Source: a phage | Sequence record: PX667085.1 | Direction: 5' to 3' (one strand) | DNA: 64,000 nt | In this document: piece after piece, positions 1 through 64,000 of the stretch | Numbering within the stretch: position 1 is the stretch's first letter | How the letters are laid out: the number at the start of each line of letters is the position of its first letter | Notes under the pieces: generated by a model | What the model was told of the DNA's origin: nothing | The model's database searches: none | The model's input: the letters and a program-made list of their open reading frames with translations, nothing else | Translations under genes and position numbers: made by a program

Positions 1-29
1 GGGCTGGAAGTGAAACACATAAGCAAGAT

Positions 30-509
30 TTGGCTATCTTGCCCGATTTTGGTAAAGATCTTACAATATGTGGTTTTCGTAGGGATTCTGAAGTTTTAAG
101 TAGTCGTGAATGGTCTGTAATCAGAGAAAATGTAGCACCAACTTGTGTTTATGAAGGTGTAAGACCATATGCCAACTACATGGAATCTTACGATGGTCAT
201 CAAATCAGTCTTGCGCCACTGATTGATAACGTGTTTAATAATGCAAAAAGCAATCTTAAAATTCTTGAGGCAGGTGCTAAGGGTTTACCTTTGATCTGTT
301 CTCCTCGTGAGAATTATCATACACAAGAGTTTAAAGATCTGTTGTTCTTTGCTGAAACACCTTCCGAGTGGAAAGATATTACGGAATACTTATTAAGTGC
401 TCCCGATGTTTGCATGGAGAAAGGATTAGCATTAGCTAAGTATGTCAGGACTCATTATCACATTGATGTGTTGAATGAGCGTCGTAGACTTTTATTTGAG
501 GAGCTATAA
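30..509 (+). CDS. hypothetical protein
   Basis: ORF track, 159 aa, no motif recognised; first gene of plus-strand block, start may lie upstream of window. Confidence 0.4.
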   Translation: MAILPDFGKDLTICGFRRDSEVLSSREWSVIRENVAPTCVYEGVRPYANYMESYDGHQISLAPLIDNVFNNAKSNLKILEAGAKGLPLICSPRENYHTQEFKDLLFFAETPSEWKDITEYLLSAPDVCMEKGLALAKYVRTHYHIDVLNERRRLLFEEL

Positions 510-787
510 TGATTAACACTTTTGATTTTGAATACACCACTCGTAACGGGAAAGCCTTAGTTGTGGAGGTGGATTACTATTATGAAGAGCCTAACCCGCT
601 TTCTCGTGAAAGTGATTGGGATTACCACGGAGGGCTTTTAATTGACGGTATTCGTTTTTATGAAGGCTCTACAGAAGTTTTTGAAAAAGATTTAAATGTA
701 ACTGTAGCAGAAATTGCTTTCCAATTTAGAAAGCATATGGAAGAACTAGAAGCAGAATATATGATGGAGACTAACGAACCATTTTAA
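509..787 (+). CDS. hypothetical protein
   Basis: 92 aa ORF; start overlaps stop of previous ORF (coupled). Confidence 0.4.
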   Translation: MINTFDFEYTTRNGKALVVEVDYYYEEPNPLSRESDWDYHGGLLIDGIRFYEGSTEVFEKDLNVTVAEIAFQFRKHMEELEAEYMMETNEPF

Positions 788-799
788 CAGGAGAACAAA

Positions 800-2578
800 G
801 TGTCGCACATTATAACTAAATATGGATTTGATGTTGATCTTAGCAAGGAAGGGCATACAGGTTGTCCGCGCTGCATGAAAAATGGCAAGGATCGCTCTCG
901 TAATAACCTGATGGTTTATGGATTAGATTCTAATGGAGAGCATAAAGGTGCTAAGTGCTTTGCGTGTGAATACACTATTCCTAGCGTAGAATGGTTACGA
1001 GAAAATGGTGAAGTTTTAGAAGAAGAGGAGGAGATTGTGGGTTCGGAATTTAATAAACAGATTCATCGTAAAATTGTTCAAGAAACATCAACCAACCCAC
1101 GTGGTTATCGAGGAATTAAAGAAAAAGTTTCATCTTTCTATGGTGTTCGTTATGAATACCGTCAGGAAGGGGATCAGATGGTAGTAGAAAGTTGTTTATA
1201 TCCGACTACTATCGGTAAAGAATTGGTTGGTTTTAAGCGTCGTATTCATCCTAAAGATTTCAGTAAACCTATTGGTCAAGTAGGTAAAGATGTAGATCTT
1301 TTTGGACAAATTCGTTTTGCAGACCGTTCTCATACTGTGGTAATTACAGGTGGTGAACACGATGCTCTGGCAGCTTATCAAATGCTATCTGAAAACTTGG
1401 ACAACAAGTATGAACTTCCAGCAGTAGTTAGTGGCACAACTGGTGAAACCAGTATGTATAAACAAGTTCAGGCACAATATCCTTTCTTTGAAAAATTTAA
1501 GAAGATTATTGTTTGCATGGATAATGACAAAGCAGGTAATGAAGCATTTGAAAATATTGTTAAGGTGCTGCCTCGTAACAAAGTCTACCGTATGCAGATG
1601 GATCTTAAGGATGCCAATCAGTATCTGGAAGAAGGTCGTGCAAAAGATTTCGTAAAAGCTTTTTGGAGTGCTCGTCTATACACCCCAGCAGGTGTTTATG
1701 CTTCTAATGTCTTGTATGAAGCTGCATTAGAATGCTTGGAATCCAAGATGATTACCTTGCCTCCTTTTATGCGTGTAGCTGCAAACATGCTGGGTGGTGG
1801 TTTAGTAGAGGAAGAGATTACAGTCATCCTGGCAAAGACCAGTATCGGTAAAACTTTAATGGTGAACGAGATCACCAAACATATTATTGTTGCGCACCCA
1901 GAACATACCCTAGGTATCCTGTCCTTGGAAGCAACTTATAAGAAATATTCTCGTAACCTGTTGTCCTCGTTCCTGCATATTCCTCTACACAGGAAAACAC
2001 CGGAAGAGAAATTTCAAATCTTGGAAGAGAATAAAGAAAAAATCCTAGATTTTTACGAAAGAGAAGATGGATCACCACGTTTTTATGTGTGTGATGATCG
2101 TGGAGCAGATGTGGAGTCTATCAAAGAAAAAGTTTTGGAGATGATCATCTATTTTGGAGTAACAATTCTTGTTATCGACCCTTATTCTGATTTGCTTTCT
2201 GGTATGGATGTTCAAGCCCAGGAAGAGTTAGCAACATGGTTGAAGCGCATCATGAAAGAGTATGCTATAACTATTATCGTCATCTCACACGTTAAGAAAT
2301 CGGCTAATGGTGGCAATGAACACTTAACAGAGGACGATGCAATGGGTAGTAGTTTCTTGGCTAAAGGTGCTGGTATTACCTTGGCTTTGGAACGAGATAA
2401 AGCCGCTGAAGACCCTGTAGAACGCAATACGACTCATTGCTTTATCCTAAAAAACCGTGAGTTCTCGGAAACTGGTCCGGCAGGGCAGTTTTACTATGAC
2501 ATTAGAACTGCAACTCTGCATGACAAAGAGCAGTATTTCAACAATCCTGCTAATTTGCCTACGGATAGCAACTATTAA
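800..2578 (+). CDS. bifunctional DNA primase-helicase (T7 gp4-like architecture)
   Basis: GTG start after AGGAGAA; N-terminal zinc ribbon CPRCMKNGKD...CFACEY; TOPRIM-like ITGGEHDALAAYQ and CMDNDKAGNEA; DnaB-type Walker A LAKTSIGKT and Walker B ILVIDPYSDL. Confidence 0.8.
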   Translation: MSHIITKYGFDVDLSKEGHTGCPRCMKNGKDRSRNNLMVYGLDSNGEHKGAKCFACEYTIPSVEWLRENGEVLEEEEEIVGSEFNKQIHRKIVQETSTNPRGYRGIKEKVSSFYGVRYEYRQEGDQMVVESCLYPTTIGKELVGFKRRIHPKDFSKPIGQVGKDVDLFGQIRFADRSHTVVITGGEHDALAAYQMLSENLDNKYELPAVVSGTTGETSMYKQVQAQYPFFEKFKKIIVCMDNDKAGNEAFENIVKVLPRNKVYRMQMDLKDANQYLEEGRAKDFVKAFWSARLYTPAGVYASNVLYEAALECLESKMITLPPFMRVAANMLGGGLVEEEITVILAKTSIGKTLMVNEITKHIIVAHPEHTLGILSLEATYKKYSRNLLSSFLHIPLHRKTPEEKFQILEENKEKILDFYEREDGSPRFYVCDDRGADVESIKEKVLEMIIYFGVTILVIDPYSDLLSGMDVQAQEELATWLKRIMKEYAITIIVISHVKKSANGGNEHLTEDDAMGSSFLAKGAGITLALERDKAAEDPVERNTTHCFILKNREFSETGPAGQFYYDIRTATLHDKEQYFNNPANLPTDSNY

Positions 2579-2597
2579 GGGCTTCGGCCCTTTTATT
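2579..2597 (+). terminator. rho-independent terminator after primase-helicase
   Basis: GGGCTTCGGCCC hairpin followed by TTTTATT directly after stop codon. Confidence 0.55.
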
Positions 2598-2608
2598 AAA
2601 AATACCTG

Positions 2609-2638
2609 TTGACAACTTTGCGGAAGGGACTTATACTT
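2609..2638 (+). promoter_or_regulatory. sigma70-like promoter TTGACA-N18-TATACT
   Basis: TTGACA at 2609-2614, TATACT at 2633-2638, about 30 nt upstream of the 2671 ORF. Confidence 0.55.
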
Positions 2639-2670
2639 GTCTCATCAACCAAACAAGAGGAGAAGTAAAA

Positions 2671-3102
2671 ATGCGTATGACAATCGATCTGAATGCAAAA
2701 GTTAAAGCTGCTGGTGCTCTGGGTGCTGGTGTTATTAAACACAAACAAGCGTTGGCATTTGCCATCCCACATATGATTGTTGAGGATCATCCTGAAGAGT
2801 TTGCTGTAAAAGTTGTTGAGAACAATGTCTCTGTTATTGAACATCTTCCAACTGGACGTTCTTACCGTGTTGTTTCTTCTAAAGGTTTCCGTTTCGATGT
2901 AAGCCCTTCTTTCACAAAAGGTGCTGGTCGTAGTAAAGTGGGTATTCTTTCTTACAAATATTATATCGATAAAGTTGCAGATGGTGTTGCATTCTGTCGT
3001 GTAAGTGAAGGTAAAGTAGATATCATCTTTAAAAATACTAAAAACATGGTTATTTCTGATGATGGTAAAGTTGACCTCACTATTGAGTTCGCTAACAACT
3101 AA
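2671..3102 (+). CDS. hypothetical protein
   Basis: 143 aa ORF with SD GAGGAGAAG upstream; no motif recognised. Confidence 0.45.
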   Translation: MRMTIDLNAKVKAAGALGAGVIKHKQALAFAIPHMIVEDHPEEFAVKVVENNVSVIEHLPTGRSYRVVSSKGFRFDVSPSFTKGAGRSKVGILSYKYYIDKVADGVAFCRVSEGKVDIIFKNTKNMVISDDGKVDLTIEFANN

Positions 3103-3111
3103 GGAGGACTA

Positions 3112-3906
3112 TTGAGCAAGTTGAACACACTTGATCAATATTACACTAACCCCGCTTATGCGGGGTTCTTATGTGATAAGATCAAAGAAATTTTTGGAGA
3201 GGAAGCTAACTACGTAGAACCATCTGCGGGAGAAGGAGCTTTCTCTTCTTGTTTTAAAAACATAACTTCTTTTGATATTGACCCTAAGTTTGAAGATTGT
3301 ATTGAGGCAGATTTTTTAGCTCAATCTGTTGAGTCTGTTGGTAGTGTAACTGCTTTTGTCGGTAATCCTCCATTTGGAAAAAATGCTAGTCTTGCCATTA
3401 AATTCTTTAACCATTGTGCTGAAATGCTGGATAACGAAGGTGGTATTTGTTTTATCTTGCCTCGCACATTTCAAAAAATCTTTTTTGCACACAAGCTAAA
3501 TCCCCATATGCATCTTCTTTACGAAGAAGAATGTCCAAAAGGATCTTTTATTCTTCATGGAGAACCTTGGGATGTTCCTTGTGTATTCCAGGTATGGATT
3601 AAACGCAACGAGAAGCGTTCTCCCGTTGTTTTAGGAGAGAATCGACTATTCGTATTAGGTAACAGTAAAGACTACGATATAGCCGTTAGGAGAGCGGGAG
3701 CAAGTGCAGGTAAAGTGTTATCAGAAGAAGATTCTTTATCTGAAGCATCTACCTATTTTTTAAAAGCCTTGACTTCTGATCTTAAAACGCGTATCATTGA
3801 GGCTTACCCGTTACTTAAAGCTGAAGCTAGTAAAACTGCGGGAGTAAGAAGTTTAAGTTTAAAAGAACTTCAGTGGGTTCTGGAGAACATTAGAAAGGAG
3901 GAATAG
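3112..3906 (+). CDS. putative N6-adenine DNA methyltransferase
   Basis: TTG start after AAGGAGG; AdoMet motif I-like VEPSAGEGAF then catalytic motif IV GNPPFGK about 45 residues later. Confidence 0.55.
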   Translation: MSKLNTLDQYYTNPAYAGFLCDKIKEIFGEEANYVEPSAGEGAFSSCFKNITSFDIDPKFEDCIEADFLAQSVESVGSVTAFVGNPPFGKNASLAIKFFNHCAEMLDNEGGICFILPRTFQKIFFAHKLNPHMHLLYEEECPKGSFILHGEPWDVPCVFQVWIKRNEKRSPVVLGENRLFVLGNSKDYDIAVRRAGASAGKVLSEEDSLSEASTYFLKALTSDLKTRIIEAYPLLKAEASKTAGVRSLSLKELQWVLENIRKEE

Positions 3907-6503
3907 TGAGTAAGTTTACATGGGATATTGAAGCAAACGGATTGTTGAATAATGACACTATTGATTATTTAGCTAGTCCTTATCGTCTCAAAGACACATT
4001 TCAAATGCACTGTATTGTCTTAGAGAACCATGAAACAGGAGAAATAGTAGCTTTCCACGATGGCCCTAAATACATCTTTGATGGGCGTCCTTACGAAGAG
4101 TCAGATGGTAAATACACATATGTTCTTAAAGAGTATGTGGCGCAAGATTACACACATTTTCAACTAAAAGATTTCCCAGATTTTATTAATCATGAAGGTT
4201 ATTTTAAAGACAAGCCTGAATATCTAGTTGAAATGGCTGTGGCTCACAACGGTATCAACTACGACTGGTTGGCTACAAAACTGTTTTATGGATTAGATTA
4301 CAGTGTTAAATATAATACGTGGGGCAAAAATAAGGTAAAACTTATTGACTCCTTGATTTTGAGTAAAGTGTTAAACCCAGATCGAAAGATTGAGGGCAAA
4401 TCAGGACATAGCTTGGCAGCACTTTCTCGAAAAGCAGGTGGTGATGTAAAAATAGATTTCCGTAAAGAGATTCCAGAAGAAGATCGATTTAAGACTTTTG
4501 CTGCGGATATGCTTTATTACTGTATCTATGACAACAAAGCCAATACGAGCGTATATAATTACCTTATGGAAGAATGGGGTGATTATGATAAATGGGAAGG
4601 TCCATTTGAACTTGAACAACGTGTAGCAGACATTATTACACGCCAGGAACACCGTGGGTTTGCTTTTAACATGAAACAAGCAGAAGAGAACCTTGCTTTT
4701 TTGGATGCAGAAATGGAGCGTCTTCGTTTACTCGTTGAGCCTATTTTGCCACCTAAACCAGCAACAAAAGGTTATCTTAAGGCTTTTATTCCACCTAAGT
4801 TGCAAATTAAAAAGAACTTAGAGCCAACTAACCATATGATCAATTTTGCTAAGAAACATGATGGTCATTTGGAAGAGAGGGATGGCGATTGGTGGTTAGT
4901 TATGTTGGGGAAAGAGTGGAAACTGCCAGTTGCAGCAGATGAGCCTCTATGTGATCCTAACATTCCTGCAACATTGAACGATACAACCCATATTAAAAAC
5001 TGGCTTGTAGGATTAGGTTGGGTACCGTCTGAATATAAAGATAAAGACTTGACGCTTAAATCTGGCACCAAAATTAAAAAGAGCGAGGAAGAACTTCAGA
5101 AAGGTATTAGAGCTTACGTTGAGCAAACTCTATCTTCTAATTTTTGTCAGGATCGTTGTGATCATCTGGAGTGCACACCGGAAACTTTGGAAAGGAAGAT
5201 TCAAGAGCGTATAGCAAAAGGTAAAGGTCGCGGTCTTAAAGTATTGACTAACCCGTGTTTTACCAAAGGTCAGGAAAAAGAAATTTGTCCTAACCTGCAA
5301 GCTTTGGGTGAGAAGTTTCCTTATGCTACACAGATTGTAGAATACTTAACGTATAAGCATCGTAGGAACTCTATTTTAGGTGGCGGTGCTGATTGGGAAG
5401 AAGATGAAGAAGATCAAGAATACGATAAAGGTTTCTTAGCCGCAGTAAGGGCAGATGGTCGTATTCCTACCCCAGCCGCTACATGTGATGCTGCAACTTC
5501 TCGTATGAAGCACAGATCTGTAGCTAATATTCCTCGTGTCACATCTTTGTTTGGATGGGAGATGCGTAACTTGTTTGGTGTAGAGGTTCCTAAATACTTC
5601 CAGATTGGCTACGACTTCGACTCTTTAGAAGCAAAAATTGAATCGCATTACTGTTGGCGGTACGAGCCGGAGCCACACGAATATTGTAACGCTCTGTTGT
5701 TAGAGAAACCTAATGATGTTCACACAATGATGGCAAAACGTATCACTGAAACTATTGGACGCAAATTTGAACGTAGTCCTGCTAAATCTGTTAAGTATGG
5801 TATTACCTATGGTGCACAAGCCGACAAGGTTGCTAAAACAATTGGTAGTGATAAGTTTACAGGTCAGTTGGTGTTCGATGCTTTCTGGGAAGCTGCGTTC
5901 CCATTGGCGCGTCTTAAAGAACGTTTAAACGATTTCTGGGTTAAGACTGGTAAACAATATGTTTTAGGTATTGACGGTCGTAAGGTTCCTACTCGTTCTG
6001 CTCACGCGATTCTTAACTCTCTGTTCCAAAGCGGTGGGGTTATCTGTGCTAAACGTGCAATGGTTATTTATGACGATATGATCGAAGAAGAAGGACTAAG
6101 TGTTGACTTCTTTAAAGATGACTGGAAGAATAAAGACTTCGTGCAACAAATGATTGCATATCACGATGAAGCCCAGCTTGAAGTTTCTCGTAACCTTGTA
6201 GAATTCAAATGGTTTTCACCGGAATCATTAGGTTGGAAGAAAGTAGACGATCCTGAAGAACAAAAGAAAATTGATAAAGAATGCCTTGCTAAAGTTGAAG
6301 AATGGAAGCATAATAAGGAAAAAGAGACAGGGCAAATTTGGGCTAACATTCATGAATCTCCCAAAGGTGGATGGTTTACAGCTTATAGTCGGGCAGGTGA
6401 ACTTGCTGCTTTAGCTGTTACTAAGGCTGGAGAATTTTACAATCTTAACGTTCAGCTTACTGCCGGATATGATGTGGGTAATTCCTGGGCGTCTTGTCAC
6501 TAG
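3906..6503 (+). CDS. DNA polymerase, family A, with 3'-5' exonuclease domain
   Basis: Exo motifs DIEANGL, HNGINYDW, YCIYDNKA; polymerase motif A DFDSLEAKI, motif B RSPAKSVKYGITYG, motif C YHDEAQLEV. Confidence 0.85.
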   Translation: MSKFTWDIEANGLLNNDTIDYLASPYRLKDTFQMHCIVLENHETGEIVAFHDGPKYIFDGRPYEESDGKYTYVLKEYVAQDYTHFQLKDFPDFINHEGYFKDKPEYLVEMAVAHNGINYDWLATKLFYGLDYSVKYNTWGKNKVKLIDSLILSKVLNPDRKIEGKSGHSLAALSRKAGGDVKIDFRKEIPEEDRFKTFAADMLYYCIYDNKANTSVYNYLMEEWGDYDKWEGPFELEQRVADIITRQEHRGFAFNMKQAEENLAFLDAEMERLRLLVEPILPPKPATKGYLKAFIPPKLQIKKNLEPTNHMINFAKKHDGHLEERDGDWWLVMLGKEWKLPVAADEPLCDPNIPATLNDTTHIKNWLVGLGWVPSEYKDKDLTLKSGTKIKKSEEELQKGIRAYVEQTLSSNFCQDRCDHLECTPETLERKIQERIAKGKGRGLKVLTNPCFTKGQEKEICPNLQALGEKFPYATQIVEYLTYKHRRNSILGGGADWEEDEEDQEYDKGFLAAVRADGRIPTPAATCDAATSRMKHRSVANIPRVTSLFGWEMRNLFGVEVPKYFQIGYDFDSLEAKIESHYCWRYEPEPHEYCNALLLEKPNDVHTMMAKRITETIGRKFERSPAKSVKYGITYGAQADKVAKTIGSDKFTGQLVFDAFWEAAFPLARLKERLNDFWVKTGKQYVLGIDGRKVPTRSAHAILNSLFQSGGVICAKRAMVIYDDMIEEEGLSVDFFKDDWKNKDFVQQMIAYHDEAQLEVSRNLVEFKWFSPESLGWKKVDDPEEQKKIDKECLAKVEEWKHNKEKETGQIWANIHESPKGGWFTAYSRAGELAALAVTKAGEFYNLNVQLTAGYDVGNSWASCH

Positions 6504-6520
6504 TTAACTCATTGTTTTAT

Positions 6521-6542
6521 AAGGGGCTTCTGCCCCTTTATA
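6521..6542 (+). terminator. possible weak terminator after DNA polymerase
   Basis: AGGGGCTTCTGCCCCT hairpin followed by TTATAGG (short T tract). Confidence 0.35.
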
Positions 6543-6551
6543 GGAGGAGAT

Positions 6552-6743
6552 ATGCATTACGATTTAGATTGTCTTGGTATGCCTTACCTACCAGATGAAT
6601 TTGAAGGTGAAGAAGAACGTGAATGGGACGATGGGGATATCCGTTGTTGGTCTTGTGGTAAAGATATGTCTTATGAACAACATATGCACAATGATGGTTT
6701 CTGCATACATTGTTATAATGAAATTGATCTGGAGGAAGATTAA
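6552..6743 (+). CDS. small acidic zinc-ribbon protein
   Basis: 63 aa; CWSCG...CIHC cysteine pairs; very acidic; SD AGGAGGAGA upstream. Confidence 0.4.
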   Translation: MHYDLDCLGMPYLPDEFEGEEEREWDDGDIRCWSCGKDMSYEQHMHNDGFCIHCYNEIDLEED

Positions 6744-6910
6744 TGGGAAATGGTATCATGATTTGCTATAAAATTGTGCGTATTGTCGGAGACGAAATTA
6801 CCACTCGGTATTTTATGATAGAGTCTCAAGCCGATGAGGTTTACAATGACTGGCTTGAAAAAGGTGGATACGATTTTGTATCTAAAGAAACTTTCCGTTT
6901 AGAAGTATAA
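6743..6910 (+). CDS. small hypothetical protein (55 aa, below track cutoff)
   Basis: ATG at 6743 overlaps upstream stop as TAATG; translated by eye MGNGIMICYKIV...FRLEV. Confidence 0.3.
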   Translation: MGNGIMICYKIVRIVGDEITTRYFMIESQADEVYNDWLEKGGYDFVSKETFRLEV

Positions 6911-6920
6911 GGAGAAAACA

Positions 6921-7139
6921 ATGCGTAAATTAGTGAGCTTTAATGTTTCAATTCTTGTTGATGAACAAAATGAAGATGTTATTAAAGGTCTTGCAAATAA
7001 GATTGCAGGTGGAATGACGGAAGCTGAAGTGTGGGAAGAATGTGCTCGACTTTATGAGGAAGGTGTTATTGAGGTCTTGGGGGATGAGATTAATATGGAC
7101 GATGTTGTAAAAGTAACTGTGGAGCGTATCAATGACTAA
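6921..7139 (+). CDS. hypothetical protein
   Basis: 72 aa ORF with SD AAGGAGAAAA upstream. Confidence 0.35.
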   Translation: MRKLVSFNVSILVDEQNEDVIKGLANKIAGGMTEAEVWEECARLYEEGVIEVLGDEINMDDVVKVTVERIND

Positions 7140-7725
7140 ATCAAAACAAATCAATATTGCCAAAGAAATTCTTACCGTATTAAAGATCGCTGATCCTAAT
7201 TCTGTCTTGGCTGGCGGTGCTGTTCGTGATTGGCGTATTCTTGATATTGCTGGACGTGATCTGGATTTCTATACATCCCTTCCTGCACATCGGACTGAAG
7301 AACAAATACAAGGATTAATTGCATCTGCTTTAATGGGAACCAATATTCGTAAACTAGGAAACAAAGAGGCTTCTGACAATTATGAAGGTGTTACTGGTCT
7401 TAAACACGTTTTTGAGTTTGAACGTGATGGTCAGCTTTGCAACCTTATGATTATGGAACCAAGCGTAATGACAACCTTTCTAAATGAGTTCGATCTGTCC
7501 ATCTGCCAGGCTGCATTTGATGGGAAGGATTGTTATTATTCTAAAGATTTTGAAACAACCTTGGAAACAGGGATCTGCTTCTTGCACAAAGACGTTAGAG
7601 AAGATGCCAAACACGTTATTAAAATTGCTACACGTTTCCCATATCTTCGTTTTGTGAAAGAGGTTAAGGTTCCACGTCCACCTCAAGTAGATACCAGATT
7701 GGAAGAAGATGATATTCCTTGGTAA
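7132..7725 (+). CDS. Pol-beta-superfamily nucleotidyltransferase, CCA-adding/poly(A)-polymerase head-like
   Basis: LAGGAVRDWRILDIAGRDLDFY = GGxVRD plus DxD signature; only 197 aa (head domain size); C-terminus EEDDIPW. Confidence 0.55.
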   Translation: MTKSKQINIAKEILTVLKIADPNSVLAGGAVRDWRILDIAGRDLDFYTSLPAHRTEEQIQGLIASALMGTNIRKLGNKEASDNYEGVTGLKHVFEFERDGQLCNLMIMEPSVMTTFLNEFDLSICQAAFDGKDCYYSKDFETTLETGICFLHKDVREDAKHVIKIATRFPYLRFVKEVKVPRPPQVDTRLEEDDIPW

Positions 7726-7732
7726 TTAAAGC

Positions 7733-7762
7733 TTGACAATATTAAACATTTTATGATAGGAT
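7733..7762 (+). promoter_or_regulatory. putative promoter TTGACA-N18-TAGGAT
   Basis: TTGACA at 7733-7738; weak -10 candidates TATGAT/TAGGAT; precedes 7771 ORF. Confidence 0.35.
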
Positions 7763-7770
7763 AGCATTCA

Positions 7771-8163
7771 ATGACTGAACGTTCTAAGATAGCTGTTGAA
7801 ACTGTTTATGGAAACTATACCAGTTTGACACTAGTTGAGAAAAATGTTGTAGGTCTTGACAACTCTTTTTATTTTCAAATTTTGGTTATTCAAGGTGGAA
7901 ACAAGAAGCTAACTGCTCGTGTTGAAACATCTGAAATAATTGAAACCACTGTTACAAACAAAGAATTCATTTCACTGCAAGATACAATCCGAAACGTTAT
8001 AGACGAAGAAGGCAAAGCTGCCACAATTAAACTCGGAGGTTTCCCAGTGCAAATAGTTCATTTTCCTAATGGTGAAATTGGAGTTGGAATAGGTAAAGGT
8101 AAATACCTGTTAGAGCAAGATGATATGGAAAGACTCCGTTCTTTCTGTGCAAAATTAATGTAA
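7771..8163 (+). CDS. hypothetical protein
   Basis: 130 aa ORF, no motif recognised. Confidence 0.4.
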   Translation: MTERSKIAVETVYGNYTSLTLVEKNVVGLDNSFYFQILVIQGGNKKLTARVETSEIIETTVTNKEFISLQDTIRNVIDEEGKAATIKLGGFPVQIVHFPNGEIGVGIGKGKYLLEQDDMERLRSFCAKLM

Positions 8164-8179
8164 TGTAGAGGAGATAATA

Positions 8180-9067
8180 ATGTCCGTAATTAATACTGAA
8201 ACTGATCGTAAAGGCAAAACCGTAACTTATGCAACTGGTATCGTAGACTACGTTAAACTGGATAAATTCGCTGAACCTAAAACTTTTCATTGGGAAGGAA
8301 AAACGATTGTTTCAACTCACCGAGCTTCTCTTGTTCTGAAAGAGAAAGGTGCTAAACCAGATGAGAAAGGTGTTTGGATTTCTCTTGGTGACATTGAACT
8401 GAAAGAAGGTTATGAAAACCTGCAAGTCAAAGAAGGTGATAATTGGATCACTATTGAAAAAGGTGTAGAAGTAAGTATTGATATTGATCGCGTTGATAAT
8501 AAAGGCGGTAAAACTTACTACAATACTAAAAAATCTCGTATTACAGTATTGTCTACCGATGGTGTTCAGAAGTCTAACAAATCTTCTGGCAATAAAGGTT
8601 CCAACGATGCTGCTCCTAAGCAATCCTATAAAAAACGTGATACTGTAGGTCTGGAAACTGGTCACGCAGTAAATGGTGCACTGGAACTGATTCGTAATGG
8701 TGTTAAAGGCGATGCTTTCGATATCGCTGGGGTTGTTCAATCTGCAACTGTCACGCTGAAATCGGAAATTGCTGAATCTCGTGGCGTTGATATTAATGAT
8801 TATGATCTTGGGGCATCTGTTGGTCACGCTATTCTTAATGCTTGTAAAGACCATACCATTAAGACTGTATCTGTAGAAGATCTGATTGACTCTGCTCGTA
8901 AAGTTCTAGCTCTGTCTGATAAAGTTGCTGCTGCCATTCGTGGTTCCGCAGAACAACCTAAGAAAGAAGAGAAGAAAGAAGTTAAAAAGCCTGAACCACA
9001 ACCAGAACCAACTCCAAGCAATCAAGAAGAACCTCCAATGGACTTCGATGATGATATTCCATTCTGA
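8180..9067 (+). CDS. single-stranded DNA-binding protein (SSB-like)
   Basis: C-terminus PMDFDDDIPF matches the canonical acidic SSB tail; low-complexity linker PKKEEKKEVKKPEPQPEP before the tail; sits in replication block. Confidence 0.6.
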   Translation: MSVINTETDRKGKTVTYATGIVDYVKLDKFAEPKTFHWEGKTIVSTHRASLVLKEKGAKPDEKGVWISLGDIELKEGYENLQVKEGDNWITIEKGVEVSIDIDRVDNKGGKTYYNTKKSRITVLSTDGVQKSNKSSGNKGSNDAAPKQSYKKRDTVGLETGHAVNGALELIRNGVKGDAFDIAGVVQSATVTLKSEIAESRGVDINDYDLGASVGHAILNACKDHTIKTVSVEDLIDSARKVLALSDKVAAAIRGSAEQPKKEEKKEVKKPEPQPEPTPSNQEEPPMDFDDDIPF

Positions 9068-9101
9068 TCTTATTGATTTATAAAGAGTTTTTATAAAAGA
9101 A

Positions 9102-9130
9102 AAGGGAACCTTTGCGGGTTCCCTTTTTTA
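9102..9130. terminator. bidirectional terminator between convergent blocks
   Basis: GGGAACC-TTTGCG-GGTTCCC hairpin flanked by A/T tracts on both sides (AAAAGAAAA upstream, TTTTTTATT downstream). Confidence 0.6.
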
Positions 9131-11806
9131 TTAGTCGTAATATTTCAAACCTGTAATGAACTTCGATCCCCAATCCGCACTTGCGGCGGTGAACGTCAAC
9201 ATCCAAGTTGTAGCTGTACCAGTGAAGACCTCTCGTTGCACAGTACCATCAGTGTGGTAAATGTCCACGCCAGTATGTCCATTCTTAGGAATAGTGAAGG
9301 TAACAGCACTGGTAGTGTCTCGTGCATAAGAACAAACAAATGGTGTCCCCGCCCAAACTGGATTTGTCATATCACCCATCTCAAGCTGTGGAACCCAAGC
9401 AATAAGACCTGCCGTACCATCTCCTGCGAAAGTGTCTGATCCACTTGCATTCAAAGCTATAATCTCATAGGTTATAGATGCTTGTTTGGCAACTGTCACT
9501 TTGTGTAGAATTACACGATACCAACCGTTCCCCATATCGATTATGTTTGCATCTGCACCTGTAAATGTTCCAGCTACAAGATCATAAGTCCCTTCGTTAA
9601 TCTCATCTCCTGAAGTCAATTTGAGTTTCACTTTAGTGATCCCGTCTGGCTTCAAGAATACGGATGCCGCCCAGTGCTTACCTGCTGTAATATCAGAAGC
9701 TGTATTCACTGCTGATAAAATATGTTGTCCTGAAGTTGTAGAAGGTGTTAACTTGTAAGTGTTAGCCGTAGTTCCAACCGGAGAGTTGATTGTTGATGCT
9801 GTGACTGTCAAGTTCGTCTTCAACCACGGGGAAGCTGTTGTCAAGTTATTGTTGATAAAGATATGTGTACGGTTGGCTGCTACAACACGTCTACCTTGTG
9901 GAGTTGTACCAACATATTCTAAAGGTGCTACGGGAGCAGAACTCTCTGTAGGTACAAGGATATCTCCAGAAGCCCTGGCATAACGGTTACTCCTGTTGAC
10001 CTTTACATCCGCCGGAATAGTTTCTTGCGTCAAATCATAGTCCATCACAATGACCACAGCATTCACTGTGAGATAAGAACTATCTTCGGCAGTTACCACA
10101 CCTTGATAAGTTGCTCTACAACCGATACGACAACCTCCATCAGCAACCGCTGTAATAACGCCTGTAACGGGGTCAACTGTTGCTACCGTAGGGTCATTAG
10201 AGAAATACTCAACAACCATACCAGGTAAGCTTGCTGCTCCTGTTGGCGTTATTTCTGCTACCATTGTTTGTGTTGTTCCTACATCCATCGCAGATAAGCT
10301 AGGAGTGTAAACGCTCAATGTTGAAGCATATCCTCCAGAGGTATCTGATAAAGTTGTTCCTTCAGCGTTTAAGGCTGTCATACCTGCATCAAAACCACCT
10401 TCTGCATGGAAAGTCATTAAACCAGTAGATGATATTGTCATGTTTGCAGGGGCAGAAGAAGTGTATTTAATATTGAAAAGTTTACCTCCTTCTGGGCTAA
10501 CAGAATGTGTCAACTGTTTAGTTCCACCTACAATACAAATTCCTAAAGAATCTGTAGTTAAGCCAGTTGCCAGAATATCACCCGTAATCACGGAGCTTGC
10601 TATTGGTGTGAATTTATTATAGTTTAGACCACTATTGAACAGATACGAGGCTTTCCCATCTTTCCAAATACCGGAATAATACATATCCCCGTTATAAACG
10701 AAAAAGGTTCCTTGATAACCTAATTGGTTAGTAATATCCATATTCAGCGTATGAACGCTTGTGAGCTTGTTTATATCCCAGGAACCCACTCCTTCAGGTT
10801 TAACTGGTTTTCCCACTTGGAGTGGATCTCCGCTCGCAGAATCATACCCCAAACCTAAGTTTGCAGTGTAGTTCTTACCAATAGCCCACAAGGAATTGTT
10901 GATCCCAACGAAAAAAGAGTGGCGGTTTGGTGGAAATTTCCATGTTGAGAAACCTGCTGCAAAGGTATCCAGTTTAGTGTAGGTTGTTTCTGTATTAGAC
11001 CTGACATATAAGTAGTTTACCGTGCCCGTACCACCGGAGGTATCTCCTACAACTATTGTCTGGGAAACTGTATTGATGTAATCTTTGACATACACTGTTT
11101 CAGTAGCGGATATCGTGGCATTGACAAAAGCGGTTGTTGTGTTATTATTACCTGCTAAACCTTTACTAGCTCCACAAACACGCAAGGTTCCCACATTGTT
11201 GACATAAGAGCATTGGTTGTAACCTGCATCAAAAGCAACTGCTGAACTTGTTATCTGACGAGGAGTAGAAACTTCGTTAGTAGTGCTTGCACCTAAACTA
11301 CCTACTGTGTTTTGACCCGATCCATAAAGAACACCACTATTCATTAACCAGAGAGTATTGTTATACCCTCCTTTAACCTCTTTAAGATTGGCTAAAGAAA
11401 TAGTCCCTGTTATTACAGATGGAAAGCTGGTCCAAGTAGTTACACATGCATCCGTACCACCTGCTGCTATAGATCCTACCAACCCTGCTGTCAATCCTGA
11501 ATATTGCCATCCCCCACTGTTAGTTTTAATAACAAAACAACGATCTGCGGTAAACACATCCGCTACTACAGTAGAAGCTAAGTGGAAATTATTGAATCGT
11601 GCACTACGAGTTCCATCTGCAATCTCACCAAAGAGGTTTGCGCCTTGAGTAAACAATCTACCATCATTAAGCAAAATTGCCAAACTGCTGTTAGAATTAC
11701 CAGCGTTATCTGGGTAATCTAAAGTAATTACTTTTTTAACAATACCTGCTGGCAGAGGAACGACACCAGTGCTGGTCATAATAGTAAATATTGGAATTGG
11801 AAACAT
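9131..11806 (-). CDS. tail fibre / receptor-binding protein
   Basis: 891 aa, Gly/Thr/Ser/Asn-rich, last gene of minus-strand structural block; SD GGAGGG upstream. Confidence 0.5.
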   Translation of the reverse strand: MFPIPIFTIMTSTGVVPLPAGIVKKVITLDYPDNAGNSNSSLAILLNDGRLFTQGANLFGEIADGTRSARFNNFHLASTVVADVFTADRCFVIKTNSGGWQYSGLTAGLVGSIAAGGTDACVTTWTSFPSVITGTISLANLKEVKGGYNNTLWLMNSGVLYGSGQNTVGSLGASTTNEVSTPRQITSSAVAFDAGYNQCSYVNNVGTLRVCGASKGLAGNNNTTTAFVNATISATETVYVKDYINTVSQTIVVGDTSGGTGTVNYLYVRSNTETTYTKLDTFAAGFSTWKFPPNRHSFFVGINNSLWAIGKNYTANLGLGYDSASGDPLQVGKPVKPEGVGSWDINKLTSVHTLNMDITNQLGYQGTFFVYNGDMYYSGIWKDGKASYLFNSGLNYNKFTPIASSVITGDILATGLTTDSLGICIVGGTKQLTHSVSPEGGKLFNIKYTSSAPANMTISSTGLMTFHAEGGFDAGMTALNAEGTTLSDTSGGYASTLSVYTPSLSAMDVGTTQTMVAEITPTGAASLPGMVVEYFSNDPTVATVDPVTGVITAVADGGCRIGCRATYQGVVTAEDSSYLTVNAVVIVMDYDLTQETIPADVKVNRSNRYARASGDILVPTESSAPVAPLEYVGTTPQGRRVVAANRTHIFINNNLTTASPWLKTNLTVTASTINSPVGTTANTYKLTPSTTSGQHILSAVNTASDITAGKHWAASVFLKPDGITKVKLKLTSGDEINEGTYDLVAGTFTGADANIIDMGNGWYRVILHKVTVAKQASITYEIIALNASGSDTFAGDGTAGLIAWVPQLEMGDMTNPVWAGTPFVCSYARDTTSAVTFTIPKNGHTGVDIYHTDGTVQREVFTGTATTWMLTFTAASADWGSKFITGLKYYD

Positions 11807-11818
11807 TTAAACCCTCCA

Positions 11819-11846
11819 TAAAAAGAAAGCCCCTTTCGGGGCTTCT
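11819..11846 (-). terminator. terminator after collagen-like fibre gene
   Basis: minus-strand AAGCCCC-GAAA-GGGGCTT hairpin followed by TTCTTTTT. Confidence 0.5.
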
Positions 11847-11847
11847 G

Positions 11848-13872
11848 TTATCGTGTTACAACAACCATGTCCACGATATTACCCACACCAGGATACGTTA
11901 ATTGCAAAATTGTTACTGCGTTAGCAGTAGTTGCTATTTCTGTATCATTCAGTGCTCCATAAGACGCATCTAGTGTAACCGTGTGTCCCGTTGTATCTTG
12001 AATCAAATAAATCATTGCTGAAAATGCTTTAGGTTTTGTAGATCCAGTGACACCAGGCCATGCTCCAACTGTCAGAGCGTCAGTTACTGTAACAACATAC
12101 ATATTGGAAGTTCCAGAAGGAGTCCAAGATGCTCCAGAGTTGGCAGTAGTTGTTTCAAGTTCCATGAAACCTGCTGTAACTTTAGTTGGTGTTATAGCTT
12201 CTGTAGGATCTGATCCTGATATTTCGATCCAGTTCCCATCAGAACGACCATACGTCAAGCCGTCTTGAGGTGCTTCTGGTATACTAGGAAGAGTTCCTAT
12301 AAGTGTCCACGTAGAAGAATCTGTTTTCTTGAACACTGCTCCAGTGGTAGTATTGAAGGCGTAATCATTGATAACACCATCTCCTGCGACTGGATTAGTT
12401 GTTGCTACAAACCACTGTGCGCCGTCCTTACCGTTGGTCCCATCTGTACCGTTGGTTCCGTTTGTTCCAGGATCACCCTTATCTCCTTTATCCCCTTTTT
12501 CACCTTTGTCGCCTTTAATACTTCCCATGTCAACAAAAGATGCGGAATTGGTGTCTTGATCGTAGGTATAGATATAAAGATTACTAGTATCTTCAGTTAA
12601 GTAGGCATCACCATAGTTATTATAAACAGGGAGAGCTTCACTGTTCGGAACATGACCTTTAGCTGTAATTGATGTTCCTCCAAGACTGCCAACATTCATC
12701 CATTCTGTAGCATCTTGAACCCAAACATACAAATCATTATTAATTTTATATGCATCACCTACTTCTCCAGTAGGAGGAAGTTCAGCTTCACTGTTCAGAA
12801 CCCCGATAATCTCTAAGCCTGATCCTGTTGCACCCACTGGTCCTTGTGGACCTAGTTCACCTTGTGGACCTCGCTCTCCTTGATCACCCTTGTCTCCTTT
12901 TGGACCTTTAAGTGAGGCAATAAAATCTACTTCTGTCCCTTCATTACCAGCATCCAGCCAACTTTGATATGCAGATTTCCCTTCATCTCCATCTGTTCCA
13001 TCAAGACCGTCTTTACCTGCCTCACCTTGTGGACCTTGAGGACCAACAATATTACCCATGTTGACCCAAGCTGTCCCATTAGAGACATAAAGATTACCAT
13101 TGATAGAATAAGCTTGGCTTACGTTTTCAGAGTTAGGTTGTGGTAAGTTACTTGTAGAAGGTAAATCCCCACGATAATCAAAACCGTTGGCGTTAACACC
13201 AGGTGCTCCCTGTGGCCCTGTAGGACCAACATCACCTTTATCACCTTTTATAGAGGTAAGAAAGTCATAAACAGATCCTGTATTACCATCTGCCAACCAT
13301 ACCTCATAAGCTGATTTCCCTTCTGGTCCAAGAGAAGAAATAAGTTTCCAAACAGAACCATCCCAAGCATAGATTACATCGCCTACGATATAACCGTCCC
13401 CTGCAACGTTACCTGTAGATGGTAGCTCACTAGTGCTTGCTAATGATCCTTTAATATTAAGTTGAGCACCAGTATCTCCTTTCAAAGAAGCAAGCCATTG
13501 TGCTTCTGTTCCAACAAAACCATTATCAAGTGCGATCTGATAAGCTGATTTACCAGCTTCAGGTATTGTTTCCGACAGATCATCGATCTGTTGCTGCACT
13601 GCCGTAAACTTGGCATTGATAATTGCTATATCATCAGCGGTCCCAACATTTTGCCATGCAAGGGAAGAAATACCACCTGTGGTGGCTGGTGTAGAGTTTG
13701 CTGGAACTACTTTAGGAAAAGTTCCTTTCCATTGGTAATAATTCCCTTCTGCTGCTAACAGCAAAACTTCACGGGAATTACGTAATGTAAAACCTGCCTC
13801 AAAACTGCGACGTTTTCGATAAGTAGCTTCTACCAGATCGGCTATCGCACTATTAGGTCTTGTTAAATTCAT
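11848..13872 (-). CDS. tail fibre with collagen-like Gly-X-Y tracts and internal repeats
   Basis: GDKGDVGPTGPQGAPG, GPQGPQGEAGKDGLDGTDGDEGKSAY, GPKGDKGDQGERGPQGELGPQGPVGATG; repeated block GKSAY..W..G..G...DF..S.KG. Confidence 0.65.
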   Translation of the reverse strand: MNLTRPNSAIADLVEATYRKRRSFEAGFTLRNSREVLLLAAEGNYYQWKGTFPKVVPANSTPATTGGISSLAWQNVGTADDIAIINAKFTAVQQQIDDLSETIPEAGKSAYQIALDNGFVGTEAQWLASLKGDTGAQLNIKGSLASTSELPSTGNVAGDGYIVGDVIYAWDGSVWKLISSLGPEGKSAYEVWLADGNTGSVYDFLTSIKGDKGDVGPTGPQGAPGVNANGFDYRGDLPSTSNLPQPNSENVSQAYSINGNLYVSNGTAWVNMGNIVGPQGPQGEAGKDGLDGTDGDEGKSAYQSWLDAGNEGTEVDFIASLKGPKGDKGDQGERGPQGELGPQGPVGATGSGLEIIGVLNSEAELPPTGEVGDAYKINNDLYVWVQDATEWMNVGSLGGTSITAKGHVPNSEALPVYNNYGDAYLTEDTSNLYIYTYDQDTNSASFVDMGSIKGDKGEKGDKGDKGDPGTNGTNGTDGTNGKDGAQWFVATTNPVAGDGVINDYAFNTTTGAVFKKTDSSTWTLIGTLPSIPEAPQDGLTYGRSDGNWIEISGSDPTEAITPTKVTAGFMELETTTANSGASWTPSGTSNMYVVTVTDALTVGAWPGVTGSTKPKAFSAMIYLIQDTTGHTVTLDASYGALNDTEIATTANAVTILQLTYPGVGNIVDMVVVTR

Positions 13873-13899
13873 TTATCTCTCCTATCATTAGACCATTCT

Positions 13900-13927
13900 A
13901 TTGGAAGAAGAGGGGGAATCCCCCCTC
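13900..13927 (-). terminator. possible terminator
   Basis: AGAGGGGG-AAT-CCCCCTCT hairpin; trailing U tract weak. Confidence 0.35.
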
Positions 13928-13934
13928 TATTCCA

Positions 13935-16900
13935 TTAGGTTGTTGGCACATCTACTACTGGCGTTGGGCGAATAACCGCAGTATTACCTACAGAAACATT
14001 ACTGGAATCATTAGGTATGGTTTTAATTCTAACTCCAGCACTTGTAGGCGTTACAATTGGATCTGCAATGTCTATTTTAACTGGGTTAGTCCACGTATCA
14101 TTATCTTGATAAGGTGCACGAGTAATAACTGTGTCCAAATCTGCTCCACCTACGCCAGCACCAGGAATACGGATACGTGTCCCTGCTGACAGAGGGTAAT
14201 GATACAACCAAGAAGCATTTGTTGCTGTCCCGTTAGGAGTCAAGTTCTGTGTCAGGAAGGTATCTCCTGCCTGTGTAGCTCGAATACCGAAAGCTGGGAT
14301 ATCTGGAATATATGCCCCACTTGTTGTTACAAGGAAGAACGTATTATCCGCCTTGACTATCATATCACCTTTGTCAAACTCTTTCCCTGTTGGGAAATGC
14401 ATTCCATCAATGTTTCGACTAGGATTAGGCTCTAAGTAATAAACTTTGCCCGTTGTCCCTACAATAGCTCCAATACCACCTGCGATATTGGTATACATAT
14501 TAGCTTCAACATTACAGTTGACACGATGAATATCCGAGTAACGGCAACGGCTCCACTGTGGACGACCAGTAACCATCGTCTTGCCATCTGGGTAACAGTT
14601 TACGTTAACCATTTCAAGAACAGATTTTTCTCTACGGAAGAATCCATCATAAAATGTCCCTGGACCAGATTCAGGTTGACCAACACAATCGAAGATATTA
14701 CAGGTGATGTTAGACATTGAAAGCCAAGAAGCTATACCGAACAACTGCAATGCAGCGCAACGAATATTTTCAAAGCTAACTCTGTTTTCATAACCTGGCC
14801 CAGCGGAAACTCCCGCAAAAACACGCCCAGTTTTGGTGTGAATGTTACGAACAGAATAGTTAAAACATGGATTTGAAGGTCTGCCCTGTGCCGGAACTAC
14901 CGGATTACCCTCTTCGTCCAGAACTGCGTTAGTTCCCCACTCCAAATAAATCATACGGATATTACTTGCAAGTGTGCTACCGTCTGTTTTAGGCTCTCCA
15001 TAAACACCGTCAATCGTAAAATCTTTACTTCCGTACATTACAACTGCGCCAGTTGCCAAACCTGTCCCAACAGATACAGTCTGATCTGGATCGCCATGAA
15101 TGTTTTCGATAGAGATATTACGACCAACTTCTACGTGGACAATCTGACGACAACGTTTTGCAAAAACGTTACGAATTGTAATATTCTTGCAATATTGATC
15201 ATCAGGGATTCCGTAACCATATGGTCCTTTACCAGCTACACCGATACCGATACCCCAGTTGGACAGAGGAATAGGAGCGTTAGTCCCATCGATATTAGAC
15301 AGGTAAATATTCTCAATCACACAACCATCGTCATAATGTTTATTGATGACGTTCAGTTCTATTGCATCACCTTGCATGTCCATGAAGGTAAGGTTACGGA
15401 AGACACCACGTGTTACTGGTTCCCCTGTTCCTTGTTGAAGGATGCCATACAACCCGTTTTTAAAAGTACAGTTATCAATTTCAAAAGTACCTGATATTGG
15501 GTTGCCTTGGAATACCAAGCTACCAACTTGACCTGCGCGAGGAGCACCGTCCCACAAACAATCGAACATGCGCACAGCACCACCCCAATACATAACACGA
15601 GAGTTACGGAAAGTTGTGCCTTCTACTGTAGCATTTTGCACACGATAGTCGCGTTGACCACGGAACACACCCCCACGCAAAGTGATACCTTGAATATCAA
15701 AAGAGCTTGTCGTGAAAGTCATATCGCAACCGTAAGCATCGAGAATCTTGCTTTTCGAAGATTTTGCTGCTAACAGTGCCGCTTGGAAAGCTGCTTCTGG
15801 TGTGGTATAGGTAGTTGTATTGTTAGCAAATTCGGACAAGTAGACAACATCGAATAAATCGTTGTATGTTCCACCACGAGGGGTTAACAGTCCTTCTGTA
15901 TTAGTCAGAACCCATGCATTTGGACCTAATCCTCCGCTCGTCTCCAAGGTATCGGAAGCCAAAATACTTTTTGGTAAACTTCCAGCCCAACGATAACGAC
16001 CAGCGCCACGTCCAATCGTCTGATTTTTAGCTGTCAGAGTTACATTATTACCAAAGCTTGTAGGCAAATGAACAAACTGTCCACGCTCAACAGCCAGTGC
16101 AGAAAGGTCTACAGATCCTCCAGAATAAGTCATTACTCCAGAAACAGACAAGGATGTTAAAGTGCCTGTAATGTTAGGAGGTAATGTGTAGGAAGACTGC
16201 GCTACCGGATCATACAGAGCTTTAATCCCTGTTAACGATTGACCTGCTGTTGCGTAAGCCACCTCATCATCTAACAAACCATACTTACGAGCAATAGTTT
16301 GCAGAGGGACTTTATCCATGCTTTCTGTTAGTTCTTCCGTTTTTGTTTCTAAACTAACAAGACGGTTCTCTAGATTAGGATCTGTATCTGCTGAAGCTAC
16401 GATTTTGCCAATATAAGCAAAAAGTTTGTTTGGCAGTCCTGTTGCAGGATCGTGTCCCAAAGGTTCAGATAAGATGATCTTACTATCTTCTATACGGAAA
16501 GCTTCCCCCAGAACCTGAATAACACCATTGATCGTAACAATAGCACTATCAAAGATGTAAGGAGGACTAATTACTGTTTCATAACCAGTTGCACCAGAAT
16601 ATACCCAAGGGGTGACTTCTGTTGCCAATTGTTCTGTCTTCAGTCCCCACAATACCCAGTTGTTATCTCCTACTGGAGTCCCTTGCATAGGGATTGGGTT
16701 AACCAATGTAGCGTTAGGGGCATAGTAATAACCGCTCAATACTCCATTCTGGAAATAACGAAGTTGGTTAAAAACTGTTTCGTTTGTGCCTTGCGCCCAA
16801 TCCAATGGGCTTTTAAAGAAAAAGTTGTCAACAAGGGCTTTTCTCAGGGTTGGTATCAACCCTGATTCTGTTTCAATACTCTCTGTAGCACTTCCATTAA

Positions 16901-16988
16901 TAACATCATGGAGTTGGTTAGATGAGAAAATAACCAGGTCTACGCCCTGTTCGAGAGACGTTGCTGGATATGTTGGGAATGTTGCCAT
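13935..16988 (-). CDS. tailspike-like protein, probable parallel beta-helix
   Basis: 1017 aa; recurring short N/G/I/V-rich turns (e.g. NITIRNVFAKRCRQIVHVEVGRNISIENIHGD) typical of beta-helix depolymerase spikes. Confidence 0.5.
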   Translation of the reverse strand: MATFPTYPATSLEQGVDLVIFSSNQLHDVINGSATESIETESGLIPTLRKALVDNFFFKSPLDWAQGTNETVFNQLRYFQNGVLSGYYYAPNATLVNPIPMQGTPVGDNNWVLWGLKTEQLATEVTPWVYSGATGYETVISPPYIFDSAIVTINGVIQVLGEAFRIEDSKIILSEPLGHDPATGLPNKLFAYIGKIVASADTDPNLENRLVSLETKTEELTESMDKVPLQTIARKYGLLDDEVAYATAGQSLTGIKALYDPVAQSSYTLPPNITGTLTSLSVSGVMTYSGGSVDLSALAVERGQFVHLPTSFGNNVTLTAKNQTIGRGAGRYRWAGSLPKSILASDTLETSGGLGPNAWVLTNTEGLLTPRGGTYNDLFDVVYLSEFANNTTTYTTPEAAFQAALLAAKSSKSKILDAYGCDMTFTTSSFDIQGITLRGGVFRGQRDYRVQNATVEGTTFRNSRVMYWGGAVRMFDCLWDGAPRAGQVGSLVFQGNPISGTFEIDNCTFKNGLYGILQQGTGEPVTRGVFRNLTFMDMQGDAIELNVINKHYDDGCVIENIYLSNIDGTNAPIPLSNWGIGIGVAGKGPYGYGIPDDQYCKNITIRNVFAKRCRQIVHVEVGRNISIENIHGDPDQTVSVGTGLATGAVVMYGSKDFTIDGVYGEPKTDGSTLASNIRMIYLEWGTNAVLDEEGNPVVPAQGRPSNPCFNYSVRNIHTKTGRVFAGVSAGPGYENRVSFENIRCAALQLFGIASWLSMSNITCNIFDCVGQPESGPGTFYDGFFRREKSVLEMVNVNCYPDGKTMVTGRPQWSRCRYSDIHRVNCNVEANMYTNIAGGIGAIVGTTGKVYYLEPNPSRNIDGMHFPTGKEFDKGDMIVKADNTFFLVTTSGAYIPDIPAFGIRATQAGDTFLTQNLTPNGTATNASWLYHYPLSAGTRIRIPGAGVGGADLDTVITRAPYQDNDTWTNPVKIDIADPIVTPTSAGVRIKTIPNDSSNVSVGNTAVIRPTPVVDVPTT

Positions 16989-16991
16989 TAA

Positions 16992-17327
16992 TTACCCCTT
17001 ATTCTGTGTACGTTTAACTATGTCATCTAGCATCATTTGGATAGTCGCATTCTTGAGGTCCATAATCTTTTCAATTTTTTGCTCAAGGGTGTTATTATTT
17101 GCCATTAATGTAGAGTTAATTTGATTTAGCATCTGGGTAAGTTCGGCTTTAGTTGCATAAGTTGATTCAACAAAGACCAACTTCTTCTCTAGCTCTCGAC
17201 TTTTCTCCTCCATTTCCTCAAGATCAGAGCCGAATTTATCCATTTTTTGTTTGAAAAAGAACCAGATGACTCCGATTAAAGGGATTATTGCATCCTTTGC
17301 AAGTCCCCATGCTTCTTGAAATTCCAT
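16992..17327 (-). CDS. hypothetical membrane-anchored coiled-coil protein
   Basis: 111 aa; hydrophobic segment AIIPLIGVIWFFF then charged helical region. Confidence 0.35.
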   Translation of the reverse strand: MEFQEAWGLAKDAIIPLIGVIWFFFKQKMDKFGSDLEEMEEKSRELEKKLVFVESTYATKAELTQMLNQINSTLMANNNTLEQKIEKIMDLKNATIQMMLDDIVKRTQNKG

Positions 17328-17336
17328 AGTGATCCC

Positions 17337-17882
17337 TTATTCTGTCGGTAATGTAGGCCAATCTATAGCGTAAGGATAGTCTTTTTGAAGCGGAACACGA
17401 TTTAGTTTAACTACATAAACTTGAAGATTTTTAAGATAAGCTAATTCGTCTTCAGTAGCCATTTCTAAATCTTTAGCATACTGTAAAGGTGTTATAAGTG
17501 CTACCGCTGTTTCTTGTAAAGAGCGAATTTTTGCACTAGCTTGTGTCATCAACTCTTCACGGGAATACTCTTTATCCTTAAGAGTTAAGGTTTCTAAATC
17601 CAGAACCTTGTTCCTAATATCCTCAAAAGTATCTATATTAAAGTCTACTTGTGCTATAGAAAGATCTTCAGGGCAAAGTAGTGTAGGATCAGTATTCCAA
17701 AACACAATACGATTTTGATCATCAAAAACGACTTTCATTTTATCGTTATTGAATTCTGTGCTACGTAAATCATACCAATCGTAACCTTGATCGCAACGAA
17801 GAAAAAGAATGTTCTCTGCTTCTACCAATTCTTTTAGTTCAGGGTCTTCAGGAATATATTTTTTAAAGTTTGTAAATATCAT
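17337..17882 (-). CDS. hypothetical protein (possible fibre assembly factor)
   Basis: 181 aa ORF immediately downstream of fibre gene; no motif. Confidence 0.3.
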   Translation of the reverse strand: MIFTNFKKYIPEDPELKELVEAENILFLRCDQGYDWYDLRSTEFNNDKMKVVFDDQNRIVFWNTDPTLLCPEDLSIAQVDFNIDTFEDIRNKVLDLETLTLKDKEYSREELMTQASAKIRSLQETAVALITPLQYAKDLEMATEDELAYLKNLQVYVVKLNRVPLQKDYPYAIDWPTLPTE

Positions 17883-18944
17883 TTAGCCTCCAATATCGTA
17901 CCAGTTTCCGTTAACGTTGCGCTGGAGGCGTTTGAAGTAAACCCCACCGATGTTATCCGCAGAGCTACGTCCTGTTTCCTGTACGATAATACCAGAAAGA
18001 ACATAACCAGAAGAACAGATATAAGTCCAAGAAACCTCGTTCCCTGGTGGATAATACACACCTTGGCTAGTATAACGAATATCTCTTACAAAGGTTCCGT
18101 TAGCATAATTGTAGTTATTTGTAATCTGACTTTGATGATTACTTTCTACATTGTTTATACGGGAAGAAAGGTTGCTGTTAACATTATTCAAGTTATTTTG
18201 AACAGTGTTAATATTCGTCTGCAATGTGTTCTGAAGGGAAGTCAAACGAGAGTTCAGATAATCTAAACGAACTAAAGCATTTCCGTTAGAAGTATCTTGT
18301 CCACTGTTTGATCTTGGATTATCTATTAGAACATAACCTGCATCATATAAACGAACACCTGCCGATACACTACCTGTGCTAGGATTTCTACGATAAATAT
18401 AAAGCTGACCTCCGCTTTGATACTCGGCAGAAATCTCACCATTTGTTTGTCCTGCAAAGTTTTTGAAGAACAGTGTTGCAGGATCTGTTGTGGAAGTACC
18501 GTTAACATAAACATCGCCACCATAAATAGCACCACCCGCATCACGTTTTACCAGCACGTTTGGTGTTACTGTTGAACTAGTGGCATCTGTAATGTTTGCC
18601 GACAAGTGATTATGACTGTTATCTTGAACCTGGATAGATAAAGTAACTTCTTTGTTACCGTTCCAAGTGGCCTCACCAGTAGCATCACCTGCCATTGTAA
18701 TCTTAGTTCCCACTAAAGGCAAGTAGGTATTAGGTAAAGTTGGAAGAAAATCATCCACCAAATAGCGAATCCATAAACCGATATTATTAAGAATCCAGTT
18801 CATTTCTTCGCAAGTCATGATTTGACCATAATCCATACCAACTGTGCGGATGGTTTCTTTAGGTCTAATTTTGTTTGTGTTTAAAGTTCCTGGGAGCGTT
18901 ACAGTTTGTGTAGCCCAGTCAGGATAATATATTGGCTTCGCCAT
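17883..18944 (-). CDS. tail fibre protein
   Basis: 353 aa, Asn/Ser/Thr/Gly-rich with helical N-S-rich stretch NTLQTNINTVQNNLNNVNSNLSSRINNVESN. Confidence 0.45.
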   Translation of the reverse strand: MAKPIYYPDWATQTVTLPGTLNTNKIRPKETIRTVGMDYGQIMTCEEMNWILNNIGLWIRYLVDDFLPTLPNTYLPLVGTKITMAGDATGEATWNGNKEVTLSIQVQDNSHNHLSANITDATSSTVTPNVLVKRDAGGAIYGGDVYVNGTSTTDPATLFFKNFAGQTNGEISAEYQSGGQLYIYRRNPSTGSVSAGVRLYDAGYVLIDNPRSNSGQDTSNGNALVRLDYLNSRLTSLQNTLQTNINTVQNNLNNVNSNLSSRINNVESNHQSQITNNYNYANGTFVRDIRYTSQGVYYPPGNEVSWTYICSSGYVLSGIIVQETGRSSADNIGGVYFKRLQRNVNGNWYDIGG

Positions 18945-18953
18945 TTAAACTCC

Positions 18954-19583
18954 TTAATCTATTTGCTTGAGAAGCGTACACATGCGTCCTGTTTCATCCC
19001 CAGTAGATTCCATGTACAGGGAACCTAAACCACCAATACCATGAGGCGGTTTGGTAGCATAATAAGAACTAAAACCAAAAGCTGATCCTGCTTTTGCTCC
19101 AAGACGGTAGCTACTAATAATAGGGAAAACACTTAGCAACTGCTCTAAAGCTTGATCAGATTGAAGACACAGGTTGTAGAAAAACACATCAAAGGTTTTA
19201 TTCAAACCTACGTAAGTATTAAGCGTTTCACGCTCTGTTCCTGTGAAACGGGCGAAGATATCAATTATGTCGCCACGAGTCCCCGATGAGGCTACGCGGT
19301 AAGCCCTGATTTTTAATATTGTTCTATACTCTTCATCATCAGAGCCATTACGTTCGATCCCCATTTCTTCCCCTAGAATATCTAGGTATTTGCCTGTGGC
19401 TGTAGAGATCAAGCGGTGTTTAGCAAGATAGATCATTGCCTGATCTATCTTTTGCTTTTCACTGGATACGATGTAGAGGAGCTTGACAATGTTAGGAGAA
19501 GATTTAAAATCTTCAATCAGAAGGTTTTTAACATCTTCATTGATACTGGCCCAAGTTGTTACATGGTCAACACTCACTGCCAT
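18954..19583 (-). CDS. baseplate-region structural protein
   Basis: 209 aa ORF by position in tail module. Confidence 0.3.
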   Translation of the reverse strand: MAVSVDHVTTWASINEDVKNLLIEDFKSSPNIVKLLYIVSSEKQKIDQAMIYLAKHRLISTATGKYLDILGEEMGIERNGSDDEEYRTILKIRAYRVASSGTRGDIIDIFARFTGTERETLNTYVGLNKTFDVFFYNLCLQSDQALEQLLSVFPIISSYRLGAKAGSAFGFSSYYATKPPHGIGGLGSLYMESTGDETGRMCTLLKQID

Positions 19584-19585
19584 TT

Positions 19586-21073
19586 TTACACTCCATACTC
19601 GTAAGAAATGTTATCAAGGTCAAAAGAAGGGACAACATTATAAGCAGGAACTATATTATTCTCTGTATATTTACTGTCATCCTCAGTATTAAGTTTAACA
19701 TAAACACGAAGAGAAGTCAAGCGTCCAAAAGCAAGTGCTGCATAAATAACACCTTTGATTTGATCGTTCGTTACTGAAGAACCTAACTCAAAGTAAGCTT
19801 GCAGGTTTTGCAAAGCTTCTACGATGTTTTGTTTTTCTGTTCCACTTAAAGTTGTTCCGTTGACAGTTTGATAAACAAGTTTTACGGAATACATAGCAGA
19901 AGCACCAGGAGAGAAGCGAATAATTTCTTGTCCTCCATCTTCTGTTGTAACTGTTATGTTAGTTGTTCCGTGTGTCAAAGTGTTGATTGGTTTGGTTTTA
20001 TAGATAACATTTGCAATTTCTTCTGCACTGCCACCATAAACTATAGTCTGGAAAGTCATAGCTGGAGCATGTTCTTGATCGTGTAATGTGGGGTTATCGT
20101 AGATTTTCACTTTGGTAACACCATCTGTAAGCAGCAGTGCTTTCACAATAGCTGCTCGTGTCCCCGCATTAGCTTCATCCACATTATCATTGAAACGAGA
20201 GCGGAATTCTGCATCTGTCTCAACATCTCGACCAGGAGAAAACGAATAGAAGTTACCACTATCAAGATAACCTGTAAAGGTAGAAGATATCCCTGTAATA
20301 GACTCCACACCCACCGGATTGTATCCTTTCTCTGCTGCAACTACCGGAATTTCACTCCATTTGGTTCCAACTGGAACACTAGCATAAAATTTGATAGGAG
20401 TTACTAGTCCCACTGGAGTATCGCTGGTTAAAGAAGTAAAACCAATTGACAAGTTACCAGAATCAGAAAATACAAGACTACGATCAGCTTCTGTTAAATT
20501 CGCCTTGATAAAAGTTTCAAGATCGGTTATAAATGTAGAAGAACCAGGTGCAAGTGTTTTACTGTTTAGTCCTCCATCCACCGCACTTTGTGCATAAAAA
20601 GTAATATTTGGAACACCTGTAGCAGTTGCATTAGCACGGGAGATTTGATAAGCTGCAATCTTAGCATTCAACATAGTTGGTGTGCTAACATAGTAGTTCA
20701 TATCACTATCAGAGTTGAAATAAATATCTGTGCCTAGCTCATAAGTCCAAGCTGCTTTGTTATTACTCTTAACATATGCATAACCTGTACTTGCTGCTGC
20801 ACCTGCTCGATAGAAACCGCGTTTAGAAAAGATTTCATCAAGATAAATACCTTCTGCACCATCCAGTGTTTGAGTATTATAAACACCTTGCATACCTTCC
20901 CACAATGTGTAATCTGTGTATGCAATTATTCTAAACAGTTGTCCGATCACAGTATCTTCCGAAGTGGCTGCATCTGCACCAAATGTGTTTTTTACTGCTG
21001 TCATGTAGTTGTTTAAAACATCGTCAAAAGTCGGGATTACAAATCCCGCATCTGTCAAACCATATTCGTCCAT
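19586..21073 (-). CDS. baseplate structural protein
   Basis: 495 aa ORF by position and composition. Confidence 0.35.
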   Translation of the reverse strand: MDEYGLTDAGFVIPTFDDVLNNYMTAVKNTFGADAATSEDTVIGQLFRIIAYTDYTLWEGMQGVYNTQTLDGAEGIYLDEIFSKRGFYRAGAAASTGYAYVKSNNKAAWTYELGTDIYFNSDSDMNYYVSTPTMLNAKIAAYQISRANATATGVPNITFYAQSAVDGGLNSKTLAPGSSTFITDLETFIKANLTEADRSLVFSDSGNLSIGFTSLTSDTPVGLVTPIKFYASVPVGTKWSEIPVVAAEKGYNPVGVESITGISSTFTGYLDSGNFYSFSPGRDVETDAEFRSRFNDNVDEANAGTRAAIVKALLLTDGVTKVKIYDNPTLHDQEHAPAMTFQTIVYGGSAEEIANVIYKTKPINTLTHGTTNITVTTEDGGQEIIRFSPGASAMYSVKLVYQTVNGTTLSGTEKQNIVEALQNLQAYFELGSSVTNDQIKGVIYAALAFGRLTSLRVYVKLNTEDDSKYTENNIVPAYNVVPSFDLDNISYEYGV

Positions 21074-21336
21074 TAGTCATCCTCTTTGGTAGATTGTGAT
21101 CTGCCCCAACGTAAATCAATAAGATTTTTCATGAGGCGAGAAGGGGTTATCATGAAAACAAAAGCCCAACCCATCCATTCAGGAATTTCTTTTTCTATTC
21201 CTAAAAAGATAAACATGCCTGTCATAACCGACATGCCTACAGCGTTCCAGACTTTCGTAGAGCTTACCCCGTTGCCGGGGTAAGTGCAGAACATTCCACG
21301 AATAAATTTTTTAAAACCGTTTTTCTCTTTAGCCAT
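21073..21336 (-). CDS. small two-helix membrane protein (holin-like topology)
   Basis: 87 aa; two hydrophobic segments VGMSVMTGMFIFLGI and WMGWAFVFMITP; charged C-terminus RWGRSQSTKEDD. Confidence 0.35.
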   Translation of the reverse strand: MAKEKNGFKKFIRGMFCTYPGNGVSSTKVWNAVGMSVMTGMFIFLGIEKEIPEWMGWAFVFMITPSRLMKNLIDLRWGRSQSTKEDD

Positions 21337-21672
21337 GAGTACCTCTAAGTGAGATATAAAGATTGAAATACCGCCTAAGCGGTATTATTTACTTTCTAGG
21401 GTTGCAAGCCTTTCTTCAAGAGCTTTTAACTTTTTACGTTGATAAGCCATCTCAATAAAAAACATTTGGTCAGCGCGGATACCCCATCGCGATCCTGCTG
21501 GAGTTATTTCGATAGTTTCTACAACATCTTCTACGATTGTTACTGGATTACCTTACAACCTTCCCCTTCATCAAATAAAGGGATTTCTTTTTGTCCCGTA
21601 ACAACACTATCGTACATAACAGGGTATTCATCATAACACAGAAAAGCATACTTACAATCTTAGTTATTTTAT

Positions 21673-23283
21673 TTATACTATATTGATGGTCCCCGATATA
21701 CTTATGGCTCTTGCTGAACCGTCAGATACATCTGTCCAGTGTGCGTACCGAGTAGTTCCATCTATGAATGTTAATAAGAACTTAGCTGTATTATCTGACA
21801 CCACCTCTAAGGAAACATCGTATAATTGTTTAGCTGAGTTTGCTGTAGCATAGTAAAATGCGTACAGGCCGCCCCTAACTGTACCTCCAAATCCAGATTT
21901 AATGCCATAAACAGGAGCTATATTTACAATTACATCACCTGTTGCTGACGGTATAGCTGCTACTGTTGTAGCTATGGAAAAACTTAATGTGTTATACCAT
22001 ATTCCAGAGGTCAGAGTTTGGCTCGACATCGTTACACCATCAGCACTTGCAAGAACAGCCCCTGAATTGGGTCCAAAGGTCATTCCTGTACGCATTTTTT
22101 CAGCATATCCATAACCTGAAATGTGATTTCTGGCTATCCCTGAATTGTTTTCAAATGAAATCCATATGTCTGTTACATATTGCTCACCCGAAACCTGAAA
22201 ATCTTTTATTGTCGATCTTTGAGTCGTGGTGATCATTGGTAAGGTACTTTTTGCTACTGTGTCATGTCTGGACGGTAATACAAGAATCCCATCAAGAACG
22301 CAGTCCCATGCATCACAAATTACACCAACCCCACCATTACTTCTAGATGGTGCATTATTGGTGTTTTTCCTTACCGGAGTATCAAGAATAATATTTGAAT
22401 ATGTAGAAAAACCTGCGTTCTCTGTGATTACGATACCAACATTCATCTTCCCCATCACGCCTACGCGATTATCAACAGTGTTTCCCCAGGGGTGTGCTTT
22501 ATCAACCACATTTGCGCTCTTATTAAACTTTAGCCCAATTGAATAACCAACTGGCGAAAGTTCACTAAACCAACTGTCAGTTGAATTACTTTCAAATCCT
22601 ACAGAGTTATCAAGCCTTGTATTTGCTACAACCATCGTGAATTTGCTGGCTTTTCCTTCGTAGTTGTTCGTCTCATAGAACCCGCCATTATTAAAACCGA
22701 TGATTGCCCCTCCTTCGTAAGTCCATCCGTAGCAATGGCGAACACAAACACCTTTAGCAGAAATACCTGTTGTGTAATCCTCTGCTACTAAGAAGAGGTT
22801 ATAGCAATTTGTTTTGTTAGCTTTAGTAAAGTGATGGGAACTGCTGTATGTAGGAGTATCTGCTCCACCATCCATTATATAAGCATATTCAGCAGTTAAT
22901 CCTGACTTAACTTTAGCTACAGCGTTCCATCGCACAGTTACATTCTCTTTGTGCATAATAGGAAGGGATGTAAAGAGTATGTCCTCATTGACGAATAGTG
23001 TGCCACCACCATTAGCTGACAACTCAGACATCGCGGCGTTAAAACCTTCTTCTCCGGCCCCCCATCCCCGTACATCACCTTCATCTCTCCAGCGTGACAT
23101 TTGAAGTTCTGGGTACTTGGTAGCTCCAGAAATATCTTTTAACTGGGTGGCTAAAACCACCCCAGTGTCAGTAAGAAAGTTGGAAACTGTGCTTTTAACA
23201 GTCTTATCAGGTTGGTCTAAAACCAGGTAATCAGAACCATTAACTTTTGATGTTTCGGGTAAATTAGTAATTGTAGTTGACAT
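21673..23283 (-). CDS. tailspike-like protein
   Basis: 536 aa; Gly/Asn/Thr-rich repeat character. Confidence 0.4.
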   Translation of the reverse strand: MSTTITNLPETSKVNGSDYLVLDQPDKTVKSTVSNFLTDTGVVLATQLKDISGATKYPELQMSRWRDEGDVRGWGAGEEGFNAAMSELSANGGGTLFVNEDILFTSLPIMHKENVTVRWNAVAKVKSGLTAEYAYIMDGGADTPTYSSSHHFTKANKTNCYNLFLVAEDYTTGISAKGVCVRHCYGWTYEGGAIIGFNNGGFYETNNYEGKASKFTMVVANTRLDNSVGFESNSTDSWFSELSPVGYSIGLKFNKSANVVDKAHPWGNTVDNRVGVMGKMNVGIVITENAGFSTYSNIILDTPVRKNTNNAPSRSNGGVGVICDAWDCVLDGILVLPSRHDTVAKSTLPMITTTQRSTIKDFQVSGEQYVTDIWISFENNSGIARNHISGYGYAEKMRTGMTFGPNSGAVLASADGVTMSSQTLTSGIWYNTLSFSIATTVAAIPSATGDVIVNIAPVYGIKSGFGGTVRGGLYAFYYATANSAKQLYDVSLEVVSDNTAKFLLTFIDGTTRYAHWTDVSDGSARAISISGTINIV

Positions 23284-23291
23284 TTTTACTC

Positions 23292-25445
23292 CTATATATA
23301 AAATTTTTGTGTTGTTACTAAATCTTCTCCAGATTTAGTGGCTAATGTAATTCCACTTATGGTGGCAATCTCAACATTTACCTGTTTAAGAGTGATATCC
23401 TGTAAATAAACGTTCAAAGGCACGTTACCCATATAGAAAACTTGGGATTGAGAATTAACTACCGTGATAGAATCGTGCATTATTTGAGGATAGGCCCATA
23501 TATATTGTGTAAGTCCATTGAACTTATTGGCGTTCAACACTATGTTACCTATAATCATCTTCCAAAGATATGTGCGGTAGTTTGATTCAGGATCAAAGCC
23601 ATACAAAGGTGCAAGAGTAGCATCTGGAACAAAACCTGCAAGATAGTGAATATCAGAATATTCAAAACCTAATTTTTCATGTGGTATGGTAATTGCATCA
23701 AATGCTTTCATCATTTTACCTTCCAGAAGCCAGTCGTAACACTCCGAACAGTAAAAATCAAAAGCTTCAGGAATGTAGTAATCAGACGGAAAGTTAACTT
23801 TCTCCATCAACCCGTTGCCAATAATTGATGGTAAGAATGGAAGCAATGTTACTTTAGCTCCTGGATAAGTTGCTCTAGTATCTGTTGCAAACTTTGTAAC
23901 TCTTAACCCTAGTTTACGAGACAAAAATGCATAGTATTCGTCAAATGGCGTTCCTGTTTTATAATTATCTATTGTTCCTGCATCTTGTGCAAATAAGCCT
24001 GTTTCTGTATTGAATGCCAGTTTGGTAGTGTAATCATATATACAAGGCATTTTACTTGCTGTATTATACCACCACCAAGGTTCACCAATTTGAATGACGA
24101 CTGGAATATTGTTAGCTTGAGAAATAGATGCTATTTTGTTAATAACATTTTGCAAATATTCCATACCTTCATCAATTGTTGGAGATAACACATAACTAGG
24201 CGGCTCATAACCTGTTGCTGCAAGAGCATCGTTCCAATCATGTTGAACCCATTCTACAGGACAAACTGTGCTCATCAACTCAAAACTCAAAGAGTTCATT
24301 ATTGTGTAGCCATTTTCATTAGCTATAGAATGGAAACTGTTAAGCCAAGCTTCTGTAGCCGGATTCAGGAAAACAGATCTATTCAAAGCCCAAGATGTTC
24401 CGTTCCATGAGAACTCATAATAGTGAGACATTCCGTTGTAATGGTTAATCATTCCACGATAACCTAGTGCATATGTATTATAAATAACTCTCTCTGGAGT
24501 CAGGTTATACATATCATCATAAGATGTGCACATGCGAATATCATGTTCAGGCTGGACAAGGTTGCTGACTTTCATCATACTGTAACCAGAAGTAGGTTCA
24601 AGAAGAGTGAAAGTAAACCAAGCCTCTTGACTGGCAATAGGCACAATCTCTTCTATTTCTTCATACCTTGCTGTAATCAAAGAGAAGAAAATATTATCTA
24701 CAGCACTCATATCCAAAGGAATATCATTATTAGGGCCAGAAAAGATATTACCAAAATCTAACTTGATTGTGGCTGTTTTACCATCTTCTGAAATATCTGA
24801 AGCGTAGAATCCTAAACTGACATAATGAACACTTTTATCCAAGAGAGTTACAGTCAAAGTCGGCACCAAAGGTTCTTCTTTAAAACCTGGCATGTTTTGA
24901 CTAATTTCCATTTTAAACCAAAGTTTCTCTGAACTTAAATCTGTGTGGGGTAAATACCCAACACCTTTGTGATCATATTTGTCAACTGTGCTCCAGATAA
25001 CCCCTGCCAAACCTGCTGTTGTTCTGTTTACAAATCTTGCAGTAAAAGAGTCTCCATGAGATACAATAGAACAACTTTCCGTTGCTTGAGAATCTATTGT
25101 CCAATACATAGGAGAGAACATTTTAACGTCTTTTGTAGTCCAAGTTATTGGAGTAGTATTTTCTTGGATAGTAGTTATAATACAATTGATGGTTGTTTCA
25201 ACCATCATGTTATTTTGACTAATCCCTGAAACTTGGAGGGAGAAGTTAAGATCTATTGAGTTCTTTGGTCGTTCAAATACTTCAACCACAATAGTAGCAG
25301 AATCAGCATCATCAGGGAACACAAGTGTTCCCGATTTTGCAATATAATCTCTACCAGCGACTGCTGTTCCATCAACAGTCGTGTAGTTAAATGAACTCGC
25401 ATTTACTCTCTTGTCTCGCGTGACAGTAAATATAGCTTGTTTCAT
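23292..25445 (-). CDS. large tail-associated protein (possible host-specificity protein)
   Basis: 717 aa ORF; N-terminal VDGTAVAGRDYIAKSGTLVF resembles a Calx-beta-like adhesion fold. Confidence 0.35.
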   Translation of the reverse strand: MKQAIFTVTRDKRVNASSFNYTTVDGTAVAGRDYIAKSGTLVFPDDADSATIVVEVFERPKNSIDLNFSLQVSGISQNNMMVETTINCIITTIQENTTPITWTTKDVKMFSPMYWTIDSQATESCSIVSHGDSFTARFVNRTTAGLAGVIWSTVDKYDHKGVGYLPHTDLSSEKLWFKMEISQNMPGFKEEPLVPTLTVTLLDKSVHYVSLGFYASDISEDGKTATIKLDFGNIFSGPNNDIPLDMSAVDNIFFSLITARYEEIEEIVPIASQEAWFTFTLLEPTSGYSMMKVSNLVQPEHDIRMCTSYDDMYNLTPERVIYNTYALGYRGMINHYNGMSHYYEFSWNGTSWALNRSVFLNPATEAWLNSFHSIANENGYTIMNSLSFELMSTVCPVEWVQHDWNDALAATGYEPPSYVLSPTIDEGMEYLQNVINKIASISQANNIPVVIQIGEPWWWYNTASKMPCIYDYTTKLAFNTETGLFAQDAGTIDNYKTGTPFDEYYAFLSRKLGLRVTKFATDTRATYPGAKVTLLPFLPSIIGNGLMEKVNFPSDYYIPEAFDFYCSECYDWLLEGKMMKAFDAITIPHEKLGFEYSDIHYLAGFVPDATLAPLYGFDPESNYRTYLWKMIIGNIVLNANKFNGLTQYIWAYPQIMHDSITVVNSQSQVFYMGNVPLNVYLQDITLKQVNVEIATISGITLATKSGEDLVTTQKFYI

Positions 25446-25453
25446 TTTACCCC

Positions 25454-28330
25454 TTACTCAGTAACGTCCACACTAATGTTTGCCATTGTCAAAACAGTAA
25501 GTGCAGGAATATTGCTCGAATCCAAAACAGGTAATGCATTTTGGGGATTAAGTTTTTTGTATAAAGCATACAACCCAAAACCACGTAACAACTCTCCAGC
25601 GTGGAAGCCAAAGAAGACTCCGTTATCACTGTCTGGTCTAGGAGCGGCACTCCAACAACCATTCATAACGTGATTAGGACCAAGAACAATATAATTTTCC
25701 TGAATAAGTTCAAAACAGCGGTCTGCTACTATTTTAATGTTAGGAATTTCTGAATCATATCCAGCCATCCCCATTATAGCACATCCCGCCATAAAGAGCG
25801 CAGACATGTGACTTGTAAAGTCATCTACAGGCGCAGCCACTTCTCCGTTAGGATAAAATATTGTTGGTGTTCTTCCTTCGTTGTTATCTTGGAACCACTT
25901 CAGATAGTTGATCCAGTTTTTACAAACTGTTAAAAGTTTTTCAGGAACTTCTGCTCCTCGTTGTTTCAGTTCGTATACTGTATGACACGCACAGAAGAAT
26001 GCTCGTGCTTCATAACCATCCCAAGCTTTATCGTTCCAATGATACATTGTGAACTCATTCTTGTTTCCGTATTTATGAGCATCCCAACGATCCCAAACAT
26101 AAGCTTGTGCCATTGGCCCAGGCATTACAGGGGCAAACTTATTATAAAACCACATTTGTGAATCATATAAAAAGTCTATACTGTTGTTCATACGAACCCA
26201 GTCAATATCTCTCCCTTTAAAACAATATAAGGATGGGTATTGATAACCTGGGTAAGGAATACCACGCCAACCGTCATATAATGCTGTATTAGGATCACTA
26301 ATATTGGAAAATGGAATGATTCCTGGAGTATAATTCAAACTGTCAAGTTTGTAGTCCAGTATTGTACAATCTCCAAGTTTTGCTGTATAAGGATTTTCAG
26401 ATGAAACTGTAACCCTGAAATACATTGTGTAATCATCACCAGCGGCTGAAGAATACAAAGATGGGATATCGTTAACGCAATAAAAGTCGATTGCCCCTGT
26501 CAAGCCATTTGCAGGTTCAGAATCCAATGCAATGTTGATCTGATCAACAGCAGTCAGGTTTATTGACGAAGGTTTTGTCTCTGTGTCATCGTGATTAGGT
26601 TGCCAAGTACTTAATTTGAAATCAGCAGGACTTAAAGCTTTAGTAACCCATGCAGAATTTGTTTTTTCTAACATAGCCCACCATCTCCAACCTGCGGAAT
26701 CCGTAATAGTGATGTTAAAATCATCTGCGTATGAACGATACGTAATAGATTTTAAATTGGCTGTTTTAGTTGGTGTTAACCAAAACCCAATAGTAAAACC
26801 ACCATCTGAATCCATATTAGCAGAAACTATCTGATCACTATTTGTCCCAGCAATACCAGTTGCATATTTATATTGTATCACAGTATTGCTTCCCCAGTCA
26901 ACAATGATTCTAGGTTCAGCAATAATATATACACCACCTCCAGGAGGTTCAGTGCGCATAAAACTGGATAAAGGTATATCCATCTTAGTCATATTAGCTG
27001 CACCAAGAGGTAAGCCACAACGATATGTCACTGTGTCTGTTTCACTCTTAGTCTTGCTTAATTCTAACTCTGGACGGAAAAGAACACCTTCCCCTGCATC
27101 ATCTACGCCTTGAAACTCAATACGTAGTTTTGAATTCTGATCCACTCTGAACCAAACTGCCTGTTGTTCTAGAGTTGTTTGTGCTGCAACATCTTGGCGA
27201 ATTACTGTGTATCCTAATTCGTCACGAGAATATTTAGGTATTGCTGTAGATGGGTATGAGTAATCATAAGAAATACCATCTGTAAAAGGAATTATTGCTG
27301 TCGTAGATCTACGGAAGAATTTATCAAACATATCGATGTTTGAGTAGTCTTGACACAGCAATAAAGAAGATTGCCAGCAAAGCCAGTATTTTCTCTCTCC
27401 TGTGATCTGATACATCAAGTAGTTTGCATCACACCACCACGTTTCAGCATCGGAAGCATTATCTTGATAACCTAACTCTACCGGAACGTTTACAGGACGG
27501 TTATGCCACATCTCATTACGTTTAAGTAGATACCCACCGTGTTCTACAGGGTTGCATGTAGCATAGTTGAATTTATAGTCACCGTTCACAGAAGCGTTTT
27601 TAAGTTGCACTGTTCCATATTCTGCAAAGCTATGACCAGTAGATAAAATGTTACCATCCCAATCAACTTTACGTCCTAGACGGTCTATAATCCATTCAAC
27701 GTCCCACTGATCTCCATATTCTTTCCAGTTGGTTGAACCATCTGGGTTAGTTGCATACACTGTTGCGTTAACAGAGTTCCAACCAAGATTACCATTGAAA
27801 GCAAACCAAGCTTTATCTAAGTATTCTCCCCAGTGTGGCGCACCTTTAGGAATAATAGTCCTTCCGTTAATCCAAGTCATCATGCTACCTTTGAACCCAC
27901 CGTGCGTAGGATACCCATCATCTGTGAGAGGGTAATGTGCTAAACGTGGTTCTTTACCATTGATGATCCAGTTGGGACGATATTTAGCCGGAGGATCAGG
28001 AATAGGTTGGCCCCCGAAGAAGTGATCTATATAAGCTTGCCAATACTTCTCGGCAGATTCAAGATATTTTTTATCCCCTGTAGCCAAATATGCATAAGCA
28101 AAACCAGTGATAAGCACAGATTGACCTTCGGTAGTAGCGTCACCGTTTGGTTGCCCTTCCTGCGCTGTCCAGTTAATAAAGTGTCTGTTGTTCGCCAATA
28201 CGTTTTGTGGGTTGATAATGTAATGCTGAACCGTAGGATCTATGGTAAGCCCAGTATTTCTTTCCAAAAACTGAACCAACCCTTCAATCAACTGAAACGT
28301 GTTGTCAATATTGTGCTTAACTCTTGACAT
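25454..28330 (-). CDS. large tail-associated protein, possible polysaccharide-degrading domain
   Basis: 958 aa; aromatic-rich; no catalytic motif confidently recognised. Confidence 0.35.
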   Translation of the reverse strand: MSRVKHNIDNTFQLIEGLVQFLERNTGLTIDPTVQHYIINPQNVLANNRHFINWTAQEGQPNGDATTEGQSVLITGFAYAYLATGDKKYLESAEKYWQAYIDHFFGGQPIPDPPAKYRPNWIINGKEPRLAHYPLTDDGYPTHGGFKGSMMTWINGRTIIPKGAPHWGEYLDKAWFAFNGNLGWNSVNATVYATNPDGSTNWKEYGDQWDVEWIIDRLGRKVDWDGNILSTGHSFAEYGTVQLKNASVNGDYKFNYATCNPVEHGGYLLKRNEMWHNRPVNVPVELGYQDNASDAETWWCDANYLMYQITGERKYWLCWQSSLLLCQDYSNIDMFDKFFRRSTTAIIPFTDGISYDYSYPSTAIPKYSRDELGYTVIRQDVAAQTTLEQQAVWFRVDQNSKLRIEFQGVDDAGEGVLFRPELELSKTKSETDTVTYRCGLPLGAANMTKMDIPLSSFMRTEPPGGGVYIIAEPRIIVDWGSNTVIQYKYATGIAGTNSDQIVSANMDSDGGFTIGFWLTPTKTANLKSITYRSYADDFNITITDSAGWRWWAMLEKTNSAWVTKALSPADFKLSTWQPNHDDTETKPSSINLTAVDQINIALDSEPANGLTGAIDFYCVNDIPSLYSSAAGDDYTMYFRVTVSSENPYTAKLGDCTILDYKLDSLNYTPGIIPFSNISDPNTALYDGWRGIPYPGYQYPSLYCFKGRDIDWVRMNNSIDFLYDSQMWFYNKFAPVMPGPMAQAYVWDRWDAHKYGNKNEFTMYHWNDKAWDGYEARAFFCACHTVYELKQRGAEVPEKLLTVCKNWINYLKWFQDNNEGRTPTIFYPNGEVAAPVDDFTSHMSALFMAGCAIMGMAGYDSEIPNIKIVADRCFELIQENYIVLGPNHVMNGCWSAAPRPDSDNGVFFGFHAGELLRGFGLYALYKKLNPQNALPVLDSSNIPALTVLTMANISVDVTE

Positions 28331-28803
28331 TAAATAACTCCTGCTAAAACTAAGCTACCTGTCCAAGTTGCACCATTATCATAACTGATAAACTCAAAAG
28401 TGTCTGTTGCACCTTGACGATAACTCAAAACTGGGGGACGACCAAAACTCCATTTTACAGAAGAAGGCCATACGACTTTATTTGCACCACTTCCTTGACG
28501 CAAAGCTAAAGTAAAGTTTAAAACTGCATTTGTTGCTACTGGAATATTAGTAAAACTAATTGTGCACGTTGCAGAAGATAAAGTTGCTGAAAAATATTCT
28601 GCTGAACTAATATCTAATGCCAAGGTGCTAGTTACTGTTCCCCGTGCATTCAGACGGTTTCTAGTTACCCCTGCACCACTCAACAGCACTTTCAAAGAAG
28701 TTTTCTTTGTTATTCCAGCCTGATCTGTTACAAAGAAATCTGTATCAGATACAGAGGTTGTTTGTGTAAGATCAGAAATTTTGATCGTAGTTAAATCTGC
28801 CAT
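28330..28803 (-). CDS. tail/baseplate structural protein
   Basis: 157 aa ORF, coupled to neighbours. Confidence 0.3.
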   Translation of the reverse strand: MADLTTIKISDLTQTTSVSDTDFFVTDQAGITKKTSLKVLLSGAGVTRNRLNARGTVTSTLALDISSAEYFSATLSSATCTISFTNIPVATNAVLNFTLALRQGSGANKVVWPSSVKWSFGRPPVLSYRQGATDTFEFISYDNGATWTGSLVLAGVI

Positions 28804-29429
28804 TACTCTTCTACTCCTGTCATAGCTGTTATACCGAAATCATTGTTTGTAGCTAATGCATCACCTTTTTCGTTAACCATGATTCTTTCCACTGCTGACT
28901 CTGTGGACCATTCATTCCACCAAGTAGAGTAGGTATCACGTGGCAAACCAACAAAGTTGATAAAGCGATAAAGTCTATTCGAATTCTCAACAATACTGTA
29001 AGCTTCACAAATGATCGCTGCATTGTCTTCGCCAGCTTCAGGGTAAATAAACTCTTCAGAAGGTTGAGTATTGAATATAGATGTTACTGTATCTGCTCCA
29101 ACTGTGACCATAACTGTCATTGAGTAATAACGTTGGTCCATATCATAAGCAGATTTATAACTGTTTATTGTATCGATGTAAACGTTTTTGGCAATCTCTG
29201 CTAAAAATATTCTGTCTACAATATCTTTCTTTCTGGCAACACCAATAATCTCTTGTAAGTAAGGAACACCAAAGTTAGTATTTAAAAACCACTCCCCACG
29301 ATACGTGTTCAGAGTTATCCCAAGAGTTTGTGCTGCAATTTCTGTTCTGGTTGTGGTAAGGACCAAATCCCCATCGTCCATGATGAGGTCGTTGTTTGGT
29401 CCAAGTTTTAAGTCAAAAGGGATTCCCAT
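28803..29429 (-). CDS. baseplate protein
   Basis: 208 aa ORF by position. Confidence 0.3.
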   Translation of the reverse strand: MGIPFDLKLGPNNDLIMDDGDLVLTTTRTEIAAQTLGITLNTYRGEWFLNTNFGVPYLQEIIGVARKKDIVDRIFLAEIAKNVYIDTINSYKSAYDMDQRYYSMTVMVTVGADTVTSIFNTQPSEEFIYPEAGEDNAAIICEAYSIVENSNRLYRFINFVGLPRDTYSTWWNEWSTESAVERIMVNEKGDALATNNDFGITAMTGVEE

Positions 29430-29430
29430 G

Positions 29431-30165
29431 TTAGGCTCCTGTTGGTTTTAAGGACTCGGCACTTGAGCTACCGCTCTGAATGTTACGAACCGTGTGCGTG
29501 TGAGTATGGAATCCGATGCCATTACCATCTGTCATCAAACCGTTCTGATCTATTTTAAGACCATTGATATCTGCTACGCCGCCTTTGAAAGTTAAATTAC
29601 CACCTTTTAGATCCAAAGTCCCTGTGCCATCTGTAATAGTAATACCGGAGGTAGTAATGTCTATTTTCATCCCTTGACTATTCCATATTGAAATATTACC
29701 TGTAGGGTCGAAAGAAGCGTACGTGTTTTTGTTATTAGAAATAACTACCTTTTCAGAATCTACAGCTTCTGTTGAATCTGTTCCTGTAGCTATTTTGGGA
29801 ATAAAACAAATAGGGTATAATCCACAAGGCTGCATAAAAGTGGATGATGAAGAAGTTTCCCCACTAGTTTGCAGTGCATTAGAAGGATCTCGTTCAGAAA
29901 ATATAACGGTCCCTAAATCTCCTGATTTAATAGGGAATGAGATTCTTCCTGTCCCACCACCATTAACCATGAAAGGAACATCTTCAAAAGTAGGATAATC
30001 TATTTCATCTTCACTAGATCGTGTGTTTTTAACAATAGATTCTAAGGTGACAGTCTTAGCACCATAATTAACGCCAGTCACACGGACTGGCAAGGCTGTA
30101 TGGACTTCTGCTAATTGTTCTGTCATTAAGCCACGCATTGCTGTGACAAAATTCAATGCATCCAT
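29431..30165 (-). CDS. baseplate spike-like protein
   Basis: 244 aa; C-terminal GIGFHTHTHTV His-Thr repeat reminiscent of metal-binding spike apex. Confidence 0.4.
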   Translation of the reverse strand: MDALNFVTAMRGLMTEQLAEVHTALPVRVTGVNYGAKTVTLESIVKNTRSSEDEIDYPTFEDVPFMVNGGGTGRISFPIKSGDLGTVIFSERDPSNALQTSGETSSSSTFMQPCGLYPICFIPKIATGTDSTEAVDSEKVVISNNKNTYASFDPTGNISIWNSQGMKIDITTSGITITDGTGTLDLKGGNLTFKGGVADINGLKIDQNGLMTDGNGIGFHTHTHTVRNIQSGSSSAESLKPTGA

Positions 30166-31175
30166 TATTTCTCCTTAGTCATTATTTCAGACACGGATAC
30201 ACACTCCACTTCAGTAACCCACTCTTTACCTTCTTTATCTCCGTTGTGAGAAACAGAAACTACTTTAAATGGACCATCATAATCTCGGCTTTTTAACCAG
30301 ATTGTTTTTTCTGGTAATATTGCACCATTCATTTGGCATTTGAATTTAACACCATCTGTAGGTTTCTTTGCCTTCTTAGATGACTTGGTAACTTTTTTAG
30401 TAGGTTTTATATCGTTGTGGAATGGTTCTGGACTTCCTATCAGACCAGTTTCAGGGCTAATGTAGGCGCTACGTGCACTAGACATTTGTGAACGAGGAGT
30501 GACATAAACAGATCCATCTTGTATTGACACATTGTGATCAATACTTTTACAAATATGTTCTAGGTAATGTGAAGTGTTTCCACACATAGCTGTTGCTGAG
30601 GATAAGGTTTGATCATTATCTACGTGTATATTACCTTCTGTAGTTCCTAAATCCTTTACCAAATCTGTCACAACACGTTTGATTTTAGTTCCTTTTGGAT
30701 AACTGCGGCTTGTTCTTGCTTCTGCAATGTTAATACCGCCATCCAAACAGTGTAAAGTGGTTTTCCTGTCTACCGAGTCAAAAGTATCACTAACCCACTG
30801 GATAGTTCCTTTGAAGACCATAACCAACTCTTCACCTTCGTATCCTACCGCTAAAGCAACAGCCAAGTTATTTCGGATACCACGGTTTATATAGTTAACA
30901 GTATCATCCGAAAGGTTATAAACTACAATCTCTGCTTGGTTAGGATCTTTGTTATTATCTTTCTTAATACTGAAGGTTATTTGATGGTCTTGCAACAAAT
31001 ACAAATTAGAAGAGGATTTTTCTGTTGTTCCTAACTTGGTATCCAAATCTACTGTAGATTTAAATGCCGAGTTCTTAGTTCTCTTCTGTATTGTGTTTGT
31101 GGCAGAACCAATTAATAATTTGTATGCCCTGTTTAAATTAGGGGCAGGAGCTTTTGTATACTCTCTTTCTGCCAT
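30165..31175 (-). CDS. baseplate hub-region protein
   Basis: 336 aa ORF by position next to spike. Confidence 0.35.
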   Translation of the reverse strand: MAEREYTKAPAPNLNRAYKLLIGSATNTIQKRTKNSAFKSTVDLDTKLGTTEKSSSNLYLLQDHQITFSIKKDNNKDPNQAEIVVYNLSDDTVNYINRGIRNNLAVALAVGYEGEELVMVFKGTIQWVSDTFDSVDRKTTLHCLDGGINIAEARTSRSYPKGTKIKRVVTDLVKDLGTTEGNIHVDNDQTLSSATAMCGNTSHYLEHICKSIDHNVSIQDGSVYVTPRSQMSSARSAYISPETGLIGSPEPFHNDIKPTKKVTKSSKKAKKPTDGVKFKCQMNGAILPEKTIWLKSRDYDGPFKVVSVSHNGDKEGKEWVTEVECVSVSEIMTKEK

Positions 31176-31184
31176 ATTATCTCC

Positions 31185-31598
31185 TTACGCCTGATTAGGT
31201 TTGTTATCAATATAAACCAATACAAAACGTTTATCTCGACCTGTAGTTGTATACCCAGGACGACCATTAATCTTAACTGTATCTACTATATACAATTGAC
31301 CATCTGGCACACTTTCAAGATATTTATAAGGTTTAAGAAGATCTAAACCATTTGTAACTTTGAAACTTATACTTGGATCATCTCCAGATAATCCAATCTG
31401 ACATTGCCAAGACTCGTCCCTAGTGTTCCACCTTAAACGAATGTCATAATCAACTCCATCCAATGTAACTGTATATGTTTGATCAGGATACTCTTCAGTT
31501 TTCAGATACCATGCAAAATAAGTAGAATGGTCCTCTAGATAAACTGCACTGTAGCCTGTATTACTTGTAGACCTTGTTGTTTTAGAATAAGTTGTCAC
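31185..31598 (-). CDS. tail structural protein
   Basis: 137 aa ORF. Confidence 0.3.
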   Translation of the reverse strand: MTTYSKTTRSTSNTGYSAVYLEDHSTYFAWYLKTEEYPDQTYTVTLDGVDYDIRLRWNTRDESWQCQIGLSGDDPSISFKVTNGLDLLKPYKYLESVPDGQLYIVDTVKINGRPGYTTTGRDKRFVLVYIDNKPNQA

Positions 31599-31600
31599 TA

Positions 31601-32302
31601 TTAACCTCCGTTGTTTGTTGGGGTATTAGTAGCTTCAGCAGTTCTTACTGTAATATCTGACTTAGGACCATTCGAAGCAACTTGACCTTTCACATCACCA
31701 CCAGTCGATTTATTTGGTGCTGTTTTTACAGCAATAGCATTAGTAGTGGCCTTAGAAACGAGACGGATTTGTTCAAACTCTAAATCAAATTGCATAGCAA
31801 ATTCAGATTTATAATCATAAGAGTAGCCTTTGAGAATAACATTTTCAAAAGTCCTGTGTTCTGTCAAAAGAACTATTGGTTGTCTTGACTCAAATATTTG
31901 ATCTAGATATTCTATTGCTTGAGAAATCCTTGCCCCATTTACACCTGCACTGTATAATTGATCTCGCATAAGCCGAATTGGTGTTTCGGTAATTATACCT
32001 GAAAGTTTAAATCTGTTGTTTTTTATTTGAACGTGGTCACTTACATCCGATCCTGATTCTACTGGAAAACTTGTAACATCTGCCTCACGAGTTACACCTA
32101 CTTCAGGGACCGAATCGAAAGTAATTGCTTTAAAGTTTTGAATGTATTGATCACTTGAACTATTATAAACACTTGCTAAAATGCAGAAACCATTATCACC
32201 CTTTACAGTAGATGCCGAGGTATTTTTATTCTCGGTAGAGTTGATTTCCTGTTCTGCCTTATAGACGGCTCTCACCGACTGTTGTGGAGTCATTGCTGCC
32301 AT
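31601..32302 (-). CDS. tail structural protein
   Basis: 233 aa ORF directly downstream of tape measure gene. Confidence 0.3.
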   Translation of the reverse strand: MAAMTPQQSVRAVYKAEQEINSTENKNTSASTVKGDNGFCILASVYNSSSDQYIQNFKAITFDSVPEVGVTREADVTSFPVESGSDVSDHVQIKNNRFKLSGIITETPIRLMRDQLYSAGVNGARISQAIEYLDQIFESRQPIVLLTEHRTFENVILKGYSYDYKSEFAMQFDLEFEQIRLVSKATTNAIAVKTAPNKSTGGDVKGQVASNGPKSDITVRTAEATNTPTNNGG

Positions 32303-32395
32303 GATAACCTCGTAGTAATGATAATGCCAAAAGGAAGATGCAAGATCTTCCCATATTGATTATTGTAACACATATAGAAACTTCGTGTCAAGGGA

Positions 32396-32421
32396 AACGA
32401 AAAAACCCCGCCGAAGCGAGG
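32396..32421 (-). terminator. rho-independent terminator after tape measure gene
   Basis: minus-strand CCTCGC-TTCG-GCGGGG hairpin followed by TTTTTTCG. Confidence 0.55.
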
Positions 32422-32428
32422 TATTTTA

Positions 32429-34417
32429 TTAACCACCAGTGTTAGATTGTCCACTTAGAGTTGAAAGAGATAAACGTTGGAAAATGCTATTTCCGCTATT
32501 TTGAATTCTTGCATCAAGAATATTTCCAAACTCGGAAGAAGGACTGATCGTAACTTTGATAAGATCACTTGGTATTGCTACCGTATTCTCAACAACAGGT
32601 TGATTACGAGCCAAACTTACGTTAGGTGTATAGGCTGATTCACGTAAATCTTCAAGAGGATTACCAAATCCAAAAGCACGTGTCCTTGTTTGTTCTCCTC
32701 TCCACATACGACCAATATCTTGTGTATCAATACCTGTTAAATTGTACAACCAATCTGCTACAGGATTGCTGTCTCCACTTTGCGTTGCCTCGTATGCTTT
32801 TTGTGCCATAGATTTATTAGGATCTGTGTTGTCTCCGAATGTATCTGGGAATGTTTCTTTAAGCCAATTGGTAAAAGATCCGAAACCATCTCCCAATTCT
32901 TTAGCAAAACCTCCTAATTGAACTGTTGTCTTACCGAGTTCTTCACCTAAATCTTTGGCAAACTGATCTAGCACTTTAACGTTATCCAACCAAGAATCAT
33001 CTTTAGGTAACGCTTTCACAAAACCCTCTAAGAAGTGGTTCTGCATACCTTGACCTACAAGCTGAACTGTTGCAGCAAAACGAGTAAACTCCTTAGAAGC
33101 ATCTATTTGTTCTTGAGTTAATGTTGCACCTGTTCTTTGAAGCATTTTCAATACTTCATTGTATCCTTCGCCGTTTTTACTAAACATTCGTTGGTAGTGC
33201 ATAAGGTCGTCACCAAGGTTTTCAAGAAGTCGCCCGATTTGAGCAGAGTTCATACCTCGACGTTCACCTTCATTAACAGTAGCCTGAATAAAAGCTAAAG
33301 GATCGTTCTGTAAAGGTTTAAGCTGTTCTGGATTCCATCCAAACAAGTTCATAATGTCATTTATGCCATTATCACCGCCTTTCCACTTCCCTTCTTTCTC
33401 ATTCCATTTTGAGGCTAAAACTGTATTACCAAGACGTTCACGAACGTCTTTAATATTATCTATTGACTTAATAATATTTGCAGAGTCTACACCGTTCTGT
33501 TCACCCCAAGCTGTCATTGCCAAAATAGCGTTGGCGTTTGTCTGAACGTTTTCAGCACCACGACTTACAAGTTTAATTCTTTCGTTAGTATTCATCAACG
33601 TGTTACCAACTACAGAACCACCTGCAAACAGCCCAGCACCTATTAAAGAGGATGCAATCATGCGTGGATTAAGACCTGCTGCACCTTCTTTTAATTGTCC
33701 ATATCGACGATCACGATCACGTTTTTGTTGAGCTAATTCACGCTTACGGTTGCGTTCTATATCTCTAAGTTCACGATTTCGCATACGTATACGCATTTTA
33801 GCTTCTGCTTCTAGCTCTCTACGAATACGGCGACGACCGCGAACCTCGTCTTCTATTTCAGCATTCTTTTCACGATGAGATCTGCGTAAGGCATCTAACT
33901 GGTGAGCAAGAGCTTGGTTCATACGTTGAAGAGTTATTTCACCCTTTTTGTATTGCTCTACAGCTTTACCCATAACGTCTCTAGCTTCTTGCATAGCGCC
34001 AGGACTAGCTTTACTAAATGCTCTTGCTCGATAGTTAAAGTTCTGCAAACGAAGATTACCTAAATCTTCCCTACGTGCTGCTGCTTTAGCTTCGCGTTCA
34101 GCAGCTTTACGAGCTTTTTCTTCTTCTCTTCCTTGCGGGGTTTTAGGAGTTCTAGGTCTACCAGATCCGCCTACAGGAGCACCCGCTCCAGCGGGAGTAG
34201 GTGCTCGCATAGGTTTTTGACTTTGAGTTTGAGCTTTCTTAAGTTCACGCTCAATCTCTTTCATTTGTTGTCTAAACTTGGTCATGTTCATAGTGGGTTG
34301 CATTTTATTTGCAAACTTCTGAACACTCAACACGGCATCTTTTGCTTCCTTGAGACTGTTCTTGTCCACCTTAAACGTAACCACGTTACTAATTTTGGAG
34401 GCGTTAATTTCTAACAA
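32429..34417 (-). CDS. tail tape measure protein
   Basis: 662 aa; long charged coiled-coil (REEEKARKAAEREAKAAARRE...) and Gly-rich segments; follows chaperone pair with frameshift site. Confidence 0.6.
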   Translation of the reverse strand: MLEINASKISNVVTFKVDKNSLKEAKDAVLSVQKFANKMQPTMNMTKFRQQMKEIERELKKAQTQSQKPMRAPTPAGAGAPVGGSGRPRTPKTPQGREEEKARKAAEREAKAAARREDLGNLRLQNFNYRARAFSKASPGAMQEARDVMGKAVEQYKKGEITLQRMNQALAHQLDALRRSHREKNAEIEDEVRGRRRIRRELEAEAKMRIRMRNRELRDIERNRKRELAQQKRDRDRRYGQLKEGAAGLNPRMIASSLIGAGLFAGGSVVGNTLMNTNERIKLVSRGAENVQTNANAILAMTAWGEQNGVDSANIIKSIDNIKDVRERLGNTVLASKWNEKEGKWKGGDNGINDIMNLFGWNPEQLKPLQNDPLAFIQATVNEGERRGMNSAQIGRLLENLGDDLMHYQRMFSKNGEGYNEVLKMLQRTGATLTQEQIDASKEFTRFAATVQLVGQGMQNHFLEGFVKALPKDDSWLDNVKVLDQFAKDLGEELGKTTVQLGGFAKELGDGFGSFTNWLKETFPDTFGDNTDPNKSMAQKAYEATQSGDSNPVADWLYNLTGIDTQDIGRMWRGEQTRTRAFGFGNPLEDLRESAYTPNVSLARNQPVVENTVAIPSDLIKVTISPSSEFGNILDARIQNSGNSIFQRLSLSTLSGQSNTGG

Positions 34418-34437
34418 AGTATGTTCCTCGTGTTGGA

Positions 34438-35186
34438 TTAAACAAGTTTCTTAAACAAATCTGACATTTTATTTGTCTGGTTTTGATGTTTTCTCTTTAT
34501 TGAAGTGTCTTTAACATACATGGCTTCAACATACTCTTCGTATGTTAAATACTCATATAGTTTTAAAAGATAATCTACACCGTAGTTATCCAATGTTTTC
34601 AGTGTTTCCGAGGTATCTTTAACGACTTTGCAAAGAATAACCTCATACCACTTCAAAGTAAGGGTTTTCGTTGCTATGTCGATAGCATGTTCAATCGCAG
34701 GTGTTAATTTGCTGCTAAACTCGTCATCGCCTGAAGCTGTGTGAACAGTTTTCCGAAACCTCGTTTGAAAAAAGGGCCGTAGTTTACCTCCAGAACTTTA
34801 GCAGTAAGATCTAACACTAGTTCTGGGTGAGCCATAAATAATTCATCAAAATTTTCTGCAACGTTATAACCGTCTTGAGTATAAACCTCATCTAAAATTT
34901 TACGCAAAAAGACAGTTAAATTCTTTTCTTCCAAACCTGCAAAAAGTTGGATCAATGCCATAGCAATACGTGACTCAAGGTCTTCGTCTGCGGACATTGT
35001 TGCTGTGCTATACATAGTCATAGGAACAACCAGAACACTACCTAATTCTGGAATCCTGTCAAACACTTTAGATGGACTCCACTTCATAATACGGAAAGTA
35101 ACAGATCTGTTTCCATCTAACGGAATCTCAACTACTTCTTCTGGTCGAGCATATTTTTGAATTGTGTTATCTTGTTCTTGTGACAT
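34438..35186 (-). CDS. tail assembly chaperone G-T fusion by programmed -1 frameshift
   Basis: minus-strand C-CCT-TTT-TTC (plus 34767-34776); the -1 frame is open from the slip site to the stop at 34438 and matches the track ORF 34438..34656. Confidence 0.55.
34704..35186 (-). CDS. tail assembly chaperone (G-like, zero-frame product)
   Basis: 160 aa ORF between tube and tape measure genes; strong SD GAGAGGAAAAT; contains slippery site near its 3' end. Confidence 0.5.
   Translation of the reverse strand: MSQEQDNTIQKYARPEEVVEIPLDGNRSVTFRIMKWSPSKVFDRIPELGSVLVVPMTMYSTATMSADEDLESRIAMALIQLFAGLEEKNLTVFLRKILDEVYTQDGYNVAENFDELFMAHPELVLDLTAKVLEVNYGPFFKRGFGKLFTQLQAMTSLAAN
34767..34773 (-). other. slippery heptamer T_TTT_TTC for -1 ribosomal frameshift
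   Basis: zero-frame codons CCT TTT TTC read as G-P-F-F; heptamer X_XXY_YYZ. Confidence 0.5.
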
Positions 35187-35199
35187 ATTTTCCTCTCTA

Positions 35200-35225
35200 A
35201 TGATAAAAAGGGCATTTCTGCCCTT
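35200..35225 (-). terminator. terminator after tail tube gene
   Basis: AAGGGCA-TTTC-TGCCCTT hairpin with T tracts on both strands. Confidence 0.5.
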
Positions 35226-35231
35226 TATTTA

Positions 35232-35711
35232 TTATTGAATTGTCAGAGCAGAGATTGAGTTAAGGGTGCTCAAACCTACACCAACTTCATTACGCAGAAG
35301 GCTTGCATCTTTAAGACCAATAACCCATTGGTTCTCTGTAATCATTTCGCCAATAGTATCTTCAGGCTGACTTTGAATCCATCCAATCGTGCTAATGTAA
35401 TAGCCACGTGGGTCTTCTAAATAAACACTGAACGCTACTTGACGAGTAGAATACATTGTTTGTGCATATGTTGCAAGTACTTCGTTAGCTGGAGATGTGC
35501 GTTGCAAAGACATTGTGAGTGTTCCCAAACGGTTACGACTCAAAGCTAGTGAAACGTCGCCATCAGTCCCTGCATAAGGGTTGATAATATCGTTAGATTT
35601 AGCAATAACGATTTTAGTATCAGCCGCAAAACCCCACGGTTCCCAACCACCTAATGAAAGGATAACTTGAGATGGGTCGTAGGCCATTACGCCAGTAAGC
35701 ATTTTATCCAT
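35232..35711 (-). CDS. tail tube protein
   Basis: 159 aa ORF immediately downstream of sheath gene. Confidence 0.45.
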   Translation of the reverse strand: MDKMLTGVMAYDPSQVILSLGGWEPWGFAADTKIVIAKSNDIINPYAGTDGDVSLALSRNRLGTLTMSLQRTSPANEVLATYAQTMYSTRQVAFSVYLEDPRGYYISTIGWIQSQPEDTIGEMITENQWVIGLKDASLLRNEVGVGLSTLNSISALTIQ

Positions 35712-35757
35712 TATAGATCCTCTTTATTTTGATAACGGGGGCTTAACCCCCGCCGTA

Positions 35758-37131
35758 TTAGTTTGCAGTACGGTTAGTCAGGACGTTGACCTGAACTTTA
35801 ACGTAATGGAAGAAGCCAGCGTAAACATATTCAATCTTCATCCCATCGACCAGACGAGCATTGATTTGCGCATCAGTCATATCGGCACGAGAAGGAATAT
35901 AAACAATAGGTTTCAGATCGACACGCAAACCAGTCTCTTCAGAAGTAACAACTTCATTAGCGATGGAACCGTTGAGGATACCTACTTGGATCGGGTTAGC
36001 CAGAACAGCTTGTCGAATCAAAGCCAGACCGTTTGAAGTAGCACGAACACCACCACCCAGCATAGACTGTTGTTTAAACAGTGTAAACAGTGATTCTTCT
36101 GTGCGAGCTTTAAACCACAAAGCATGAACAACATAGTCAACAAAGAAACCGCTAACCATCAATCCATCACGATAGAACAGAGTTCCATGCTCTTTACGAT
36201 AGATGTTACCGTTCTGTTGAACAATATTGTTTTCCGAAGTCTGATCCAGTTTCTCGATCTCTACACCTACCAGTGTTTTACCGTGAAGAGTAGTTAAACC
36301 AGGTTGACGAGAACAGATTGCACCAACAACTGCCGCTTCTGGGAATACAGAATCTGCATCGGTCATCCACAAAGCAAAGCAAGTGTTATTATAACCGAGG
36401 TCATTCAGTCGTTCCAGAACGTTATCTTCTGCTTTCGTTTTAATTCCAGGTTCAGAGCTAGAGAAGAAGTAAACTTTATCATTCTCTTCTACCCATGCAG
36501 CCAAAGCTAGAACATCTTCTGTTTCATGGGAATCTGAAAGGGTCCAGAACCAGCTACTATCGATATCATGCAGAGCAGCAATATCTTCCGTAATAGCATT
36601 AGCATAGACAGTTTCTTGAGTGAAACCTGTGCTGTCAATAGAACCAAACTTACCTTCTACTGGAGTGAAAGTCATTGCAGCGCCGTTGTTAGCTACTGTA
36701 AACAGTGGGCCATAAACAAGATCTGCATTGATCATTTCAGTCAGACCAACTACAATCTCTTGTGCAGTTGCAGTGTCATCAGCAATGAATTTAAATTCTT
36801 TTTTCTTGGTACCATTTTTGATGGTAATTGTGTAAGTTGCACTATCTTCTACGATTGGAGTTAGAGTAAAGTTTGTAACTTCACGCTTACCAACCATGAC
36901 TTGATCTGGTGGGAACAAACCGTTAAACAGTTTGACTGCCATAATATACGCTGGATCATTTAATCCATAACCTGCTTCCAAAAGTGCATCGGAAGAAGAG
37001 TAATATTGAATCGCTTCGCCAGTTACGTTCTGACCTGTAAGGATCAGGGGAATATCGAACTGGGTTTCACGAATTGATGTAGCACCATACAGTAAAGTTA
37101 CGGTTGCTACCTTTTCACGAAAAGTTGCCAT
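35758..37131 (-). CDS. tail sheath protein
   Basis: 457 aa ORF upstream of tube and chaperones, sheath-typical size and position. Confidence 0.5.
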   Translation of the reverse strand: MATFREKVATVTLLYGATSIRETQFDIPLILTGQNVTGEAIQYYSSSDALLEAGYGLNDPAYIMAVKLFNGLFPPDQVMVGKREVTNFTLTPIVEDSATYTITIKNGTKKKEFKFIADDTATAQEIVVGLTEMINADLVYGPLFTVANNGAAMTFTPVEGKFGSIDSTGFTQETVYANAITEDIAALHDIDSSWFWTLSDSHETEDVLALAAWVEENDKVYFFSSSEPGIKTKAEDNVLERLNDLGYNNTCFALWMTDADSVFPEAAVVGAICSRQPGLTTLHGKTLVGVEIEKLDQTSENNIVQQNGNIYRKEHGTLFYRDGLMVSGFFVDYVVHALWFKARTEESLFTLFKQQSMLGGGVRATSNGLALIRQAVLANPIQVGILNGSIANEVVTSEETGLRVDLKPIVYIPSRADMTDAQINARLVDGMKIEYVYAGFFHYVKVQVNVLTNRTAN

Positions 37132-37165
37132 TTATGCTCCTGTTAGAAACTTAATTCCAATGAGT

Positions 37166-37825
37166 TTATTCGGTAGGGTTGTTAAATAATGATCCATTTT
37201 GATTGACTGACGAGTATTCGCCTGGAACCAAAGTAATTGCATAAACCCTGTTTAGAATTAAATCTAAAGGGATAGGATCATTGTAACTATCTCTGAATGA
37301 ACGGATGTGCATGTTGATTGCTTCTATTGGTGTAGTAGCAATATCTTCAATACTCATACGAGTGTTGAACGTCATAACCATACGCGCTCTTAATTCAGTC
37401 TTATCTCCGTCTACAATTGTATTGGCTTGAGCTATATTGGAGGCTCCTAAAAAACCAAGACCTTTAGAATAGAGATGTTTGTATTTTAATTCCTCTGCAC
37501 CACGGAGAGCAGCCAGAACATAGCTCATCAAAGTGGTAGGTCTTCCACGATAGGCTACAAGTTCAATCTCGTAGGTATTATCCATCTCGTAGGAATACAT
37601 ATCATTTTGAATAGAGCTTCGGTAAGACCAACCTCCAGAATCGCTGGAAGTGATAATACGTAGTGCTAGGTAAGGAGTATCCGGTTTAATGAATGGCTTA
37701 TCCATAACATAGACTGGCAACCCCACTAATTCTTGAAGGAAGCCACCTATATTTAAGTAGATGGCATTTTCGTATGCTTCTATTTGTTGGTAAATATTAG
37801 CCAAAGTTTCCTCCTTCTGTTCCAT
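37166..37825 (-). CDS. virion morphogenesis protein
   Basis: 219 aa ORF between head and tail modules. Confidence 0.3.
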   Translation of the reverse strand: MEQKEETLANIYQQIEAYENAIYLNIGGFLQELVGLPVYVMDKPFIKPDTPYLALRIITSSDSGGWSYRSSIQNDMYSYEMDNTYEIELVAYRGRPTTLMSYVLAALRGAEELKYKHLYSKGLGFLGASNIAQANTIVDGDKTELRARMVMTFNTRMSIEDIATTPIEAINMHIRSFRDSYNDPIPLDLILNRVYAITLVPGEYSSVNQNGSLFNNPTE

Positions 37826-38246
37826 AAGACCAGGAGTTGTTTTGATCGTCTAATATTGCAACACAGTGATGATGGACTAAGAAAGATGTTCTGGTCCAAT
37901 CTTTAAGGGAATAAACAGAATACCATTTACCATCTATCAATATCTGATCTGATAACTGTTCTGTTCCTTGTTGTAACCCCTTCATTTCTGTTTTAGTCCA
38001 GAAACTATATTGAGCCTTAGATCTGTAACCTTCGGGTAGTGCATTCAGTGTTTTACCAGATATCGGTTGTAAGCTTGCCGCTTCAATAGTAAATGGTTCA
38101 TATTCTACACTACTTTCTAAGTTAGCAATAACTGAACCAACGGCCTCTTTGTAGACTCGTCTACGACCTTGGTATTCAGTTAGATCAAGGAGAGTAAATT
38201 GATCTAGTAACACTTGTATCTCCTTTTTAGTATACATCAAAAACAA
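37797..38246 (-). CDS. virion morphogenesis protein
   Basis: 149 aa ORF overlapping neighbour. Confidence 0.3.
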   Translation of the reverse strand: MFLMYTKKEIQVLLDQFTLLDLTEYQGRRRVYKEAVGSVIANLESSVEYEPFTIEAASLQPISGKTLNALPEGYRSKAQYSFWTKTEMKGLQQGTEQLSDQILIDGKWYSVYSLKDWTRTSFLVHHHCVAILDDQNNSWSYGTEGGNFG

Positions 38247-38258
38247 AGTTTATGCAAG

Positions 38259-38747
38259 TTATTTTTTAGACTTGCTTTTTGTGATTTTTGTTTCGATTGC
38301 ATTTATCATGTGTGCCGTATCTATTAAGATATGATTAGAATAGTTGCCTTTATCTTGTCGTATCTTAATTGTCACAGGAGATAAAGGACGATAACGTTGC
38401 ATTGCAATCGCTTGAGCTATTCCTTCTCTAGAGGCTCTCGCTATAGGCTCAAAAACAGCTAACCCGACATTATTCAGTAAGTAATTTGCAAACACCTGCT
38501 TCATCTTTTTAGCGATATTGTTCTGTGAGATAACAGCACCATCTGTTATAAAAGGGCGAGCAGGTATGTTGTTTGTTTCATTACCATATTGTTGAATAGC
38601 TGCTATTGCAGGAATAGTGAGATCTGATTCAGGATGCCTTTTGTTTGTTAAAAAACCAGCTTCGATTTGAACTTGTTCAAGATCCATCATCTTTTTGATA
38701 ATGGTTTCCCAATCTGTATCGTCACCTGGTAAGATCTCACTTTCCAT
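38259..38747 (-). CDS. virion morphogenesis protein
   Basis: 162 aa ORF. Confidence 0.3.
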   Translation of the reverse strand: MESEILPGDDTDWETIIKKMMDLEQVQIEAGFLTNKRHPESDLTIPAIAAIQQYGNETNNIPARPFITDGAVISQNNIAKKMKQVFANYLLNNVGLAVFEPIARASREGIAQAIAMQRYRPLSPVTIKIRQDKGNYSNHILIDTAHMINAIETKITKSKSKK

Positions 38748-39295
38748 TATTTGTCCCTACGATAAAAAGAAACAGGTCCGTAATTTCGCAAATAATTAAC
38801 GTTGCGGGTATTACGATCAACACTTGCAACATTACCAAGACCATTCACAGAGTTAGGATCGCTGTTTACTCGATCAATCTCACGAGCATCAACACCGCCA
38901 ATAAGAACTTTACTGGTTGCTCCTCGTCCTGCCGTGCACCCAGGAATGACCATAAGACCATTTAAATAGTTATGATAGATATCTTCCCACGGAGACTTAT
39001 AAGTTACTTGACCGTTGTTAAATTTAACTTCAACTTCGACTTCACCCATCTTTTCTCTGCGGGACATAGCTCCTCCTGTTTGAGTACTATTGTTAAGAAC
39101 ATCGTTGTTCCATAAATACTCTAAAACAGAAATCAAGCTGTTCCACAATACTGCACACTTATCCTTATCTTCATTCCCTATAATATCAATCCAAGTTTGG
39201 ATAATCTGAATCAGCATTGCATCTGGCAATACTTCTTGAGAAGGGTTATAAACAAGAATTCGGATCAGTGGTGCCAACTCTACCGCATTCAGCAT
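38747..39295 (-). CDS. virion morphogenesis protein
   Basis: 182 aa ORF. Confidence 0.3.
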   Translation of the reverse strand: MLNAVELAPLIRILVYNPSQEVLPDAMLIQIIQTWIDIIGNEDKDKCAVLWNSLISVLEYLWNNDVLNNSTQTGGAMSRREKMGEVEVEVKFNNGQVTYKSPWEDIYHNYLNGLMVIPGCTAGRGATSKVLIGGVDAREIDRVNSDPNSVNGLGNVASVDRNTRNVNYLRNYGPVSFYRRDK

Positions 39296-39304
39296 AAGCC
39301 CACC

Positions 39305-39648
39305 TTATTTTTTACGAAGGGAACGTTTTTTAGCTGGAGTGTCTACCGCTTCTACTTTTAAAACTTCTTCTTTGATTTTTACAGGTGCATAGTCTTCGTA
39401 ACTTACAAGATAGTAACCCATGTGTTCTTCACTTGCAAAAGGATGCACAAGAATACCTGTTTCTTCTCTCAAACGCGTGAGGAAGTGAATGAAGTTTCCA
39501 CCTAATGCAATACGACCATCTTTCAGATAGAAAGACATTGGTGGCGCAGATACTAATGTTTTATCAGCATCGATCAGTGGTGAAAGCGATTCGAAATCAC
39601 GAATCATTTCGTGATAACTAAAGTAACGTTTCAATTCTGGGTTTGACA
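39305..39648 (-). CDS. head-tail joining region protein (start revised)
   Basis: track ORF starts at 39703 inside the terminator hairpin; internal ATG at 39646-39648 has SD GAGGAGA, giving MSNPELKRYF... Confidence 0.35.
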
Positions 39649-39678
39649 TATCAATCTCCTCGTTGTAAACTCTTATTG

Positions 39679-39713
39679 TAAACAGAAAAGGCTCGCCCAT
39701 CACGGACGAGCCT
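39679..39713 (-). terminator. rho-independent terminator after major capsid gene
   Basis: minus-strand AGGCTCG...CGAGCCT hairpin followed by TTTTCTGTTT. Confidence 0.6.
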
Positions 39714-39733
39714 CTAATCTTAACAGAGTTCTA

Positions 39734-40735
39734 TTAAGCCGTAGTCAGTTTAACTACCAGTTCTGGACGGGTGTTAACTGCGAGCAGCGAGAATTCAGAC
39801 TGAAGCTGAATAGTGCGGTGCTGGCTGATCATGAAGGTATACAGTTCACGAGCCTGGGTGTTAGCCAGTTCTGGAGTATCCGCAGGAGCGTAGTGCGCCT
39901 GGAACATACCTTCGATACCCATAGGCAGAACATATGCTTCACCAGCAGGGATGTTACCGTGGATATCTTCAATGTAAGTTACACCGTTCCATTCGAACAC
40001 CTGAACATCCATGTTACCGCTAAGGCGATCACGCAGAAGGTTAGGAGTTCCCTGGAAATACTGATATGCCTGGCGAACAAATGGAGAGTTAACCAGAGAT
40101 GCGAAAAATTCACGAGAACACAGAGCTACGATACGAGTAGCGGTAGAGCCATCTTGTTTAGTATCGATGATGTAAGCACGAGCTTCTTTCTCGATAGTGG
40201 CTGCTGGAGAAACAGTGGTAGAAGCAAAGTCTACAGCAACAGATTTCTGGGTAGCACCCCATTCGGTATACCAGTTGTATGCAGAGTTAGCTGCACCACC
40301 TACGCCGTTATAGGCACGACCCATAACTGCTTCTGCAAAGATTTTCTCTTTGGTTTTTGCTACGTCACGCAGAATCTGGGACATATAGCGGTTAACAACT
40401 TCAGCGTCTGTGCGCAGAGAGTCATTGATTCCTGCCATTGCAAAGCTACGGAAAGATTGAATATCTTGAGCTTTGATGTTTTTATCCAGAGGGAAGAACG
40501 GAATGCGGAACGCTTTCAGTTCTGGATTTTTCATGCTCAGGAAGTTACGCTCACCACCACGCTCACGAGCGGAGATCAGAGCATCTTCAGCTTTTTCTTT
40601 ACCGATTTCAATAGCGGTAGTTGAATGATAGTCAACACTGAACAGATTCAGGCTGGCAATCAGTGTATCAGGGGAATCCTGAAGTTCGATCATAGGGCTG
40701 AAATCTACAACCTGATCTAAAATTACTGCTGGCAT
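39734..40735 (-). CDS. major capsid protein (lambda gpE-like)
   Basis: 333 aa; position after decoration and scaffold genes; C-terminal LANTQARELYTF resembles lambda E LGNTQARGLRTY. Confidence 0.7.
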   Translation of the reverse strand: MPAVILDQVVDFSPMIELQDSPDTLIASLNLFSVDYHSTTAIEIGKEKAEDALISARERGGERNFLSMKNPELKAFRIPFFPLDKNIKAQDIQSFRSFAMAGINDSLRTDAEVVNRYMSQILRDVAKTKEKIFAEAVMGRAYNGVGGAANSAYNWYTEWGATQKSVAVDFASTTVSPAATIEKEARAYIIDTKQDGSTATRIVALCSREFFASLVNSPFVRQAYQYFQGTPNLLRDRLSGNMDVQVFEWNGVTYIEDIHGNIPAGEAYVLPMGIEGMFQAHYAPADTPELANTQARELYTFMISQHRTIQLQSEFSLLAVNTRPELVVKLTTA

Positions 40736-40756
40736 TATATTAATCTCCTATTAAAA

Positions 40757-41155
40757 TTAAGAAGTGAAAACGACTTTTTCGGTCAGTTTCAGATCATGTG
40801 TTTCCAGTGCTGCTACGCCAGCGTCATCTACCAGGGAGCCATCTTTGTAGTATACTGCAAAGCGGTTCAGAGTAAGATCACGTACGCCAACAACTGCGGT
40901 GAAAGTGTCACCTACTGCTACATCGTCAATACCGAACAGAGCATCAGTCCAAATCAGAACTTTAGCAGCATCGGCAGCTTCAGCTTTAGCAGCTTCAGTG
41001 TTGTCAGCTTTCAGGATAGAACCAATTTTCATGGTTGCTGTTTTAACCAGGTTAACTTCACGTACACAGTGTCCAAGGTCAGAGCTAAACACTCCACCCA
41101 GAACCAGGTGTCCGAATTCCTGGCGAGAGTTAGATAAAGTAATTCCTTTAGCCAT
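40757..41155 (-). CDS. head decoration protein (gpD-like)
   Basis: 132 aa; Ala/Gly/Val-rich, immediately upstream of capsid gene. Confidence 0.5.
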   Translation of the reverse strand: MAKGITLSNSRQEFGHLVLGGVFSSDLGHCVREVNLVKTATMKIGSILKADNTEAAKAEAADAAKVLIWTDALFGIDDVAVGDTFTAVVGVRDLTLNRFAVYYKDGSLVDDAGVAALETHDLKLTEKVVFTS

Positions 41156-41174
41156 TTAATTTAATCTCCTAAGA

Positions 41175-42290
41175 TTATTGTTTCTGGGCTTTTTTAAGTT
41201 CAGCAGCTTTCTGACTAATCAGTTCAGAAGAAGATTTAGCTACAGGTTGAGTATTGATCACGTCAACACCACGTTCTGTTCCAAATTCTTTCTTAACTGC
41301 GTCCACTTCTGCACGTGCTTTTTCGAATGCTTTGACGATAGTTTCAGCGATATCTTTATTGTCTACCAGATATTTAACGAGAGCTTCAACTTTGTCTTCT
41401 TCTACGAAAGAATAGGATTTAACAACAGTTGTATATTCTTCTTCGATACGAGCTTGTTCAGCTTTACGAAGTTCTTCTGCTTCCTGTTCTGCCTTAGCGA
41501 TTTTTTCCTGTGCTTCAAGTTCTGCGGCTGCACGTGCATCTGCTGCTGCTTTTTCTACAGCTTCAGCGATCTGTGCTTTCATCAGTTCTTGGAATTCAGC
41601 AGATTTCAGGAATTCTTCTTTGTTGATATTTTCCAAAGGGGTTTCTCCTTTATTGATTCCAGTTGTGTTTGCAGATTTATCACCTGCGGGGTTAGCCTCT
41701 GCATCCACAGAGTTTGTATTAGCTTTAGCGTGAGCTTTCACTAAATAATCTTTAACTTGACTTTGTTTCAAGGAACTCTTAACGAGATTACTCAAAGCAT
41801 CGTCTAAAACGTCCTCAAAGAAATCAATGGAGATCATTACATCACCATCAACAACTTGATAATCAGTAACACGAACAACAGGTTTAGCAACCTCTTCAAC
41901 TTCAACATTCAGTCCGTCAACTTTAAAGCCAACAGAGAACATACCGTTATCTGAACAGAAAATTGCAACGTTCGCATCGAAGTCAGCATCAATAACGTAA
42001 ACCCAATCCCAACCAGCTTCAAATTTTTCACGCACTTTTTCAGAAATGCGATCCATCACTTGTTGAATATAGCTTTTACGTAACTCTGTAACATCTTCTC
42101 CCATTTTAGTGAGAGCTTCTAACTTTTCAAAAGTTATGTCTGGAGATCCGTCTGACTTAAATAAAAGGGGGGTATTATAACCAGATGCCGCTCCACCTTG
42201 AAAATCAAAAGTGTAAGCAATATGAGCACCTAGTGACTCTTCCGTAGCTTTTCCTGAAAAGTCTACGTTAGTTAAATATGTATTTGCCAC
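41175..42290 (-). CDS. scaffolding protein
   Basis: 371 aa; C-terminal half highly helical and charged (AEAVEKAAADARAAAELEAQEKIAKAEQEAEELRKAEQ). Confidence 0.5.
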   Translation of the reverse strand: MANTYLTNVDFSGKATEESLGAHIAYTFDFQGGAASGYNTPLLFKSDGSPDITFEKLEALTKMGEDVTELRKSYIQQVMDRISEKVREKFEAGWDWVYVIDADFDANVAIFCSDNGMFSVGFKVDGLNVEVEEVAKPVVRVTDYQVVDGDVMISIDFFEDVLDDALSNLVKSSLKQSQVKDYLVKAHAKANTNSVDAEANPAGDKSANTTGINKGETPLENINKEEFLKSAEFQELMKAQIAEAVEKAAADARAAAELEAQEKIAKAEQEAEELRKAEQARIEEEYTTVVKSYSFVEEDKVEALVKYLVDNKDIAETIVKAFEKARAEVDAVKKEFGTERGVDVINTQPVAKSSSELISQKAAELKKAQKQ

Positions 42291-42292
42291 GA

Positions 42293-42772
42293 TTAGTCCT
42301 TCTTGACTTTAACGCCCATTGCGCCTATACTCAAACCTTTAAGAACGCCGTCTTTACGAGCTTGATATAATTCAGGGTCGTTGAATTGGATTTTAACGAG
42401 GGGAGTTCCTTCCACAACGAGTTCGTCACCAATGTAACAATCGACTTCATTTACCCAAGCTTTAATTGGAGAAAACTTATCGGTGTTCTTCATGTGACCA
42501 AGATTACCACTAATGTTGGTAATATTCTCATTGAAGTTGTCAACCATCTTCCTGATTTCCAAATCAGACATGCGCTCTCCGTGGAGATCGTCTTCTTCAG
42601 GTGGACAATACAAGACCTCAATAACCTGCATCTTTTCTTCATCAAATTTATTTTGTTTGACTAGAGTTTCAGGTTTTTGAGATGGTATAGAATCTTGTTG
42701 GGATTCAGAAGTCTCTTTAAAACCAGCGAAGGTTTTGAAGAGTTCCCACAGTGTATCTTTATTGAGTTCCAT
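42293..42772 (-). CDS. possible prohead protease
   Basis: 159 aa ORF between portal and scaffold; no catalytic motif confirmed. Confidence 0.3.
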   Translation of the reverse strand: MELNKDTLWELFKTFAGFKETSESQQDSIPSQKPETLVKQNKFDEEKMQVIEVLYCPPEEDDLHGERMSDLEIRKMVDNFNENITNISGNLGHMKNTDKFSPIKAWVNEVDCYIGDELVVEGTPLVKIQFNDPELYQARKDGVLKGLSIGAMGVKVKKD

Positions 42773-42865
42773 TTGAAACCTCTTAAAAACAGATATCCCA
42801 TAAATCTTAGTCTACAGGATATTTGTTGTTTTGTCAATAGAAAAATTAAAAAATATTAAATATTT

Positions 42866-44431
42866 TTAATTCGACAGGTTTTGTGCTGAAGGATCTAGAG
42901 CAGAAACAGTATCAGACGTTCCAGTTCCCGCTGTAGCTAAACCATCTCCTGATCGTGAAGTTTTGTCAGGCATATAGTTATCCATGAATTCAAAGAATTT
43001 CTCTTTATTGGCAACAATATCATCAGGGATGCGATATTCAAAACCAATTTTTTCAAGAAACTCGTTAATAACTTCTGGGGTTAAAGGTATCGCACCAGAG
43101 GCTACCAACTGCTGAATAGCTTTAGCATTTACTTCAATATCAGGATCACCCATTTCACCACTGACAAACTTAGGCATATCTTCATCAGAAAGGAAGATAT
43201 TGTTTAGTCGTAGTGTTTGAGGGATCAGTTGAGAGTTTATAGCTTCTACAACAATATCTACATCTCGCTCAATAAAATGAGACAATAGTGTTTGTTTGTT
43301 GTCAGAAAGCGCAAAACTTCCTGCATCACCATCACCCATAATCAACACACCCGCACCAAAGCGGTTATAAATATCCAGTTTACGTTGTTTGATTAGTGCT
43401 TGAGTGTCAAACTGTTTACCCGTGCCATCAACACCTTGGAATACAAGATCGTATTGACGCATCACTGTGCCTTCATAAACGTCTGAAGGCAACACCATGT
43501 AGGCTTGCTCACCAGAGTGCAGGTTAGCGATGTTGGCTTGGAGAACTCGAAGAGATTGTGCTTCATCCCCCGCAGGATCTAAAGATGCCCTGTTTAGAAT
43601 GTCACTTGGAACCTTAAGAACTGGCATACCGCCTAAATCTTTAGATACCCCAATAACCTCAAATTCCTGAATAAGAGATTTTTCACGCCAGCTACGATAT
43701 ACAGCTAACAGCGGACTAACTCCTAATGGGTTATTCTCTGTAATGTTGCTACCAACAAATAAAACTTTACTGAAAGGAATTTCTTTAATACCCGTTTCTA
43801 AAGTTGTATTACCTGGAGCTAACATCGTATTGGTGATATTCTGGTTAACAGATAGAATAGAACGTCCGTCTGCCGAATATGTAAAAGGTTGAGCCATGTG
43901 AAGAGTGTCTTGTGGTCTAAAAGCCAATTTGGTCAACCGCCAATACCCAAAGTAAGGACTTTTAGGATCTTCATCCAACTCATAAACTTTCTCTGCGAAT
44001 GCAAAACCATATTGCTTATATGTCAAAAGTGATCTAACATATTGACGTAGAGGGGCTTGCATATTGCGTAACATGTAATCAATAAACTTAGCAGCTTTTC
44101 TTGACTTTGCCGAGTTTACATTGTATTTTATCTTGAAATCAAAGAATGCTCTATCTACAAAGATATATGTAGCGTCAAGAGCAGTAGCTACATCAGGGTC
44201 TTCACCCATCTCTTTAAAAGTGCGAATACATTCTGGGAAACGAGTCTCATAGGGTTGCATGAAATTCGTAAATGCTTTGATTGAGTTTAATCCGATCGTT
44301 CCTATTTCAGGTGACAGGAGTAACGTTTTCTCTTTCTCTGCTTCTTTTGTTGGAGAGAGAGCAGCTTTATTTGCAGCACCTTTGTCCCAGTATTCTGACT
44401 TTTTAGTGTACGTTCTTTTTCCTGTTGACAC
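42866..44431 (-). CDS. portal protein
   Basis: 521 aa ORF immediately downstream of terminase large subunit. Confidence 0.6.
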   Translation of the reverse strand: MSTGKRTYTKKSEYWDKGAANKAALSPTKEAEKEKTLLLSPEIGTIGLNSIKAFTNFMQPYETRFPECIRTFKEMGEDPDVATALDATYIFVDRAFFDFKIKYNVNSAKSRKAAKFIDYMLRNMQAPLRQYVRSLLTYKQYGFAFAEKVYELDEDPKSPYFGYWRLTKLAFRPQDTLHMAQPFTYSADGRSILSVNQNITNTMLAPGNTTLETGIKEIPFSKVLFVGSNITENNPLGVSPLLAVYRSWREKSLIQEFEVIGVSKDLGGMPVLKVPSDILNRASLDPAGDEAQSLRVLQANIANLHSGEQAYMVLPSDVYEGTVMRQYDLVFQGVDGTGKQFDTQALIKQRKLDIYNRFGAGVLIMGDGDAGSFALSDNKQTLLSHFIERDVDIVVEAINSQLIPQTLRLNNIFLSDEDMPKFVSGEMGDPDIEVNAKAIQQLVASGAIPLTPEVINEFLEKIGFEYRIPDDIVANKEKFFEFMDNYMPDKTSRSGDGLATAGTGTSDTVSALDPSAQNLSN

Positions 44432-44500
44432 TTGTTCCTCCAGTCAGGTATAAAATCGTTAAGGCAAGGCTGTATTATATACAACCTCACCTATCTAGTT

Positions 44501-44529
44501 ATAATACACTTTAAAGTGACTTTTGTCAA
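44501..44529 (-). promoter_or_regulatory. sigma70-like promoter TTGACA-N17-TATTAT upstream of portal gene
   Basis: minus-strand TTGACA (plus 44524-44529) and TATTAT (plus 44501-44506). Confidence 0.5.
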
Positions 44530-44532
44530 CAA

Positions 44533-46608
44533 TTATCTTTTACGGACACTATACGGTTGGTGAAATCCGCTGTTCATTCTACTGTATCCTGTAGGAGCAT
44601 TTGTTGTTGTAGGGATAGCTACTGCCTTGAAAGTATTCTCTTTTGACAGAGTATTAAAACAAGAGGCAGCAGCATCGGGAATGTCATCTTTAATAGTGGC
44701 TGTAGATCTTTCACCATTGAAAGATTCCAATTCTTTATAAAAGTGGGTTAAAGTTTCCACATTAGGGAAAGAATCTTCAACAATATAAACAAAACCGTTT
44801 TGACACGCACTACTAAAAGGCATAAAACGCTGAAGCTTTTTCTTGTTGCCTGGCATAGCATCTGGTTTAACAACAAAACCTTCTAGAATAAGTTTCTTTG
44901 CAGACTCTGTGTATTCTATTGTCCCAGCACCAGATGGGTCTTTAGGAAGCACTACTGTAACTTCTGGTCCATCAATCTTACATTGATTTAGAATCAGGTT
45001 ATCCCTTTCCCCAGGTAGTCTTCGAAACCTTCCGAAAATTTTACTTTTCTCATCCACAGCATCATAATCATAGTCGCCAAAGATGTAGATATTACCATCT
45101 TGATCTTTACCCATTTTGACAGATGTTGTATAGTCTGGATAACGGTAAGTTTCTGTAGGAACTGAAACAGCTTTATCCCATGCTCGCATTAGTTTAAGAT
45201 TGTTAGGAACATCTTTATAAGATATTTTATGTAACCATTCACGTTGAAAGAAAGATTCTTTCTGGATACGTGCAAACCAACAACCGTCCAGAAGCTGTGC
45301 TCTTTTGATAGCTGTTTGTGATTTAAGTTGTGCTAAGTAATTAGGGTTAAGCCTAATGAGTTCTGGGTTATCAAATATTGTCCCACCAATAAATACGAAA
45401 GTTTGTGGTTCAATAACAACTGTCTCCCCTGTATTAGGGTTTTCCATGAAACAGTTTTCTGGATATTTTTCTTTCAGTTCTTCAGGTGTGTCAGCAAAAA
45501 CAGGTTCATCGTTAACAATGATGAAATATTTTTGTTTACCACACATATCTTCTCTAGGATAACCACCCTCATCAAGATAAGGTAACACCCAATTCAAAAC
45601 CCAACTATCTGCGTCAGGGTTACATGTGCACAACATGAAACTTGTTTCTGACTCTGAACGCATACGTCCCAGAAGATAGAGCATTTCATATTGTGTGAAG
45701 TGGGTTAACTCGTCAAAACCTACCATTGAATACTGTGTACCCTGATGGTTTGTTTCTGCTGTTACGTTATCATTTTCCAAATGGTCAAATTTGAGGGTTC
45801 CACCACCAGTGGCTTCAAAAATGATATCCATTGTACTTTCTTTTACGTGCGGTTGTAAAGGAAGATACAAACGTTTTGCTTCTGTAAACAGACCACCTGG
45901 TTTACGGTGAGCAGTGGTGTTCTTACGGAAAAGTATTCCACCAAACAAAGGGTCTTTGTAGGCGTATTTTAAAGCTTTCAGCAATAGCAGACGAGACTTG
46001 CCGCTATTCCCAGTAACGAAGCAGTGATCGCCACGTCTAAAGACAATATAGCTGCTTGGAGTCTCAAAACAATATTTCTTATCATCTGTTGAAATAACCT
46101 CGTGTATTTTTAAGTAAGTGCTCTTTTTACCAGGTATGTTAAAAGGAACACGTTTACCGAATGGATTTTCTACATAACCTTGCAGGGGTTTTCCTATTTG
46201 CTGTAATGCAATAAGATCTCCTACAAGAATCTCGAAATGTTTCTTTGATTTCTTTTTCTTATAGAATACAAAACGGTGTTCCATACTAAGTTCTTGGAAC
46301 AATCCTACACCATTTGTTATTCTGTATAGGTTATCTCCATTTAAATCATATTCTACAAAATAAGGTGTTACCAATTCTAAACGCTTATTCTTAGGATTGT
46401 ATTGGTAAATATCCTCTCCCGAATATTCACTAATCTGCCTCCAACCATCTTTTGTAAGATATTCCGTTTCAGCAGAAACACATCCAGCGGCACCACCATA
46501 AATCATAACTTCTGGCATTAAATCCATTGCAAGAGTCTGTTTACCTGGTTGAGCCTTTACCTCAATATCTACTCCAGCTAAACTACCTGCTGCCTTTTTC
46601 TTTGCCAC
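44533..46608 (-). CDS. terminase large subunit, interrupted by a mini-intein
   Basis: P-loop YGGAAG / SGKS split by 159 residues; Walker B MVGFDELTHF; 691 aa. Confidence 0.85.
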   Translation of the reverse strand: MAKKKAAGSLAGVDIEVKAQPGKQTLAMDLMPEVMIYGGAAGCVSAETEYLTKDGWRQISEYSGEDIYQYNPKNKRLELVTPYFVEYDLNGDNLYRITNGVGLFQELSMEHRFVFYKKKKSKKHFEILVGDLIALQQIGKPLQGYVENPFGKRVPFNIPGKKSTYLKIHEVISTDDKKYCFETPSSYIVFRRGDHCFVTGNSGKSRLLLLKALKYAYKDPLFGGILFRKNTTAHRKPGGLFTEAKRLYLPLQPHVKESTMDIIFEATGGGTLKFDHLENDNVTAETNHQGTQYSMVGFDELTHFTQYEMLYLLGRMRSESETSFMLCTCNPDADSWVLNWVLPYLDEGGYPREDMCGKQKYFIIVNDEPVFADTPEELKEKYPENCFMENPNTGETVVIEPQTFVFIGGTIFDNPELIRLNPNYLAQLKSQTAIKRAQLLDGCWFARIQKESFFQREWLHKISYKDVPNNLKLMRAWDKAVSVPTETYRYPDYTTSVKMGKDQDGNIYIFGDYDYDAVDEKSKIFGRFRRLPGERDNLILNQCKIDGPEVTVVLPKDPSGAGTIEYTESAKKLILEGFVVKPDAMPGNKKKLQRFMPFSSACQNGFVYIVEDSFPNVETLTHFYKELESFNGERSTATIKDDIPDAAASCFNTLSKENTFKAVAIPTTTNAPTGYSRMNSGFHQPYSVRKR
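46006..46482 (-). other. mini-intein (Hint domain, no homing endonuclease) in terminase Walker A
   Basis: insert begins CVSAETEYLTKDGW and ends FVTGN followed by S; removal restores GGAAGSGKS. Confidence 0.6.
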
Positions 46609-46617
46609 ATTCCCTCC

Positions 46618-46962
46618 TTATTCAGCAATAATACCTTTTTCTTGCAGTGTTTTAATATATGTTTGTAAACCTAAAACCTTTCGTCTATCTTGCTCCCAAA
46701 GAGCATTGTTTTGAGTTTGGTTGTTAACAACTTCAGATCTACTAACCCCTTTTGCAATTTGATTTTTAGTGTATGGCACAGGTGTCGATACTTTATCCAT
46801 CAAGTCCGAATCTGGACCTTTAACCTTTTCTATGGCTACAGCCTTACACTCATCAATAAGAACTGGGGAAACTTTTGTTGATGATGAACAACCCGTCATC
46901 ATTAGGGGCAAAGCAAGACATACTGCCAGAATTAGTTTTTGCATAATTCGTTGTATCCTCAT
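46618..46962 (-). CDS. outer-membrane lipoprotein, o-spanin-like
   Basis: signal peptide with lipobox-like LMMTGC; overlaps 3' end of upstream membrane protein gene. Confidence 0.45.
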   Translation of the reverse strand: MRIQRIMQKLILAVCLALPLMMTGCSSSTKVSPVLIDECKAVAIEKVKGPDSDLMDKVSTPVPYTKNQIAKGVSRSEVVNNQTQNNALWEQDRRKVLGLQTYIKTLQEKGIIAE

Positions 46963-47245
46963 TGATCGTTTGTTTCTTCTTCTCTAAATCTGCTTTTAAT
47001 TGTGCATTGTTTTTAGACAAGTTGTTTATTTGAGTATTTAATAATGCTCTTTCTTCGTCTGCTCTTTTTTGAAGAACATCAAAATCTTGTTTTGCTTTTG
47101 CTTGGGCTGCTTGATATACTTGCGTTTGATAGGCAACACCATCTTTGTAGCCAGACTCACGTATCTTGTTATAAGCAAACATTCCGGCAAGAATAAGAAC
47201 AACAATTAAAACAAAACTTAATACAGTTTTAGTCTTTAGATTCAT
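46853..47245 (-). CDS. i-spanin-like protein
   Basis: N-terminal TM TVLSFVLIVVLILAGMFAY then coiled coil; SD GAGGAAG; 3' end overlaps lipoprotein gene. Confidence 0.45.
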   Translation of the reverse strand: MNLKTKTVLSFVLIVVLILAGMFAYNKIRESGYKDGVAYQTQVYQAAQAKAKQDFDVLQKRADEERALLNTQINNLSKNNAQLKADLEKKKQTINEDTTNYAKTNSGSMSCFAPNDDGLFIINKSFPSSY

Positions 47246-47294
47246 TATCTTCTACTTCCTCATAAAATTTTATTTTAGGAAGAGAAGGGGCGTT

Positions 47295-47465
47295 GTTAAC
47301 TATCTTCTTCACTTCCATCGGTTGAGCCTCCGCTAGGATCTCTTCCCACGTCTTCTCTGTCATCATAAAGTTCTTCCTCCAAGTTCCAAGCCCGTGTGTA
47401 ATCATTCTTTTTATCTTTATGATAAGAAGAACGGTTAAAATCATTTTTAACTACAAAATTGCGCA
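47295..47465 (-). CDS. small acidic protein (56 aa, below track cutoff)
   Basis: ATG preceded by GAGGAGGATAAAAT and TTGCAA-N17-TAAGAT; product ends DPSGGSTDGSEEDS. Confidence 0.3.
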
Positions 47466-47520
47466 TATTTTATCCTCCTCATATCTGATCTTATCACAAA
47501 ATGATATACAATTGCAAGCA

Positions 47521-47558
47521 TTAAAAATAAAAAAGCCCCTAACCTTTCGGAGAGGGGT
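47521..47558 (-). terminator. rho-independent terminator
   Basis: minus-strand CCCCTCTCCGAAAGGTTAGGGG hairpin followed by CTTTTTTATTTTT. Confidence 0.6.
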
Positions 47559-47606
47559 GTTAAAAATAACAAGGAGGAGGGGCAAAGCCCCAAGAGAGGA
47601 GAGGGA

Positions 47607-47903
47607 TTAGATTACGATCTTTTTAGGAACGTCATCTGTATTCTGCACGGCAGGGGTTTCTTCTTCCATAGCTTCATAATGTTCTTCTAACCATTCTTCT
47701 ACTTGCTCTTTAATAGCTTTAGCTGCTTGGAAGCGGAGAGGTTTTGCTGCATCCTTATCATTAACAAGTTCAACAATATACCGCATAGCTTCTAAATAAT
47801 GCTCTGCAAATAATTCTTTTACACTTGCTTGCGCCGCATCCATTGCGTAAATCTGTTGCATTTCGGCTGTTGGTCTTCCACGACCACGTTTTAGTTTAGG
47901 CAT
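47607..47903 (-). CDS. hypothetical protein
   Basis: 98 aa; N-terminal basic MPKLKRGRGRP; first minus-strand gene after tRNA array. Confidence 0.4.
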   Translation of the reverse strand: MPKLKRGRGRPTAEMQQIYAMDAAQASVKELFAEHYLEAMRYIVELVNDKDAAKPLRFQAAKAIKEQVEEWLEEHYEAMEEETPAVQNTDDVPKKIVI

Positions 47904-47967
47904 AATAAAATCCTCCTAAACTTTATCTTAACATATAAAAAATAATAAGTCAAGTTTTATTCAATAG

Positions 47968-47995
47968 ATAGCAAAAAGCCTCCAATAAGGAGGCT
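47968..47995 (-). terminator. terminator at downstream end of tRNA array
   Basis: AGCCTCC-AATAA-GGAGGCT hairpin followed on minus strand by TTTTTGCTAT. Confidence 0.5.
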
Positions 47996-48110
47996 AATAA
48001 ATACTGTTAATTTGAAATGCTTTATTATAATTGTGCGTTAAGGAGTCGCACCCCTCCATCTTAGAAGGAACCAGGCAAGGTCTTCAAAGATACCGCTGGC
48101 AAGCGATATT

Positions 48111-48189
48111 TGGAGGCGGGAATTGGATTTGAACCAATGATCTCCAGCATATGAAACTGGCGAGGACGACCAGACTCCTCTATCCCGCT
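48111..48189 (-). tRNA. tRNA-Met (anticodon CAT)
   Basis: CCA encoded; T-arm ATTGG-ATTTGAA-CCAAT; anticodon loop TTCATAT; 11-nt D-loop; A1-C72 mismatch. Confidence 0.55.
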
Positions 48190-48195
48190 ATTAGG

Positions 48196-48265
48196 TATCC
48201 CGTGCTGGATTCGAACCAGCATCACAATAAGTTGTGGAACTCTTATCCTGTAAGTCTAACGGGAA
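48196..48265 (-). tRNA. tRNA-like element, possibly degenerate
   Basis: clean T-arm GCTGG-ATTCGAA-CCAGC and 6-bp acceptor, but only 70 nt, no CCA, anticodon arm would need a 10-nt loop. Confidence 0.3.
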
Positions 48266-48267
48266 AT

Positions 48268-48341
48268 TGGTTGTTTCGACAAGAATCGAACTTGTGTCTC
48301 ACGATTATCAGTCGTGGGTTCTACCATTGAACTACGAAACA
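48268..48341 (-). tRNA. tRNA-Ile (anticodon GAT)
   Basis: CCA encoded; 7-bp acceptor; T-arm; anticodon stem CACGA/TCGTG with loop CTGATAA. Confidence 0.7.
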
Positions 48342-48347
48342 TTAAAT

Positions 48348-48424
48348 TGGTCGGAATTGCAGGATTCGAACCTGCGACCCTACGCTCCCAAAGCGTATGC
48401 TCTACCAAACTGAGCTAAATTCCG
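48348..48424 (-). tRNA. tRNA-Pro (anticodon TGG)
   Basis: CCA encoded; 7-bp acceptor; T-arm GCAGG-ATTCGAA-CCTGC; anticodon loop TTTGGGA. Confidence 0.7.
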
Positions 48425-48429
48425 TTATA

Positions 48430-48505
48430 TGGCTGGTCTGTCTGGATTTGAACCAAACCTACGACAGTCAAAGTGTCGTGTGCTACCTGACTACACTACA
48501 AACCA
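48430..48505 (-). tRNA. tRNA-Gln (anticodon TTG)
   Basis: CCA encoded; acceptor with one G-U pair; anticodon stem CGACA/TGTCG with loop CTTTGAC. Confidence 0.6.
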
Positions 48506-48603
48506 ATAAATCATTTAATGAAGGGCAACCAGAAGAGGTGTGAGAGAAGGAGAAAACCATGAGTAAAAGAGAAAGTTTTCTGGCAACCCTTTATTAAATA
48601 ATT

Positions 48604-48677
48604 TGGAGCGTTCTACGAGGATCGAACTCGTGCCGCCGACTTGGAAGGACGGAATGCTACCGCTACACCAAGAACGC
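48604..48677 (-). tRNA. tRNA-Gly (anticodon TCC)
   Basis: CCA encoded; perfect acceptor and T-arm ACGAG-GATCGAA-CTCGT; anticodon loop CTTCCAA; one U-U mismatch in anticodon stem. Confidence 0.55.
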
Positions 48678-48688
48678 CCTACCTCTTT

Positions 48689-48718
48689 ACTATACTACAT
48701 TTTACTATTGGTTGTCAA
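48689..48718 (-). promoter_or_regulatory. tRNA-unit promoter 1 (AACTATTGACAA motif, -10 TATAGT)
   Basis: minus-strand TTGACA at plus 48713-48718, TATAGT 18 nt downstream; directly precedes tRNA-Gly. Confidence 0.45.
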
Positions 48719-48993
48719 TAGTTTTATTGAGTGGGACAGTGACGAGTATCCCATTGGGTGACTAGCCCTACGTTCGGTAAGCTAACTTAAAATAATACAA
48801 AACCAAAGTCAAATATTATTCTTCGTTGCTGTCGATGGGAGAGCCGCTTCTTCTTTTGCCCCATCCAACCCTACTCCGGTCAAGTTTCAGGTAACTCTTT
48901 TTGTGTGATCAACACAATACTAAGAACACTGTCTTTCGAACAGACCTTGTGCACAGGATACGACGATCAATCACAGTGCTCTTAATGTTGTGT

Positions 48994-49068
48994 TGGTGCT
49001 CCCACTCTGAATCGAACAGAGATCCACGGATTACAAAACCGTTGTAATAGCCATTATACTATAGGAGC
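48994..49068 (-). tRNA. tRNA-Thr (anticodon TGT)
   Basis: CCA encoded; T-arm CTCTG-AATCGAA-CAGAG; anticodon loop TTTGTAA. Confidence 0.6.
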
Positions 49069-49074
49069 AAAGCT

Positions 49075-49151
49075 GGGACTCGGCAGGATTCGATACCTGC
49101 AATTCCAGAAGCCTCTTGGCGACTGGGGGTTTACCTTAACTCTACAAGTCC
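49075..49151 (-). tRNA. tRNA-like element with atypical 8-nt T-loop, anticodon unresolved
   Basis: acceptor pairs (6 bp plus one G-U) and T-stem GCAGG/CCTGC present, but T-loop is TATCGAAT and no 5-7-5 anticodon arm found; no CCA. Confidence 0.3.
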
Positions 49152-49158
49152 ATAATTC

Positions 49159-49244
49159 TGGCGATGAGTATAGGATTTGAACCTATATCGTTCTTTCGAA
49201 CACGGATTAACAGTCCGCCGCTTAAACCATTCAGCCAACTCATC
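49159..49244 (-). tRNA. tRNA-Asn (anticodon GTT) with extended 15-nt variable arm
   Basis: CCA and G73; perfect acceptor; anticodon arm GCGGA-CTGTTAA-TCCGT; extra hairpin GTTC-GAAA-GAAC before T-arm; 86 nt. Confidence 0.5.
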
Positions 49245-49250
49245 TTAATT

Positions 49251-49338
49251 TGGTGGTGAGTGATGGAGTCGAACCACCCGAATCGCAATGATAACAGATT
49301 TACAGTCTGCCCCGCTACCCCTACGGAATTAACTCACC
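49251..49338 (-). tRNA. tRNA-Tyr (anticodon GTA), class II
   Basis: CCA, A73, perfect acceptor; anticodon arm CAGACTGTAAATCTG; long variable arm; 88 nt. Confidence 0.7.
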
Positions 49339-49468
49339 TAAATACTAATATTTAAATTCTTTTTAAAATAGCCAGTGTTCACACCACTAACTATGAGTTA
49401 TCGGTAAGATGGTGGAGGCCATCTGCCGAAAGTTTACTCTATTAAAGTAAGCTATATTAAAAAGAACT

Positions 49469-49554
49469 TGGCGGTAGATGTAGGACTCGAACCTACACGC
49501 CGTTTCCGACTACAGTTTAGCAAACTGTCGTGGCTACCATTTCACCAATCTACC
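49469..49554 (-). tRNA. tRNA-Ser (anticodon GCT), class II
   Basis: CCA, G73, perfect acceptor; anticodon stem ACAGT/ACTGT with loop TTGCTAA; long variable arm. Confidence 0.7.
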
Positions 49555-49558
49555 AATC

Positions 49559-49649
49559 TGGCGGAAGGAGGGAGAGTCGAACTCCCAAGGCTCTTTCAAG
49601 CTCGGCGGTTTTCAAGACCGTTTTCGTCGCCACGTCGATTTGCCCTTCC
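49559..49649 (-). tRNA. tRNA-Ser (anticodon TGA), class II
   Basis: CCA, G73; anticodon region CGGTCTTGAAAACCG; long variable arm; exact 5' boundary uncertain. Confidence 0.55.
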
Positions 49650-49657
49650 ATACTTAT

Positions 49658-49687
49658 AATCTAACATAAAATAATGTTAGTTGTCAA
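49658..49687 (-). promoter_or_regulatory. tRNA-unit promoter 2 (AACTATTGACAA motif)
   Basis: minus-strand TTGACA at plus 49682-49687, -10 candidate TAGATT; directly precedes tRNA-Ser(TGA). Confidence 0.4.
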
Positions 49688-49883
49688 TAGTTTTTTAAAA
49701 CATTTTACCATGAATGGTGACTCCACCAACCCCCGTTCTCAACGAACGGTGCTCTTCGAGCATTTATGTCTTCTAATATAACCGTGGCCTTTGTTTATAA
49801 TGTCTGACATACTTGCCTCATTCTCTGCCACCATGATCAGTAGTGGGTTCAAATCACTTGAGCTAATTCATGTTAAAATGTTC

Positions 49884-49958
49884 TGGTGTCTTTACAAGGA
49901 ATCGAACCTTGACTAAGAGTTTAGAAGACTCCTGTGCTATCCATTACACCATAAAGAC
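49884..49958 (-). tRNA. tRNA-Arg (anticodon TCT)
   Basis: CCA, perfect acceptor, T-arm CAAGG-AATCGAA-CCTTG; anticodon loop CTTCTAA. Confidence 0.7.
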
Positions 49959-49960
49959 GT

Positions 49961-50035
49961 TGGTGGCCCTGGCTGGTTTCGATCCAGCTACCTATCGGTT
50001 ATGAGCCGACAGCTCTCCCATTGAGCTACAGGGCC
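49961..50035 (-). tRNA. tRNA with anticodon CAT (Met or lysidine-type Ile)
   Basis: CCA, perfect acceptor; anticodon loop CTCATAA; T-loop reads ATCGAAA (A at position 54). Confidence 0.6.
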
Positions 50036-50244
50036 ATAAATGTGGTAACAGAGACGCTGACTATTGTAGAGAACCGCTACATTCTCTAAGACCAAGCCCA
50101 ACTTTCAGCGTAAAAGTTCTTGAGCCGAGATTATTCCTTTTCCTCTTTGGTAGCTAACCTCTGAAGAAGTAGTCTCTAACACTACCGCAGTGCAAGCCCA
50201 TCTTAACAAAAGTCAACGACCCTCTTACCACACTTGATGAACGT

Positions 50245-50274
50245 ATCCTAACATATGAAGGATACGTTTGTCAA
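50245..50274 (-). promoter_or_regulatory. tRNA-unit promoter 3 (AACTATTGACAA motif)
   Basis: minus-strand TTGACA at plus 50269-50274, -10 candidate TAGGAT; adjacent inverted repeat ACGTATCCT...AGGATACGT. Confidence 0.4.
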
Positions 50275-50281
50275 TAGTTAT

Positions 50282-50530
50282 TTAAGCATATTCTGCTACT
50301 TCTTCACTATCTTTCTTTTCCAGAAGAGCAACAACCAAAGCTTCTGCGTTAAAAGTATTAATTTCAAGATCCATCTCTCGCATCAGAGCCAAGAAATCAA
50401 TAACTTTAACATCTTTAGTGATTACAATAGAAGTTGTACCATTGTTTTCAGATGTGTATTTTTCTGGATGGAAAAGAAAAACTGCATTGCCGTTACCATC
50501 TTCAAACACGTGTTTTTCTAATAGAGACAT
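50282..50530 (-). CDS. hypothetical protein (start revised)
   Basis: internal ATG at 50528-50530 with SD AGGAGGAACA gives 82 aa MSLLEKHVFEDG...; track start at 50596 overlaps upstream gene. Confidence 0.4.
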   Translation of the reverse strand: MSLLEKHVFEDGNGNAVFLFHPEKYTSENNGTTSIVITKDVKVIDFLALMREMDLEINTFNAEALVVALLEKKDSEEVAEYA

Positions 50531-50538
50531 TGTTCCTC

Positions 50539-50790
50539 CTAATCTGTTAGTTGTTCGTCCTCTACCAAGTTTGACACGAGAACGTCTGTTATACATTGAT
50601 GCTGATAAACCCTTTCGGGACTATCATCAAAAGCCAAACCTGTGCAAATAGAACAGAGGTCTGATTCCTTGATGACTCCATTTTTATCACGTCTGGAGTG
50701 GTTTGTCAAATGCCTATTACAAGCACGGCACCTAAAATAAAAGCTATTTTGCATATATCCTTCGAACCCCAAATGGGGAGTGATCGGCAT
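50539..50790 (-). CDS. small zinc-finger protein
   Basis: 83 aa; CRAC...CSIC cysteine pairs. Confidence 0.4.
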   Translation of the reverse strand: MPITPHLGFEGYMQNSFYFRCRACNRHLTNHSRRDKNGVIKESDLCSICTGLAFDDSPERVYQHQCITDVLVSNLVEDEQLTD

Positions 50791-50827
50791 CTCCTCACTT
50801 CTAGTTTAGCACGAAGGATATCTTAAG

Positions 50828-51013
50828 TCAACTAGGAATAATTTTATCCTTTTTGGTTTCATAACCAGTCCAATCTAAATCCTCCCAGCCTTCATCATCG
50901 TCTAACACATTGTCATCATCATAAGATGCAATGTTATAAATAGAACGTGGATTACAAGACATACAATCTTTAATAGGCACATGATGCCATTTGCACGGAT
51001 TCTCGCTAATCAT
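50828..51013 (-). CDS. small Cys-containing acidic protein
   Basis: 61 aa; CKWHHVPIKDCMSC; acidic tail; first gene leftward of divergence region. Confidence 0.35.
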   Translation of the reverse strand: MISENPCKWHHVPIKDCMSCNPRSIYNIASYDDDNVLDDDEGWEDLDWTGYETKKDKIIPS

Positions 51014-51039
51014 TGCACACCTCCATTCTTGTTAAGATG

Positions 51040-51243
51040 TTCCGTACTGTACTTCATACTGATCTATAGATCAAGTATTATTTATAATAATTTATTATTT
51101 TATTTTTAATTGATAGAAGTTGATCTGTACGTACCAGTTCTGATACACTGTACCTGTTTGTTAGATCTAATAATTATTTATTATTAATATTTAATAATTA
51201 TTAATCTAGTACGGAGTACAGTACTTGAGTACAGAGTACTACA
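51040..51243. promoter_or_regulatory. palindrome- and GTAC-rich AT-rich divergence region (candidate operator array or origin)
   Basis: perfect palindromes TGATCTATAGATCA (51060-51073), GTACGTAC (51127-51134), TTAGATCTAA (51161-51170); five AGTAC in 51208-51243; A/T runs between. Confidence 0.4.
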
Positions 51244-51494
51244 TCAACAACCTAAAACCTTAACTCGCTGCGCTCGTTAATAGATTTCTAGGGTAGCATA
51301 CTTCGAACACAAAAGTCAAGAGTTTTATTAAAAATTATTTTCTGTGTGCAAAAACCTTGCTTAAACAGGTAGCAATAGTATAGCCTATAACATAAGCTTC
51401 ATAAGAGGCTCGTAGAGCAAGTTCACTTACTAGGTAAGGTGATTTATCATCTTATATATAAAAAGTGCGTCAGAGACGCGTTTAGGAGGTTAGA

Positions 51495-51818
51495 ATGAGA
51501 TTTACAAGACAAGAGGTAGTTGTGCTGGACGAAGCAATGACAATGATCGTCTTTTACTATGAGGATATCTTCTGTGCAGCATATCATTTAAATGACATTC
51601 AGATTGAATGGCAGCAGATAGCATTCCTGTTGGACAAGAGTAATCATTTGGATGGCTTTGAGTATTTGGAGTGGGATGGTGCAAAGGAAGTTAAAATTGT
51701 AGGGTTAAATCACGATCAGATTGTTGACATGCAATGTAAGTTGTGTCATTATCAGTTCTCAAACAAAGTCAAACTCGAAAGGCAATTGGAGGTGGTTAAA
51801 GATGATAGCACTAATTAG
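51495..51818 (+). CDS. hypothetical early protein
   Basis: 107 aa; SD TAGGAGG; first gene of plus-strand block. Confidence 0.45.
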   Translation: MRFTRQEVVVLDEAMTMIVFYYEDIFCAAYHLNDIQIEWQQIAFLLDKSNHLDGFEYLEWDGAKEVKIVGLNHDQIVDMQCKLCHYQFSNKVKLERQLEVVKDDSTN

Positions 51819-51914
51819 TGAGAATCCAGTCCTGACAACAATTGTTCTGATTTTTGCCATGTGTGTGGTTCACGATATTCTGGTAAGTTATTTTGACAAC
51901 AAAGGAGGTAAGAA

Positions 51915-52109
51915 ATGAAAGACGTTATTCAAATGGTATTCCGTGTAACTCTAGATGGTATACACGTTGTTAAAGGCACACAGAACTACACAGAAGCGAA
52001 AGAATACTTCTTAGAGTGGATTGATACACTGAAGACACAAGATGTGTCCTACAGCCGTGTTACGCTTACTGGCGACCATACCCCAATCATGGAGTACGTA
52101 AAGAAATGA
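51915..52109 (+). CDS. hypothetical protein
   Basis: 64 aa ORF, SD AAGGAGG. Confidence 0.4.
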   Translation: MKDVIQMVFRVTLDGIHVVKGTQNYTEAKEYFLEWIDTLKTQDVSYSRVTLTGDHTPIMEYVKK

Positions 52110-52345
52110 GCAACTATCCAATTACAGGCGTAACCTATTCTTGTGTAGCAAAAGGTGGTTTATATACAGTAGTGGAATTTCCAAAACCTGCCGGAATATC
52201 TAAAGTGTTTGATCCTGTGGTTATCTATGAAGATCTTAGAACAGGTCAACGTTACTGGAGATTTGTGAATGACTTTTTAGATCGTATGGAGGTAGTAAGT
52301 GGCGAAAACACCGAAGAAGTTATCAAAGCCAAAGAACGTTACTAA
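52106..52345 (+). CDS. hypothetical protein
   Basis: 79 aa ORF, start overlaps previous stop (ATGA). Confidence 0.4.
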   Translation: MSNYPITGVTYSCVAKGGLYTVVEFPKPAGISKVFDPVVIYEDLRTGQRYWRFVNDFLDRMEVVSGENTEEVIKAKERY

Positions 52346-52652
52346 GAAACCGAAAAACGAGGTTCTCAAAGTAGCTAAATCAGTTCCTAAGAAAGATAAA
52401 TTTGATACGGAGGCATTCGTCTTTGACACACCAATCGAGAAGATTGAAGAAGCGTTGCAACGTCTTGAGGAGCAGGAGGCAGATCCGATGGCTGAACCAC
52501 TCACGGCAGACCAAATTTATTGGTGGGGAATATGGACTTTGCAACTGCCAGAAGCAAAAAGAAGAGGAATGACTTCAGTTCCTACTTGTGCAAAAGAAGC
52601 GGCTGTGTTAGGTTTGTATGAGAAATCTAAAAAGAGGAGCAAAAAGAAATGA
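52299..52652 (+). CDS. lysine-rich basic protein (possible nucleic-acid binding)
   Basis: GTG start with SD GGAGG inside the 3' end of upstream gene; Lys-rich N- and C-termini. Confidence 0.4.
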   Translation: MAKTPKKLSKPKNVTKKPKNEVLKVAKSVPKKDKFDTEAFVFDTPIEKIEEALQRLEEQEADPMAEPLTADQIYWWGIWTLQLPEAKRRGMTSVPTCAKEAAVLGLYEKSKKRSKKK

Positions 52653-52930
52653 TCAAGACTTTTCTGAAGTGTGTAAAAGCAACAGATAATGAGTGGTACT
52701 CTGGATTATTCACTGCTGGCAAGAAATACGAGATCCTCAACGGGACAGGCAAGAAGTTTTCTCTCGTTGTAAACGATGAAGGCACGAAGCAAATGGTTTT
52801 TGCTGAAAGTTCTGTTTATGGTATTTTTGAAGTAGTGCAAGAAGGCTCTCCAATGATTCTGGAGTATCATGGCACTAATAAACCATATACTGCTATAGAT
52901 GTTATCAACAACAAGAGGAATGCAAAATGA
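52649..52930 (+). CDS. hypothetical protein
   Basis: 93 aa, coupled. Confidence 0.4.
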   Translation: MIKTFLKCVKATDNEWYSGLFTAGKKYEILNGTGKKFSLVVNDEGTKQMVFAESSVYGIFEVVQEGSPMILEYHGTNKPYTAIDVINNKRNAK

Positions 52931-53109
52931 TTTTACTCTATTCCGGTAAGGCAAAATACATGCAAGGTGTTAAACGTGTAGAGGTTACTAAGACAGTAAC
53001 AATCGGGAAATCTTTTATCGTTTATTATTTCCTTGTTAATGGGAAGGAGTATGCTGTAGCAAAGACCTTGGTTGATAAGGGTAAAACGTGGAAAGTGGAG
53101 GCACTATGA
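52927..53109 (+). CDS. hypothetical protein
   Basis: 60 aa, coupled. Confidence 0.3.
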   Translation: MILLYSGKAKYMQGVKRVEVTKTVTIGKSFIVYYFLVNGKEYAVAKTLVDKGKTWKVEAL

Positions 53110-53312
53110 TCCCTGTAGCTGGGTGGGTGGTATTGGCAACACTTAATGGGAATGTTACTGTGGAGACTAAAACCATCTTCAAAGCACCAGAAGATTGCTA
53201 TAACTCCTTGGTAACTTGGCCTCGTGATGAGGATGATAAGGCAGAGTATCAGTGTTTTTACATTGAGGGTAAGCCTGTAGAATTTGAGGTTAAAGTGAAG
53301 GAGGAAAAATGA
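53088..53312 (+). CDS. hypothetical protein
   Basis: 74 aa with predicted N-terminal hydrophobic segment. Confidence 0.35.
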   Translation: MESGGTMIPVAGWVVLATLNGNVTVETKTIFKAPEDCYNSLVTWPRDEDDKAEYQCFYIEGKPVEFEVKVKEEK

Positions 53313-53779
53313 AAATTAAAGTAACTAAAGCTTACGATGATAACCCGAAGTTTATCTCTTTGAATAAGAGCTATGGTATCGAAAACGGTGATGAGTTCGA
53401 GGTTATCGATCTTTTTGAGGACCACGGGTATATTGTCAAAGCCCCAATCACAGAGCAGGCTATTATCATCTTACGCACAGAGGCTGTTGAGGTAGGTTCT
53501 GATGAGCCTCAATATGACAGCCCATACATGACAGAGTGGATCGTAGCTGTGGATGTTGGAGGTATGGTTTCTGTACTGAAAGCTCCTAATCTCCATCCTG
53601 GTTTTACAGAGAACGGTAAGACAGCTTTGGATTATGGGTTGCCAGAAGATGTTGAGAATACACCGCCAGGTATGTACCGTTGGATTTGCTCTTTCCATGA
53701 AGAGAAGGATTGGGAATCAGGACTTGTTGATGATTGGCATTTTGAAGTGGAAAGTTCTTTTTTGATCATGCCAGCTTAA
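53309..53779 (+). CDS. hypothetical protein
   Basis: 156 aa, SD GGAGGAAAA. Confidence 0.4.
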   Translation: MKIKVTKAYDDNPKFISLNKSYGIENGDEFEVIDLFEDHGYIVKAPITEQAIIILRTEAVEVGSDEPQYDSPYMTEWIVAVDVGGMVSVLKAPNLHPGFTENGKTALDYGLPEDVENTPPGMYRWICSFHEEKDWESGLVDDWHFEVESSFLIMPA

Positions 53780-53789
53780 AGGAGGTTAT

Positions 53790-54134
53790 ATGAAAGTTTG
53801 GATAGATGATATGCGGAACCCAGCCGACTATGGACAGGAAGATGCAATTTGGTTTAAAACGTCACAAGAAGCTATGGCCTTTCTCAATGATCCTGCTAAA
53901 CTGTATCGAAGAGTAACCGAGTGGTCTTTTGACAATGATTTAGGTATGGAGTCAGACCAAGATGGGTATGATGTTTTCCTGCACCTGGAAGAACTTCTGG
54001 CGTTTGGTAAACCTTGCTTTGGTTCACCTACCATTTTCGTGCATACTTCTAATCCCGCCGCTGGGGATAAATTCATGCTTGCAAAAGAATCCATGCAGCG
54101 TTATGGTATTAAAATGATTCGTGTGCACTACTAA
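53790..54134 (+). CDS. hypothetical protein
   Basis: 114 aa, SD AAGGAGG. Confidence 0.4.
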   Translation: MKVWIDDMRNPADYGQEDAIWFKTSQEAMAFLNDPAKLYRRVTEWSFDNDLGMESDQDGYDVFLHLEELLAFGKPCFGSPTIFVHTSNPAAGDKFMLAKESMQRYGIKMIRVHY

Positions 54135-54293
54135 GGAGAGAACATGCATCATTCGGTTTGGTCGGAACAAGAAGAGGACGAAGGTTACTTTATCTACAGA
54201 GAAGAAGAGGATTGGCCCGACACAAGCAATGATCTTTTACTTCCAGATACTAGTTTTTTCGAGGATAATTTAAGAGAGGAGGATTAGGAAACA

Positions 54294-54650
54294 ATGAGTG
54301 GTATTGAAAACAACATTTGTTACCAACCTCTTACCTGGATGGGTGAGGGTCATTATGCGCAACGTGTTATCGTCTGTGCTGCAAATAAGTATATTTTGAA
54401 TAATGGTGAAGAATTAATTATTCCTTGTGTTCGACATGCAAATCCTGTACTATATGCACAGTTAAACGTGTTGAAAGAAGCAGGTGTAATCAACAAAACT
54501 TTGTGCACACCAGATAATCAAGGCTTTATCGATCAGTATTACAATTGGTGGAGTCGTGCGGATGCTTACATCATCGCGGAAAATGCTGACCAAATCGACC
54601 ATGAGCGTAATGGTCACGACCATGAATTATTTAGCGAGGGATTATACTAA
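54294..54650 (+). CDS. hypothetical protein, coupled to RNA-repair-like operon
   Basis: 118 aa; stop overlaps next start (TAATG); no motif resolved. Confidence 0.4.
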   Translation: MSGIENNICYQPLTWMGEGHYAQRVIVCAANKYILNNGEELIIPCVRHANPVLYAQLNVLKEAGVINKTLCTPDNQGFIDQYYNWWSRADAYIIAENADQIDHERNGHDHELFSEGLY

Positions 54651-55201
54651 TGTTTATTACAAGCGATTTGCATTTTATGCATAAACGTATTCGAGAGTTT
54701 GCTCCTGAATATCGTCCGTGGGAAGATATGGACCACATGACAGAAGCCTTGATCGAAGCATGGAACAAATGTGCTACTACTTCTGGTGTTAAGATGTGGC
54801 ATTTGGGCGACTTCTGTTTCGGAACTGAAGAAGATACCCGTAAAATTGCTTCCCGTCTCCAAGGAGATATCACCTACTGTGTTGGGAACCATGACTACAG
54901 CAAACACCGAGAAGTGCTTGCAGAGTATGGAGAAGTGGTGTATTATGACGAAGTGAAATATCAGAAGCTGTTCTTCGTCTTAAGCCATTACCCTATGGCC
55001 TCCTGGAATAAACAAGGTCGTGGATCAATCATGCTACACGGGCATTCCCACGGATCTTTCCCTGATGAAGCTTATGGTAAAATGTTAGATGTGGGTTGGG
55101 ATGCACACGGAAAAATCTTGCATTTTGATGAGATAATTTCTATGATGAGTAAACGAGATATCGTGACTGTAGACCATCACAAAATAATCAAAGGAGAGTA
55201 A
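54650..55201 (+). CDS. calcineurin-like metallophosphoesterase (candidate RNA 3'-phosphatase / 2',3'-cyclic phosphodiesterase)
   Basis: motifs SDLHFMH (DxH), HLGDFCFG (GD), VGNHD (GNHD), later HGHSHG. Confidence 0.6.
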   Translation: MFITSDLHFMHKRIREFAPEYRPWEDMDHMTEALIEAWNKCATTSGVKMWHLGDFCFGTEEDTRKIASRLQGDITYCVGNHDYSKHREVLAEYGEVVYYDEVKYQKLFFVLSHYPMASWNKQGRGSIMLHGHSHGSFPDEAYGKMLDVGWDAHGKILHFDEIISMMSKRDIVTVDHHKIIKGE

Positions 55202-55202
55202 T

Positions 55203-56135
55203 GTGGCTAAATTTAATTGCGACGATTTGGTTGAAAAAGGTTTAGTTCATAAGAAAACATATAAAGAAGGAGAGTATTCTGGTCTATCTGTTCTTAAGTA
55301 TAAGAACAAAGTTTTCTGGGATAACTTATGGAGCATTGATTCTCGTCTTCTAGAATGTCGCGGAATCGTTGTTGATGCTGATGACAATGTTGTTATTTGG
55401 CCTTTCACTAAGATTTTTAATCGTTTTGAGAATGGCACAGATCTACCAGCGGATGAATTTGTAGATGTGGTTCGTAAAGTAAATGGTTTTATGGCCTCTG
55501 TAGGTGTATATAAAGGTCAACTTATTGTATCTACAACAGGAAGCCTTGAATCAGATTTTGCAAGTATTGCAAAGAATCATATTGTTTCAGAGTGTGATGA
55601 CATAGAACACTTCATCAAATGGACAGAGAGTGCAAAAGCAACTTTCCTTTTTGAAATCTGTGATCCTTCTGATCCGCATATTGTCGAAGAAGAACCAGGT
55701 GCATACTTAATTGGTGCCAGAATTCAAAATCCTGATGGGACAAGTTTTATGTTACCTGAAGGTGCTCTTGATGGAATTGCTTCTGTCACCAAATTTAAGC
55801 GTCCTGAAGTTCATCCAATGGTTAAGTTTTCAGATGTTGTTGAAATGTCTAAACATTGTAAACACGAAGGGTTTGTAGTTCGTGAAACAAACTATCCGTT
55901 CAACTTACTTTTAAAAATTAAATCACCACACTATCTTACTAAGAAGTTTCTTATGCGCGGTGGAGATAAAAAGTGGGATCTGATTTGGGATAATCCAAAA
56001 AATGCCAAACAAATGGTTGACGAAGAATATTACGCTTTGTTAGAATGGATTCGAAATAATTTTACGAAGATTCAATGGGCTGCTTTAAATCAGCAAGAGC
56101 GACGTGAAAAAATCGAAAACTTTTTTGGAGGATAA
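55203..56135 (+). CDS. RNA-ligase-like covalent nucleotidyltransferase
   Basis: GTG start after AGGAGAG; motif I RKVNGF (KxNG), motif IV EGFVVRE, motif V LLLKIKS; a separate DNA-ligase-like gene exists at 57283. Confidence 0.55.
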   Translation: MAKFNCDDLVEKGLVHKKTYKEGEYSGLSVLKYKNKVFWDNLWSIDSRLLECRGIVVDADDNVVIWPFTKIFNRFENGTDLPADEFVDVVRKVNGFMASVGVYKGQLIVSTTGSLESDFASIAKNHIVSECDDIEHFIKWTESAKATFLFEICDPSDPHIVEEEPGAYLIGARIQNPDGTSFMLPEGALDGIASVTKFKRPEVHPMVKFSDVVEMSKHCKHEGFVVRETNYPFNLLLKIKSPHYLTKKFLMRGGDKKWDLIWDNPKNAKQMVDEEYYALLEWIRNNFTKIQWAALNQQERREKIENFFGG

Positions 56136-56540
56136 ATGAAACAACTTATCATTTTACGTGGCGTTTCAGGTGCTGGTAAATCTACAGTAGCAGAAATTAT
56201 TTCTGAAGGTTATTGGCCTATCTGTGAGGCAGATCAATATCATTACACAGAGAGTGGTGTTTACGATTGGAAGCCAGAAAATGTAGGTAAAGCACACGCA
56301 TGGTGTCAGGGTATTGTTCGTGATGCTATGGCATCTAATCTTAACAAGATTATTGTTTCTAATACTTCAACCACAGAGAAAGAACTTAAACCTTACCTAG
56401 CTCTTGCTGAAAAGTTTGGTTATCAAGTTATCTCTTTAGTTGTTGAAAATAGGCACGGTAATGATTCAATTCACGAGGTTCCACAATATATCCGTGATCA
56501 GCAAGAGAAACGTCTTCGTGGTTCACTTAAACTTCAATAA
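56136..56540 (+). CDS. P-loop polynucleotide 5'-kinase-like protein
   Basis: Walker A GVSGAGKST; 134 aa kinase-domain size; start abuts upstream stop. Confidence 0.55.
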   Translation: MKQLIILRGVSGAGKSTVAEIISEGYWPICEADQYHYTESGVYDWKPENVGKAHAWCQGIVRDAMASNLNKIIVSNTSTTEKELKPYLALAEKFGYQVISLVVENRHGNDSIHEVPQYIRDQQEKRLRGSLKLQ

Positions 56541-56549
56541 GGAGAAATA

Positions 56550-56876
56550 ATGCAGATTTATACAGATGATCGTAAATATGAGACAATTTTAGATGAAGAT
56601 ACTGGACGAATTACCGTTCTCCGTCACGGTGAAGAGTGGCGTGATGAAACGGGAGACAATTATATCTTGTCTCTGATTCATCTTATTGAACAAATGCGTG
56701 ATGATTACGCTGAACTGCATTATGAAAATGAGGCTAATAAAGTAAAATTTGAAAATGAATTAGAAGAGAAAGAATCCGAAATGGTATATCTAAAAGAAGA
56801 GATCTCCCGTTTGGAGGAAGAGATTGATGCTCTTCAAGAAGAGATTTACGAACTCAACAACGAACTTAACGCTTAA
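56550..56876 (+). CDS. coiled-coil protein
   Basis: 108 aa; C-terminal heptad-like EEISRLEEEIDALQEEIYELNNELN. Confidence 0.4.
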   Translation: MQIYTDDRKYETILDEDTGRITVLRHGEEWRDETGDNYILSLIHLIEQMRDDYAELHYENEANKVKFENELEEKESEMVYLKEEISRLEEEIDALQEEIYELNNELNA

Positions 56877-56885
56877 GGAGGGATT

Positions 56886-57077
56886 ATGAAAAAAGATATC
56901 GTTGTTGTTGGTTGGCTGACTTGCCCTTGTGGTAGTAATGACATAACTGTAAACACAGAGGGTGATAAAAATTATTTATTCTACGGGGATAAAATCACTT
57001 GCAATACCTGCGGACGTGTTGGTATTATAGAAACCGATGATTGTTGTGCTTTTGAATCTTGGGATGAAGAAGAATGA
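56886..57077 (+). CDS. small zinc-ribbon protein
   Basis: 63 aa; CPCG...CNTCG...CC. Confidence 0.4.
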   Translation: MKKDIVVVGWLTCPCGSNDITVNTEGDKNYLFYGDKITCNTCGRVGIIETDDCCAFESWDEEE

Positions 57078-57295
57078 GTACTGCATTTTATGTTCGTAGC
57101 GGAGACGAGGATTTTCTAGCTACTTTTGATGACGGTGATCTTGAAGATATGTATGAAGATATGCTTGACTATGCCAAAAGGCAAGGTTTCACAAGCATTG
57201 ATTACATGTTGGCAACATCTACAACGTTACTCGACGCAGATTTGGATGAAGTGTGTAACAGATTGAAAATTTCAGTTTTTAAATGGGAGGACTAA
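57074..57295 (+). CDS. small acidic protein
   Basis: 73 aa, Asp/Glu-rich. Confidence 0.35.
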   Translation: MSTAFYVRSGDEDFLATFDDGDLEDMYEDMLDYAKRQGFTSIDYMLATSTTLLDADLDEVCNRLKISVFKWED

Positions 57296-58410
57296 TGCAA
57301 CAAACAAATCAAACGCTGTATGGTAAAGATTCAAAAGGAAAACTTAAACAGTGGACAGTGTATACAGATGGTGCAGTTGTTACTGTAGCTCATGGAAGAG
57401 TAGGTGGAAAAATCACAGAAAAATCTTATACAGCAGAAGCAAAAAACATTGGTCGTTCCAATGAAACAACACCGGAAGAACAAGCTGAACTTGAAGCTTT
57501 TGCCAAATGGACAAAACAGTTAAAGAATGGCTATTATAAAACAAAAGAAGAAGCTGAAAACCATGTTCCTTCCACACCAATGAAATGCCAGGATTATAAA
57601 GATTATCCTGAAAGGGTTGTGTTCCCTGGTTATGCACAATACAAACTGAACGGGTTACGTTCTATGATTAACATGAAAGGAGAGTGTTTATCAAAAGCTG
57701 GGGAAGTGTATAACCTGCCACCTCATTGGAAAGGTATTCCAAACTTTATTAGTGAAGTTGTTGGTCATCCTCTTGATGGTGAAGTGTTTGCTGGGTTAGG
57801 TGTCCTTAGTCTGCAACAAATTAACAGCGCCTGGAAGAAGCATAATGCAAATACACCTTTGCTGAATTATTACGTATACGATATTCCAGTTCCAGATCTA
57901 CCGTTTGAAAAACGTGTTGATGTTCTTGCTGCTCTTAAGGCAGTAGTTGAAGATTATGGTCTTGATGAGCTTATTTGTGTAGTTCATACAGAGTATATTG
58001 AAAACCAAGAACAGTTTGATGCTTTCTATGAAAAAGCTTTACTTGAGAAAGCTGAAGGTGTAGTATATCGTAATGCTCACGGAGTTTACGAATTTGATAA
58101 ACGTTCTTATGACGTTATTAAACGTAAGCCTCGCCATACCCTTGAAGTTAAAGTAACAAATTCAAAAAGTGATAAAAATGGCGATGGAGTGTTGACAGGT
58201 GAGATGGAAAATGGTAAAGTAGTCGAATTCTTAATGCGTAAAGATGCTCATGAGACTATCAATTATCGTAAAGCAGAGAATGCTTCTACCTTGATTAATC
58301 AGTTTGTTGAAATAGAGTATGAAGAATTTTCAGATGAAGGTATTCCAACAAAACCTGTTGGTGTTCGTATTCGAGAAATGATCCCAGGCACTTGGGAACC
58401 AGCAGAATAA
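57283..58410 (+). CDS. ATP-dependent DNA ligase
   Basis: motif I KLNGLR, motif III DGEVF, motif IV EGVVYR, motif V VIKRK; 375 aa. Confidence 0.65.
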   Translation: MGGLMQQTNQTLYGKDSKGKLKQWTVYTDGAVVTVAHGRVGGKITEKSYTAEAKNIGRSNETTPEEQAELEAFAKWTKQLKNGYYKTKEEAENHVPSTPMKCQDYKDYPERVVFPGYAQYKLNGLRSMINMKGECLSKAGEVYNLPPHWKGIPNFISEVVGHPLDGEVFAGLGVLSLQQINSAWKKHNANTPLLNYYVYDIPVPDLPFEKRVDVLAALKAVVEDYGLDELICVVHTEYIENQEQFDAFYEKALLEKAEGVVYRNAHGVYEFDKRSYDVIKRKPRHTLEVKVTNSKSDKNGDGVLTGEMENGKVVEFLMRKDAHETINYRKAENASTLINQFVEIEYEEFSDEGIPTKPVGVRIREMIPGTWEPAE

Positions 58411-58419
58411 GGAGGAAAA

Positions 58420-58614
58420 ATGTTCTTAGCCATTTTAATCGTTTTCAGTGTGCTTTCTTTTTATTGTATGAATGCTTCGGAAAGCTTTCCTAAGAATTCA
58501 AAGAAAAGAACCGTATGTATTGCGATTGATTCATGTATGTCTGGAGTTGGGTATGCGGTAGTTTCTTGTTTCTTAGCTTATCATTGTGCAAAATACCTAG
58601 AGGCATTTTTATGA
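58420..58614 (+). CDS. small membrane protein
   Basis: 64 aa with hydrophobic helices. Confidence 0.35.
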   Translation: MFLAILIVFSVLSFYCMNASESFPKNSKKRTVCIAIDSCMSGVGYAVVSCFLAYHCAKYLEAFL

Positions 58615-58793
58615 TAATTTTAGCAACAATTCTTATGATGTTGATAGCCATTGCTATTGTAATTCTGGCATCTTTTCCGGCGGATAAATGGTATTTCAAT
58701 ATTCCGCGTATGCTTGTTTTCGGTTTCGCAGGAATTTACATGGGTGAGACTGTAGTAAATATTAGCAACTTTCTAGAAAGCTATTTTAAATAA
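58611..58793 (+). CDS. small membrane protein (start revised)
   Basis: ATG at 58611 overlaps upstream stop (ATGA); MIILATILMMLIAIAIVILA...; track ORF 58533 is in same frame upstream. Confidence 0.35.
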   Translation: MIILATILMMLIAIAIVILASFPADKWYFNIPRMLVFGFAGIYMGETVVNISNFLESYFK

Positions 58794-58802
58794 GGAGTTA
58801 TA

Positions 58803-59528
58803 ATGATCGAGAATTTTTTTAAAGATATTAAATTCGATACTGAATTTTTCAAAAATGCAGCAAAGCACGTGATTGATTGGAATGCCAAAGCACGAGGTGG
58901 TGAACAACCTGAATTCACTCAAGAGCTATTTATGTCCCAAATCGGGTTCGTTCGTGAAGAGCTTAAAGAGTATGAAACAGCCGCGAAAGTAAACGATCAT
59001 GTAGAACTCTTGGATGCAGCAGCGGATATTTTTGTAGTATCCAGTTATCTTACTTACATGTTCTTTGGTGAAGAACATACGATGAATTTCTTGGACTATG
59101 CTGTAGGCGATGTTTTTACTCCAACTGTGTATACTGATTTTGATGCTTTGGAACAAACATTTACAGAGCCAGTTCAAATGGCACTAATGGCTGCTGGTAT
59201 TATGCGTATGTCTCGTGACACTCTAATCCGTTCAAAATATCCAGAAAAGAAAGTTATTAAAGAGGTATTGAAAAGTAATGATTCCAAGTATCCAACTAAA
59301 CAACAATTGCTGAAAACTTGGAAAACTTCAGATATCGATTCAGCCATTGCACAAGAATGCGCTGCAATTGAAGAACGAAATGCCAATCGTCCAGAAGGGG
59401 CATACACTGGTGTTCATGCTGTTTATAATGAAAAACAGAAAGTGTATGTGTTCTTTGATGATAAAGGTAAGATCATGAAACCATCGACCTTTGTCAAACC
59501 TAATATTGCAGGTATTATTAACAAGTAA
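58803..59528 (+). CDS. MazG-like nucleoside triphosphate pyrophosphohydrolase (tentative)
   Basis: acidic helix REELKEYETAAKVNDHVELLDAAADIFVV resembling the EExxE...D metal-binding motif. Confidence 0.35.
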   Translation: MIENFFKDIKFDTEFFKNAAKHVIDWNAKARGGEQPEFTQELFMSQIGFVREELKEYETAAKVNDHVELLDAAADIFVVSSYLTYMFFGEEHTMNFLDYAVGDVFTPTVYTDFDALEQTFTEPVQMALMAAGIMRMSRDTLIRSKYPEKKVIKEVLKSNDSKYPTKQQLLKTWKTSDIDSAIAQECAAIEERNANRPEGAYTGVHAVYNEKQKVYVFFDDKGKIMKPSTFVKPNIAGIINK

Positions 59529-59584
59529 TGTTGTAAGCCGCCCTTTACGGGCGGTAATGTGAGATGTATTAAATAGGAGGAAAC

Positions 59585-60463
59585 ATGTTTGTAAAATCTT
59601 TTAAATCCGCTCTGCCTATGGTTGTTGGTGACGATGCTTCTGTAGCATCCCTTAACAGCATTACAGATATTCCTCTGGAATTTGTAACAGCAGAAGGCTC
59701 CCAGTCACACACTATCGGTCTTGTTCGTTTCGAAGATGACTCTAAATTTGTAAAAGAGTTTTCAGATCTTGAACTGCTTAATGTAGGTCAATCTGTGAAG
59801 AAGGTAGATAAAAAGAAAGTTAAACGTATTCTGAATGAACGTCTAGAAGAAATGCGTCAGGACATGGAGAGCGAAGGTAAAGAGTTTTATGTCGATAAAG
59901 AAGTAGTCAAAGCAATGAAGGAAGATATTGAATTTGCACTATTGCCTGAAACAGAACCTGAAGATTTCTTTAACTATGTTGTCTTGGATAAAACTACGAA
60001 TCTTCTTTATGTTCTTAATGGAAGTAAAAAGGTTGCAGAAGAGATTACTTCTTTCCTCCGTTCCGTTCTGGGGACTTTCCCTTCGGTAGGTTTTAGTGTG
60101 CACGAAGAAGCTATTGTAAAAGGTTTTGGTGAATTGCTGGAGAATCATGAAGCAGATCGTATTACTCTCGGAAATTATATCAAAATGGAGGATAGCGAGG
60201 GCGTTGTTGTTTGGAGTAAAGAATCCCTATACGAGTCTAAAGCTGTCGAACTAAAAGAAGATGGTAAAGATGTGGTTGCAATCGGTCTTGAATATGACGG
60301 TGTTGTAGATTTTGTAGTGGATAAAGAGTTTAAACTTTCTAAACTACGTTTTCCGAAATATTTTGCAGACGAAGAAGGTAGTATTGAAGCTTCAGTCCTT
60401 CTGTGCTTCAATGAGATTCGAGGTCTGATGGAAGATTTAACCAAAGCAACAATCCTTAAATAA
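59585..60463 (+). CDS. hypothetical protein
   Basis: 292 aa, acidic, SD AGGAGGAAA. Confidence 0.4.
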   Translation: MFVKSFKSALPMVVGDDASVASLNSITDIPLEFVTAEGSQSHTIGLVRFEDDSKFVKEFSDLELLNVGQSVKKVDKKKVKRILNERLEEMRQDMESEGKEFYVDKEVVKAMKEDIEFALLPETEPEDFFNYVVLDKTTNLLYVLNGSKKVAEEITSFLRSVLGTFPSVGFSVHEEAIVKGFGELLENHEADRITLGNYIKMEDSEGVVVWSKESLYESKAVELKEDGKDVVAIGLEYDGVVDFVVDKEFKLSKLRFPKYFADEEGSIEASVLLCFNEIRGLMEDLTKATILK

Positions 60464-60496
60464 GTTCTTGACTTGCGGGATTAGTTATGATATTAT

Positions 60497-60526
60497 GCCT
60501 ACCTACTTAATGAGGTAGGCTTTTTA
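60497..60526 (+). terminator. hairpin plus T tract (terminator or 5' leader structure)
   Basis: GCCTACCT...AGGTAGGC hairpin followed by TTTTT, just before SD of 60536 ORF; overlaps a TTGACT-N17-TATTAT promoter-like pair at 60468-60496. Confidence 0.45.
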
Positions 60527-60535
60527 GGAGGCGTT

Positions 60536-60745
60536 ATGAAAAAGATTCTGACAGTCGTTCTTTTAGCTTTTAGTTTCACAGTAGCAGCAGGTCAAATTAC
60601 TTTAATCTTGTCTGATTCTGAAGTTAATGGCAACACAAAATATTGCTACTATTCTAACGCTAACCAAGATGAAGTTATAGCAATCCCGAAAAGTCGTCAA
60701 TGTCCGTATACTAAAACATTCTCAACAGAGGATGACGATGAATAA
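60536..60745 (+). CDS. small secreted protein
   Basis: 69 aa; signal peptide MKKILTVVLLAFSFTVAAGQ; two Cys; acidic tail. Confidence 0.45.
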   Translation: MKKILTVVLLAFSFTVAAGQITLILSDSEVNGNTKYCYYSNANQDEVIAIPKSRQCPYTKTFSTEDDDE

Positions 60746-60757
60746 TTAGGGGGAAAT

Positions 60758-61876
60758 ATTAGCGGTTATATTTTAATTAAACCTGAAGATCTTCATTTAT
60801 ATGTCAACGAAGAAACAATAGCTGCAATTGATTATGATCAGATCGCTTTCCAAGCAGCATCTGCATTAGAGAAAAGAACAATCATTGCGAAGCACATCCC
60901 TTCAGGTGCTCAAAAGGAATTTAAAAATAAGACAGAGTTTTGGGGTAAAAGCAAGACTAAAATTGGAGGTTGGCTAGGAGATACAAATGCAGAAAGAGCC
61001 TCCAAAAACAAACGTCCCTTCACAAAGGAAGAGTTCGAAATCATTGATAAGCAATACCCGCCAGAAGATATCGGACACACCTTCCAAGCAGCTAAAACAA
61101 AAGTCTTAGGTATTCTAAAACATCTACGTTTAGAAAAATATTGCGGAGTTATTGGCGTAGGAAAAACTTTCAGACACGCCTTCAAAATGCCTGTAGAATA
61201 TAAGTCTGAACGATTAGATATTAAACCACTTCAGCTTTCAGAAACCAAAGATTATCTTGTGGAGTTCCACAATGGTGATGTTGTTACTGTAATAGAGGCT
61301 GACGATGAGTTAGAGAAGTATGGTTTCCAAGGTTATAAAGATTATAAAAGGACGGGTAAATTTTCTTATATCGTAGTGTCTATAGATAAAGATAGTTTAC
61401 ATACTCCTAGTATCCTTTTTAATTTCTACAAAGAGGATGGAGTATTTAAAAATCCAGATATAATTCTTATTGACGAGTCTATTGGCGACATATGGATCGT
61501 AGATAAAGGTAAAAAGAAAGAAGTTAAAGGTTGGGGAAGTTATTGGTTAGCCTATCAGATGCTAATGGGAGATAAAACAGATAGTATCCGACCTTATCAA
61601 GATTTTGATATTAAGTTTGGAGATATTACTTGTTTTAATCTTCTTTCAGCTTGTAAAACTCAAGCAGAGCTTTTCCAAACAGTTAAAGATACTTACTACT
61701 CGTGGTTCCCAGATGGTGTTAATTTTACTTCTTGGGATGGAGAAGAAGTCCATATGACAACAGACGAATGGATAGAAACAATTTTCCAGTTGGTATACAT
61801 GAAACGCTGGGACAATGACGATACAACATTTGAGAGTATGCTTCAGTCATACATCTCACAACAGGAGGCAGAGTGA
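60758..61876 (+). CDS. 5'-3' exonuclease / flap endonuclease (RNase H-like); start codon non-canonical and uncertain
   Basis: motifs IAAIDYDQIAF, VIEADDE, MLMGDKTDSIRP; the first is encoded upstream of first ATG (61187) in an open frame with no ATG/GTG/TTG; ATT at 60758 follows GGGGGAA. Confidence 0.55.
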   Translation: MSGYILIKPEDLHLYVNEETIAAIDYDQIAFQAASALEKRTIIAKHIPSGAQKEFKNKTEFWGKSKTKIGGWLGDTNAERASKNKRPFTKEEFEIIDKQYPPEDIGHTFQAAKTKVLGILKHLRLEKYCGVIGVGKTFRHAFKMPVEYKSERLDIKPLQLSETKDYLVEFHNGDVVTVIEADDELEKYGFQGYKDYKRTGKFSYIVVSIDKDSLHTPSILFNFYKEDGVFKNPDIILIDESIGDIWIVDKGKKKEVKGWGSYWLAYQMLMGDKTDSIRPYQDFDIKFGDITCFNLLSACKTQAELFQTVKDTYYSWFPDGVNFTSWDGEEVHMTTDEWIETIFQLVYMKRWDNDDTTFESMLQSYISQQEAE

Positions 61877-62832
61877 GCAGATTAACAGAAGAGCAGAAAG
61901 CAGATATCCTTAGTATGAGTGCAGAGGGTATGTCTTCTCGCAATATTGCAGCAATTGTTTTAGGTAGTCCAACAAGAAAAAGCACAGTAAATGATTTCCT
62001 TGCACGTTTCGGTGCAAGTAAACAAGAGCCAGTTAAAAAGAAACAACCAGTTATTAAAATTATTGATGTTGAAACTGCACCAGAGATTGCATATACTTTC
62101 CGTCGATTCAAAGCCTTCATTTCTCCAGACCAGGTAATTCGTAGGGGTTATTTGTTATCTTACTCTTCTGCTGATTTGTATACAGGTGAAGTAGAAGGTA
62201 AGAACTTATCTTCTTATCCTCTTTTCGATATCGATCATACAGATGATTGGGAACTTTGCCAAGATCTTTGGAATCTTCTGAATGAAGCTGATGTTGTTGT
62301 GGCTCACAACGGATATAAGTTTGACCGTGCATACATTAACCAACGATTTGCATATCACGATATGGCTCCTCCTTCTAATTATGTAGTTGTTGATACATTG
62401 AAGGCAGCTAAGAAACAATTTGCACTTCCTTCCAACTCCCTTAAAGAAATGGGAGCATATTTCGAAACAGAAAGTGAAAAACTGGATAACGAGGGGTTCC
62501 CTTTATGGAAAGCATGTTGTGAAGGTGATCGTGATGCTTTTGAACGTATGCAGATTTACAATGATGGTGATGTTGTTTCACTCCGTGATTTGTATATGAA
62601 AATCCTTCCGTGGATTCCACAGCATCCTAACTTATCCGCTTATTACCCAGATGAGAAGGTCCGTTGTTCTCGTTGTGGAAGTGATCACGTTCACGTTGTT
62701 ACTGGTAAACAATACCACACTGCGGTAAGTTCTTTCGATATCATTCGTTGTGAATCTTGCGGAGGTTTGTCACGTAGTAGAGCAAACACCAGATCCAAGG
62801 ATAAACGAGCAGCAACTATTATTGGAATCTAA
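61873..62832 (+). CDS. DEDD-family 3'-5' exonuclease with N-terminal HTH and C-terminal zinc ribbon
   Basis: Exo I IIDVETAPE, Exo II VVAHNGYKFDRAY, Exo III YNDGDVVSLRDLY; CSRCGSDH...CESCGG. Confidence 0.6.
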   Translation: MSRLTEEQKADILSMSAEGMSSRNIAAIVLGSPTRKSTVNDFLARFGASKQEPVKKKQPVIKIIDVETAPEIAYTFRRFKAFISPDQVIRRGYLLSYSSADLYTGEVEGKNLSSYPLFDIDHTDDWELCQDLWNLLNEADVVVAHNGYKFDRAYINQRFAYHDMAPPSNYVVVDTLKAAKKQFALPSNSLKEMGAYFETESEKLDNEGFPLWKACCEGDRDAFERMQIYNDGDVVSLRDLYMKILPWIPQHPNLSAYYPDEKVRCSRCGSDHVHVVTGKQYHTAVSSFDIIRCESCGGLSRSRANTRSKDKRAATIIGI

Positions 62833-62838
62833 TAATCA

Positions 62839-62861
62839 GGGAGCTTATTGCTCCCTTTTTT
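62839..62861 (+). terminator. rho-independent terminator
   Basis: GGGAGC-TTATT-GCTCCC followed by TTTTTT. Confidence 0.65.
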
Positions 62862-62862
62862 A

Positions 62863-62891
62863 TTGACAAAAATTTAATATTAGTGTATACT
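62863..62891 (+). promoter_or_regulatory. sigma70-like promoter TTGACA-N17-TATACT
   Basis: TTGACA 62863-62868, TATACT 62886-62891; same arrangement as promoter at 2609. Confidence 0.6.
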
Positions 62892-62918
62892 CTGCTAACC
62901 ACAATAAAAGGAGGAAAT

Positions 62919-63146
62919 ATGAGCATTACATTAACAGGTAACGAAATTTTCGAACTGTTTGAAATGTTAGGTTTAAACTATACCATCGAGAAAGACCCAG
63001 ATTTACTTGACGTTGAAATAACAATTCAAGAAGATACAGCAATCTACAATGATGATGGTGATGTTATCTATCAAGGTAGGGTAGCTTATTATACAGATTA
63101 CCCAGAAGAAGGCGCAGTAGGAATTCAGGAGGAAAATTATGTCTAA
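62919..63146 (+). CDS. hypothetical protein (start revised to ATG with SD)
   Basis: AAAGGAGGAAATATG; product MSITLTGNEIFELF...; track start 62883 lies within the promoter. Confidence 0.4.
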   Translation: MSITLTGNEIFELFEMLGLNYTIEKDPDLLDVEITIQEDTAIYNDDGDVIYQGRVAYYTDYPEEGAVGIQEENYV

Positions 63147-63540
63147 TGCTTTTGATAATCAGGTTGACGGTGATCACTACACAAAAATGGCAATGCAACC
63201 TATTGAACTAGCTTATTTGGTTGGTGGCACACCTTGTTTTTGCAAATTGGCAAAATACGCAACACGTATTAAAGGTGAACGTCAGATTAACCTAGATAAA
63301 GCTATTCATTGTATTGAACTAGAAAGAACCCTTATGCAAAATAACACGTATATGGTTCGTGAAAATTATCCATCTATGACAAATGCAGCTAAACATGATC
63401 AAGCTATGCTTCTTATTGATTTCTTCACAAAAGATCCTTTAATCCGAGTGGCACTGAAACACATGTATAACTCTTCTTATGTAGATGCAATTGAAGCTAT
63501 TAAACAACTTAAGGAACGTATTAGTGGCGAGCAATACTAA
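63139..63540 (+). CDS. hypothetical protein
   Basis: 133 aa, coupled (ATGTCTAATG overlap). Confidence 0.4.
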   Translation: MSNAFDNQVDGDHYTKMAMQPIELAYLVGGTPCFCKLAKYATRIKGERQINLDKAIHCIELERTLMQNNTYMVRENYPSMTNAAKHDQAMLLIDFFTKDPLIRVALKHMYNSSYVDAIEAIKQLKERISGEQY

Positions 63541-63728
63541 ACAATATGGAGCAGGAGAAGTTTATAAAATATTCAACCGAAAAGGTGATAAACTTTTACT
63601 AACTTTGACTATTCCAGAAACAATGTGCAAGGCGGGGTTAGACCGCCTTTTGTTTTTTAAACACAATATCCCACCAGGGGAATATACAGCTAAAAAGGTG
63701 AGCAATATTGGCAGGTGAACCAAAAATA

Positions 63729-64000
63729 ATGTGGGGTGAAGGAACACCCTGGAAAACACAAGCTGAATTTTATACTTATCTTAGGGGATGTTTTAGAAAA
63801 GCATGGATGAGACACCCTAATAAAATTAAGGTTATCAATGCAAGGCGTTTTAAAGTTGATCGAGTAGATAAAGACGGCAATGTGATGATAGACAAGAAAA
63901 CTGGAAAACCAAAACAAGTTTGGAATTGTGAGTGCGAAATATGTGGACATAGAGGAGGAATGAAAGACTTCCAAGTGGATCATATTCACGCAGCAAAACA
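63729..64000 (+). CDS. putative HNH endonuclease, 3'-truncated by window end
   Basis: translated by eye: ...NCECEICGHRGGMKDFQVDHIHAAK, Cys pair plus DH..H; runs off window. Confidence 0.35.
   Translation, partial: MWGEGTPWKTQAEFYTYLRGCFRKAWMRHPNKIKVINARRFKVDRVDKDGNVMIDKKTGKPKQVWNCECEICGHRGGMKDFQVDHIHAAK

Follow-up and report, generated by a model that had tools for sequence, protein, structure and literature searches.

What does a phage tRNA array carry besides its tRNAs? The window analysed here, a 64,000-nt stretch of phage DNA (PX667085.1), contains such an array, and a preliminary description had reported 14 tRNA or tRNA-like genes in it. We found that the tRNA array itself was ordinary. 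The new part was the modules between the tRNAs, which are blank in public annotation.

Identity of the array

Positions 47968–50274 (minus strand) are the tRNA operon of a Phapecoctavirus, with 99.7% identity over 3.3 kb to Mt1B1_P17 and the same gene order. The phage is a phAPEC8-like virulent E. coli myophage. Sixty-four phage records covered at least 80% of the region, with tRNAs annotated there, and the array was already known from the annotation of dozens of GenBank records. The Phapecoctavirus, Justusliebigvirus and rV5-like clusters (phAPEC8, Mt1B1_P17, ASO2A, rV5) have the same genes, order and strand at 95–99.7% identity. Their public records do not differ in the tRNA genes and leave the tRNA-like elements and spacer RNAs unannotated.

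The tRNA genes

ARAGORN reported 10 tRNAs, all on the minus strand. Rfam RF00005 gave 11 matches at 39–72 bits (gathering score, 29), adding Tyr-GTA (39 bits) to the ARAGORN set. In Rfam, Ser-TGA reached only 37.4 bits, as a tRNA-Sec match below the threshold. The Ser-TGA and Tyr genes are 100% identical in the ASO2A record, where tRNAscan-SE called both. Together, ARAGORN, Rfam and the tRNAscan-SE calls in ASO2A gave 12 tRNA genes:

49961–50035, minus strand: tRNA-Ile2-like (CAT); ARAGORN, Rfam; Ile-CAT by tRNAscan-SE in ASO2A
49884–49958, minus strand: tRNA-Arg (TCT); ARAGORN, Rfam
49555–49649, minus strand: tRNA-Ser (TGA), class II, C8; sub-threshold Rfam tRNA-Sec, tRNAscan-SE in ASO2A, hand-read structure
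49469–49554, minus strand: tRNA-Ser (GCT); ARAGORN, Rfam
49245–49338, minus strand: tRNA-Tyr (GTA); Rfam, tRNAscan-SE in ASO2A
49159–49244, minus strand: tRNA-Asn (GTT); ARAGORN, Rfam
48994–49068, minus strand: tRNA-Thr (TGT); ARAGORN, Rfam
48604–48677, minus strand: tRNA-Gly (TCC) with a directly read U30×U40 mismatch; ARAGORN, Rfam
48430–48505, minus strand: tRNA-Gln (TTG); ARAGORN, Rfam
48348–48424, minus strand: tRNA-Pro (TGG); ARAGORN, Rfam
48268–48341, minus strand: tRNA-Ile (GAT); ARAGORN, Rfam
48111–48189, minus strand: initiator-like tRNA (CAT); ARAGORN, Rfam, fold and host-tRNA comparison

The ARAGORN calls agreed with the strand, coordinates and anticodons of the preliminary description, and its reading as a tRNA array agreed with the public annotation of near-identical phages. 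Twelve of its 14 elements were tRNA genes; the other two were non-decoding tRNA-like RNAs, as its term "tRNA-like" had allowed. CCA was encoded in 12 of the 14, and the two elements without it were the tRNA-like ones. The oddities noted by hand were also real, namely the mismatch in Gly, A1×C72 in the CAT tRNA at 48111–48189 and A54 in the one at 49961–50035.

The two CAT tRNAs

The 5' CAT tRNA (49961–50035) is Ile2-like. It was 76.3% identical to ileX and 66–69% identical to Met tRNAs. The pairs C4:G69 and C5:G68 are TilS determinants of tRNA-Ile2, and both were present; the T loop was AUCGAAA. This tRNA is predicted to read ATA after lysidine modification, and such a reading fits the fact that ATA is the most phage-enriched codon.

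The 3' CAT tRNA (48111–48189) is an initiator-like variant, judging from its sequence. It had no strong 1:72 pair. In eight related arrays C72 was constant and faced A, C or U at N1, and distant relatives had U×C, C×U or a weak A-U/U-A at 1:72, never G:C. The pairs G2:C71, C3:G70 and G4:C69 are formylase determinants. Sequence and fold revealed all three, together with A11:U24 and the T loop UUCAAAU. Its closest host tRNA was metZ (68%, vs 58–61% for the others). Three consecutive G:C pairs at 29–31:39–41 were absent, the stem being A29-U41, G30-C40 and U31·G39; A73 was also absent, and the discriminator was U73. Because of the single G:C in the anticodon-stem triplet and U73, we named it initiator-like and not a member of tRNA-fMet. 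It was better conserved than any other tRNA of the array (91–97% across genera), with relatives in many phage families.

Predicted promoters, leader, trailer and terminator

The following elements surround or divide the tRNA runs:

50245–50274, minus strand: promoter-like site P1, TTGACA, 18 nt, TAGGAT, the -10 being preceded by TG and the whole site by ACTATTGACAA; motif
50036–50240, minus strand: leader of ~200 nt with a self-closing stem of ~23 bp; fold z = -4.3, equalled by 0/200 shuffles
49658–49687, minus strand: promoter-like site P2, TTGACA, 18 nt, TAGATT; predicted start ~2 nt before tRNA-Ser
48689–48718, minus strand: promoter-like site P3, TTGACA, 18 nt, TATAGT, 11/12 matches; predicted start ~5 nt before tRNA-Gly
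47996–48110, minus strand: 3' trailer, its first ~75 nt conserved at ~90% throughout the subfamily
47968–47995, minus strand: intrinsic terminator, a 7-bp stem (47995–47977, 5 G:C) and then a T run; annotated as terminator in the ASO2A record

By sigma-70 criteria, the three sites are predicted promoters that match 10–11 of 12 hexamer positions. They share the 11-mer ACTATTGACAA, which has no further exact copy in the window (n = 3), and all were kept in the phage L010, a relative at 80% identity. Promoter-like sites overall were not enriched (6 found vs 6.5 expected from shuffles), so the case for promoters lies in the extended motif that the sites share and in how it is conserved. The leader contained no ORF conserved with L010. 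Three promoter-headed units and one terminator had been proposed. The sites and the terminator were indeed seen, but the units were not separated by terminators, and the three promoters therefore probably feed a single read-through operon.

Two tRNA-like elements

Two elements in the array are tRNA-like:

48190–48267, minus strand: element A, a cloverleaf by folding, anticodon arm of 5 bp with a 4-nt loop, no CCA
49069–49158, minus strand: element B, a cloverleaf by folding, 7-bp acceptor stem and 8-nt T loop UAUCGAAU, no CCA

ARAGORN detected neither of them, and Rfam gave no match to either, even at E ≤ 1. The anticodon arm of B is a closed extended hairpin with a tetraloop, and neither element has a 7-nt anticodon loop. 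The missing loop and missing CCA would suit decaying, functionless tRNA pseudogenes, a reading that we consider possible but doubtful. Element A is clearly of phage tRNA-Val descent (78% identity to phiEB49 tRNA-Val), its loop varies within the genus in sequence and length (4 or 3 nt) and its D stem is maintained only loosely, which also favours decay. On the other hand, the acceptor and T stems are held by compensatory double changes. Four of them separate B from a second B type that Justusliebigvirus has at the same site. Two separate element A of Phapecoctavirus from its homologues in Vequintavirinae, which have a 7-bp stem and a 3-nt loop. The closed anticodon hairpin was rebuilt in every lineage with a different sequence. 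In addition, L010 keeps B at 97.8% and A at 97.4%, better than the neighbouring tRNAs, which were 78–81% identical or replaced; of those flanking B, Thr was 81% identical and Asn was replaced. This evidence against pseudogenes is modest because each comparison involves two lineages only.

The Y RNA-like YrlA module and mascRNA resemble A and B, keeping the acceptor and T arms with the anticodon arm shortened or closed (PMC4201824). The Rfam scores for YrlA and mascRNA were far below the gathering scores (22.8 bits vs 69 for YrlA), and the matches covered real tRNAs instead of A or B.

Codon usage and the role of the tRNAs

Relative to E. coli K-12 genes, the ORFs of the window used ATA 5.4 times, AGA 5.2 times, ACA 5.0 times, CCT 4.0 times and GGA 3.3 times more often. 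Comparison of the anticodon set with codon usage bore out a link between the two: all of these five most phage-enriched codons were served by the array, ATA, AGA, ACA and GGA as direct cognates of phage tRNAs and CCT by wobble. The four direct cognates together made up 80–120 per 1000 codons in the tail-gene block, compared with ~15 for ordinary genes of E. coli; the 332-codon ORF at 39734–40735 had few of them (~12 per 1000). The array also holds tRNAs for modestly enriched codons (Tyr, Asn, Gln and Ile-GAT). Codon supplementation by the array is well supported, and the rV5 paper reads the tRNAs of that phage as codon compensation (PMC3606486).

A different view is that the tRNAs are mainly anti-defence spares, which replace host tRNAs depleted or cleaved during infection and owe little to codon matching. 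We consider this unlikely. The attackers would be anticodon nucleases, retron-Eco7 PtuAB, PARIS, PrrC, VapC or colicin-like enzymes. The view has precedents: the tRNA-Tyr of T5-like phages rescues infection from retron-Eco7 and a phage tRNA-Lys rescues from PrrC (PMC11555353), and an anticodon-loop-mutation hypothesis is available (PMC10264068). The array holds Tyr and Asn (colicin E5-type targets) and Arg-UCU (colicin D type). Relative to host tRNA-fMet, the initiator-like tRNA is changed at 32, 38 and 39, around the position where VapC is reported to cut. Changes relative to the host counterpart were also seen in Gln (32 and 38) and in Thr (32). However, the anticodon loops of five of the eight tRNAs compared (Tyr, Gly, Arg, Pro and Ile2) were identical to those of E. 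coli, and the match to exactly the five most enriched codons speaks for supply. Codon supply and anti-defence can also both hold.

Structured modules in the spacers

The spacers had been taken as empty. Instead, the long ones were conserved, and folding indicated that all of them are self-closing structured modules. Besides sp2, which is described below, they include:

49692–49883, minus strand: sp1, self-closing module; z = -4.4, 0/200 shuffles
48912–48993, minus strand: first hairpin module of sp3, stem of ~20 bp; fold
48506–48603, minus strand: sp4, closing stem of ~25 bp and an invariant CU-rich loop with CUCAUGGUUUUCUCCUUC; covariation

No ORF in sp1 was conserved with L010. In sp4, 10 pairs had compensatory changes across Stephanstirmvirinae, and the L010 copy was 100% identical.

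The first hairpin of sp3 matched 11 E. coli chromosomes at 80–86% over 60–85 nt. Stem-closed modules come and go: ASO2A and L010 have a 93-nt module between Gln and Pro that is absent here. The arrays of L012 and L013 have ~330-nt insertions.

Structure and distribution of sp2

Directly upstream of tRNA-Tyr lies the module sp2:

49354–49468, minus strand: sp2, a four-way-junction RNA with closing stem P1 and hairpins P2–P4
49399–49451, minus strand: sp2 core (hairpins P2 and P3), identical to the antisense strand of the abi 3' end

Four phage genera or groups contributed 12 distinct sequences to an alignment in which 98.4% of cells were paired and eight pairs had compensatory changes. None of 500 shuffles equalled this pairing, and slid controls reached 38–53%. 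The module had no Rfam match. It occurred in 176 phage records, which belong to three unrelated phage groups, and was annotated in none of them. In Spc35, HildyBeyeler and ~25 other T5-like phages, tRNA-Tyr is separated from its promoter by sp2. Most T5-like phages lack it and retain only the upstream promoter. The retron-Eco7 paper deals with the T5-like tRNA-Tyr unit and does not describe a leader RNA (PMC11555353).

The sp2 core and the plasmid abi gene

The core is antisense to the last 16 codons and the stop codon of ColIb-type abi. It matched plasmid pTB201 at 53/53 nt and pRK1 of E. coli W at 52/53 nt. Among 5426 complete E. coli genomes, 37 had matches, on plasmids only. The predicted duplex of the core with abi mRNA had an energy of -97.7 kcal/mol. 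Modules of other phages matched other alleles. The ASO2A module was 53/53 identical to another abi allele, and those of cardinal, L013 and Vequintavirus A7_1 reached 96.4%, 96.6% and 97.6%. ESCO32 has two tandem modules, which matched two abi alleles (98.2% and 92%). Altogether, different phages matched at least four abi alleles at 96–100%.

On the plasmids, a TTGACA-17 nt-TAGnnT motif kept in five alleles points antisense across the abi stop codon. Its predicted start is the first base of phage identity, and its -10 hexamer has 3/6 consensus positions. A terminator for the putative plasmid antisense RNA was looked for and not found. Scandinavium shows this arrangement too. The abi protein has 114 aa with a hydrophobic stretch, and its family takes its name from Swiss-Prot ABI_ECOLX. 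Linking the 114-aa family to the ibf/abi locus that genetics had defined on ColIb depends on that old 89-aa entry (82% identity, covering 62% of the query). The family had no TA, Pfam or NCBIfam match, and PADLOC gave only a weak 2TM effector match (E = 0.006).

The classic abi system of ColIb, known for decades, makes infection by T5 and BF23 abort, and membrane potential is lost. The exact antisense identity to the end of abi suggests a phage RNA that disarms this defence, and we infer that sp2 is an antisense anti-Abi RNA. For the fuller claim, that sp2 is an allele-matched antisense RNA against ColIb-type abi and that tRNA operons carry processed anti-defence "passenger" RNAs, we see the chances as evenly balanced.

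It is distinctly unlikely, in our judgement, that the likeness to abi is a recombination scar or that sp2 is a selfish mobile module, a short element flanked by stems that would move between plasmids and phage tRNA regions, with no anti-defence role. sp2 could be a selfish insertion because it is optional in T5-like phages (~27 records only); moreover, stem-closed modules are gained and lost in these arrays, and their terminal stems look like terminal inverted repeats. Yet in every phage examined the abi-derived segment had one orientation (antisense to abi, on the tRNA-sense strand) and started at the same base. It sits in a phage-specific scaffold (stems P1 and P4), in which compensatory changes and G·U pairs are valid on that strand only. 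The plasmid copy lacks both stems and is thus not the same mobile unit. The allele matches in different phages, together with the tandem pair in one phage, point to repeated allele-specific exchange.

Proposed mechanism and comparison with known systems

The explanation that we think likely as a whole combines operon read-through, codon supply and non-decoding modules, with sp2 as an antisense RNA against abi. Points against it are the small share of genomes with the matching allele (37 of 5426), the 3/6 match of the plasmid -10 hexamer, the missing terminator there, the reliance on the old Swiss-Prot entry, the optional presence of sp2 in T5-like phages, promoter-like sites no more frequent than in shuffles and the tRNAs for modestly enriched codons. 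Transcription by host RNA polymerase probably begins at three strong sigma-70-type promoters and runs to one terminator. Host RNase P and 3'-processing enzymes would excise the 12 tRNAs, all with encoded CCA. The set, including the initiator-like variant, would mainly feed codons that are 3–5 times commoner in the phage, the tail genes being the heaviest users. Processing would also release the non-decoding modules, namely the two tRNA-like RNAs and five spacers closed by stems. Among these, sp2 would present the antisense copy of the abi 3' end in two exposed hairpins. The abi locus, predicted to encode a small membrane protein, may be type-I-toxin-like and repressed by a convergent antisense RNA of its own. 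From its tRNA operon the phage would make a copy of that RNA and so keep abi silent after host transcription collapses, and abortive infection would be avoided.

If this is true, abi is a type-I-toxin-like membrane killer under a 3'-overlapping antisense RNA. The phAPEC8-, phi92- and rV5-like myophages and some T5-like siphophages would escape it through a scaffolded copy beside tRNA-Tyr, in a phage–plasmid arms race fought allele by allele. This would offer a first mechanistic handle on ColIb abortive infection, covering both toxin and regulation, and would add a type-I-like case to the single known phage RNA antitoxin mimicry. The "spacers" of phage tRNA arrays would become a hunting ground for anti-defence RNAs. 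The matter is relevant to phage therapy because abi-carrying IncI-type and related plasmids are common in Enterobacteriaceae.

In the type I modules txpA/RatA and bsrG/SR4, convergent antisense RNAs overlap the toxin at its 3' end. The abi locus would resemble them, having a small ORF with a hydrophobic stretch and an opposite-strand promoter-like motif that points across the 3' end of that ORF. It differs in that both its antisense RNA and a toxic effect of Abi are presumed.

As is proposed for this operon, the T4 tRNA cluster yields stable RNAs other than tRNAs, RNAC and RNAD, whose function is unknown (PMC9697503). The two systems have no sequence relationship, and here one module has a target-like counterpart, abi.

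A further parallel is pseudo-ToxI of Pectobacterium phage PhiTE, a virulent rV5-like myophage that escapes abortive infection with an RNA copy of a plasmid Abi antitoxin (PMC3475682). sp2 likewise carries defence-locus sequence (53/53 nt here, 96–100% in other phages), and escape is predicted. ToxI binds the ToxN protein (type III), whereas sp2, as proposed, would pair with a toxin mRNA (type I-like). Another difference from pseudo-ToxI is the setting of sp2, which is part of a tRNA operon and is framed by a structured scaffold.

The tRNA array is a known operon with one terminator

The 3.3 kb around the array was closest to Escherichia phage Mt1B1_P17 (99.7% identity). The 24 next-best matches listed were at least 98.5% identical over the array region, and 64 records had one place that covered 80% or more of the query. 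The matching records belong to Phapecoctavirus (subfamily Stephanstirmvirinae), which comprises virulent, phAPEC8-like myophages with genomes of ~150 kb, and they already carry 10–12 annotated tRNAs here. IMG/VR contained only 8 related loci. The array is real yet already known, and the preliminary description had correctly described an annotated operon. The flanking proteins were ruled out as tRNA-related; apart from an Rz-like spanin, all were PHROGs of unknown function.

ARAGORN identified 10 minus-strand tRNAs (Met-CAT, Ile-GAT, Pro-TGG, Gln-TTG, Gly-TCC, Thr-TGT, Asn-GTT, Ser-GCT, Arg-TCT, and a second CAT). The Rfam tRNA model added Tyr-GTA (39 bits), and Ser-TGA gave only a sub-threshold tRNA-Sec match in Rfam (37.4 bits). 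The Tyr and Ser-TGA genes were 100% identical in the record of the related phage ASO2A, where tRNAscan-SE called them Tyr-GTA and Ser-TGA. Taken together, ARAGORN, Rfam, and the ASO2A annotation gave 12 tRNA genes whose anticodons agreed exactly with those read by hand. Of the 14 tRNA or tRNA-like genes counted earlier, these 12 are true tRNA genes, all of which encode CCA as claimed; the other two, elements A and B, lacked CCA and were missed by every tRNA tool. The oddities noted by hand were also correct: U30×U40 in the Gly tRNA, A1×C72 in the 3' CAT tRNA, and the T loop AUCGAAA in the 5' CAT tRNA.

The promoter-like motifs were found at three sites (P1, P2, and P3); in each, 18 nt separate a perfect TTGACA from a reasonable -10 hexamer. 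The sequence ACTATTGACAA was common to the three sites, with no other exact copies in the window. All three sites were kept in L010, the array locus of a divergent Phapecoctavirus, although the surrounding spacers were only 80% identical. Site P1 lies upstream of a 200-nt leader, and the predicted starts from P2 and P3 are 2–5 nt upstream of a tRNA. A single intrinsic terminator was confirmed downstream of the array, and none was found inside it. Thus, the three promoter-headed units proposed earlier have their promoter-like sites but, with no internal terminator, probably form one read-through operon.

In the 3' trailer (47996–48110), the first ~75 nt after the last tRNA were ~90% conserved across the subfamily, even where the preceding tRNA differed. 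An AU-rich stretch of the trailer, together with the terminator, weakly matched the Rfam RyhB model (29 bits, E = 0.012). The RyhB, YrlA, and mascRNA matches were discarded, as they were far below gathering scores and placed on tRNAs or the terminator. Upstream of the Klebsiella-type array of another locus (L015, 114–229), there was a sub-threshold YrlA match (42 bits, E = 4e-7, gathering score 69), and the window had no equivalent.

The tRNAs match the codon usage of late genes

Codon usage of 61 long window ORFs was compared with that of E. coli K-12, using 17 ordinary genes and 29 ribosomal or elongation-factor genes. The top five phage-enriched codons were ATA (5.4×), AGA (5.2×), ACA (5.0×), CCT (4.0×), and GGA (3.3×). 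ATA, AGA, ACA, and GGA are direct cognates of the CAT (Ile2), TCT, TGT, and TCC tRNAs, respectively, and CCT is decoded through wobble by Pro-TGG; hence the most enriched codons are served by the array. By a hypergeometric estimate, the chance of finding at least four of the top five codons among 12 cognates out of 61 was about 0.004. The four direct cognate codons summed to 80–120 per 1000 in the large-gene block 9131–34303, compared with ~15 per 1000 in ordinary E. coli genes. Their use was very uneven across the window, with ~12 per 1000 in the 332-codon ORF 39734–40735. The large genes at 9–34 kb are taken to be tail genes. The agreement between codon enrichment and tRNA set supports well that the tRNAs serve codon supplementation, mostly for late structural genes. 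Phage tRNAs can also be viewed as spares against tRNA-targeting defences (PMC10264068, PMC11555353). This explanation received limited support here, as 5 of the 8 tRNAs compared had the same anticodon loops as those of the host.

The two CAT tRNAs differ in their nearest relatives

The 5' CAT tRNA (49961–50035) was nearest to E. coli ileX (76%, versus 66–69% to Met tRNAs). C4:G69 and C5:G68 are both present, and the tRNAscan-SE label is Ile-CAT. It is probably the ATA decoder. The A54 and A60 of its T loop are unusual for a bacterial-type elongator and are kept in L010; this loop sequence is typical of eukaryotic initiator tRNAs.

The 3' CAT tRNA (48111–48189) was nearest to the initiator tRNA metZ, with which it shares a GCGGG acceptor, A11:U24, and a UUCAAAU T loop. 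Across the subfamily, its base 1 was A, C, or U and always faced C72, indicating that the 1×72 mismatch itself is conserved. It was the best conserved tRNA of the array (91–97% between genera). Relatives with 75–83% identity, including one annotated as tRNA-fMet, were found in phages of Erwinia, Aeromonas, Caulobacter, cyanobacteria, and Streptomyces. Because its anticodon stem is without the three G:C pairs and its discriminator is U73, we call it initiator-like rather than an initiator.

Elements A and B are probably structured, non-decoding RNAs

The two tRNA-like elements are as follows.
48190–48267, minus strand: element A, from a phage tRNA-Val lineage (78% to phiEB49 tRNA-Val)
49069–49158, minus strand: element B, between Asn and Thr

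Both fold as cloverleaves with closed anticodon arms. The anticodon loop of element A is cut to 4 nt, and to 3 nt in ECML-183-2. In the Vequintavirinae version, a 7-bp stem carries a triloop, and both the acceptor stem and the T stem show compensatory changes. Descent of element A from the Val-TAC gene found in Klebsiella-type arrays was considered and rejected; the two are unrelated, and the kin of element A are phiEB49-type tRNA-Val genes. For element B, Justusliebigvirus phages have a second type at the same site with a different closed anticodon hairpin. Four compensatory double changes, located in the acceptor, anticodon, and T stems, separate the two types, and both retain an odd 8-nt T loop. 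In the mosaic relative L010, elements B and A were 97–98% conserved, with neighbouring tRNAs 78–81% identical or replaced. The compensatory changes, seen between two lineages for each element, and the conservation in L010 favour structured, non-decoding RNAs over plain pseudogenes. A pattern search of metagenome contigs found no further B-type elements, and a literature search on tRNA-like elements of these phages found nothing relevant among the papers searched.

Long spacers are stem-closed modules that arrays gain and lose

All window spacers of at least 90 nt fold as self-contained modules, with their own 5' and 3' ends paired in a 12–25 bp stem. Folding z-scores were -4.3 for the leader (50036–50240) and -4.4 for spacer sp1 (49692–49883). 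The same end-paired design was present in sp2, sp4 (48506–48603), and the first part of sp3, and it recurred across all related arrays. Small ORFs of the leader, sp1, and sp3 were discarded as coding because of frameshifts and stops relative to the 80–83% identical L010; conservation also ran past the ORF limits, and this comparison revealed no conserved ORFs in the spacers.

In spacer sp4, 10 pairs covary and the CU-rich loop is invariant. The complement of the loop is a perfect SD plus ATG (GAAGGAGAAAACCATGAG), followed by codons for MS(E)KR. Judged from this complement, the loop could be antisense to the translation start of some gene, or could belong to a tiny ORF on the antisense strand. 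Its sole other match in the window was a generic ribosome-binding site; no exact match was found in species-representative bacterial genomes, and no match in E. coli genomes. The first hairpin of sp3 (48912–48993) was 80–86% identical over 60–85 nt to unannotated stretches in 11 E. coli chromosomes and may be, with sp2, a second spacer with a host counterpart.

Arrays gain and lose stem-closed modules. A 93-nt module lies between Gln and Pro in ASO2A (L002, 2426–2518) and L010 (3721–3813); in the window, this gap is 5 nt. Two loci (L012 and L013) have an extra ~330-nt insertion between Gly and Gln. In place of the Asn tRNA, L010 has at 2845–2994 an ORF of 42 codons with a strong ribosome-binding site (MLFDNWFDLEKV…). 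A tRNA-Trp(CCA)-like gene, absent from the window, was present in L003 (3361–3506), L015 (3419–3513), L019 (4579–4662), and L007 (~2585–2670). Its anticodon loop is CUCCAAA, its end is G73-CCA, and its D arm is aberrant; it was missed by ARAGORN and public annotations.

Spacer sp2 is a conserved, unannotated RNA scaffold

49354–49468, minus strand: sp2, 115 nt, a four-way junction with closing stem P1 and hairpins P2–P4, upstream of tRNA-Tyr

Among 12 distinct sp2 sequences, 98.4% of cells were paired, and 8 pairs had compensatory changes. None of 500 shuffles paired as well, and slid controls reached 38–53%. Several G·U pairs are valid on the tRNA-sense strand only. The module was present in 176 phage records, annotated in none, and had no Rfam match. 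Its carriers were Phapecoctavirus, Justusliebigvirus, Vequintavirus, and Certrevirus, plus about 27 T5-like siphophages, Spc35 and HildyBeyeler among them. In these siphophages, sp2 lies between an extended -10 promoter and tRNA-Tyr, abutting the tRNA; the majority of T5-like phages keep the tRNA-Tyr promoter and are missing sp2. A sigma-70 promoter was sought within sp2 and not found; in the T5-like phage Spc35, the promoter is upstream of sp2. T5 and BF23 were not among the 31 records carrying the Spc35-type element, and a literature search on small RNAs of T5 found nothing relevant among the papers searched.

The sp2 core is antisense to plasmid abi genes and tracks their alleles

Searching 5426 complete E. 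coli genomes with sp2 gave matches in 37, on plasmids only. The match spans the core of stems P2 and P3 (49399–49451), up to 53/53 nt. In pRK1 (E. coli W) and pTB201, the matching segment is on the opposite strand to a 114-aa ORF, over its stop codon and the 16 codons before it. This ORF includes a hydrophobic stretch, and its ribosome-binding site is good. Its family has at least 110 clusters in Enterobacteriaceae and is named 'abortive infection protein' in the sources, after Swiss-Prot ABI_ECOLX. In cells with ColIb plasmids, infection by T5 or BF23 is aborted and membrane potential is lost; a 2023 paper describes the products and mechanism of the ibf/abi locus as still unknown (PMC10644984).

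The neighbourhood of abi is conserved (a 308-aa gene, an 84-aa gene, and abi, with a DUF4238 gene convergent with abi). The DUF4238 gene was always convergent with abi. In pTB201 (L039, 1–865 and 4811–5053), the abi locus adjoins SMODS nucleotidyltransferase and HEPN nuclease genes, a defence-island-like setting. The gap downstream of abi contained TTGACA-17 nt-TAGnnT directed back across abi in all five alleles examined, and the start predicted from it falls on the first base in common with the phages. One species-representative genome, Scandinavium lactucae, had this arrangement as well.

When translated from the reverse complement, sp2 variants gave natural Abi C-termini: KMVEAICRKFTLLK in the window, KVVTATCRRFTLLK in ASO2A, KMAATICRKFTLLK in cardinal, and …RKITPSN in Vequintavirus. 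The DNA also followed the alleles. ASO2A sp2 was 53/53 identical to the KVVTATC allele, but against the pRK1 allele its identity was only 86% over 28 nt. Cardinal sp2 was 96.4% identical to the KMAATIC allele, L013 sp2 96.6% to KVVTATC, and A7_1 sp2 97.6% to RKITPSN. ESCO32 has two tandem sp2 modules matching two alleles (98.2% and 92%). By this allele matching, the P3 covariation is present in the abi genes too, as would be expected of a stem-loop serving as an antisense-RNA target. The predicted duplex between sp2 and abi mRNA has 53 bp and -97.7 kcal/mol. A literature search on antisense RNA at ColIb abi found nothing relevant among the papers searched.

A proposed anti-Abi role of sp2

A conserved phage scaffold carries, in one orientation, a segment whose identity to the strand opposite abi tracks the abi alleles. 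The unannotated RNA modules, above all this abi-antisense core, raise the interest of the operon. We infer from these sequence relationships that sp2 may act as an antisense anti-Abi RNA. In the proposed mechanism, abi would be a type-I-toxin-like killer held down by a labile convergent antisense RNA, and shut-off of host transcription by a phage would release it. The phage would protect itself by making a scaffolded copy of the abi antisense RNA, with sp2 presumably excised from the tRNA precursor during processing of tRNA-Ser and tRNA-Tyr. The absence of the classically ColIb-aborted T5 and BF23 from the records with the Spc35-type element fits this idea weakly.

Alternatively, sp2 could have been inserted by accident or as a selfish element. 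This main alternative is made less likely by the constant orientation and common start point of the abi-like segment, the phage-specific scaffold, and the repeated allele-specific matches between sp2 and abi.

For an antisense anti-Abi RNA, the rV5-like phage PhiTE provides the nearest precedent with its pseudo-ToxI RNA (PMC3475682). A difference is that pseudo-ToxI acts on a protein toxin, whereas the proposed target of sp2 is an mRNA.

Follow-up and report, generated by a model that had tools for sequence, protein, structure and literature searches.

The window analysed here is a 64 000-nt stretch of phage DNA from sequence record PX667085.1, with coordinates converted as record position - 46098 = window position. 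Positions 47500-51500 were matched over their full length to Escherichia phage Mt1B1_P17 at 99.7% identity, and by sequence the window belongs to Phapecoctavirus (Stephanstirmvirinae), a phAPEC8-like coliphage myovirus of approximately 150 kb. The host is E. coli, and σ70 rules were therefore used. A 151-kb genome was rebuilt by setting the window between Mt1B1_P17 1-46200 and 110000-151202.

Ten minus-strand tRNA genes were found with ARAGORN between 50035 and 48111. Rfam added tRNA-Tyr at 49338-49254 and a sub-threshold match to the tRNA clan at 49649-49563; ARAGORN made no call for this tRNA-Ser(UGA)-like sequence, and the record of phage ASO2A has a tRNA-Ser(TGA) assigned by tRNAscan. Conserved structured RNA elements lie between the tRNAs. 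When positions 45000-53000 were searched against Rfam at E ≤1, tRNA-clan matches and weak chance matches alone were returned, and the elements E1-E8 were unmatched; compared with one another, E1-E8 were found not to be paralogs. The element at the head of the array, E1, folds with a minimum free energy of -70.6 kcal/mol (z -4.3), and its end coincides exactly with the 5' end of tRNA-Met. Of the 76 pairs in the E1 consensus structure, 10 show compensatory changes, and a single divergent relative accounts for all of these. A specific mRNA target was sought for the anti-Shine-Dalgarno-like loop of E6, and only a generic resemblance to ribosome-binding sites was found.

The minus strand from 50280 to 48030 was scanned for terminators, and no site was found outside genes; three matches lay inside tRNA-Gln, tRNA-Met and a coding region. 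Downstream of the array, the sole terminator-like site outside tRNA genes follows the last tRNA and precedes the next gene. With no internal terminator-like site outside genes and one such site after the last tRNA, the array can be taken as a single operon that transcription would enter at three points, designated P1, P2 and P3 (table 1).

Table 1. Features of the tRNA array, in order along the minus strand (window coordinates).
Feature	Position	Strand	Details
P1 shared 12-mer AACTATTGACAA	50268..50279	-	-35 at 50274-50269; AACTA at -40..-36
Inverted repeat around P1 core (repeat I7)	50234..50274	-	arms TTGACAAACGTATCCT and AGGATACGTTCATCAA, 9-nt loop
P1 extended -10, TGT-TAGGAT	50245..50253	-	18-bp spacer
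E1, structured non-tRNA RNA, 208 nt	50036..50243	-	predicted P1 start to tRNA-Met 5' end; ~30-bp closing stem
First sub-operon, rest	49696..50035	-	tRNA-Met(CAU) 50035-49961, tRNA-Arg(UCU) 49958-49884, structured E2 49883-49696
P2 shared 12-mer	49681..49692	-	-35 at 49687-49682
P2 extended -10, TGT-TAGATT	49658..49666	-	18-bp spacer
Second sub-operon, first part	48994..49649 (both parts)	-	tRNA-Ser(UGA)-like 49649-49563, tRNA-Ser(GCU) 49554-49469, E3 49468-49339
Second sub-operon, second part		-	tRNA-Tyr 49338-49254, tRNA-Asn 49244-49159, tRNA-like E4 49158-49069, tRNA-Thr 49068-48994
E5, 264 nt	48993-48730	-	after second sub-operon
P3 shared 12-mer	48712..48723	-	-35 at 48718-48713
P3 -10, TATAGT	48689..48694	-	18-bp spacer, no TGn
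Third sub-operon	48111..48677	-	tRNA-Gly, hairpin E6 (48603-48506), tRNA-Gln, tRNA-Pro, tRNA-Ile, tRNA-like E7 (48267-48190), tRNA-Met
Terminator-like site	47977..47995	-	AGCCTCC-TTATT-GGAGGCT + TTTTGC; consensus scan

The repeated 12-mer and its predicted promoter elements

The plus-strand string TTGTCAATAGTT occurs as exact copies starting at 48712, 49681 and 50268, as the original prediction had it, and all three copies are on the minus strand in sense orientation, that of the tRNA array. With one mismatch or fewer allowed, the sole further match in the window is at 6494 (TTGTCACTAGTT); in 100 dinucleotide-preserving shuffles a mean of 0.76 matches was obtained at this threshold, and no shuffle reached four. 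The genome-wide motif search proposed with the original prediction was also run, and the rebuilt 151-kb genome holds no exact copies beyond these three. Similarity between the copies ends at ~15-18 nt, the spacers and flanks being unrelated (repeat family D5).

On the minus strand, each copy was read in the order A-tract, AACTA, TTGACA, 18-bp spacer and -10 hexamer. In the consensus scan the -35 hexamer matched TTGACA at six of six positions in P1, P2 and P3, with 10-11 of 12 matches overall, and a TAnnnT -10 within 16-18 bp of the -35 was present in all three, at 18 bp each, as proposed originally. Each copy had also been placed directly upstream of a tRNA. This is so at P2 and P3, where the end of the -10 is 8 nt from the 5' end of the tRNA-Ser(UGA)-like gene (49649) and 11 nt from that of tRNA-Gly (48677), respectively, but at P1 the 208-nt non-tRNA element E1 comes before tRNA-Met. 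The P1 12-mer begins 2 nt past the stop codon (50284-50282) of an 82-aa ORF. A TG at -15/-14 is found at P1 (50253-50252) and P2 (49666-49665) and is kept in orthologs; P3 has none.

UP-element criteria were taken from PMC4390567 and promoter-element definitions from PMC2988021. The former describe an A/T-rich stretch at -60..-38 with adenines around -43..-41. Adenine is present at -44, -42, -40 and -39 in all three promoters, and their A/T tract is UP-element-like in these terms. Upstream of the P2 -35 lies GTTTTAAAAAA, a T-tract followed by an A-tract, which is UP-element-like and conserved throughout the three clades. AT-rich sequence follows the -10 at these sites, with no GC-rich discriminator, unlike stringently controlled host stable-RNA promoters, in which the discriminator is GC-rich. 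The 18-bp spacer is suboptimal for σ70 and counts against the promoter reading, as does the ASO2A record, in which nine promoters are annotated genome-wide and none in the tRNA-array region. The MotA box has a TGCTT-type consensus, and no such box is present in the P1-P3 sequences. A T4-type MotA-dependent middle promoter was rejected, a perfect TTGACA occupying -35..-30 at all three sites; in T4 middle promoters a MotA box centred at -30 takes the place of the -35 element (PMC2988021). A candidate fourth promoter at 48812 (TTGACT-17-TAAGTT), which lacks AACTA and is missing from several relatives, was not counted.

Conservation across three clades

Promoter, start-site or RNA-seq data for Phapecoctavirus, phAPEC8 or Stephanstirmvirinae were not found in the searchable literature, and the promoter test was therefore made by comparison of three clades. 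Clade A comprised 10 genomes with 96-99.7% identity to the window. Its sister, clade B, comprised phiWec179, phiWec188, PsgM04F and one IMG/VR contig, and the third clade comprised Justusliebigvirus PD06 and alia with two metagenome contigs. When the upstream 82-aa ORF was used as anchor for a protein search of IMG/VR, one related contig only was retrieved, and the same single contig was retrieved with tRNA-Gly DNA as anchor; with the P2 -35 and -10 as anchor, metagenomes yielded three loci and no new lineage. E1 is 79.7% identical between clades A and B, which sets a baseline divergence of ~20% for the adjacent non-coding DNA.

With P1-P3 taken together, differences between the window and clade B amount to 0 of 18 positions in the -35 hexamers, 0 of 3 at -29, 2 of 15 in the A-tract (-45..-41), 4 of 15 in the extension and 12 of 39 in the spacers. 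Against Justusliebigvirus, the corresponding sums are 0 of 18 for the -35 and 25 of 39 for the spacers. The -35 hexamer and the A at -29 are thus unchanged over three clades with spacers that are 31-64% diverged. The -10 elements are retained as well: P2 TGTTAGATT is invariant in all three clades, the P1 -10 is kept in clade B as TGTTAAGAT with a 17-bp spacer, and at P3 all clade A and clade B sequences in the comparison have TATAGT, even the divergent nepoznato-type P3 allele; in Justusliebigvirus this -10 reads TGT-TAGAGT. P2 and P3 keep the 18-bp spacer in all clades. The distance from the P3 -10 to tRNA-Gly is 11 nt in all three clades, and that from the P2 -10 to its tRNA is 8 nt in clade B too and 15 nt in Justusliebigvirus.

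Conserved boxes with free spacers form the footprint expected of σ70 promoters, a reading well supported by these alignments and hard to square with a purely RNA-level signal. P1-P3 are probably ordinary σ70 promoters of the E. coli type. Each carries an A-tract, P1 and P2 also have a TGn-extended -10, and transcription would start at each of them.

The AACTA extension and alternative readings

In the original prediction, AACTA marked a distinct class of promoter for tRNA expression. For comparison, 42 other credible σ70-like promoters in the genome were used, 21 in the early-gene region and 21 elsewhere. Most of them carry the A-tract at -45..-39, where A occupies 50-80% of sites at all positions but -41, and positions -38..-36 are unconserved. 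AACTA at -40..-36 was found in three of three tRNA-array promoters and in none of the 42 others, and the other TTGACA promoters named at the outset (2609, 7733, 44529-44524 and 62863) do lack it, as had been noted. Under the position frequencies of the other promoters, three identical 5-mers would arise by chance with a probability of ~3e-5. The trio is a real sequence subgroup in this genome, of which only CTA and the A at -29 are distinctive.

On this prediction AACTA, or AAAACTA, directly before the -35 would be a functional sub-element, either an extended -35 or a special proximal UP subsite, of a separately tuned tRNA-operon class. Besides its exclusiveness to the array, this is favoured by the invariance of AACTA at all three sites in 10 of 10 clade A genomes, including a P3 allele with both flanks diverged. 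In Justusliebigvirus two promoters within or beside the tRNA array carry the string, set 1 bp farther from the -35 (AAAAACTAg/cTTGACAA). One, AAAAACTAgTTGACAA, precedes the 82-aa ORF homolog at the array head, and the other, AAAAACTAcTTGACAA, is the P2 ortholog; the string is probably ancestral to all three promoters. Parsimony would give the subfamily ancestor AAAACTA at P1, P2 and P3; it survives in six of nine promoter-lineage combinations despite randomised spacers, and with such an ancestry some constraint on the string is possible.

Against a functional AACTA, the clade B extensions read AAGTA at P1, AGGTG at P2 and AACTA at P3, and the Justusliebigvirus P3 ortholog has GCCTC in its place, with -35 and -10 intact and the promoter retained in each case. 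The 1-bp offset in Justusliebigvirus would be poorly tolerated by a base-specific contact. Between clades A and B, the extension also changes at a rate close to that of the spacer in the sums given above, and since orthologs remain intact after its replacement, loss of AACTA does not appear to remove the promoter. The tRNA region of the rV5-like phage A7_1 contains no AACTATTGACA, and a scan of IMG/VR for AACTATTGACAA-N14-TGTTAG returned 11 matches on unrelated contigs, none of them at a tRNA array. A separately tuned class is on this balance unlikely. What stood of the prediction is the promoter-like build of the three sites and the exclusiveness of AACTA within this genome; as a hallmark of a special tRNA promoter class it is not supported beyond clade A, and AACTA is better described from these comparisons as a clade-specific flank. 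CTA (-38..-36) probably goes back to an ancestral promoter module, and its constraint appears at most weak. A weak, position-tolerant contribution of AACTA, for example as part of a flank bound by the alpha-subunit C-terminal domain, is conceivable at low probability.

P1 is further distinguished by an inverted repeat with arms of 16 nt each (50274-50259 and 50249-50234). Folded as RNA, it gives a hairpin of -18.5 kcal/mol (z -4.3), of which clade B retains 16 of 16 pairs, with one compensatory pair by tool count. By eye, a second compensatory pair was seen in clade B (AACG...CGTT to AGCG...CGCT). The left arm is upstream of the predicted P1 start, so that formation of the hairpin would need read-through RNA from the upstream ORFs or single-stranded DNA. 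P3 has a weak inverted repeat, ACTATTG-N5-CAATAGT, across the -35 (hairpin z 0.17, not significant), and the P2 hairpin is likewise not significant (z -1.1).

In a second alternative, the identical 12-15 nt derive from duplication or short-patch exchange of cassettes of the PeSL (promoter-early stem-loop) type, not from selection on AACTA, and the cassettes serve as attenuators and as junctions for recombination. The layout of P1 is that of a PeSL, with a stop codon in AT-rich DNA before a σ70-like promoter and a predicted stem-loop over the -35/-10. Parts of other promoters are paralogous: the 48812 site (D11) is similar to P2 in spacer and -10, and a promoter at 47953 (D10) to P1 in its -10. 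In the nepoznato-type allele the P3 core is a conserved island with replaced flanks. The early region of the genome (Mt1B1_P17 1-12.7 kb, outside the window) contains ~20 promoters of this build, with an A-tract, TTGACA, a 16-17-bp spacer, TAAGAT, gtatcacaTAGGGCGGC and a hairpin. Yet P2 and P3 follow RNA elements, and only P1 has the upstream stop codon; their hairpins are not conserved, and were rejected as PeSL-like stem-loops, being not significant and, at P2, disrupted in their pairing by clade A spacer variants. Downstream, no Shine-Dalgarno sequence with an ORF start was found at the three promoters, and the RNA genes E1, tRNA-Ser and tRNA-Gly follow instead. No recombination junction was seen exactly at the motif. 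Cassette shuffling is accordingly rated as quite unlikely.

A more far-reaching proposal would make AAAACTA 0-1 bp upstream of TTGACAA an ancient upstream promoter element, as old as the Stephanstirmvirinae ancestor, that sets apart an RNA regulon under its own regulation, made up of the tRNAs and at least E1, E2, E3 and E6. Recognition of the element would fall to the alpha-subunit C-terminal domain, in one given register, or to a putative phage factor, and the conserved P1 hairpin would be an attenuator-promoter uncoupling the regulon from upstream early genes. We regard this proposal as speculative and its truth as decidedly doubtful.

It is very improbable that the 12-mer or its surrounding inverted repeats form an operator through which a phage or host regulator switches the tRNA operon. 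The P1 core palindrome with its 16-bp arms and the P3 repeat would suit such a site, but compensatory changes in the P1 arms with no fixed half-site point to a nucleic-acid hairpin and not to a protein site. No palindrome is common to the three sites, and the small neighbouring proteins, of unassigned function in PHROGs and Pfam, belong to no recognisable DNA-binding family and offered no regulator candidate. Equally hard to credit is a motif without promoter function that acts in the RNA precursor alone, perhaps as a nuclease or processing site in single-stranded AU-rich RNA: P2 and P3 do lie inside a region that P1 would transcribe, in AU-rich single-stranded linkers after long closing stems, but the conserved blocks are exact σ70 -35/-10 elements at 18 bp with free spacers, P1 is outside the RNA operon directly after a protein gene, and the distance from the P3 -10 to its tRNA is constant in three clades.

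Proposed transcription of the array and comparison with known systems

The three copies are probably the upstream half of three tandem host σ70 promoters that feed the tRNA operon, with AACTA non-essential. Host σ70 holoenzyme would bind each promoter through a UP-like A/T tract at ~-50..-39, TTGACA+A, the 18-bp spacer and either TGn with a moderate -10 (P1, P2) or a near-consensus -10 (P3). The alpha-subunit C-terminal domain is known to bind in the A-tract region upstream of the -35 and would act there on the A-tract, to which the AA of AACTA belongs. P1-P3 would feed one 2.3-kb non-coding minus-strand operon (50243-48111), with the transcript ending at the terminator-like site at 47995-47977. 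From P1, the E1 leader, tRNA-Met, tRNA-Arg and E2 would be transcribed; re-initiation would occur at P2, 2-4 nt before the tRNA-Ser(UGA)-like gene, and at P3, ~4-5 nt before tRNA-Gly. These restarts would make the distal tRNAs independent of read-through over long structured spacers. RNase P cleavage at the tRNA 5' ends would then free the short leaders and E1.

If confirmed, this arrangement gives an operon map for the tRNA cluster, with three promoter-defined sub-operons and one terminator, in a genus that is common in therapy collections, and unmodified host polymerase would itself drive the supply of tRNAs. For annotation, it makes a case against a special promoter class built on a 5-base flank that is lost in sister clades. 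The larger question at the locus is the role of the conserved structured RNAs between the tRNAs, in particular E1, the first to be transcribed from P1.

As in E. coli stable-RNA promoters of the rrnB P1 type, an A/T tract upstream of the -35 would drive RNA genes here. The rrnB P1 spacer is 16 bp, against 18 bp in P1-P3; the promoters here also have no GC-rich discriminator, and their A-tract is ~2 bp nearer the -35 than in the selected consensus. In E. coli, UP-type A/T tracts with adenines at ~-43..-41 are carried by about one-third of stable-RNA promoters (PMC4390567). The T4 tRNA cluster also contains small stable non-tRNA RNAs (rnaC and rnaD) beside its tRNAs, which is a precedent for E1-E8, although the non-tRNA elements here are larger and more numerous. 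No sequence similarity of E1-E8 to rnaC or rnaD was found beyond an 11-nt T-arm-like word.

The PeSL of RB49/phi1-type phages resemble P1 in their stop codon in an AT-rich stretch, strong σ70-like promoter and stable stem-loop, predicted at P1, over the -35/-10, and resemble the locus in being repeated promoter modules in a plastic region; their stem-loops attenuate upstream transcription (PMC2839356). They differ in that tRNA and structured-RNA genes are downstream here and a significant hairpin is present at P1 only, and the phage family is another one (Stephanstirmvirinae). A related phage is rV5, a large myovirus which, like the phage studied here, has no RNA polymerase of its own and carries tens of E. 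coli-type promoters. In rV5, 33 σ70 promoters were predicted, 11 of them with an extended -10, and these are bioinformatic predictions as well (PMC3606486).

T4 early promoters are likewise read by host σ70 in a virulent coliphage and combine an A/T-rich tract, -35, TGn and -10 with extra conserved positions that are phage-specific (PMC2988021). The promoters here differ in their TTGACA, 18-bp spacer and TA(A/G)GAT-type -10, and in that the extra string AACTA is found at only three promoters, in a single clade. As the flavour of the early-region promoters differs from that of P1-P3, the genome appears to hold several promoter subfamilies on one σ70 theme, which resemble T4 early promoters as described and those of rV5 as predicted.

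Structured and tRNA-like elements of the array

Four elements that are not tRNAs (E1, E2, E3 and E6) lie among the tRNAs of the array; all are conserved and strongly structured, and each has a long closing stem adjoining a tRNA or a promoter. Compensatory changes were counted by tools in E1 and E2, and were also seen by eye in E3 and E6 in comparison with Justusliebigvirus, the third clade. None of the four matched an Rfam family or T4 rnaC/rnaD. The E6 stem covaried between genera, as judged by eye, and its conserved loop, CUUUCUCUUUUACUCAUGGUUUUCUCCUUC, is perfectly complementary, in antisense orientation, to a consensus Shine-Dalgarno sequence with its AUG (GAAGGAGAAAACCAUGAG); no specific mRNA target of the loop was found in the genome. 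On the plus strand opposite the loop, a reading at 48546 would begin a 12-aa ORF, MSKRESFLATLY.

The tRNA-like units E4 and E7 are aberrant in the D or anticodon region and were called by neither ARAGORN nor Rfam; a near-identical counterpart of E4 is present in Justusliebigvirus PD06 (locus L003, 2985-3070). ARAGORN likewise did not call the tRNA-Ser(UGA)-like gene, the D-arm of which is unusual. In most phages of the sister clade, clade B, this position is occupied by a canonical tRNA-Ser(UGA) allele, and two very different alleles thus stand behind one conserved promoter.

Coordinates of elements in and near the tRNA array
Feature	Position	Strand	Description
A/T palindromic tract	51168-51205		~38 nt, pure A/T
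P1 inverted repeat	50234-50274		arms 16 bp
E1	50036-50243	(-)	structured non-tRNA element, z -4.3
E2	49696-49883	(-)	structured non-tRNA element, z -4.1
tRNA-Ser(UGA)-like gene	49563-49649	(-)	after P2, a predicted sigma70 promoter
E3	49339-49468	(-)	structured non-tRNA element, z -4.1
E4	49069-49158	(-)	tRNA-like unit; acceptor stem and T-arm
Candidate promoter	48795-48812	(-)	TTGACT-17-TAAGTT; paralogous to P2 in its spacer and -10 region (repeat family D11)
E6	48506-48603	(-)	structured non-tRNA element, z -5.7
E7	48190-48267	(-)	tRNA-like unit; acceptor stem and T-arm

Insertions and host labels among relatives

Inter-tRNA spacers of the relatives are insertion hot spots (loci L012, 3061-3579; L016, 2938-3279; L004, 5295-5430). 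An HNH endonuclease is inserted in a spacer of nepoznato and an XRE/HigA-like gene in one of ZCKP1; in clade B a small ORF replaces tRNA-Asn.

Some of the arrays 97-99% identical to that of the window belong to records with the names Campylobacter phage B15 and Acinetobacter phage ABPW7 (matches H138, H148 and H190, which include PsgM04F). Pseudomonas phage PsgM04F carries a clade B array, with E1 79% identical. The host labels Campylobacter, Acinetobacter and Pseudomonas look doubtful, the phages being Phapecoctavirus coliphages.

Promoter-associated repeats and cassettes

Within 51030-51340, the leader downstream of the promoter at 51319 contains the A/T palindromic tract, with GATC sites and GTAC-rich direct repeats on its flanks. 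A repeat_region is annotated at this leader in the nepoznato record, and the region may function as an origin or as a regulatory array. The candidate promoter of the table is without AACTA, the flank directly upstream of the -35 at P1-P3, and has no counterpart in iGC_PHA_EC001, SF1-1 or clade B.

About 20 near-identical promoter cassettes were located on the minus strand at 1-12700 of the Mt1B1_P17 record (locus L005, outside the window), each upstream of a small ORF and ordered as A-tract, TTGACA, N16-17, TAAGAT and gtatcacaTAGGGCGGC-loop-GCCGC. They share the word TAGGGCG with P3, where it directly precedes tRNA-Gly. The core of P1 is surrounded by an inverted repeat, the pairing of which is retained in the sister clade through a compensatory change. 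The Mt1B1_P17 cassettes make up a family of early promoters like the promoter-early stem-loop (PeSL) cassettes, here in a non-T4 phage, and the arrangement of promoter and inverted repeat at P1 is also PeSL-like, with a putative attenuator role.

Follow-up and report, generated by a model that had tools for sequence, protein, structure and literature searches.

Introduction

Textbooks confine long variable arms to the Ser, Leu, bacterial Tyr and Sec tRNAs; among tRNAs that carry such an arm with a different anticodon, the nematode nev-tRNAs are charged with Leu. Like the tRNA reported here, the nev-tRNAs (PMC3333845) and the bacterial allo-tRNAs (PMC5389517) combine a long arm with an anticodon that does not belong to Ser, Leu or Tyr. 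The nev-tRNAs, however, are eukaryotic (PMC3333845), and in the allo-tRNAs the acceptor and T stems are arranged 8/4 or 9/3 and the identity is Ser or Ala (PMC5389517), whereas the phage tRNA reported here has the standard 7/5 layout. It also differs from both groups in carrying the full identity set for the amino acid named by its anticodon.

A second group of relatives comprises phage tRNAs that withstand host defence. Among nuclease targets, tRNA-Lys is the best known. The PARIS nuclease AriB cuts the Lys(UUU), Thr(UGU) and Asn(GUU) tRNAs of Escherichia coli (Eco) between positions 40 and 41 and also depends on tRNA contacts beyond the anticodon stem-loop; the T5 Lys, Thr and Asn tRNAs jointly rescue cells from PARIS, the phage tRNA-Asn contributing to the effect (PMC12409363). 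Anticodon stems, that of tRNA-Asn included, are cut by P2 OLD at CNG motifs in both strands (PMC12445682), and a phage tRNA-Thr acts against OLD by replacing the cleaved host tRNA, without inhibiting the nuclease. tRNA arrays have been described as putative anti-defence units (PMC12803027). The resistant phage tRNAs (T5 Lys, Thr and Asn against PARIS AriB, tRNA-Thr against P2 OLD, and tRNA-Tyr against retron Eco7 PtuAB) resemble the one described here in belonging to the tRNA cluster of a virulent phage, in being isoacceptors of a tRNA that is cut in the host, and in having a sequence unlike that of the host tRNA. They escape by changes in or near the anticodon stem-loop, whereas our tRNA differs from its host counterpart in the body and the extra arm.

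Here we describe a tRNA-Asn with a long variable arm. Our preferred reading, to which we give somewhat better than even chances from the sequence comparisons, is that it would be a working Asn decoder built on a re-tasked Ser scaffold and kept for escape from nucleases.

Results

A long-arm tRNA-Asn gene in a phage tRNA cluster

The window (the whole analysed stretch of 64,000 nucleotides, sequence record PX667085.1; G+C 39%) belongs to a Phapecoctavirus-like Eco myophage, and 801 nt of it (48900-49700) are 99.9% identical to WPEC1 and other phages. The tRNA-Asn gene lies in a tRNA cluster with the transcription order Met/Ile2(CAU), Arg, Ser(UGA), Ser(GCU), Tyr, Asn, a tRNA-like element, Thr(UGU), Gly, Gln, Pro, Ile and Met. 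The cluster is bracketed by consensus matches on the minus strand, promoter-like at 49687-49658 and 50274-50245 and terminator-like at 47995-47977, whose numbers do not exceed chance. The acceptor stems of tRNA-Asn and the neighbouring tRNA-Tyr differ by one pair. Within the window, no ORF of at least 50 aa overlaps the tRNA-Asn gene. The features are as follows:

48111..50035, minus strand: phage tRNA cluster holding tRNA-Asn (ARAGORN, Rfam, GenBank annotation of phage ASO2A)
49159..49244, minus strand: whole tRNA-Asn(GUU) gene, 86 nt with encoded CCA (ARAGORN; Rfam; tRNAscan-SE call on the ASO2A orthologue)
49238..49244, minus strand: 5' strand of the acceptor stem, GAUGAGU, with pairs G1-C72, A2-U71, U3-A70 and G4-C69; 0/7 identical to Eco tRNA-Asn
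49220..49235, minus strand: D arm, GCUGAAUGGUUUAAGC, 3-bp stem including C11-G24, 10-nt loop (ARAGORN structure); aligns with the tRNA-Ser model consensus UGGCcGAGuGGuUUAugGC
49202..49218, minus strand: anticodon arm GCGGA-CUGUUAA-UCCGU; 17/17 identical to Eco tRNA-Asn
49209..49211, minus strand: anticodon GUU (plus strand: AAC; ARAGORN)
49190..49201, minus strand: extra-arm hairpin GUUC-GAAA-GAAC, 4-bp stem with a GNRA-type loop, abutting the anticodon stem (fold; covariation in 32 homologues)
49187..49189, minus strand: GAU, three unpaired bases that separate the extra arm from the T stem, as is typical of tRNA-Tyr but not of tRNA-Ser
49170..49186, minus strand: T arm AUAGG-UUCAAAU-CCUAU (Rfam; structure)
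49159..49169, minus strand: 3' strand of the acceptor stem, ACUCAUC, with discriminator G73 and encoded CCA (structure)

A sequence-only reading of this DNA had proposed a long-arm tRNA with an Asn anticodon, and the programs agree with it. ARAGORN called tRNA-Asn(gtt) of 86 nt at 49244..49159 on the minus strand, which matches the coordinates of that reading exactly. Rfam RF00005 scored the gene at 62.0 bits, where the gathering score is 29 (E 2.6e-12), with the full model (1-71) covered and the variable region appearing as a 12-nt insertion relative to the model. The orthologue in phage ASO2A is annotated in GenBank as tRNA-Asn-GTT by tRNAscan-SE. None of the programs read a different anticodon. 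All of the stems listed in the earlier reading are present (the 7-bp acceptor stem GAUGAGU/ACUCAUC with G73 and CCA, the T arm and the anticodon arm), and its 15-nt variable region with a GTTC-GAAA-GAAC hairpin in an 86-nt tRNA is confirmed by the minimum free energy fold and by covariation.

The variable region is GUUCGAAAGAACGAU, 15 nt in which a GAAA loop caps a 4-bp stem, and the minimum free energy fold of the gene is a cloverleaf plus the GUUC-GAAA-GAAC hairpin. The tRNA has the architecture of class II: its variable region exceeds 10 nt and folds into a stem-loop, its D stem is 3 bp long and its D loop is enlarged. It lacks the architecture of class I Asn tRNAs (4-5 nt variable loop, 4-bp D stem). 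The class II D arm (3-bp stem, 10-nt loop) had not been mentioned in the earlier reading. The 7-nt anticodon loop CUGUUAA, with anticodon GUU flanked by U33 and A37, is that of a tRNA-Asn isoacceptor.

That the gene is a pseudogene or a software artefact is extremely improbable. The fold energy is unexceptional relative to shuffled sequences (z = -1.71), a value that is weak and uninformative alone and that such an explanation would accommodate. Against it, three independent programs call a tRNA, the gene is 97.7-100% identical among the listed Phapecoctavirus-like records (BLAST), and compensatory changes occur in all arms across phage families. We consider it very probable that the gene encodes a real, functional Asn decoder from a widespread phage class, one that would read the Asn codons AAC and AAU. 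Asn codons make up 57.6 per 1000 (~5.8%) in the 51 long ORFs of the window; the frequency in Eco is near 39 per 1000.

The body resembles tRNA-Ser and the anticodon arm is that of the host tRNA-Asn

Eco tRNA-Asn(GUU), for which we used a reference sequence that is 100% identical in 5425/5426 complete genomes, is a class I tRNA. It shares with the window tRNA the entire anticodon arm (17/17 positions), G26, G73 and all known Asn identity elements. The remainder of the two molecules is dissimilar, with 0/14 identical positions in the acceptor stem, 8/16 in the D arm and 11/17 in the T arm. The host tRNA has U1-A72 where the window tRNA has G1-C72, a variable region of 5 nt rather than 15 nt, and a D arm of 4 bp with an 8-nt loop rather than 3 bp with a 10-nt loop.

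We scored the cluster with covariance models from two modest alignments, one of 41 class I Asn tRNAs and one of 35 phage Ser tRNAs, none of them from the window. On the Ser model the window tRNA-Asn reached 61.4 bits, the top score in the whole cluster; tRNA-Ser(GCU) scored 60.8, tRNA-Ser(UGA) 47.9, tRNA-Tyr 34.9 and all class I genes at most 42.9 bits. On the class I Asn model it reached 46.7 bits, below the Met/Ile2, Ile, Pro and Arg genes of the same cluster. This is the comparison of Asn with class II models that the earlier reading had suggested, and it favours the class II (Ser) model. These two scores, together with an acceptor stem that shares no position with the host tRNA-Asn, speak against that reading's description of a tRNA-Asn carrying a 10-nt hairpin insertion; nor is the molecule a one-off, since it belongs to a widespread class of phages and tRNA arrays (see below).

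A position-weight score over 41 body positions, with the anticodon arm, D loop and variable region left out, placed the window tRNA closest to long-arm Asn tRNAs (27.6), followed by Ser (26.6) and Cys (25.4), with normal Asn below 14.6. From the covariance-model and position-weight scores we regard the window tRNA as a Ser-type scaffold fitted with the host Asn anticodon arm. Applied to 109 long-arm Asn tRNAs, body classification assigned 50/109 to normal Asn, 21/109 to Gln and 10/109 to Ser, and by these scores the clade of the window tRNA is among the Ser-like ones. Because only these 10/109 are Ser-like in body, an origin from a Ser scaffold is restricted to the window clade and does not extend to the whole class; for the same reason we rejected the proposal that all long-arm Asn tRNAs derive from tRNA-Ser.

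The closest described relative of the body is bacterial and phage tRNA-Ser(GCU), which shares with the window tRNA the 3-bp D stem, the long D loop, C11-G24, G1-C72, R4-Y69, G30-C40 and G73, as well as a variable arm whose stem is capped by a GNRA loop. In this phage itself, tRNA-Ser(GCU) is likewise 86 nt long and has a 4-bp, GAAA-capped variable arm. The differences are the anticodon (GCU against GUU), G2-C71 in place of A2-U71, and the Asn anticodon arm of the window tRNA. Because Ser and Asn tRNAs share G73, the single base change GCU to GUU makes a tRNA-Ser a substrate of AsnRS, and since this one change suffices, an alloacceptor shift offers a natural origin for the window clade. This lineage thus probably arose from a tRNA-Ser(GCU)-like gene through a GCU to GUU anticodon shift, as judged from the sequence features above. 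An origin from the neighbouring tRNA-Tyr through a GUA to GUU change was rejected: tRNA-Tyr has A73, the Tyr class did not score on body positions, and on the Ser model the Tyr gene reaches no more than the low score listed above. The case raises the question of whether alloacceptor shifts from tRNA-Ser are a regular phage route to new tRNAs. For annotation, it means that naming by anticodon hides a Ser-type body.

The extra arm covaries and has a Tyr-like shape

For covariation we took 32 distinct homologues whose variable region measures 15 nt. Each of the four pairs in the extra stem shows two-sided changes, and among the inner three the pairing is standard in 32/32, 32/32 and 31/32 homologues. 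The covariation score for the anticodon, extra-arm and T stems combined is 0.622, compared with 0.145 for shuffles, none of which (0/500) attains 0.622; on the same three-helix score, slid registers give at most 0.106. The homologue pattern fixes the anticodon stem (GGACUGUUAAUCC), so that the likeness of this stem across the class is set by the pattern. The covariation argues that the extra arm has been kept by selection.

Among 75 parsed arms of long-arm Asn tRNAs, 69 have a stem of 3-4 bp, 40 a GAAA loop and 62 three or four unpaired 3' bases. Phage tRNA-Ser arms are different, with stems of 5-7 bp in 50 of the 66 parsed and a single unpaired 3' base in 48, and phage tRNA-Tyr arms have 3-4 bp stems and mostly three unpaired 3' bases. 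The window arm, with no unpaired 5' base, 4 bp and three unpaired 3' bases, departs at each point from the Ser norm (1, 5-7 bp and 1). From the stem lengths and the 3' spacing, the arms of the long-arm Asn tRNAs are Tyr-like in shape and not Ser-like. Similar short GNRA-capped arms are present on some phage Thr, Cys and Trp tRNAs; on tRNA-Lys such an arm was found in 0/71 of the sample.

Long-arm Asn tRNAs are common in phages and rare in cells

A BLAST search with the 86 nt against phage genomes gave 226 records that cover at least 80% of the query. Long-arm tRNA-Asn is present in Stephanstirmvirinae, some Demerecviridae and Karamvirus, and Kuttervirus Maynard has the ordinary 75-nt form. The stem is represented by the compensatory variants GUUC/GAAC, GAAC/GUUC, AUCC/GGAU and GUCA/UGAC, found in arms such as the following:

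Justusliebigvirus: GAAC-GAAA-GUUC
Epseptimavirus: AUCC-GCAA-GGAU
Proteus Novosibvirus: GUUC-GAAA-GAAC
T4-like Karamvirus: GUCA-GAAA-UGAC

The pattern GGACTGTTAATCC-N15-30-GGTTCRANNCC matched more than 120 viral stretches in IMG/VR, a lower bound, and yielded at least 90 distinct long-arm Asn tRNAs from viral contigs. When the gap in the pattern was N5-30, 15/120 of the matches listed were long-arm, or ~12.5% of the viral tRNA-Asn sampled. Among the matches listed, loci with at least three tRNAs in the fetched stretch number 111/118 for the long-arm form (median 11) and 55/105 for the normal-arm form. Long-arm and normal tRNA-Asn occur together within one contig at no fewer than 11 loci.

In cellular genomes (185,579 species, one genome each) the long pattern matched 33 stretches, of which 17 are real long-arm Asn tRNAs, a raw count per species genomes and not a share of cellular tRNA-Asn. 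Arrays of 7-36 tRNAs, as in Micromonospora, contain eleven of these 17. No long-arm tRNA-Asn was found in 5,426 complete Eco genomes, and an Eco prophage as the source was rejected on this ground. The long-arm Asn type is thus frequent among phages and in mobile tRNA arrays, whereas cellular chromosomes almost never carry it. A long-arm tRNA-Asn is missing from reviews of unusual tRNAs, and we found neither a description of a long variable arm on a phage tRNA-Asn nor an experiment on such a tRNA in the literature covered, which takes in a minority of the subscription journals and leaves aside the studies of T5-like tRNAs from the 1980s. A large class that is apparently undescribed, is kept by selection and is essentially restricted to phages and mobile tRNA arrays would add to the tRNAs for which long arms are recognized.

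These data bear on an explanation that dispenses with any special role for the arm. The window tRNA could be a relic only, a normal Asn decoder that arose from tRNA-Ser, whose arm is needed for folding of the class II core and whose value lies in extra Asn decoding. The Ser-like body, the single change from GCU to GUU and the G73 common to Ser and Asn tRNAs agree with it; the anticodon stem, being the host's, carries no sign of adaptation to stem-cutting nucleases; Asn codons are frequent in the window; and covariation is expected of any structurally required stem. The class as a whole fits it poorly, however. Its bodies are mostly Asn-like and not Ser-like, which implies that the arm recurs or persists on different backgrounds, and the form makes up an appreciable fraction of the sampled viral tRNA-Asn and almost none in cells. 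The loci in which a normal tRNA-Asn stands alongside suggest a separate role, and GNRA-capped arms like it occur on phage Thr, Cys and Trp tRNAs. We therefore consider the relic explanation unlikely, although less so than the other alternatives discussed here. With our preferred reading of a re-tasked, retained Asn decoder, the strong enrichment in phages and arrays, the coexistence with normal tRNA-Asn and the similar arms on Thr, Cys and Trp tRNAs together suggest that the long-arm form has a role of its own.

Identity elements favour charging with Asn

The bacterial Asn identity set comprises G73, G34, U35, U36 and A37 (PMC9976931 Table 1), and the window tRNA has 5/5. The bacterial Ser set comprises G73, C72, G2-C71, R4-Y69, C11-G24, a large variable region and G30-C40 (PMC9976931). 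Six of these seven determinants are present in the window tRNA, the exception being A2-U71 in place of G2-C71, a pair described as absolutely conserved in bacterial tRNA-Ser. Ser identity is independent of the anticodon; that of the window tRNA, GUU, is neither NGA nor GCU. The discriminator A73 of Leu and Tyr tRNAs, found in 74/74 phage Leu and 46/47 phage Tyr tRNAs, is replaced by G73.

The acceptor trio used by SerRS (C72, G2-C71 and R4-Y69) is complete in 106/131 phage tRNA-Ser and in 2/109 long-arm Asn tRNAs; almost all members of the G1-C72 subclass of the latter are without G2-C71 or R4-Y69. Selection against serylation would produce such scarcity. Long-arm and normal viral Asn tRNAs compare as 53/90 vs 65/90 for U1-A72 and 82/90 vs 76/90 for G73; in both acceptor and discriminator signatures the 90 long-arm tRNAs resemble normal viral Asn tRNAs and not those of Ser, Tyr and Leu. 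The sequence evidence thus favours charging with Asn and disfavours charging with Ser, Leu or Tyr. Relying on the anticodon and G73, host AsnRS would charge the window tRNA with Asn. The missing G2-C71 pair and the short arm with its Tyr-like register (0 unpaired 5', 3 unpaired 3') would exclude SerRS, and G73 would do so for LeuRS and TyrRS.

Should SerRS instead charge the tRNA, wholly or in part, through the arm and G73, some AAC and AAU codons would be read as Ser. The tRNA has nearly the complete Ser set, tops the tRNA-Ser model, needs no Ser anticodon for Ser identity and matches the phage's own tRNA-Ser(GCU) in the size of its arm; a long arm with G73 or U73 was moreover taken as a sign of Ser identity for the allo-tRNAs (PMC5389517). 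Opposed to this are the A2-U71 pair where bacterial tRNA-Ser keeps G2-C71, the rarity of the Ser acceptor trio in the class, and an arm geometry consistently unlike that of tRNA-Ser. A complete Asn set and a host-identical anticodon arm would be pointless for a Ser acceptor, and a proteome-wide exchange of Asn for Ser should be costly. Ser acceptance or dual identity is accordingly, in our view, rather improbable. A specific form of dual identity, in which a fraction of the tRNA would be serylated during infection to give a programmed, low-level Asn to Ser ambiguity, or in which the arm register and the 2-71 pair would tune a balance between the synthetases, is a shade more improbable still; if true, it would make phages a natural testing ground for identity switching between tRNA classes.

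With Asn charging as the favoured outcome, the molecule poses the question of how AsnRS, a class II enzyme, and SerRS separate tRNAs whose main differences are the anticodon, a single acceptor pair and the arm's register. Class II synthetases such as AsnRS approach tRNA from the variable-region side, and for this reason the arm might hinder charging by AsnRS. It is reasonable to expect from the structure that the long arm may alter handling by synthetases, modification enzymes and nucleases, as the sequence-only reading had anticipated.

Defence nucleases and a candidate role for the long-arm form

The window tRNA is a phage-encoded isoacceptor, within a tRNA cluster, of a host tRNA cleaved by AriB and P2 OLD. 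It has no substitutions at or near the cleavage site: with an anticodon arm identical to that of the host throughout, it retains the AriB site U36-A-A-U-C40|C41 and both P2 OLD CNG motifs. Since the anticodon stem is the host's, any resistance of the window tRNA would need to lie in the body or the extra arm. The rescue of cells from PARIS by T5 tRNA-Asn was rejected as evidence for the long-arm type; the T5 form has 78 nt, belongs to class I and carries a rewritten anticodon stem. The tRNA-Asn of Bas34 (77 nt) and of Tequatrovirus G50 (75 nt) are both class I as well.

For the role of the long-arm form, our best candidate is nonetheless evasion of those nucleases whose recognition involves the body of host tRNA-Asn. 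A body unlike that of host tRNA-Asn may allow the phage tRNA to escape tRNA-Asn nucleases (PARIS AriB, P2 OLD), which is the most speculative step of the proposed mechanism. The anticodon arm would meanwhile stay optimal for AsnRS and the ribosome, such that Asn decoding could continue during attack. The unchanged cleavage site and the lack of an arm on the tRNA-Lys sampled (0/71) weaken this role. More generally, the arm does not track known nuclease targets neatly, in that tRNA-Lys is without it and tRNA-Cys and tRNA-Trp sometimes have it. Nuclease evasion as the reason why the form was kept is for these reasons a tentative proposal, which we hold to be somewhat less probable than its contrary. 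It raises the question of whether reshaping of the body is a second route of escape from PARIS and OLD, beside mutations in the anticodon stem.

The same nucleases invite a different use of the molecule, as a non-translating decoy that occupies a host tRNA nuclease or another tRNA-binding factor. In the PARIS study, viral tRNAs are mentioned as possible competitors (PMC12409363), and a host-identical anticodon arm would be good bait. Yet the phage tRNA-Thr supplements the tRNA pool against OLD, with no inhibition, and the intact acceptor stem, G73, CCA and canonical T loop of the window tRNA are needed only for charging and use by the ribosome. A decoy is in consequence very improbable, and a decoding tRNA remains the preferred reading.

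The tRNA-Asn of phage SP15 has been used as a negative control only, for PrrC. BLAST alignment lengths suggest that it, too, is of the long type.

Long-arm and normal tRNA-Asn in the same contigs

In at least eleven of the viral contigs recovered by pattern scans for long-arm tRNA-Asn (L-numbered stretches, from viral contigs or species genomes), a normal tRNA-Asn(GUU) accompanies the long-arm form: L012, L045, L047, L049, L059, L069, L074, L079, L093, L097 and L118. The two forms lie no more than about 100 nt apart in most of these contigs.

Other elements of the tRNA cluster

Analysis of the cluster surrounding the long-arm tRNA-Asn gene gave rise to five further features, scored with Rfam or with covariance models built from class I Asn tRNAs (Asn model) and phage Ser tRNAs (Ser model). 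Two correspond to tRNAscan-SE calls in the GenBank record of the related phage ASO2A.

Features of the tRNA cluster (window coordinates)
49560-49649, minus strand: tRNA-Ser(UGA)-like gene, 90 nt (tRNAscan-SE Ser-TGA call in ASO2A; Ser model, 47.9 bits)
49251-49338, minus strand: tRNA-Tyr(GUA), 88 nt (tRNAscan-SE call in ASO2A; Rfam, 39 bits)
49069-49158, minus strand: tRNA-like element between the Asn and Thr genes (conserved in Justusliebigvirus alia; covariance models, 24.3 and 16 bits)
48196-48265, minus strand: second weak tRNA-like match, between the Met and Ile genes (Asn model, 23.2 bits; Ser model, 19.4 bits)
47970-48024, minus strand: weak RyhB-like Rfam match (29.4 bits vs a gathering score of 55)

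The tRNA-Tyr(GUA) gene precedes the Asn gene by 6 nt, an adjacency also present in Tequatrovirus phages, and its acceptor stem (GGUGAGU) differs from that of the Asn gene by a single pair. ARAGORN did not call this gene, which is labelled 'tRNA-Pseudo-GTA' in the Mt1B1_P17 record. The tRNA-Ser(UGA)-like gene, likewise not called by ARAGORN, has an irregular D arm, and its top Rfam match is tRNA-Sec, which at 37.4 bits falls short of the gathering score (47).

In the element between the Asn and Thr genes, the acceptor-like stem is 7 bp long and the T arm carries an 8-nt loop, but a normal anticodon arm is absent. The element is conserved in Justusliebigvirus alia, where 8 nt are deleted from its middle and both stems have changed in a compensatory manner, and it is reminiscent of the RNAs that the T5 annotation terms 'tRNA-like stable RNAs'. 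Neither ARAGORN nor Rfam called the second tRNA-like match. The RyhB-like match overlaps a terminator-like hairpin (47995-47977) 3' of the last tRNA and is most likely merely the terminator.

Extra arms on other phage tRNAs

Short extra arms are also found on other class I phage tRNAs, namely Thr(UGU) (87 nt in T5-like phages), Cys(GCA), Trp(CCA), Ile(GAU), Gly, Glu and Gln. These arms are 3-4 bp long, mostly with GNRA loops, and are followed by 3-4 bases that stay unpaired. Among the sampled phage tRNAs, no short extra arm was observed on Lys (0 of 71) or Arg (0 of 87) tRNAs. Of the tRNAs whose anticodon is UAU (called Ile), 12 were distinct; seven of these have variable regions of 21-27 nt, each with an AGAU motif in the arm.

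Loci in L-numbered stretches
L017:4406-4492, L088:8998-9084, L047:345-428, L019:1347-1430 and others: short extra arms on non-Asn class I tRNAs
L023:313-403, L024:1697-1792, L026:9355-9446, L027:6358-6449, L051:7444-7538, L073:3205-3298, L111:5943-6034: UAU tRNAs with long variable regions
L137:5478-5927 (Saprospiraceae MAG): tandem partial repeats of tRNA-Asn
L157:114-200 (Azoarcus sp. L1K30): chromosomal tRNA-Asn, 87 nt

Unusual cellular tRNA-Asn loci

In the Saprospiraceae MAG, an intact 75-nt tRNA-Asn is directly preceded by three 128-nt tandem repeats, each consisting of the 5' two-thirds of tRNA-Asn followed by the hairpin UCCCGAUAGCUAUCGGGA and an incomplete T loop, and lacking the 3' acceptor strand. 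Similar pattern matches are present in L127, L136, L140, L146 and L153. The long variable region of the Azoarcus sp. L1K30 tRNA-Asn is not a hairpin but a direct repeat in which 11-12 nt of sequence, CCGUAGGUC, are duplicated, and this tRNA is therefore probably the product of mutation or assembly error.
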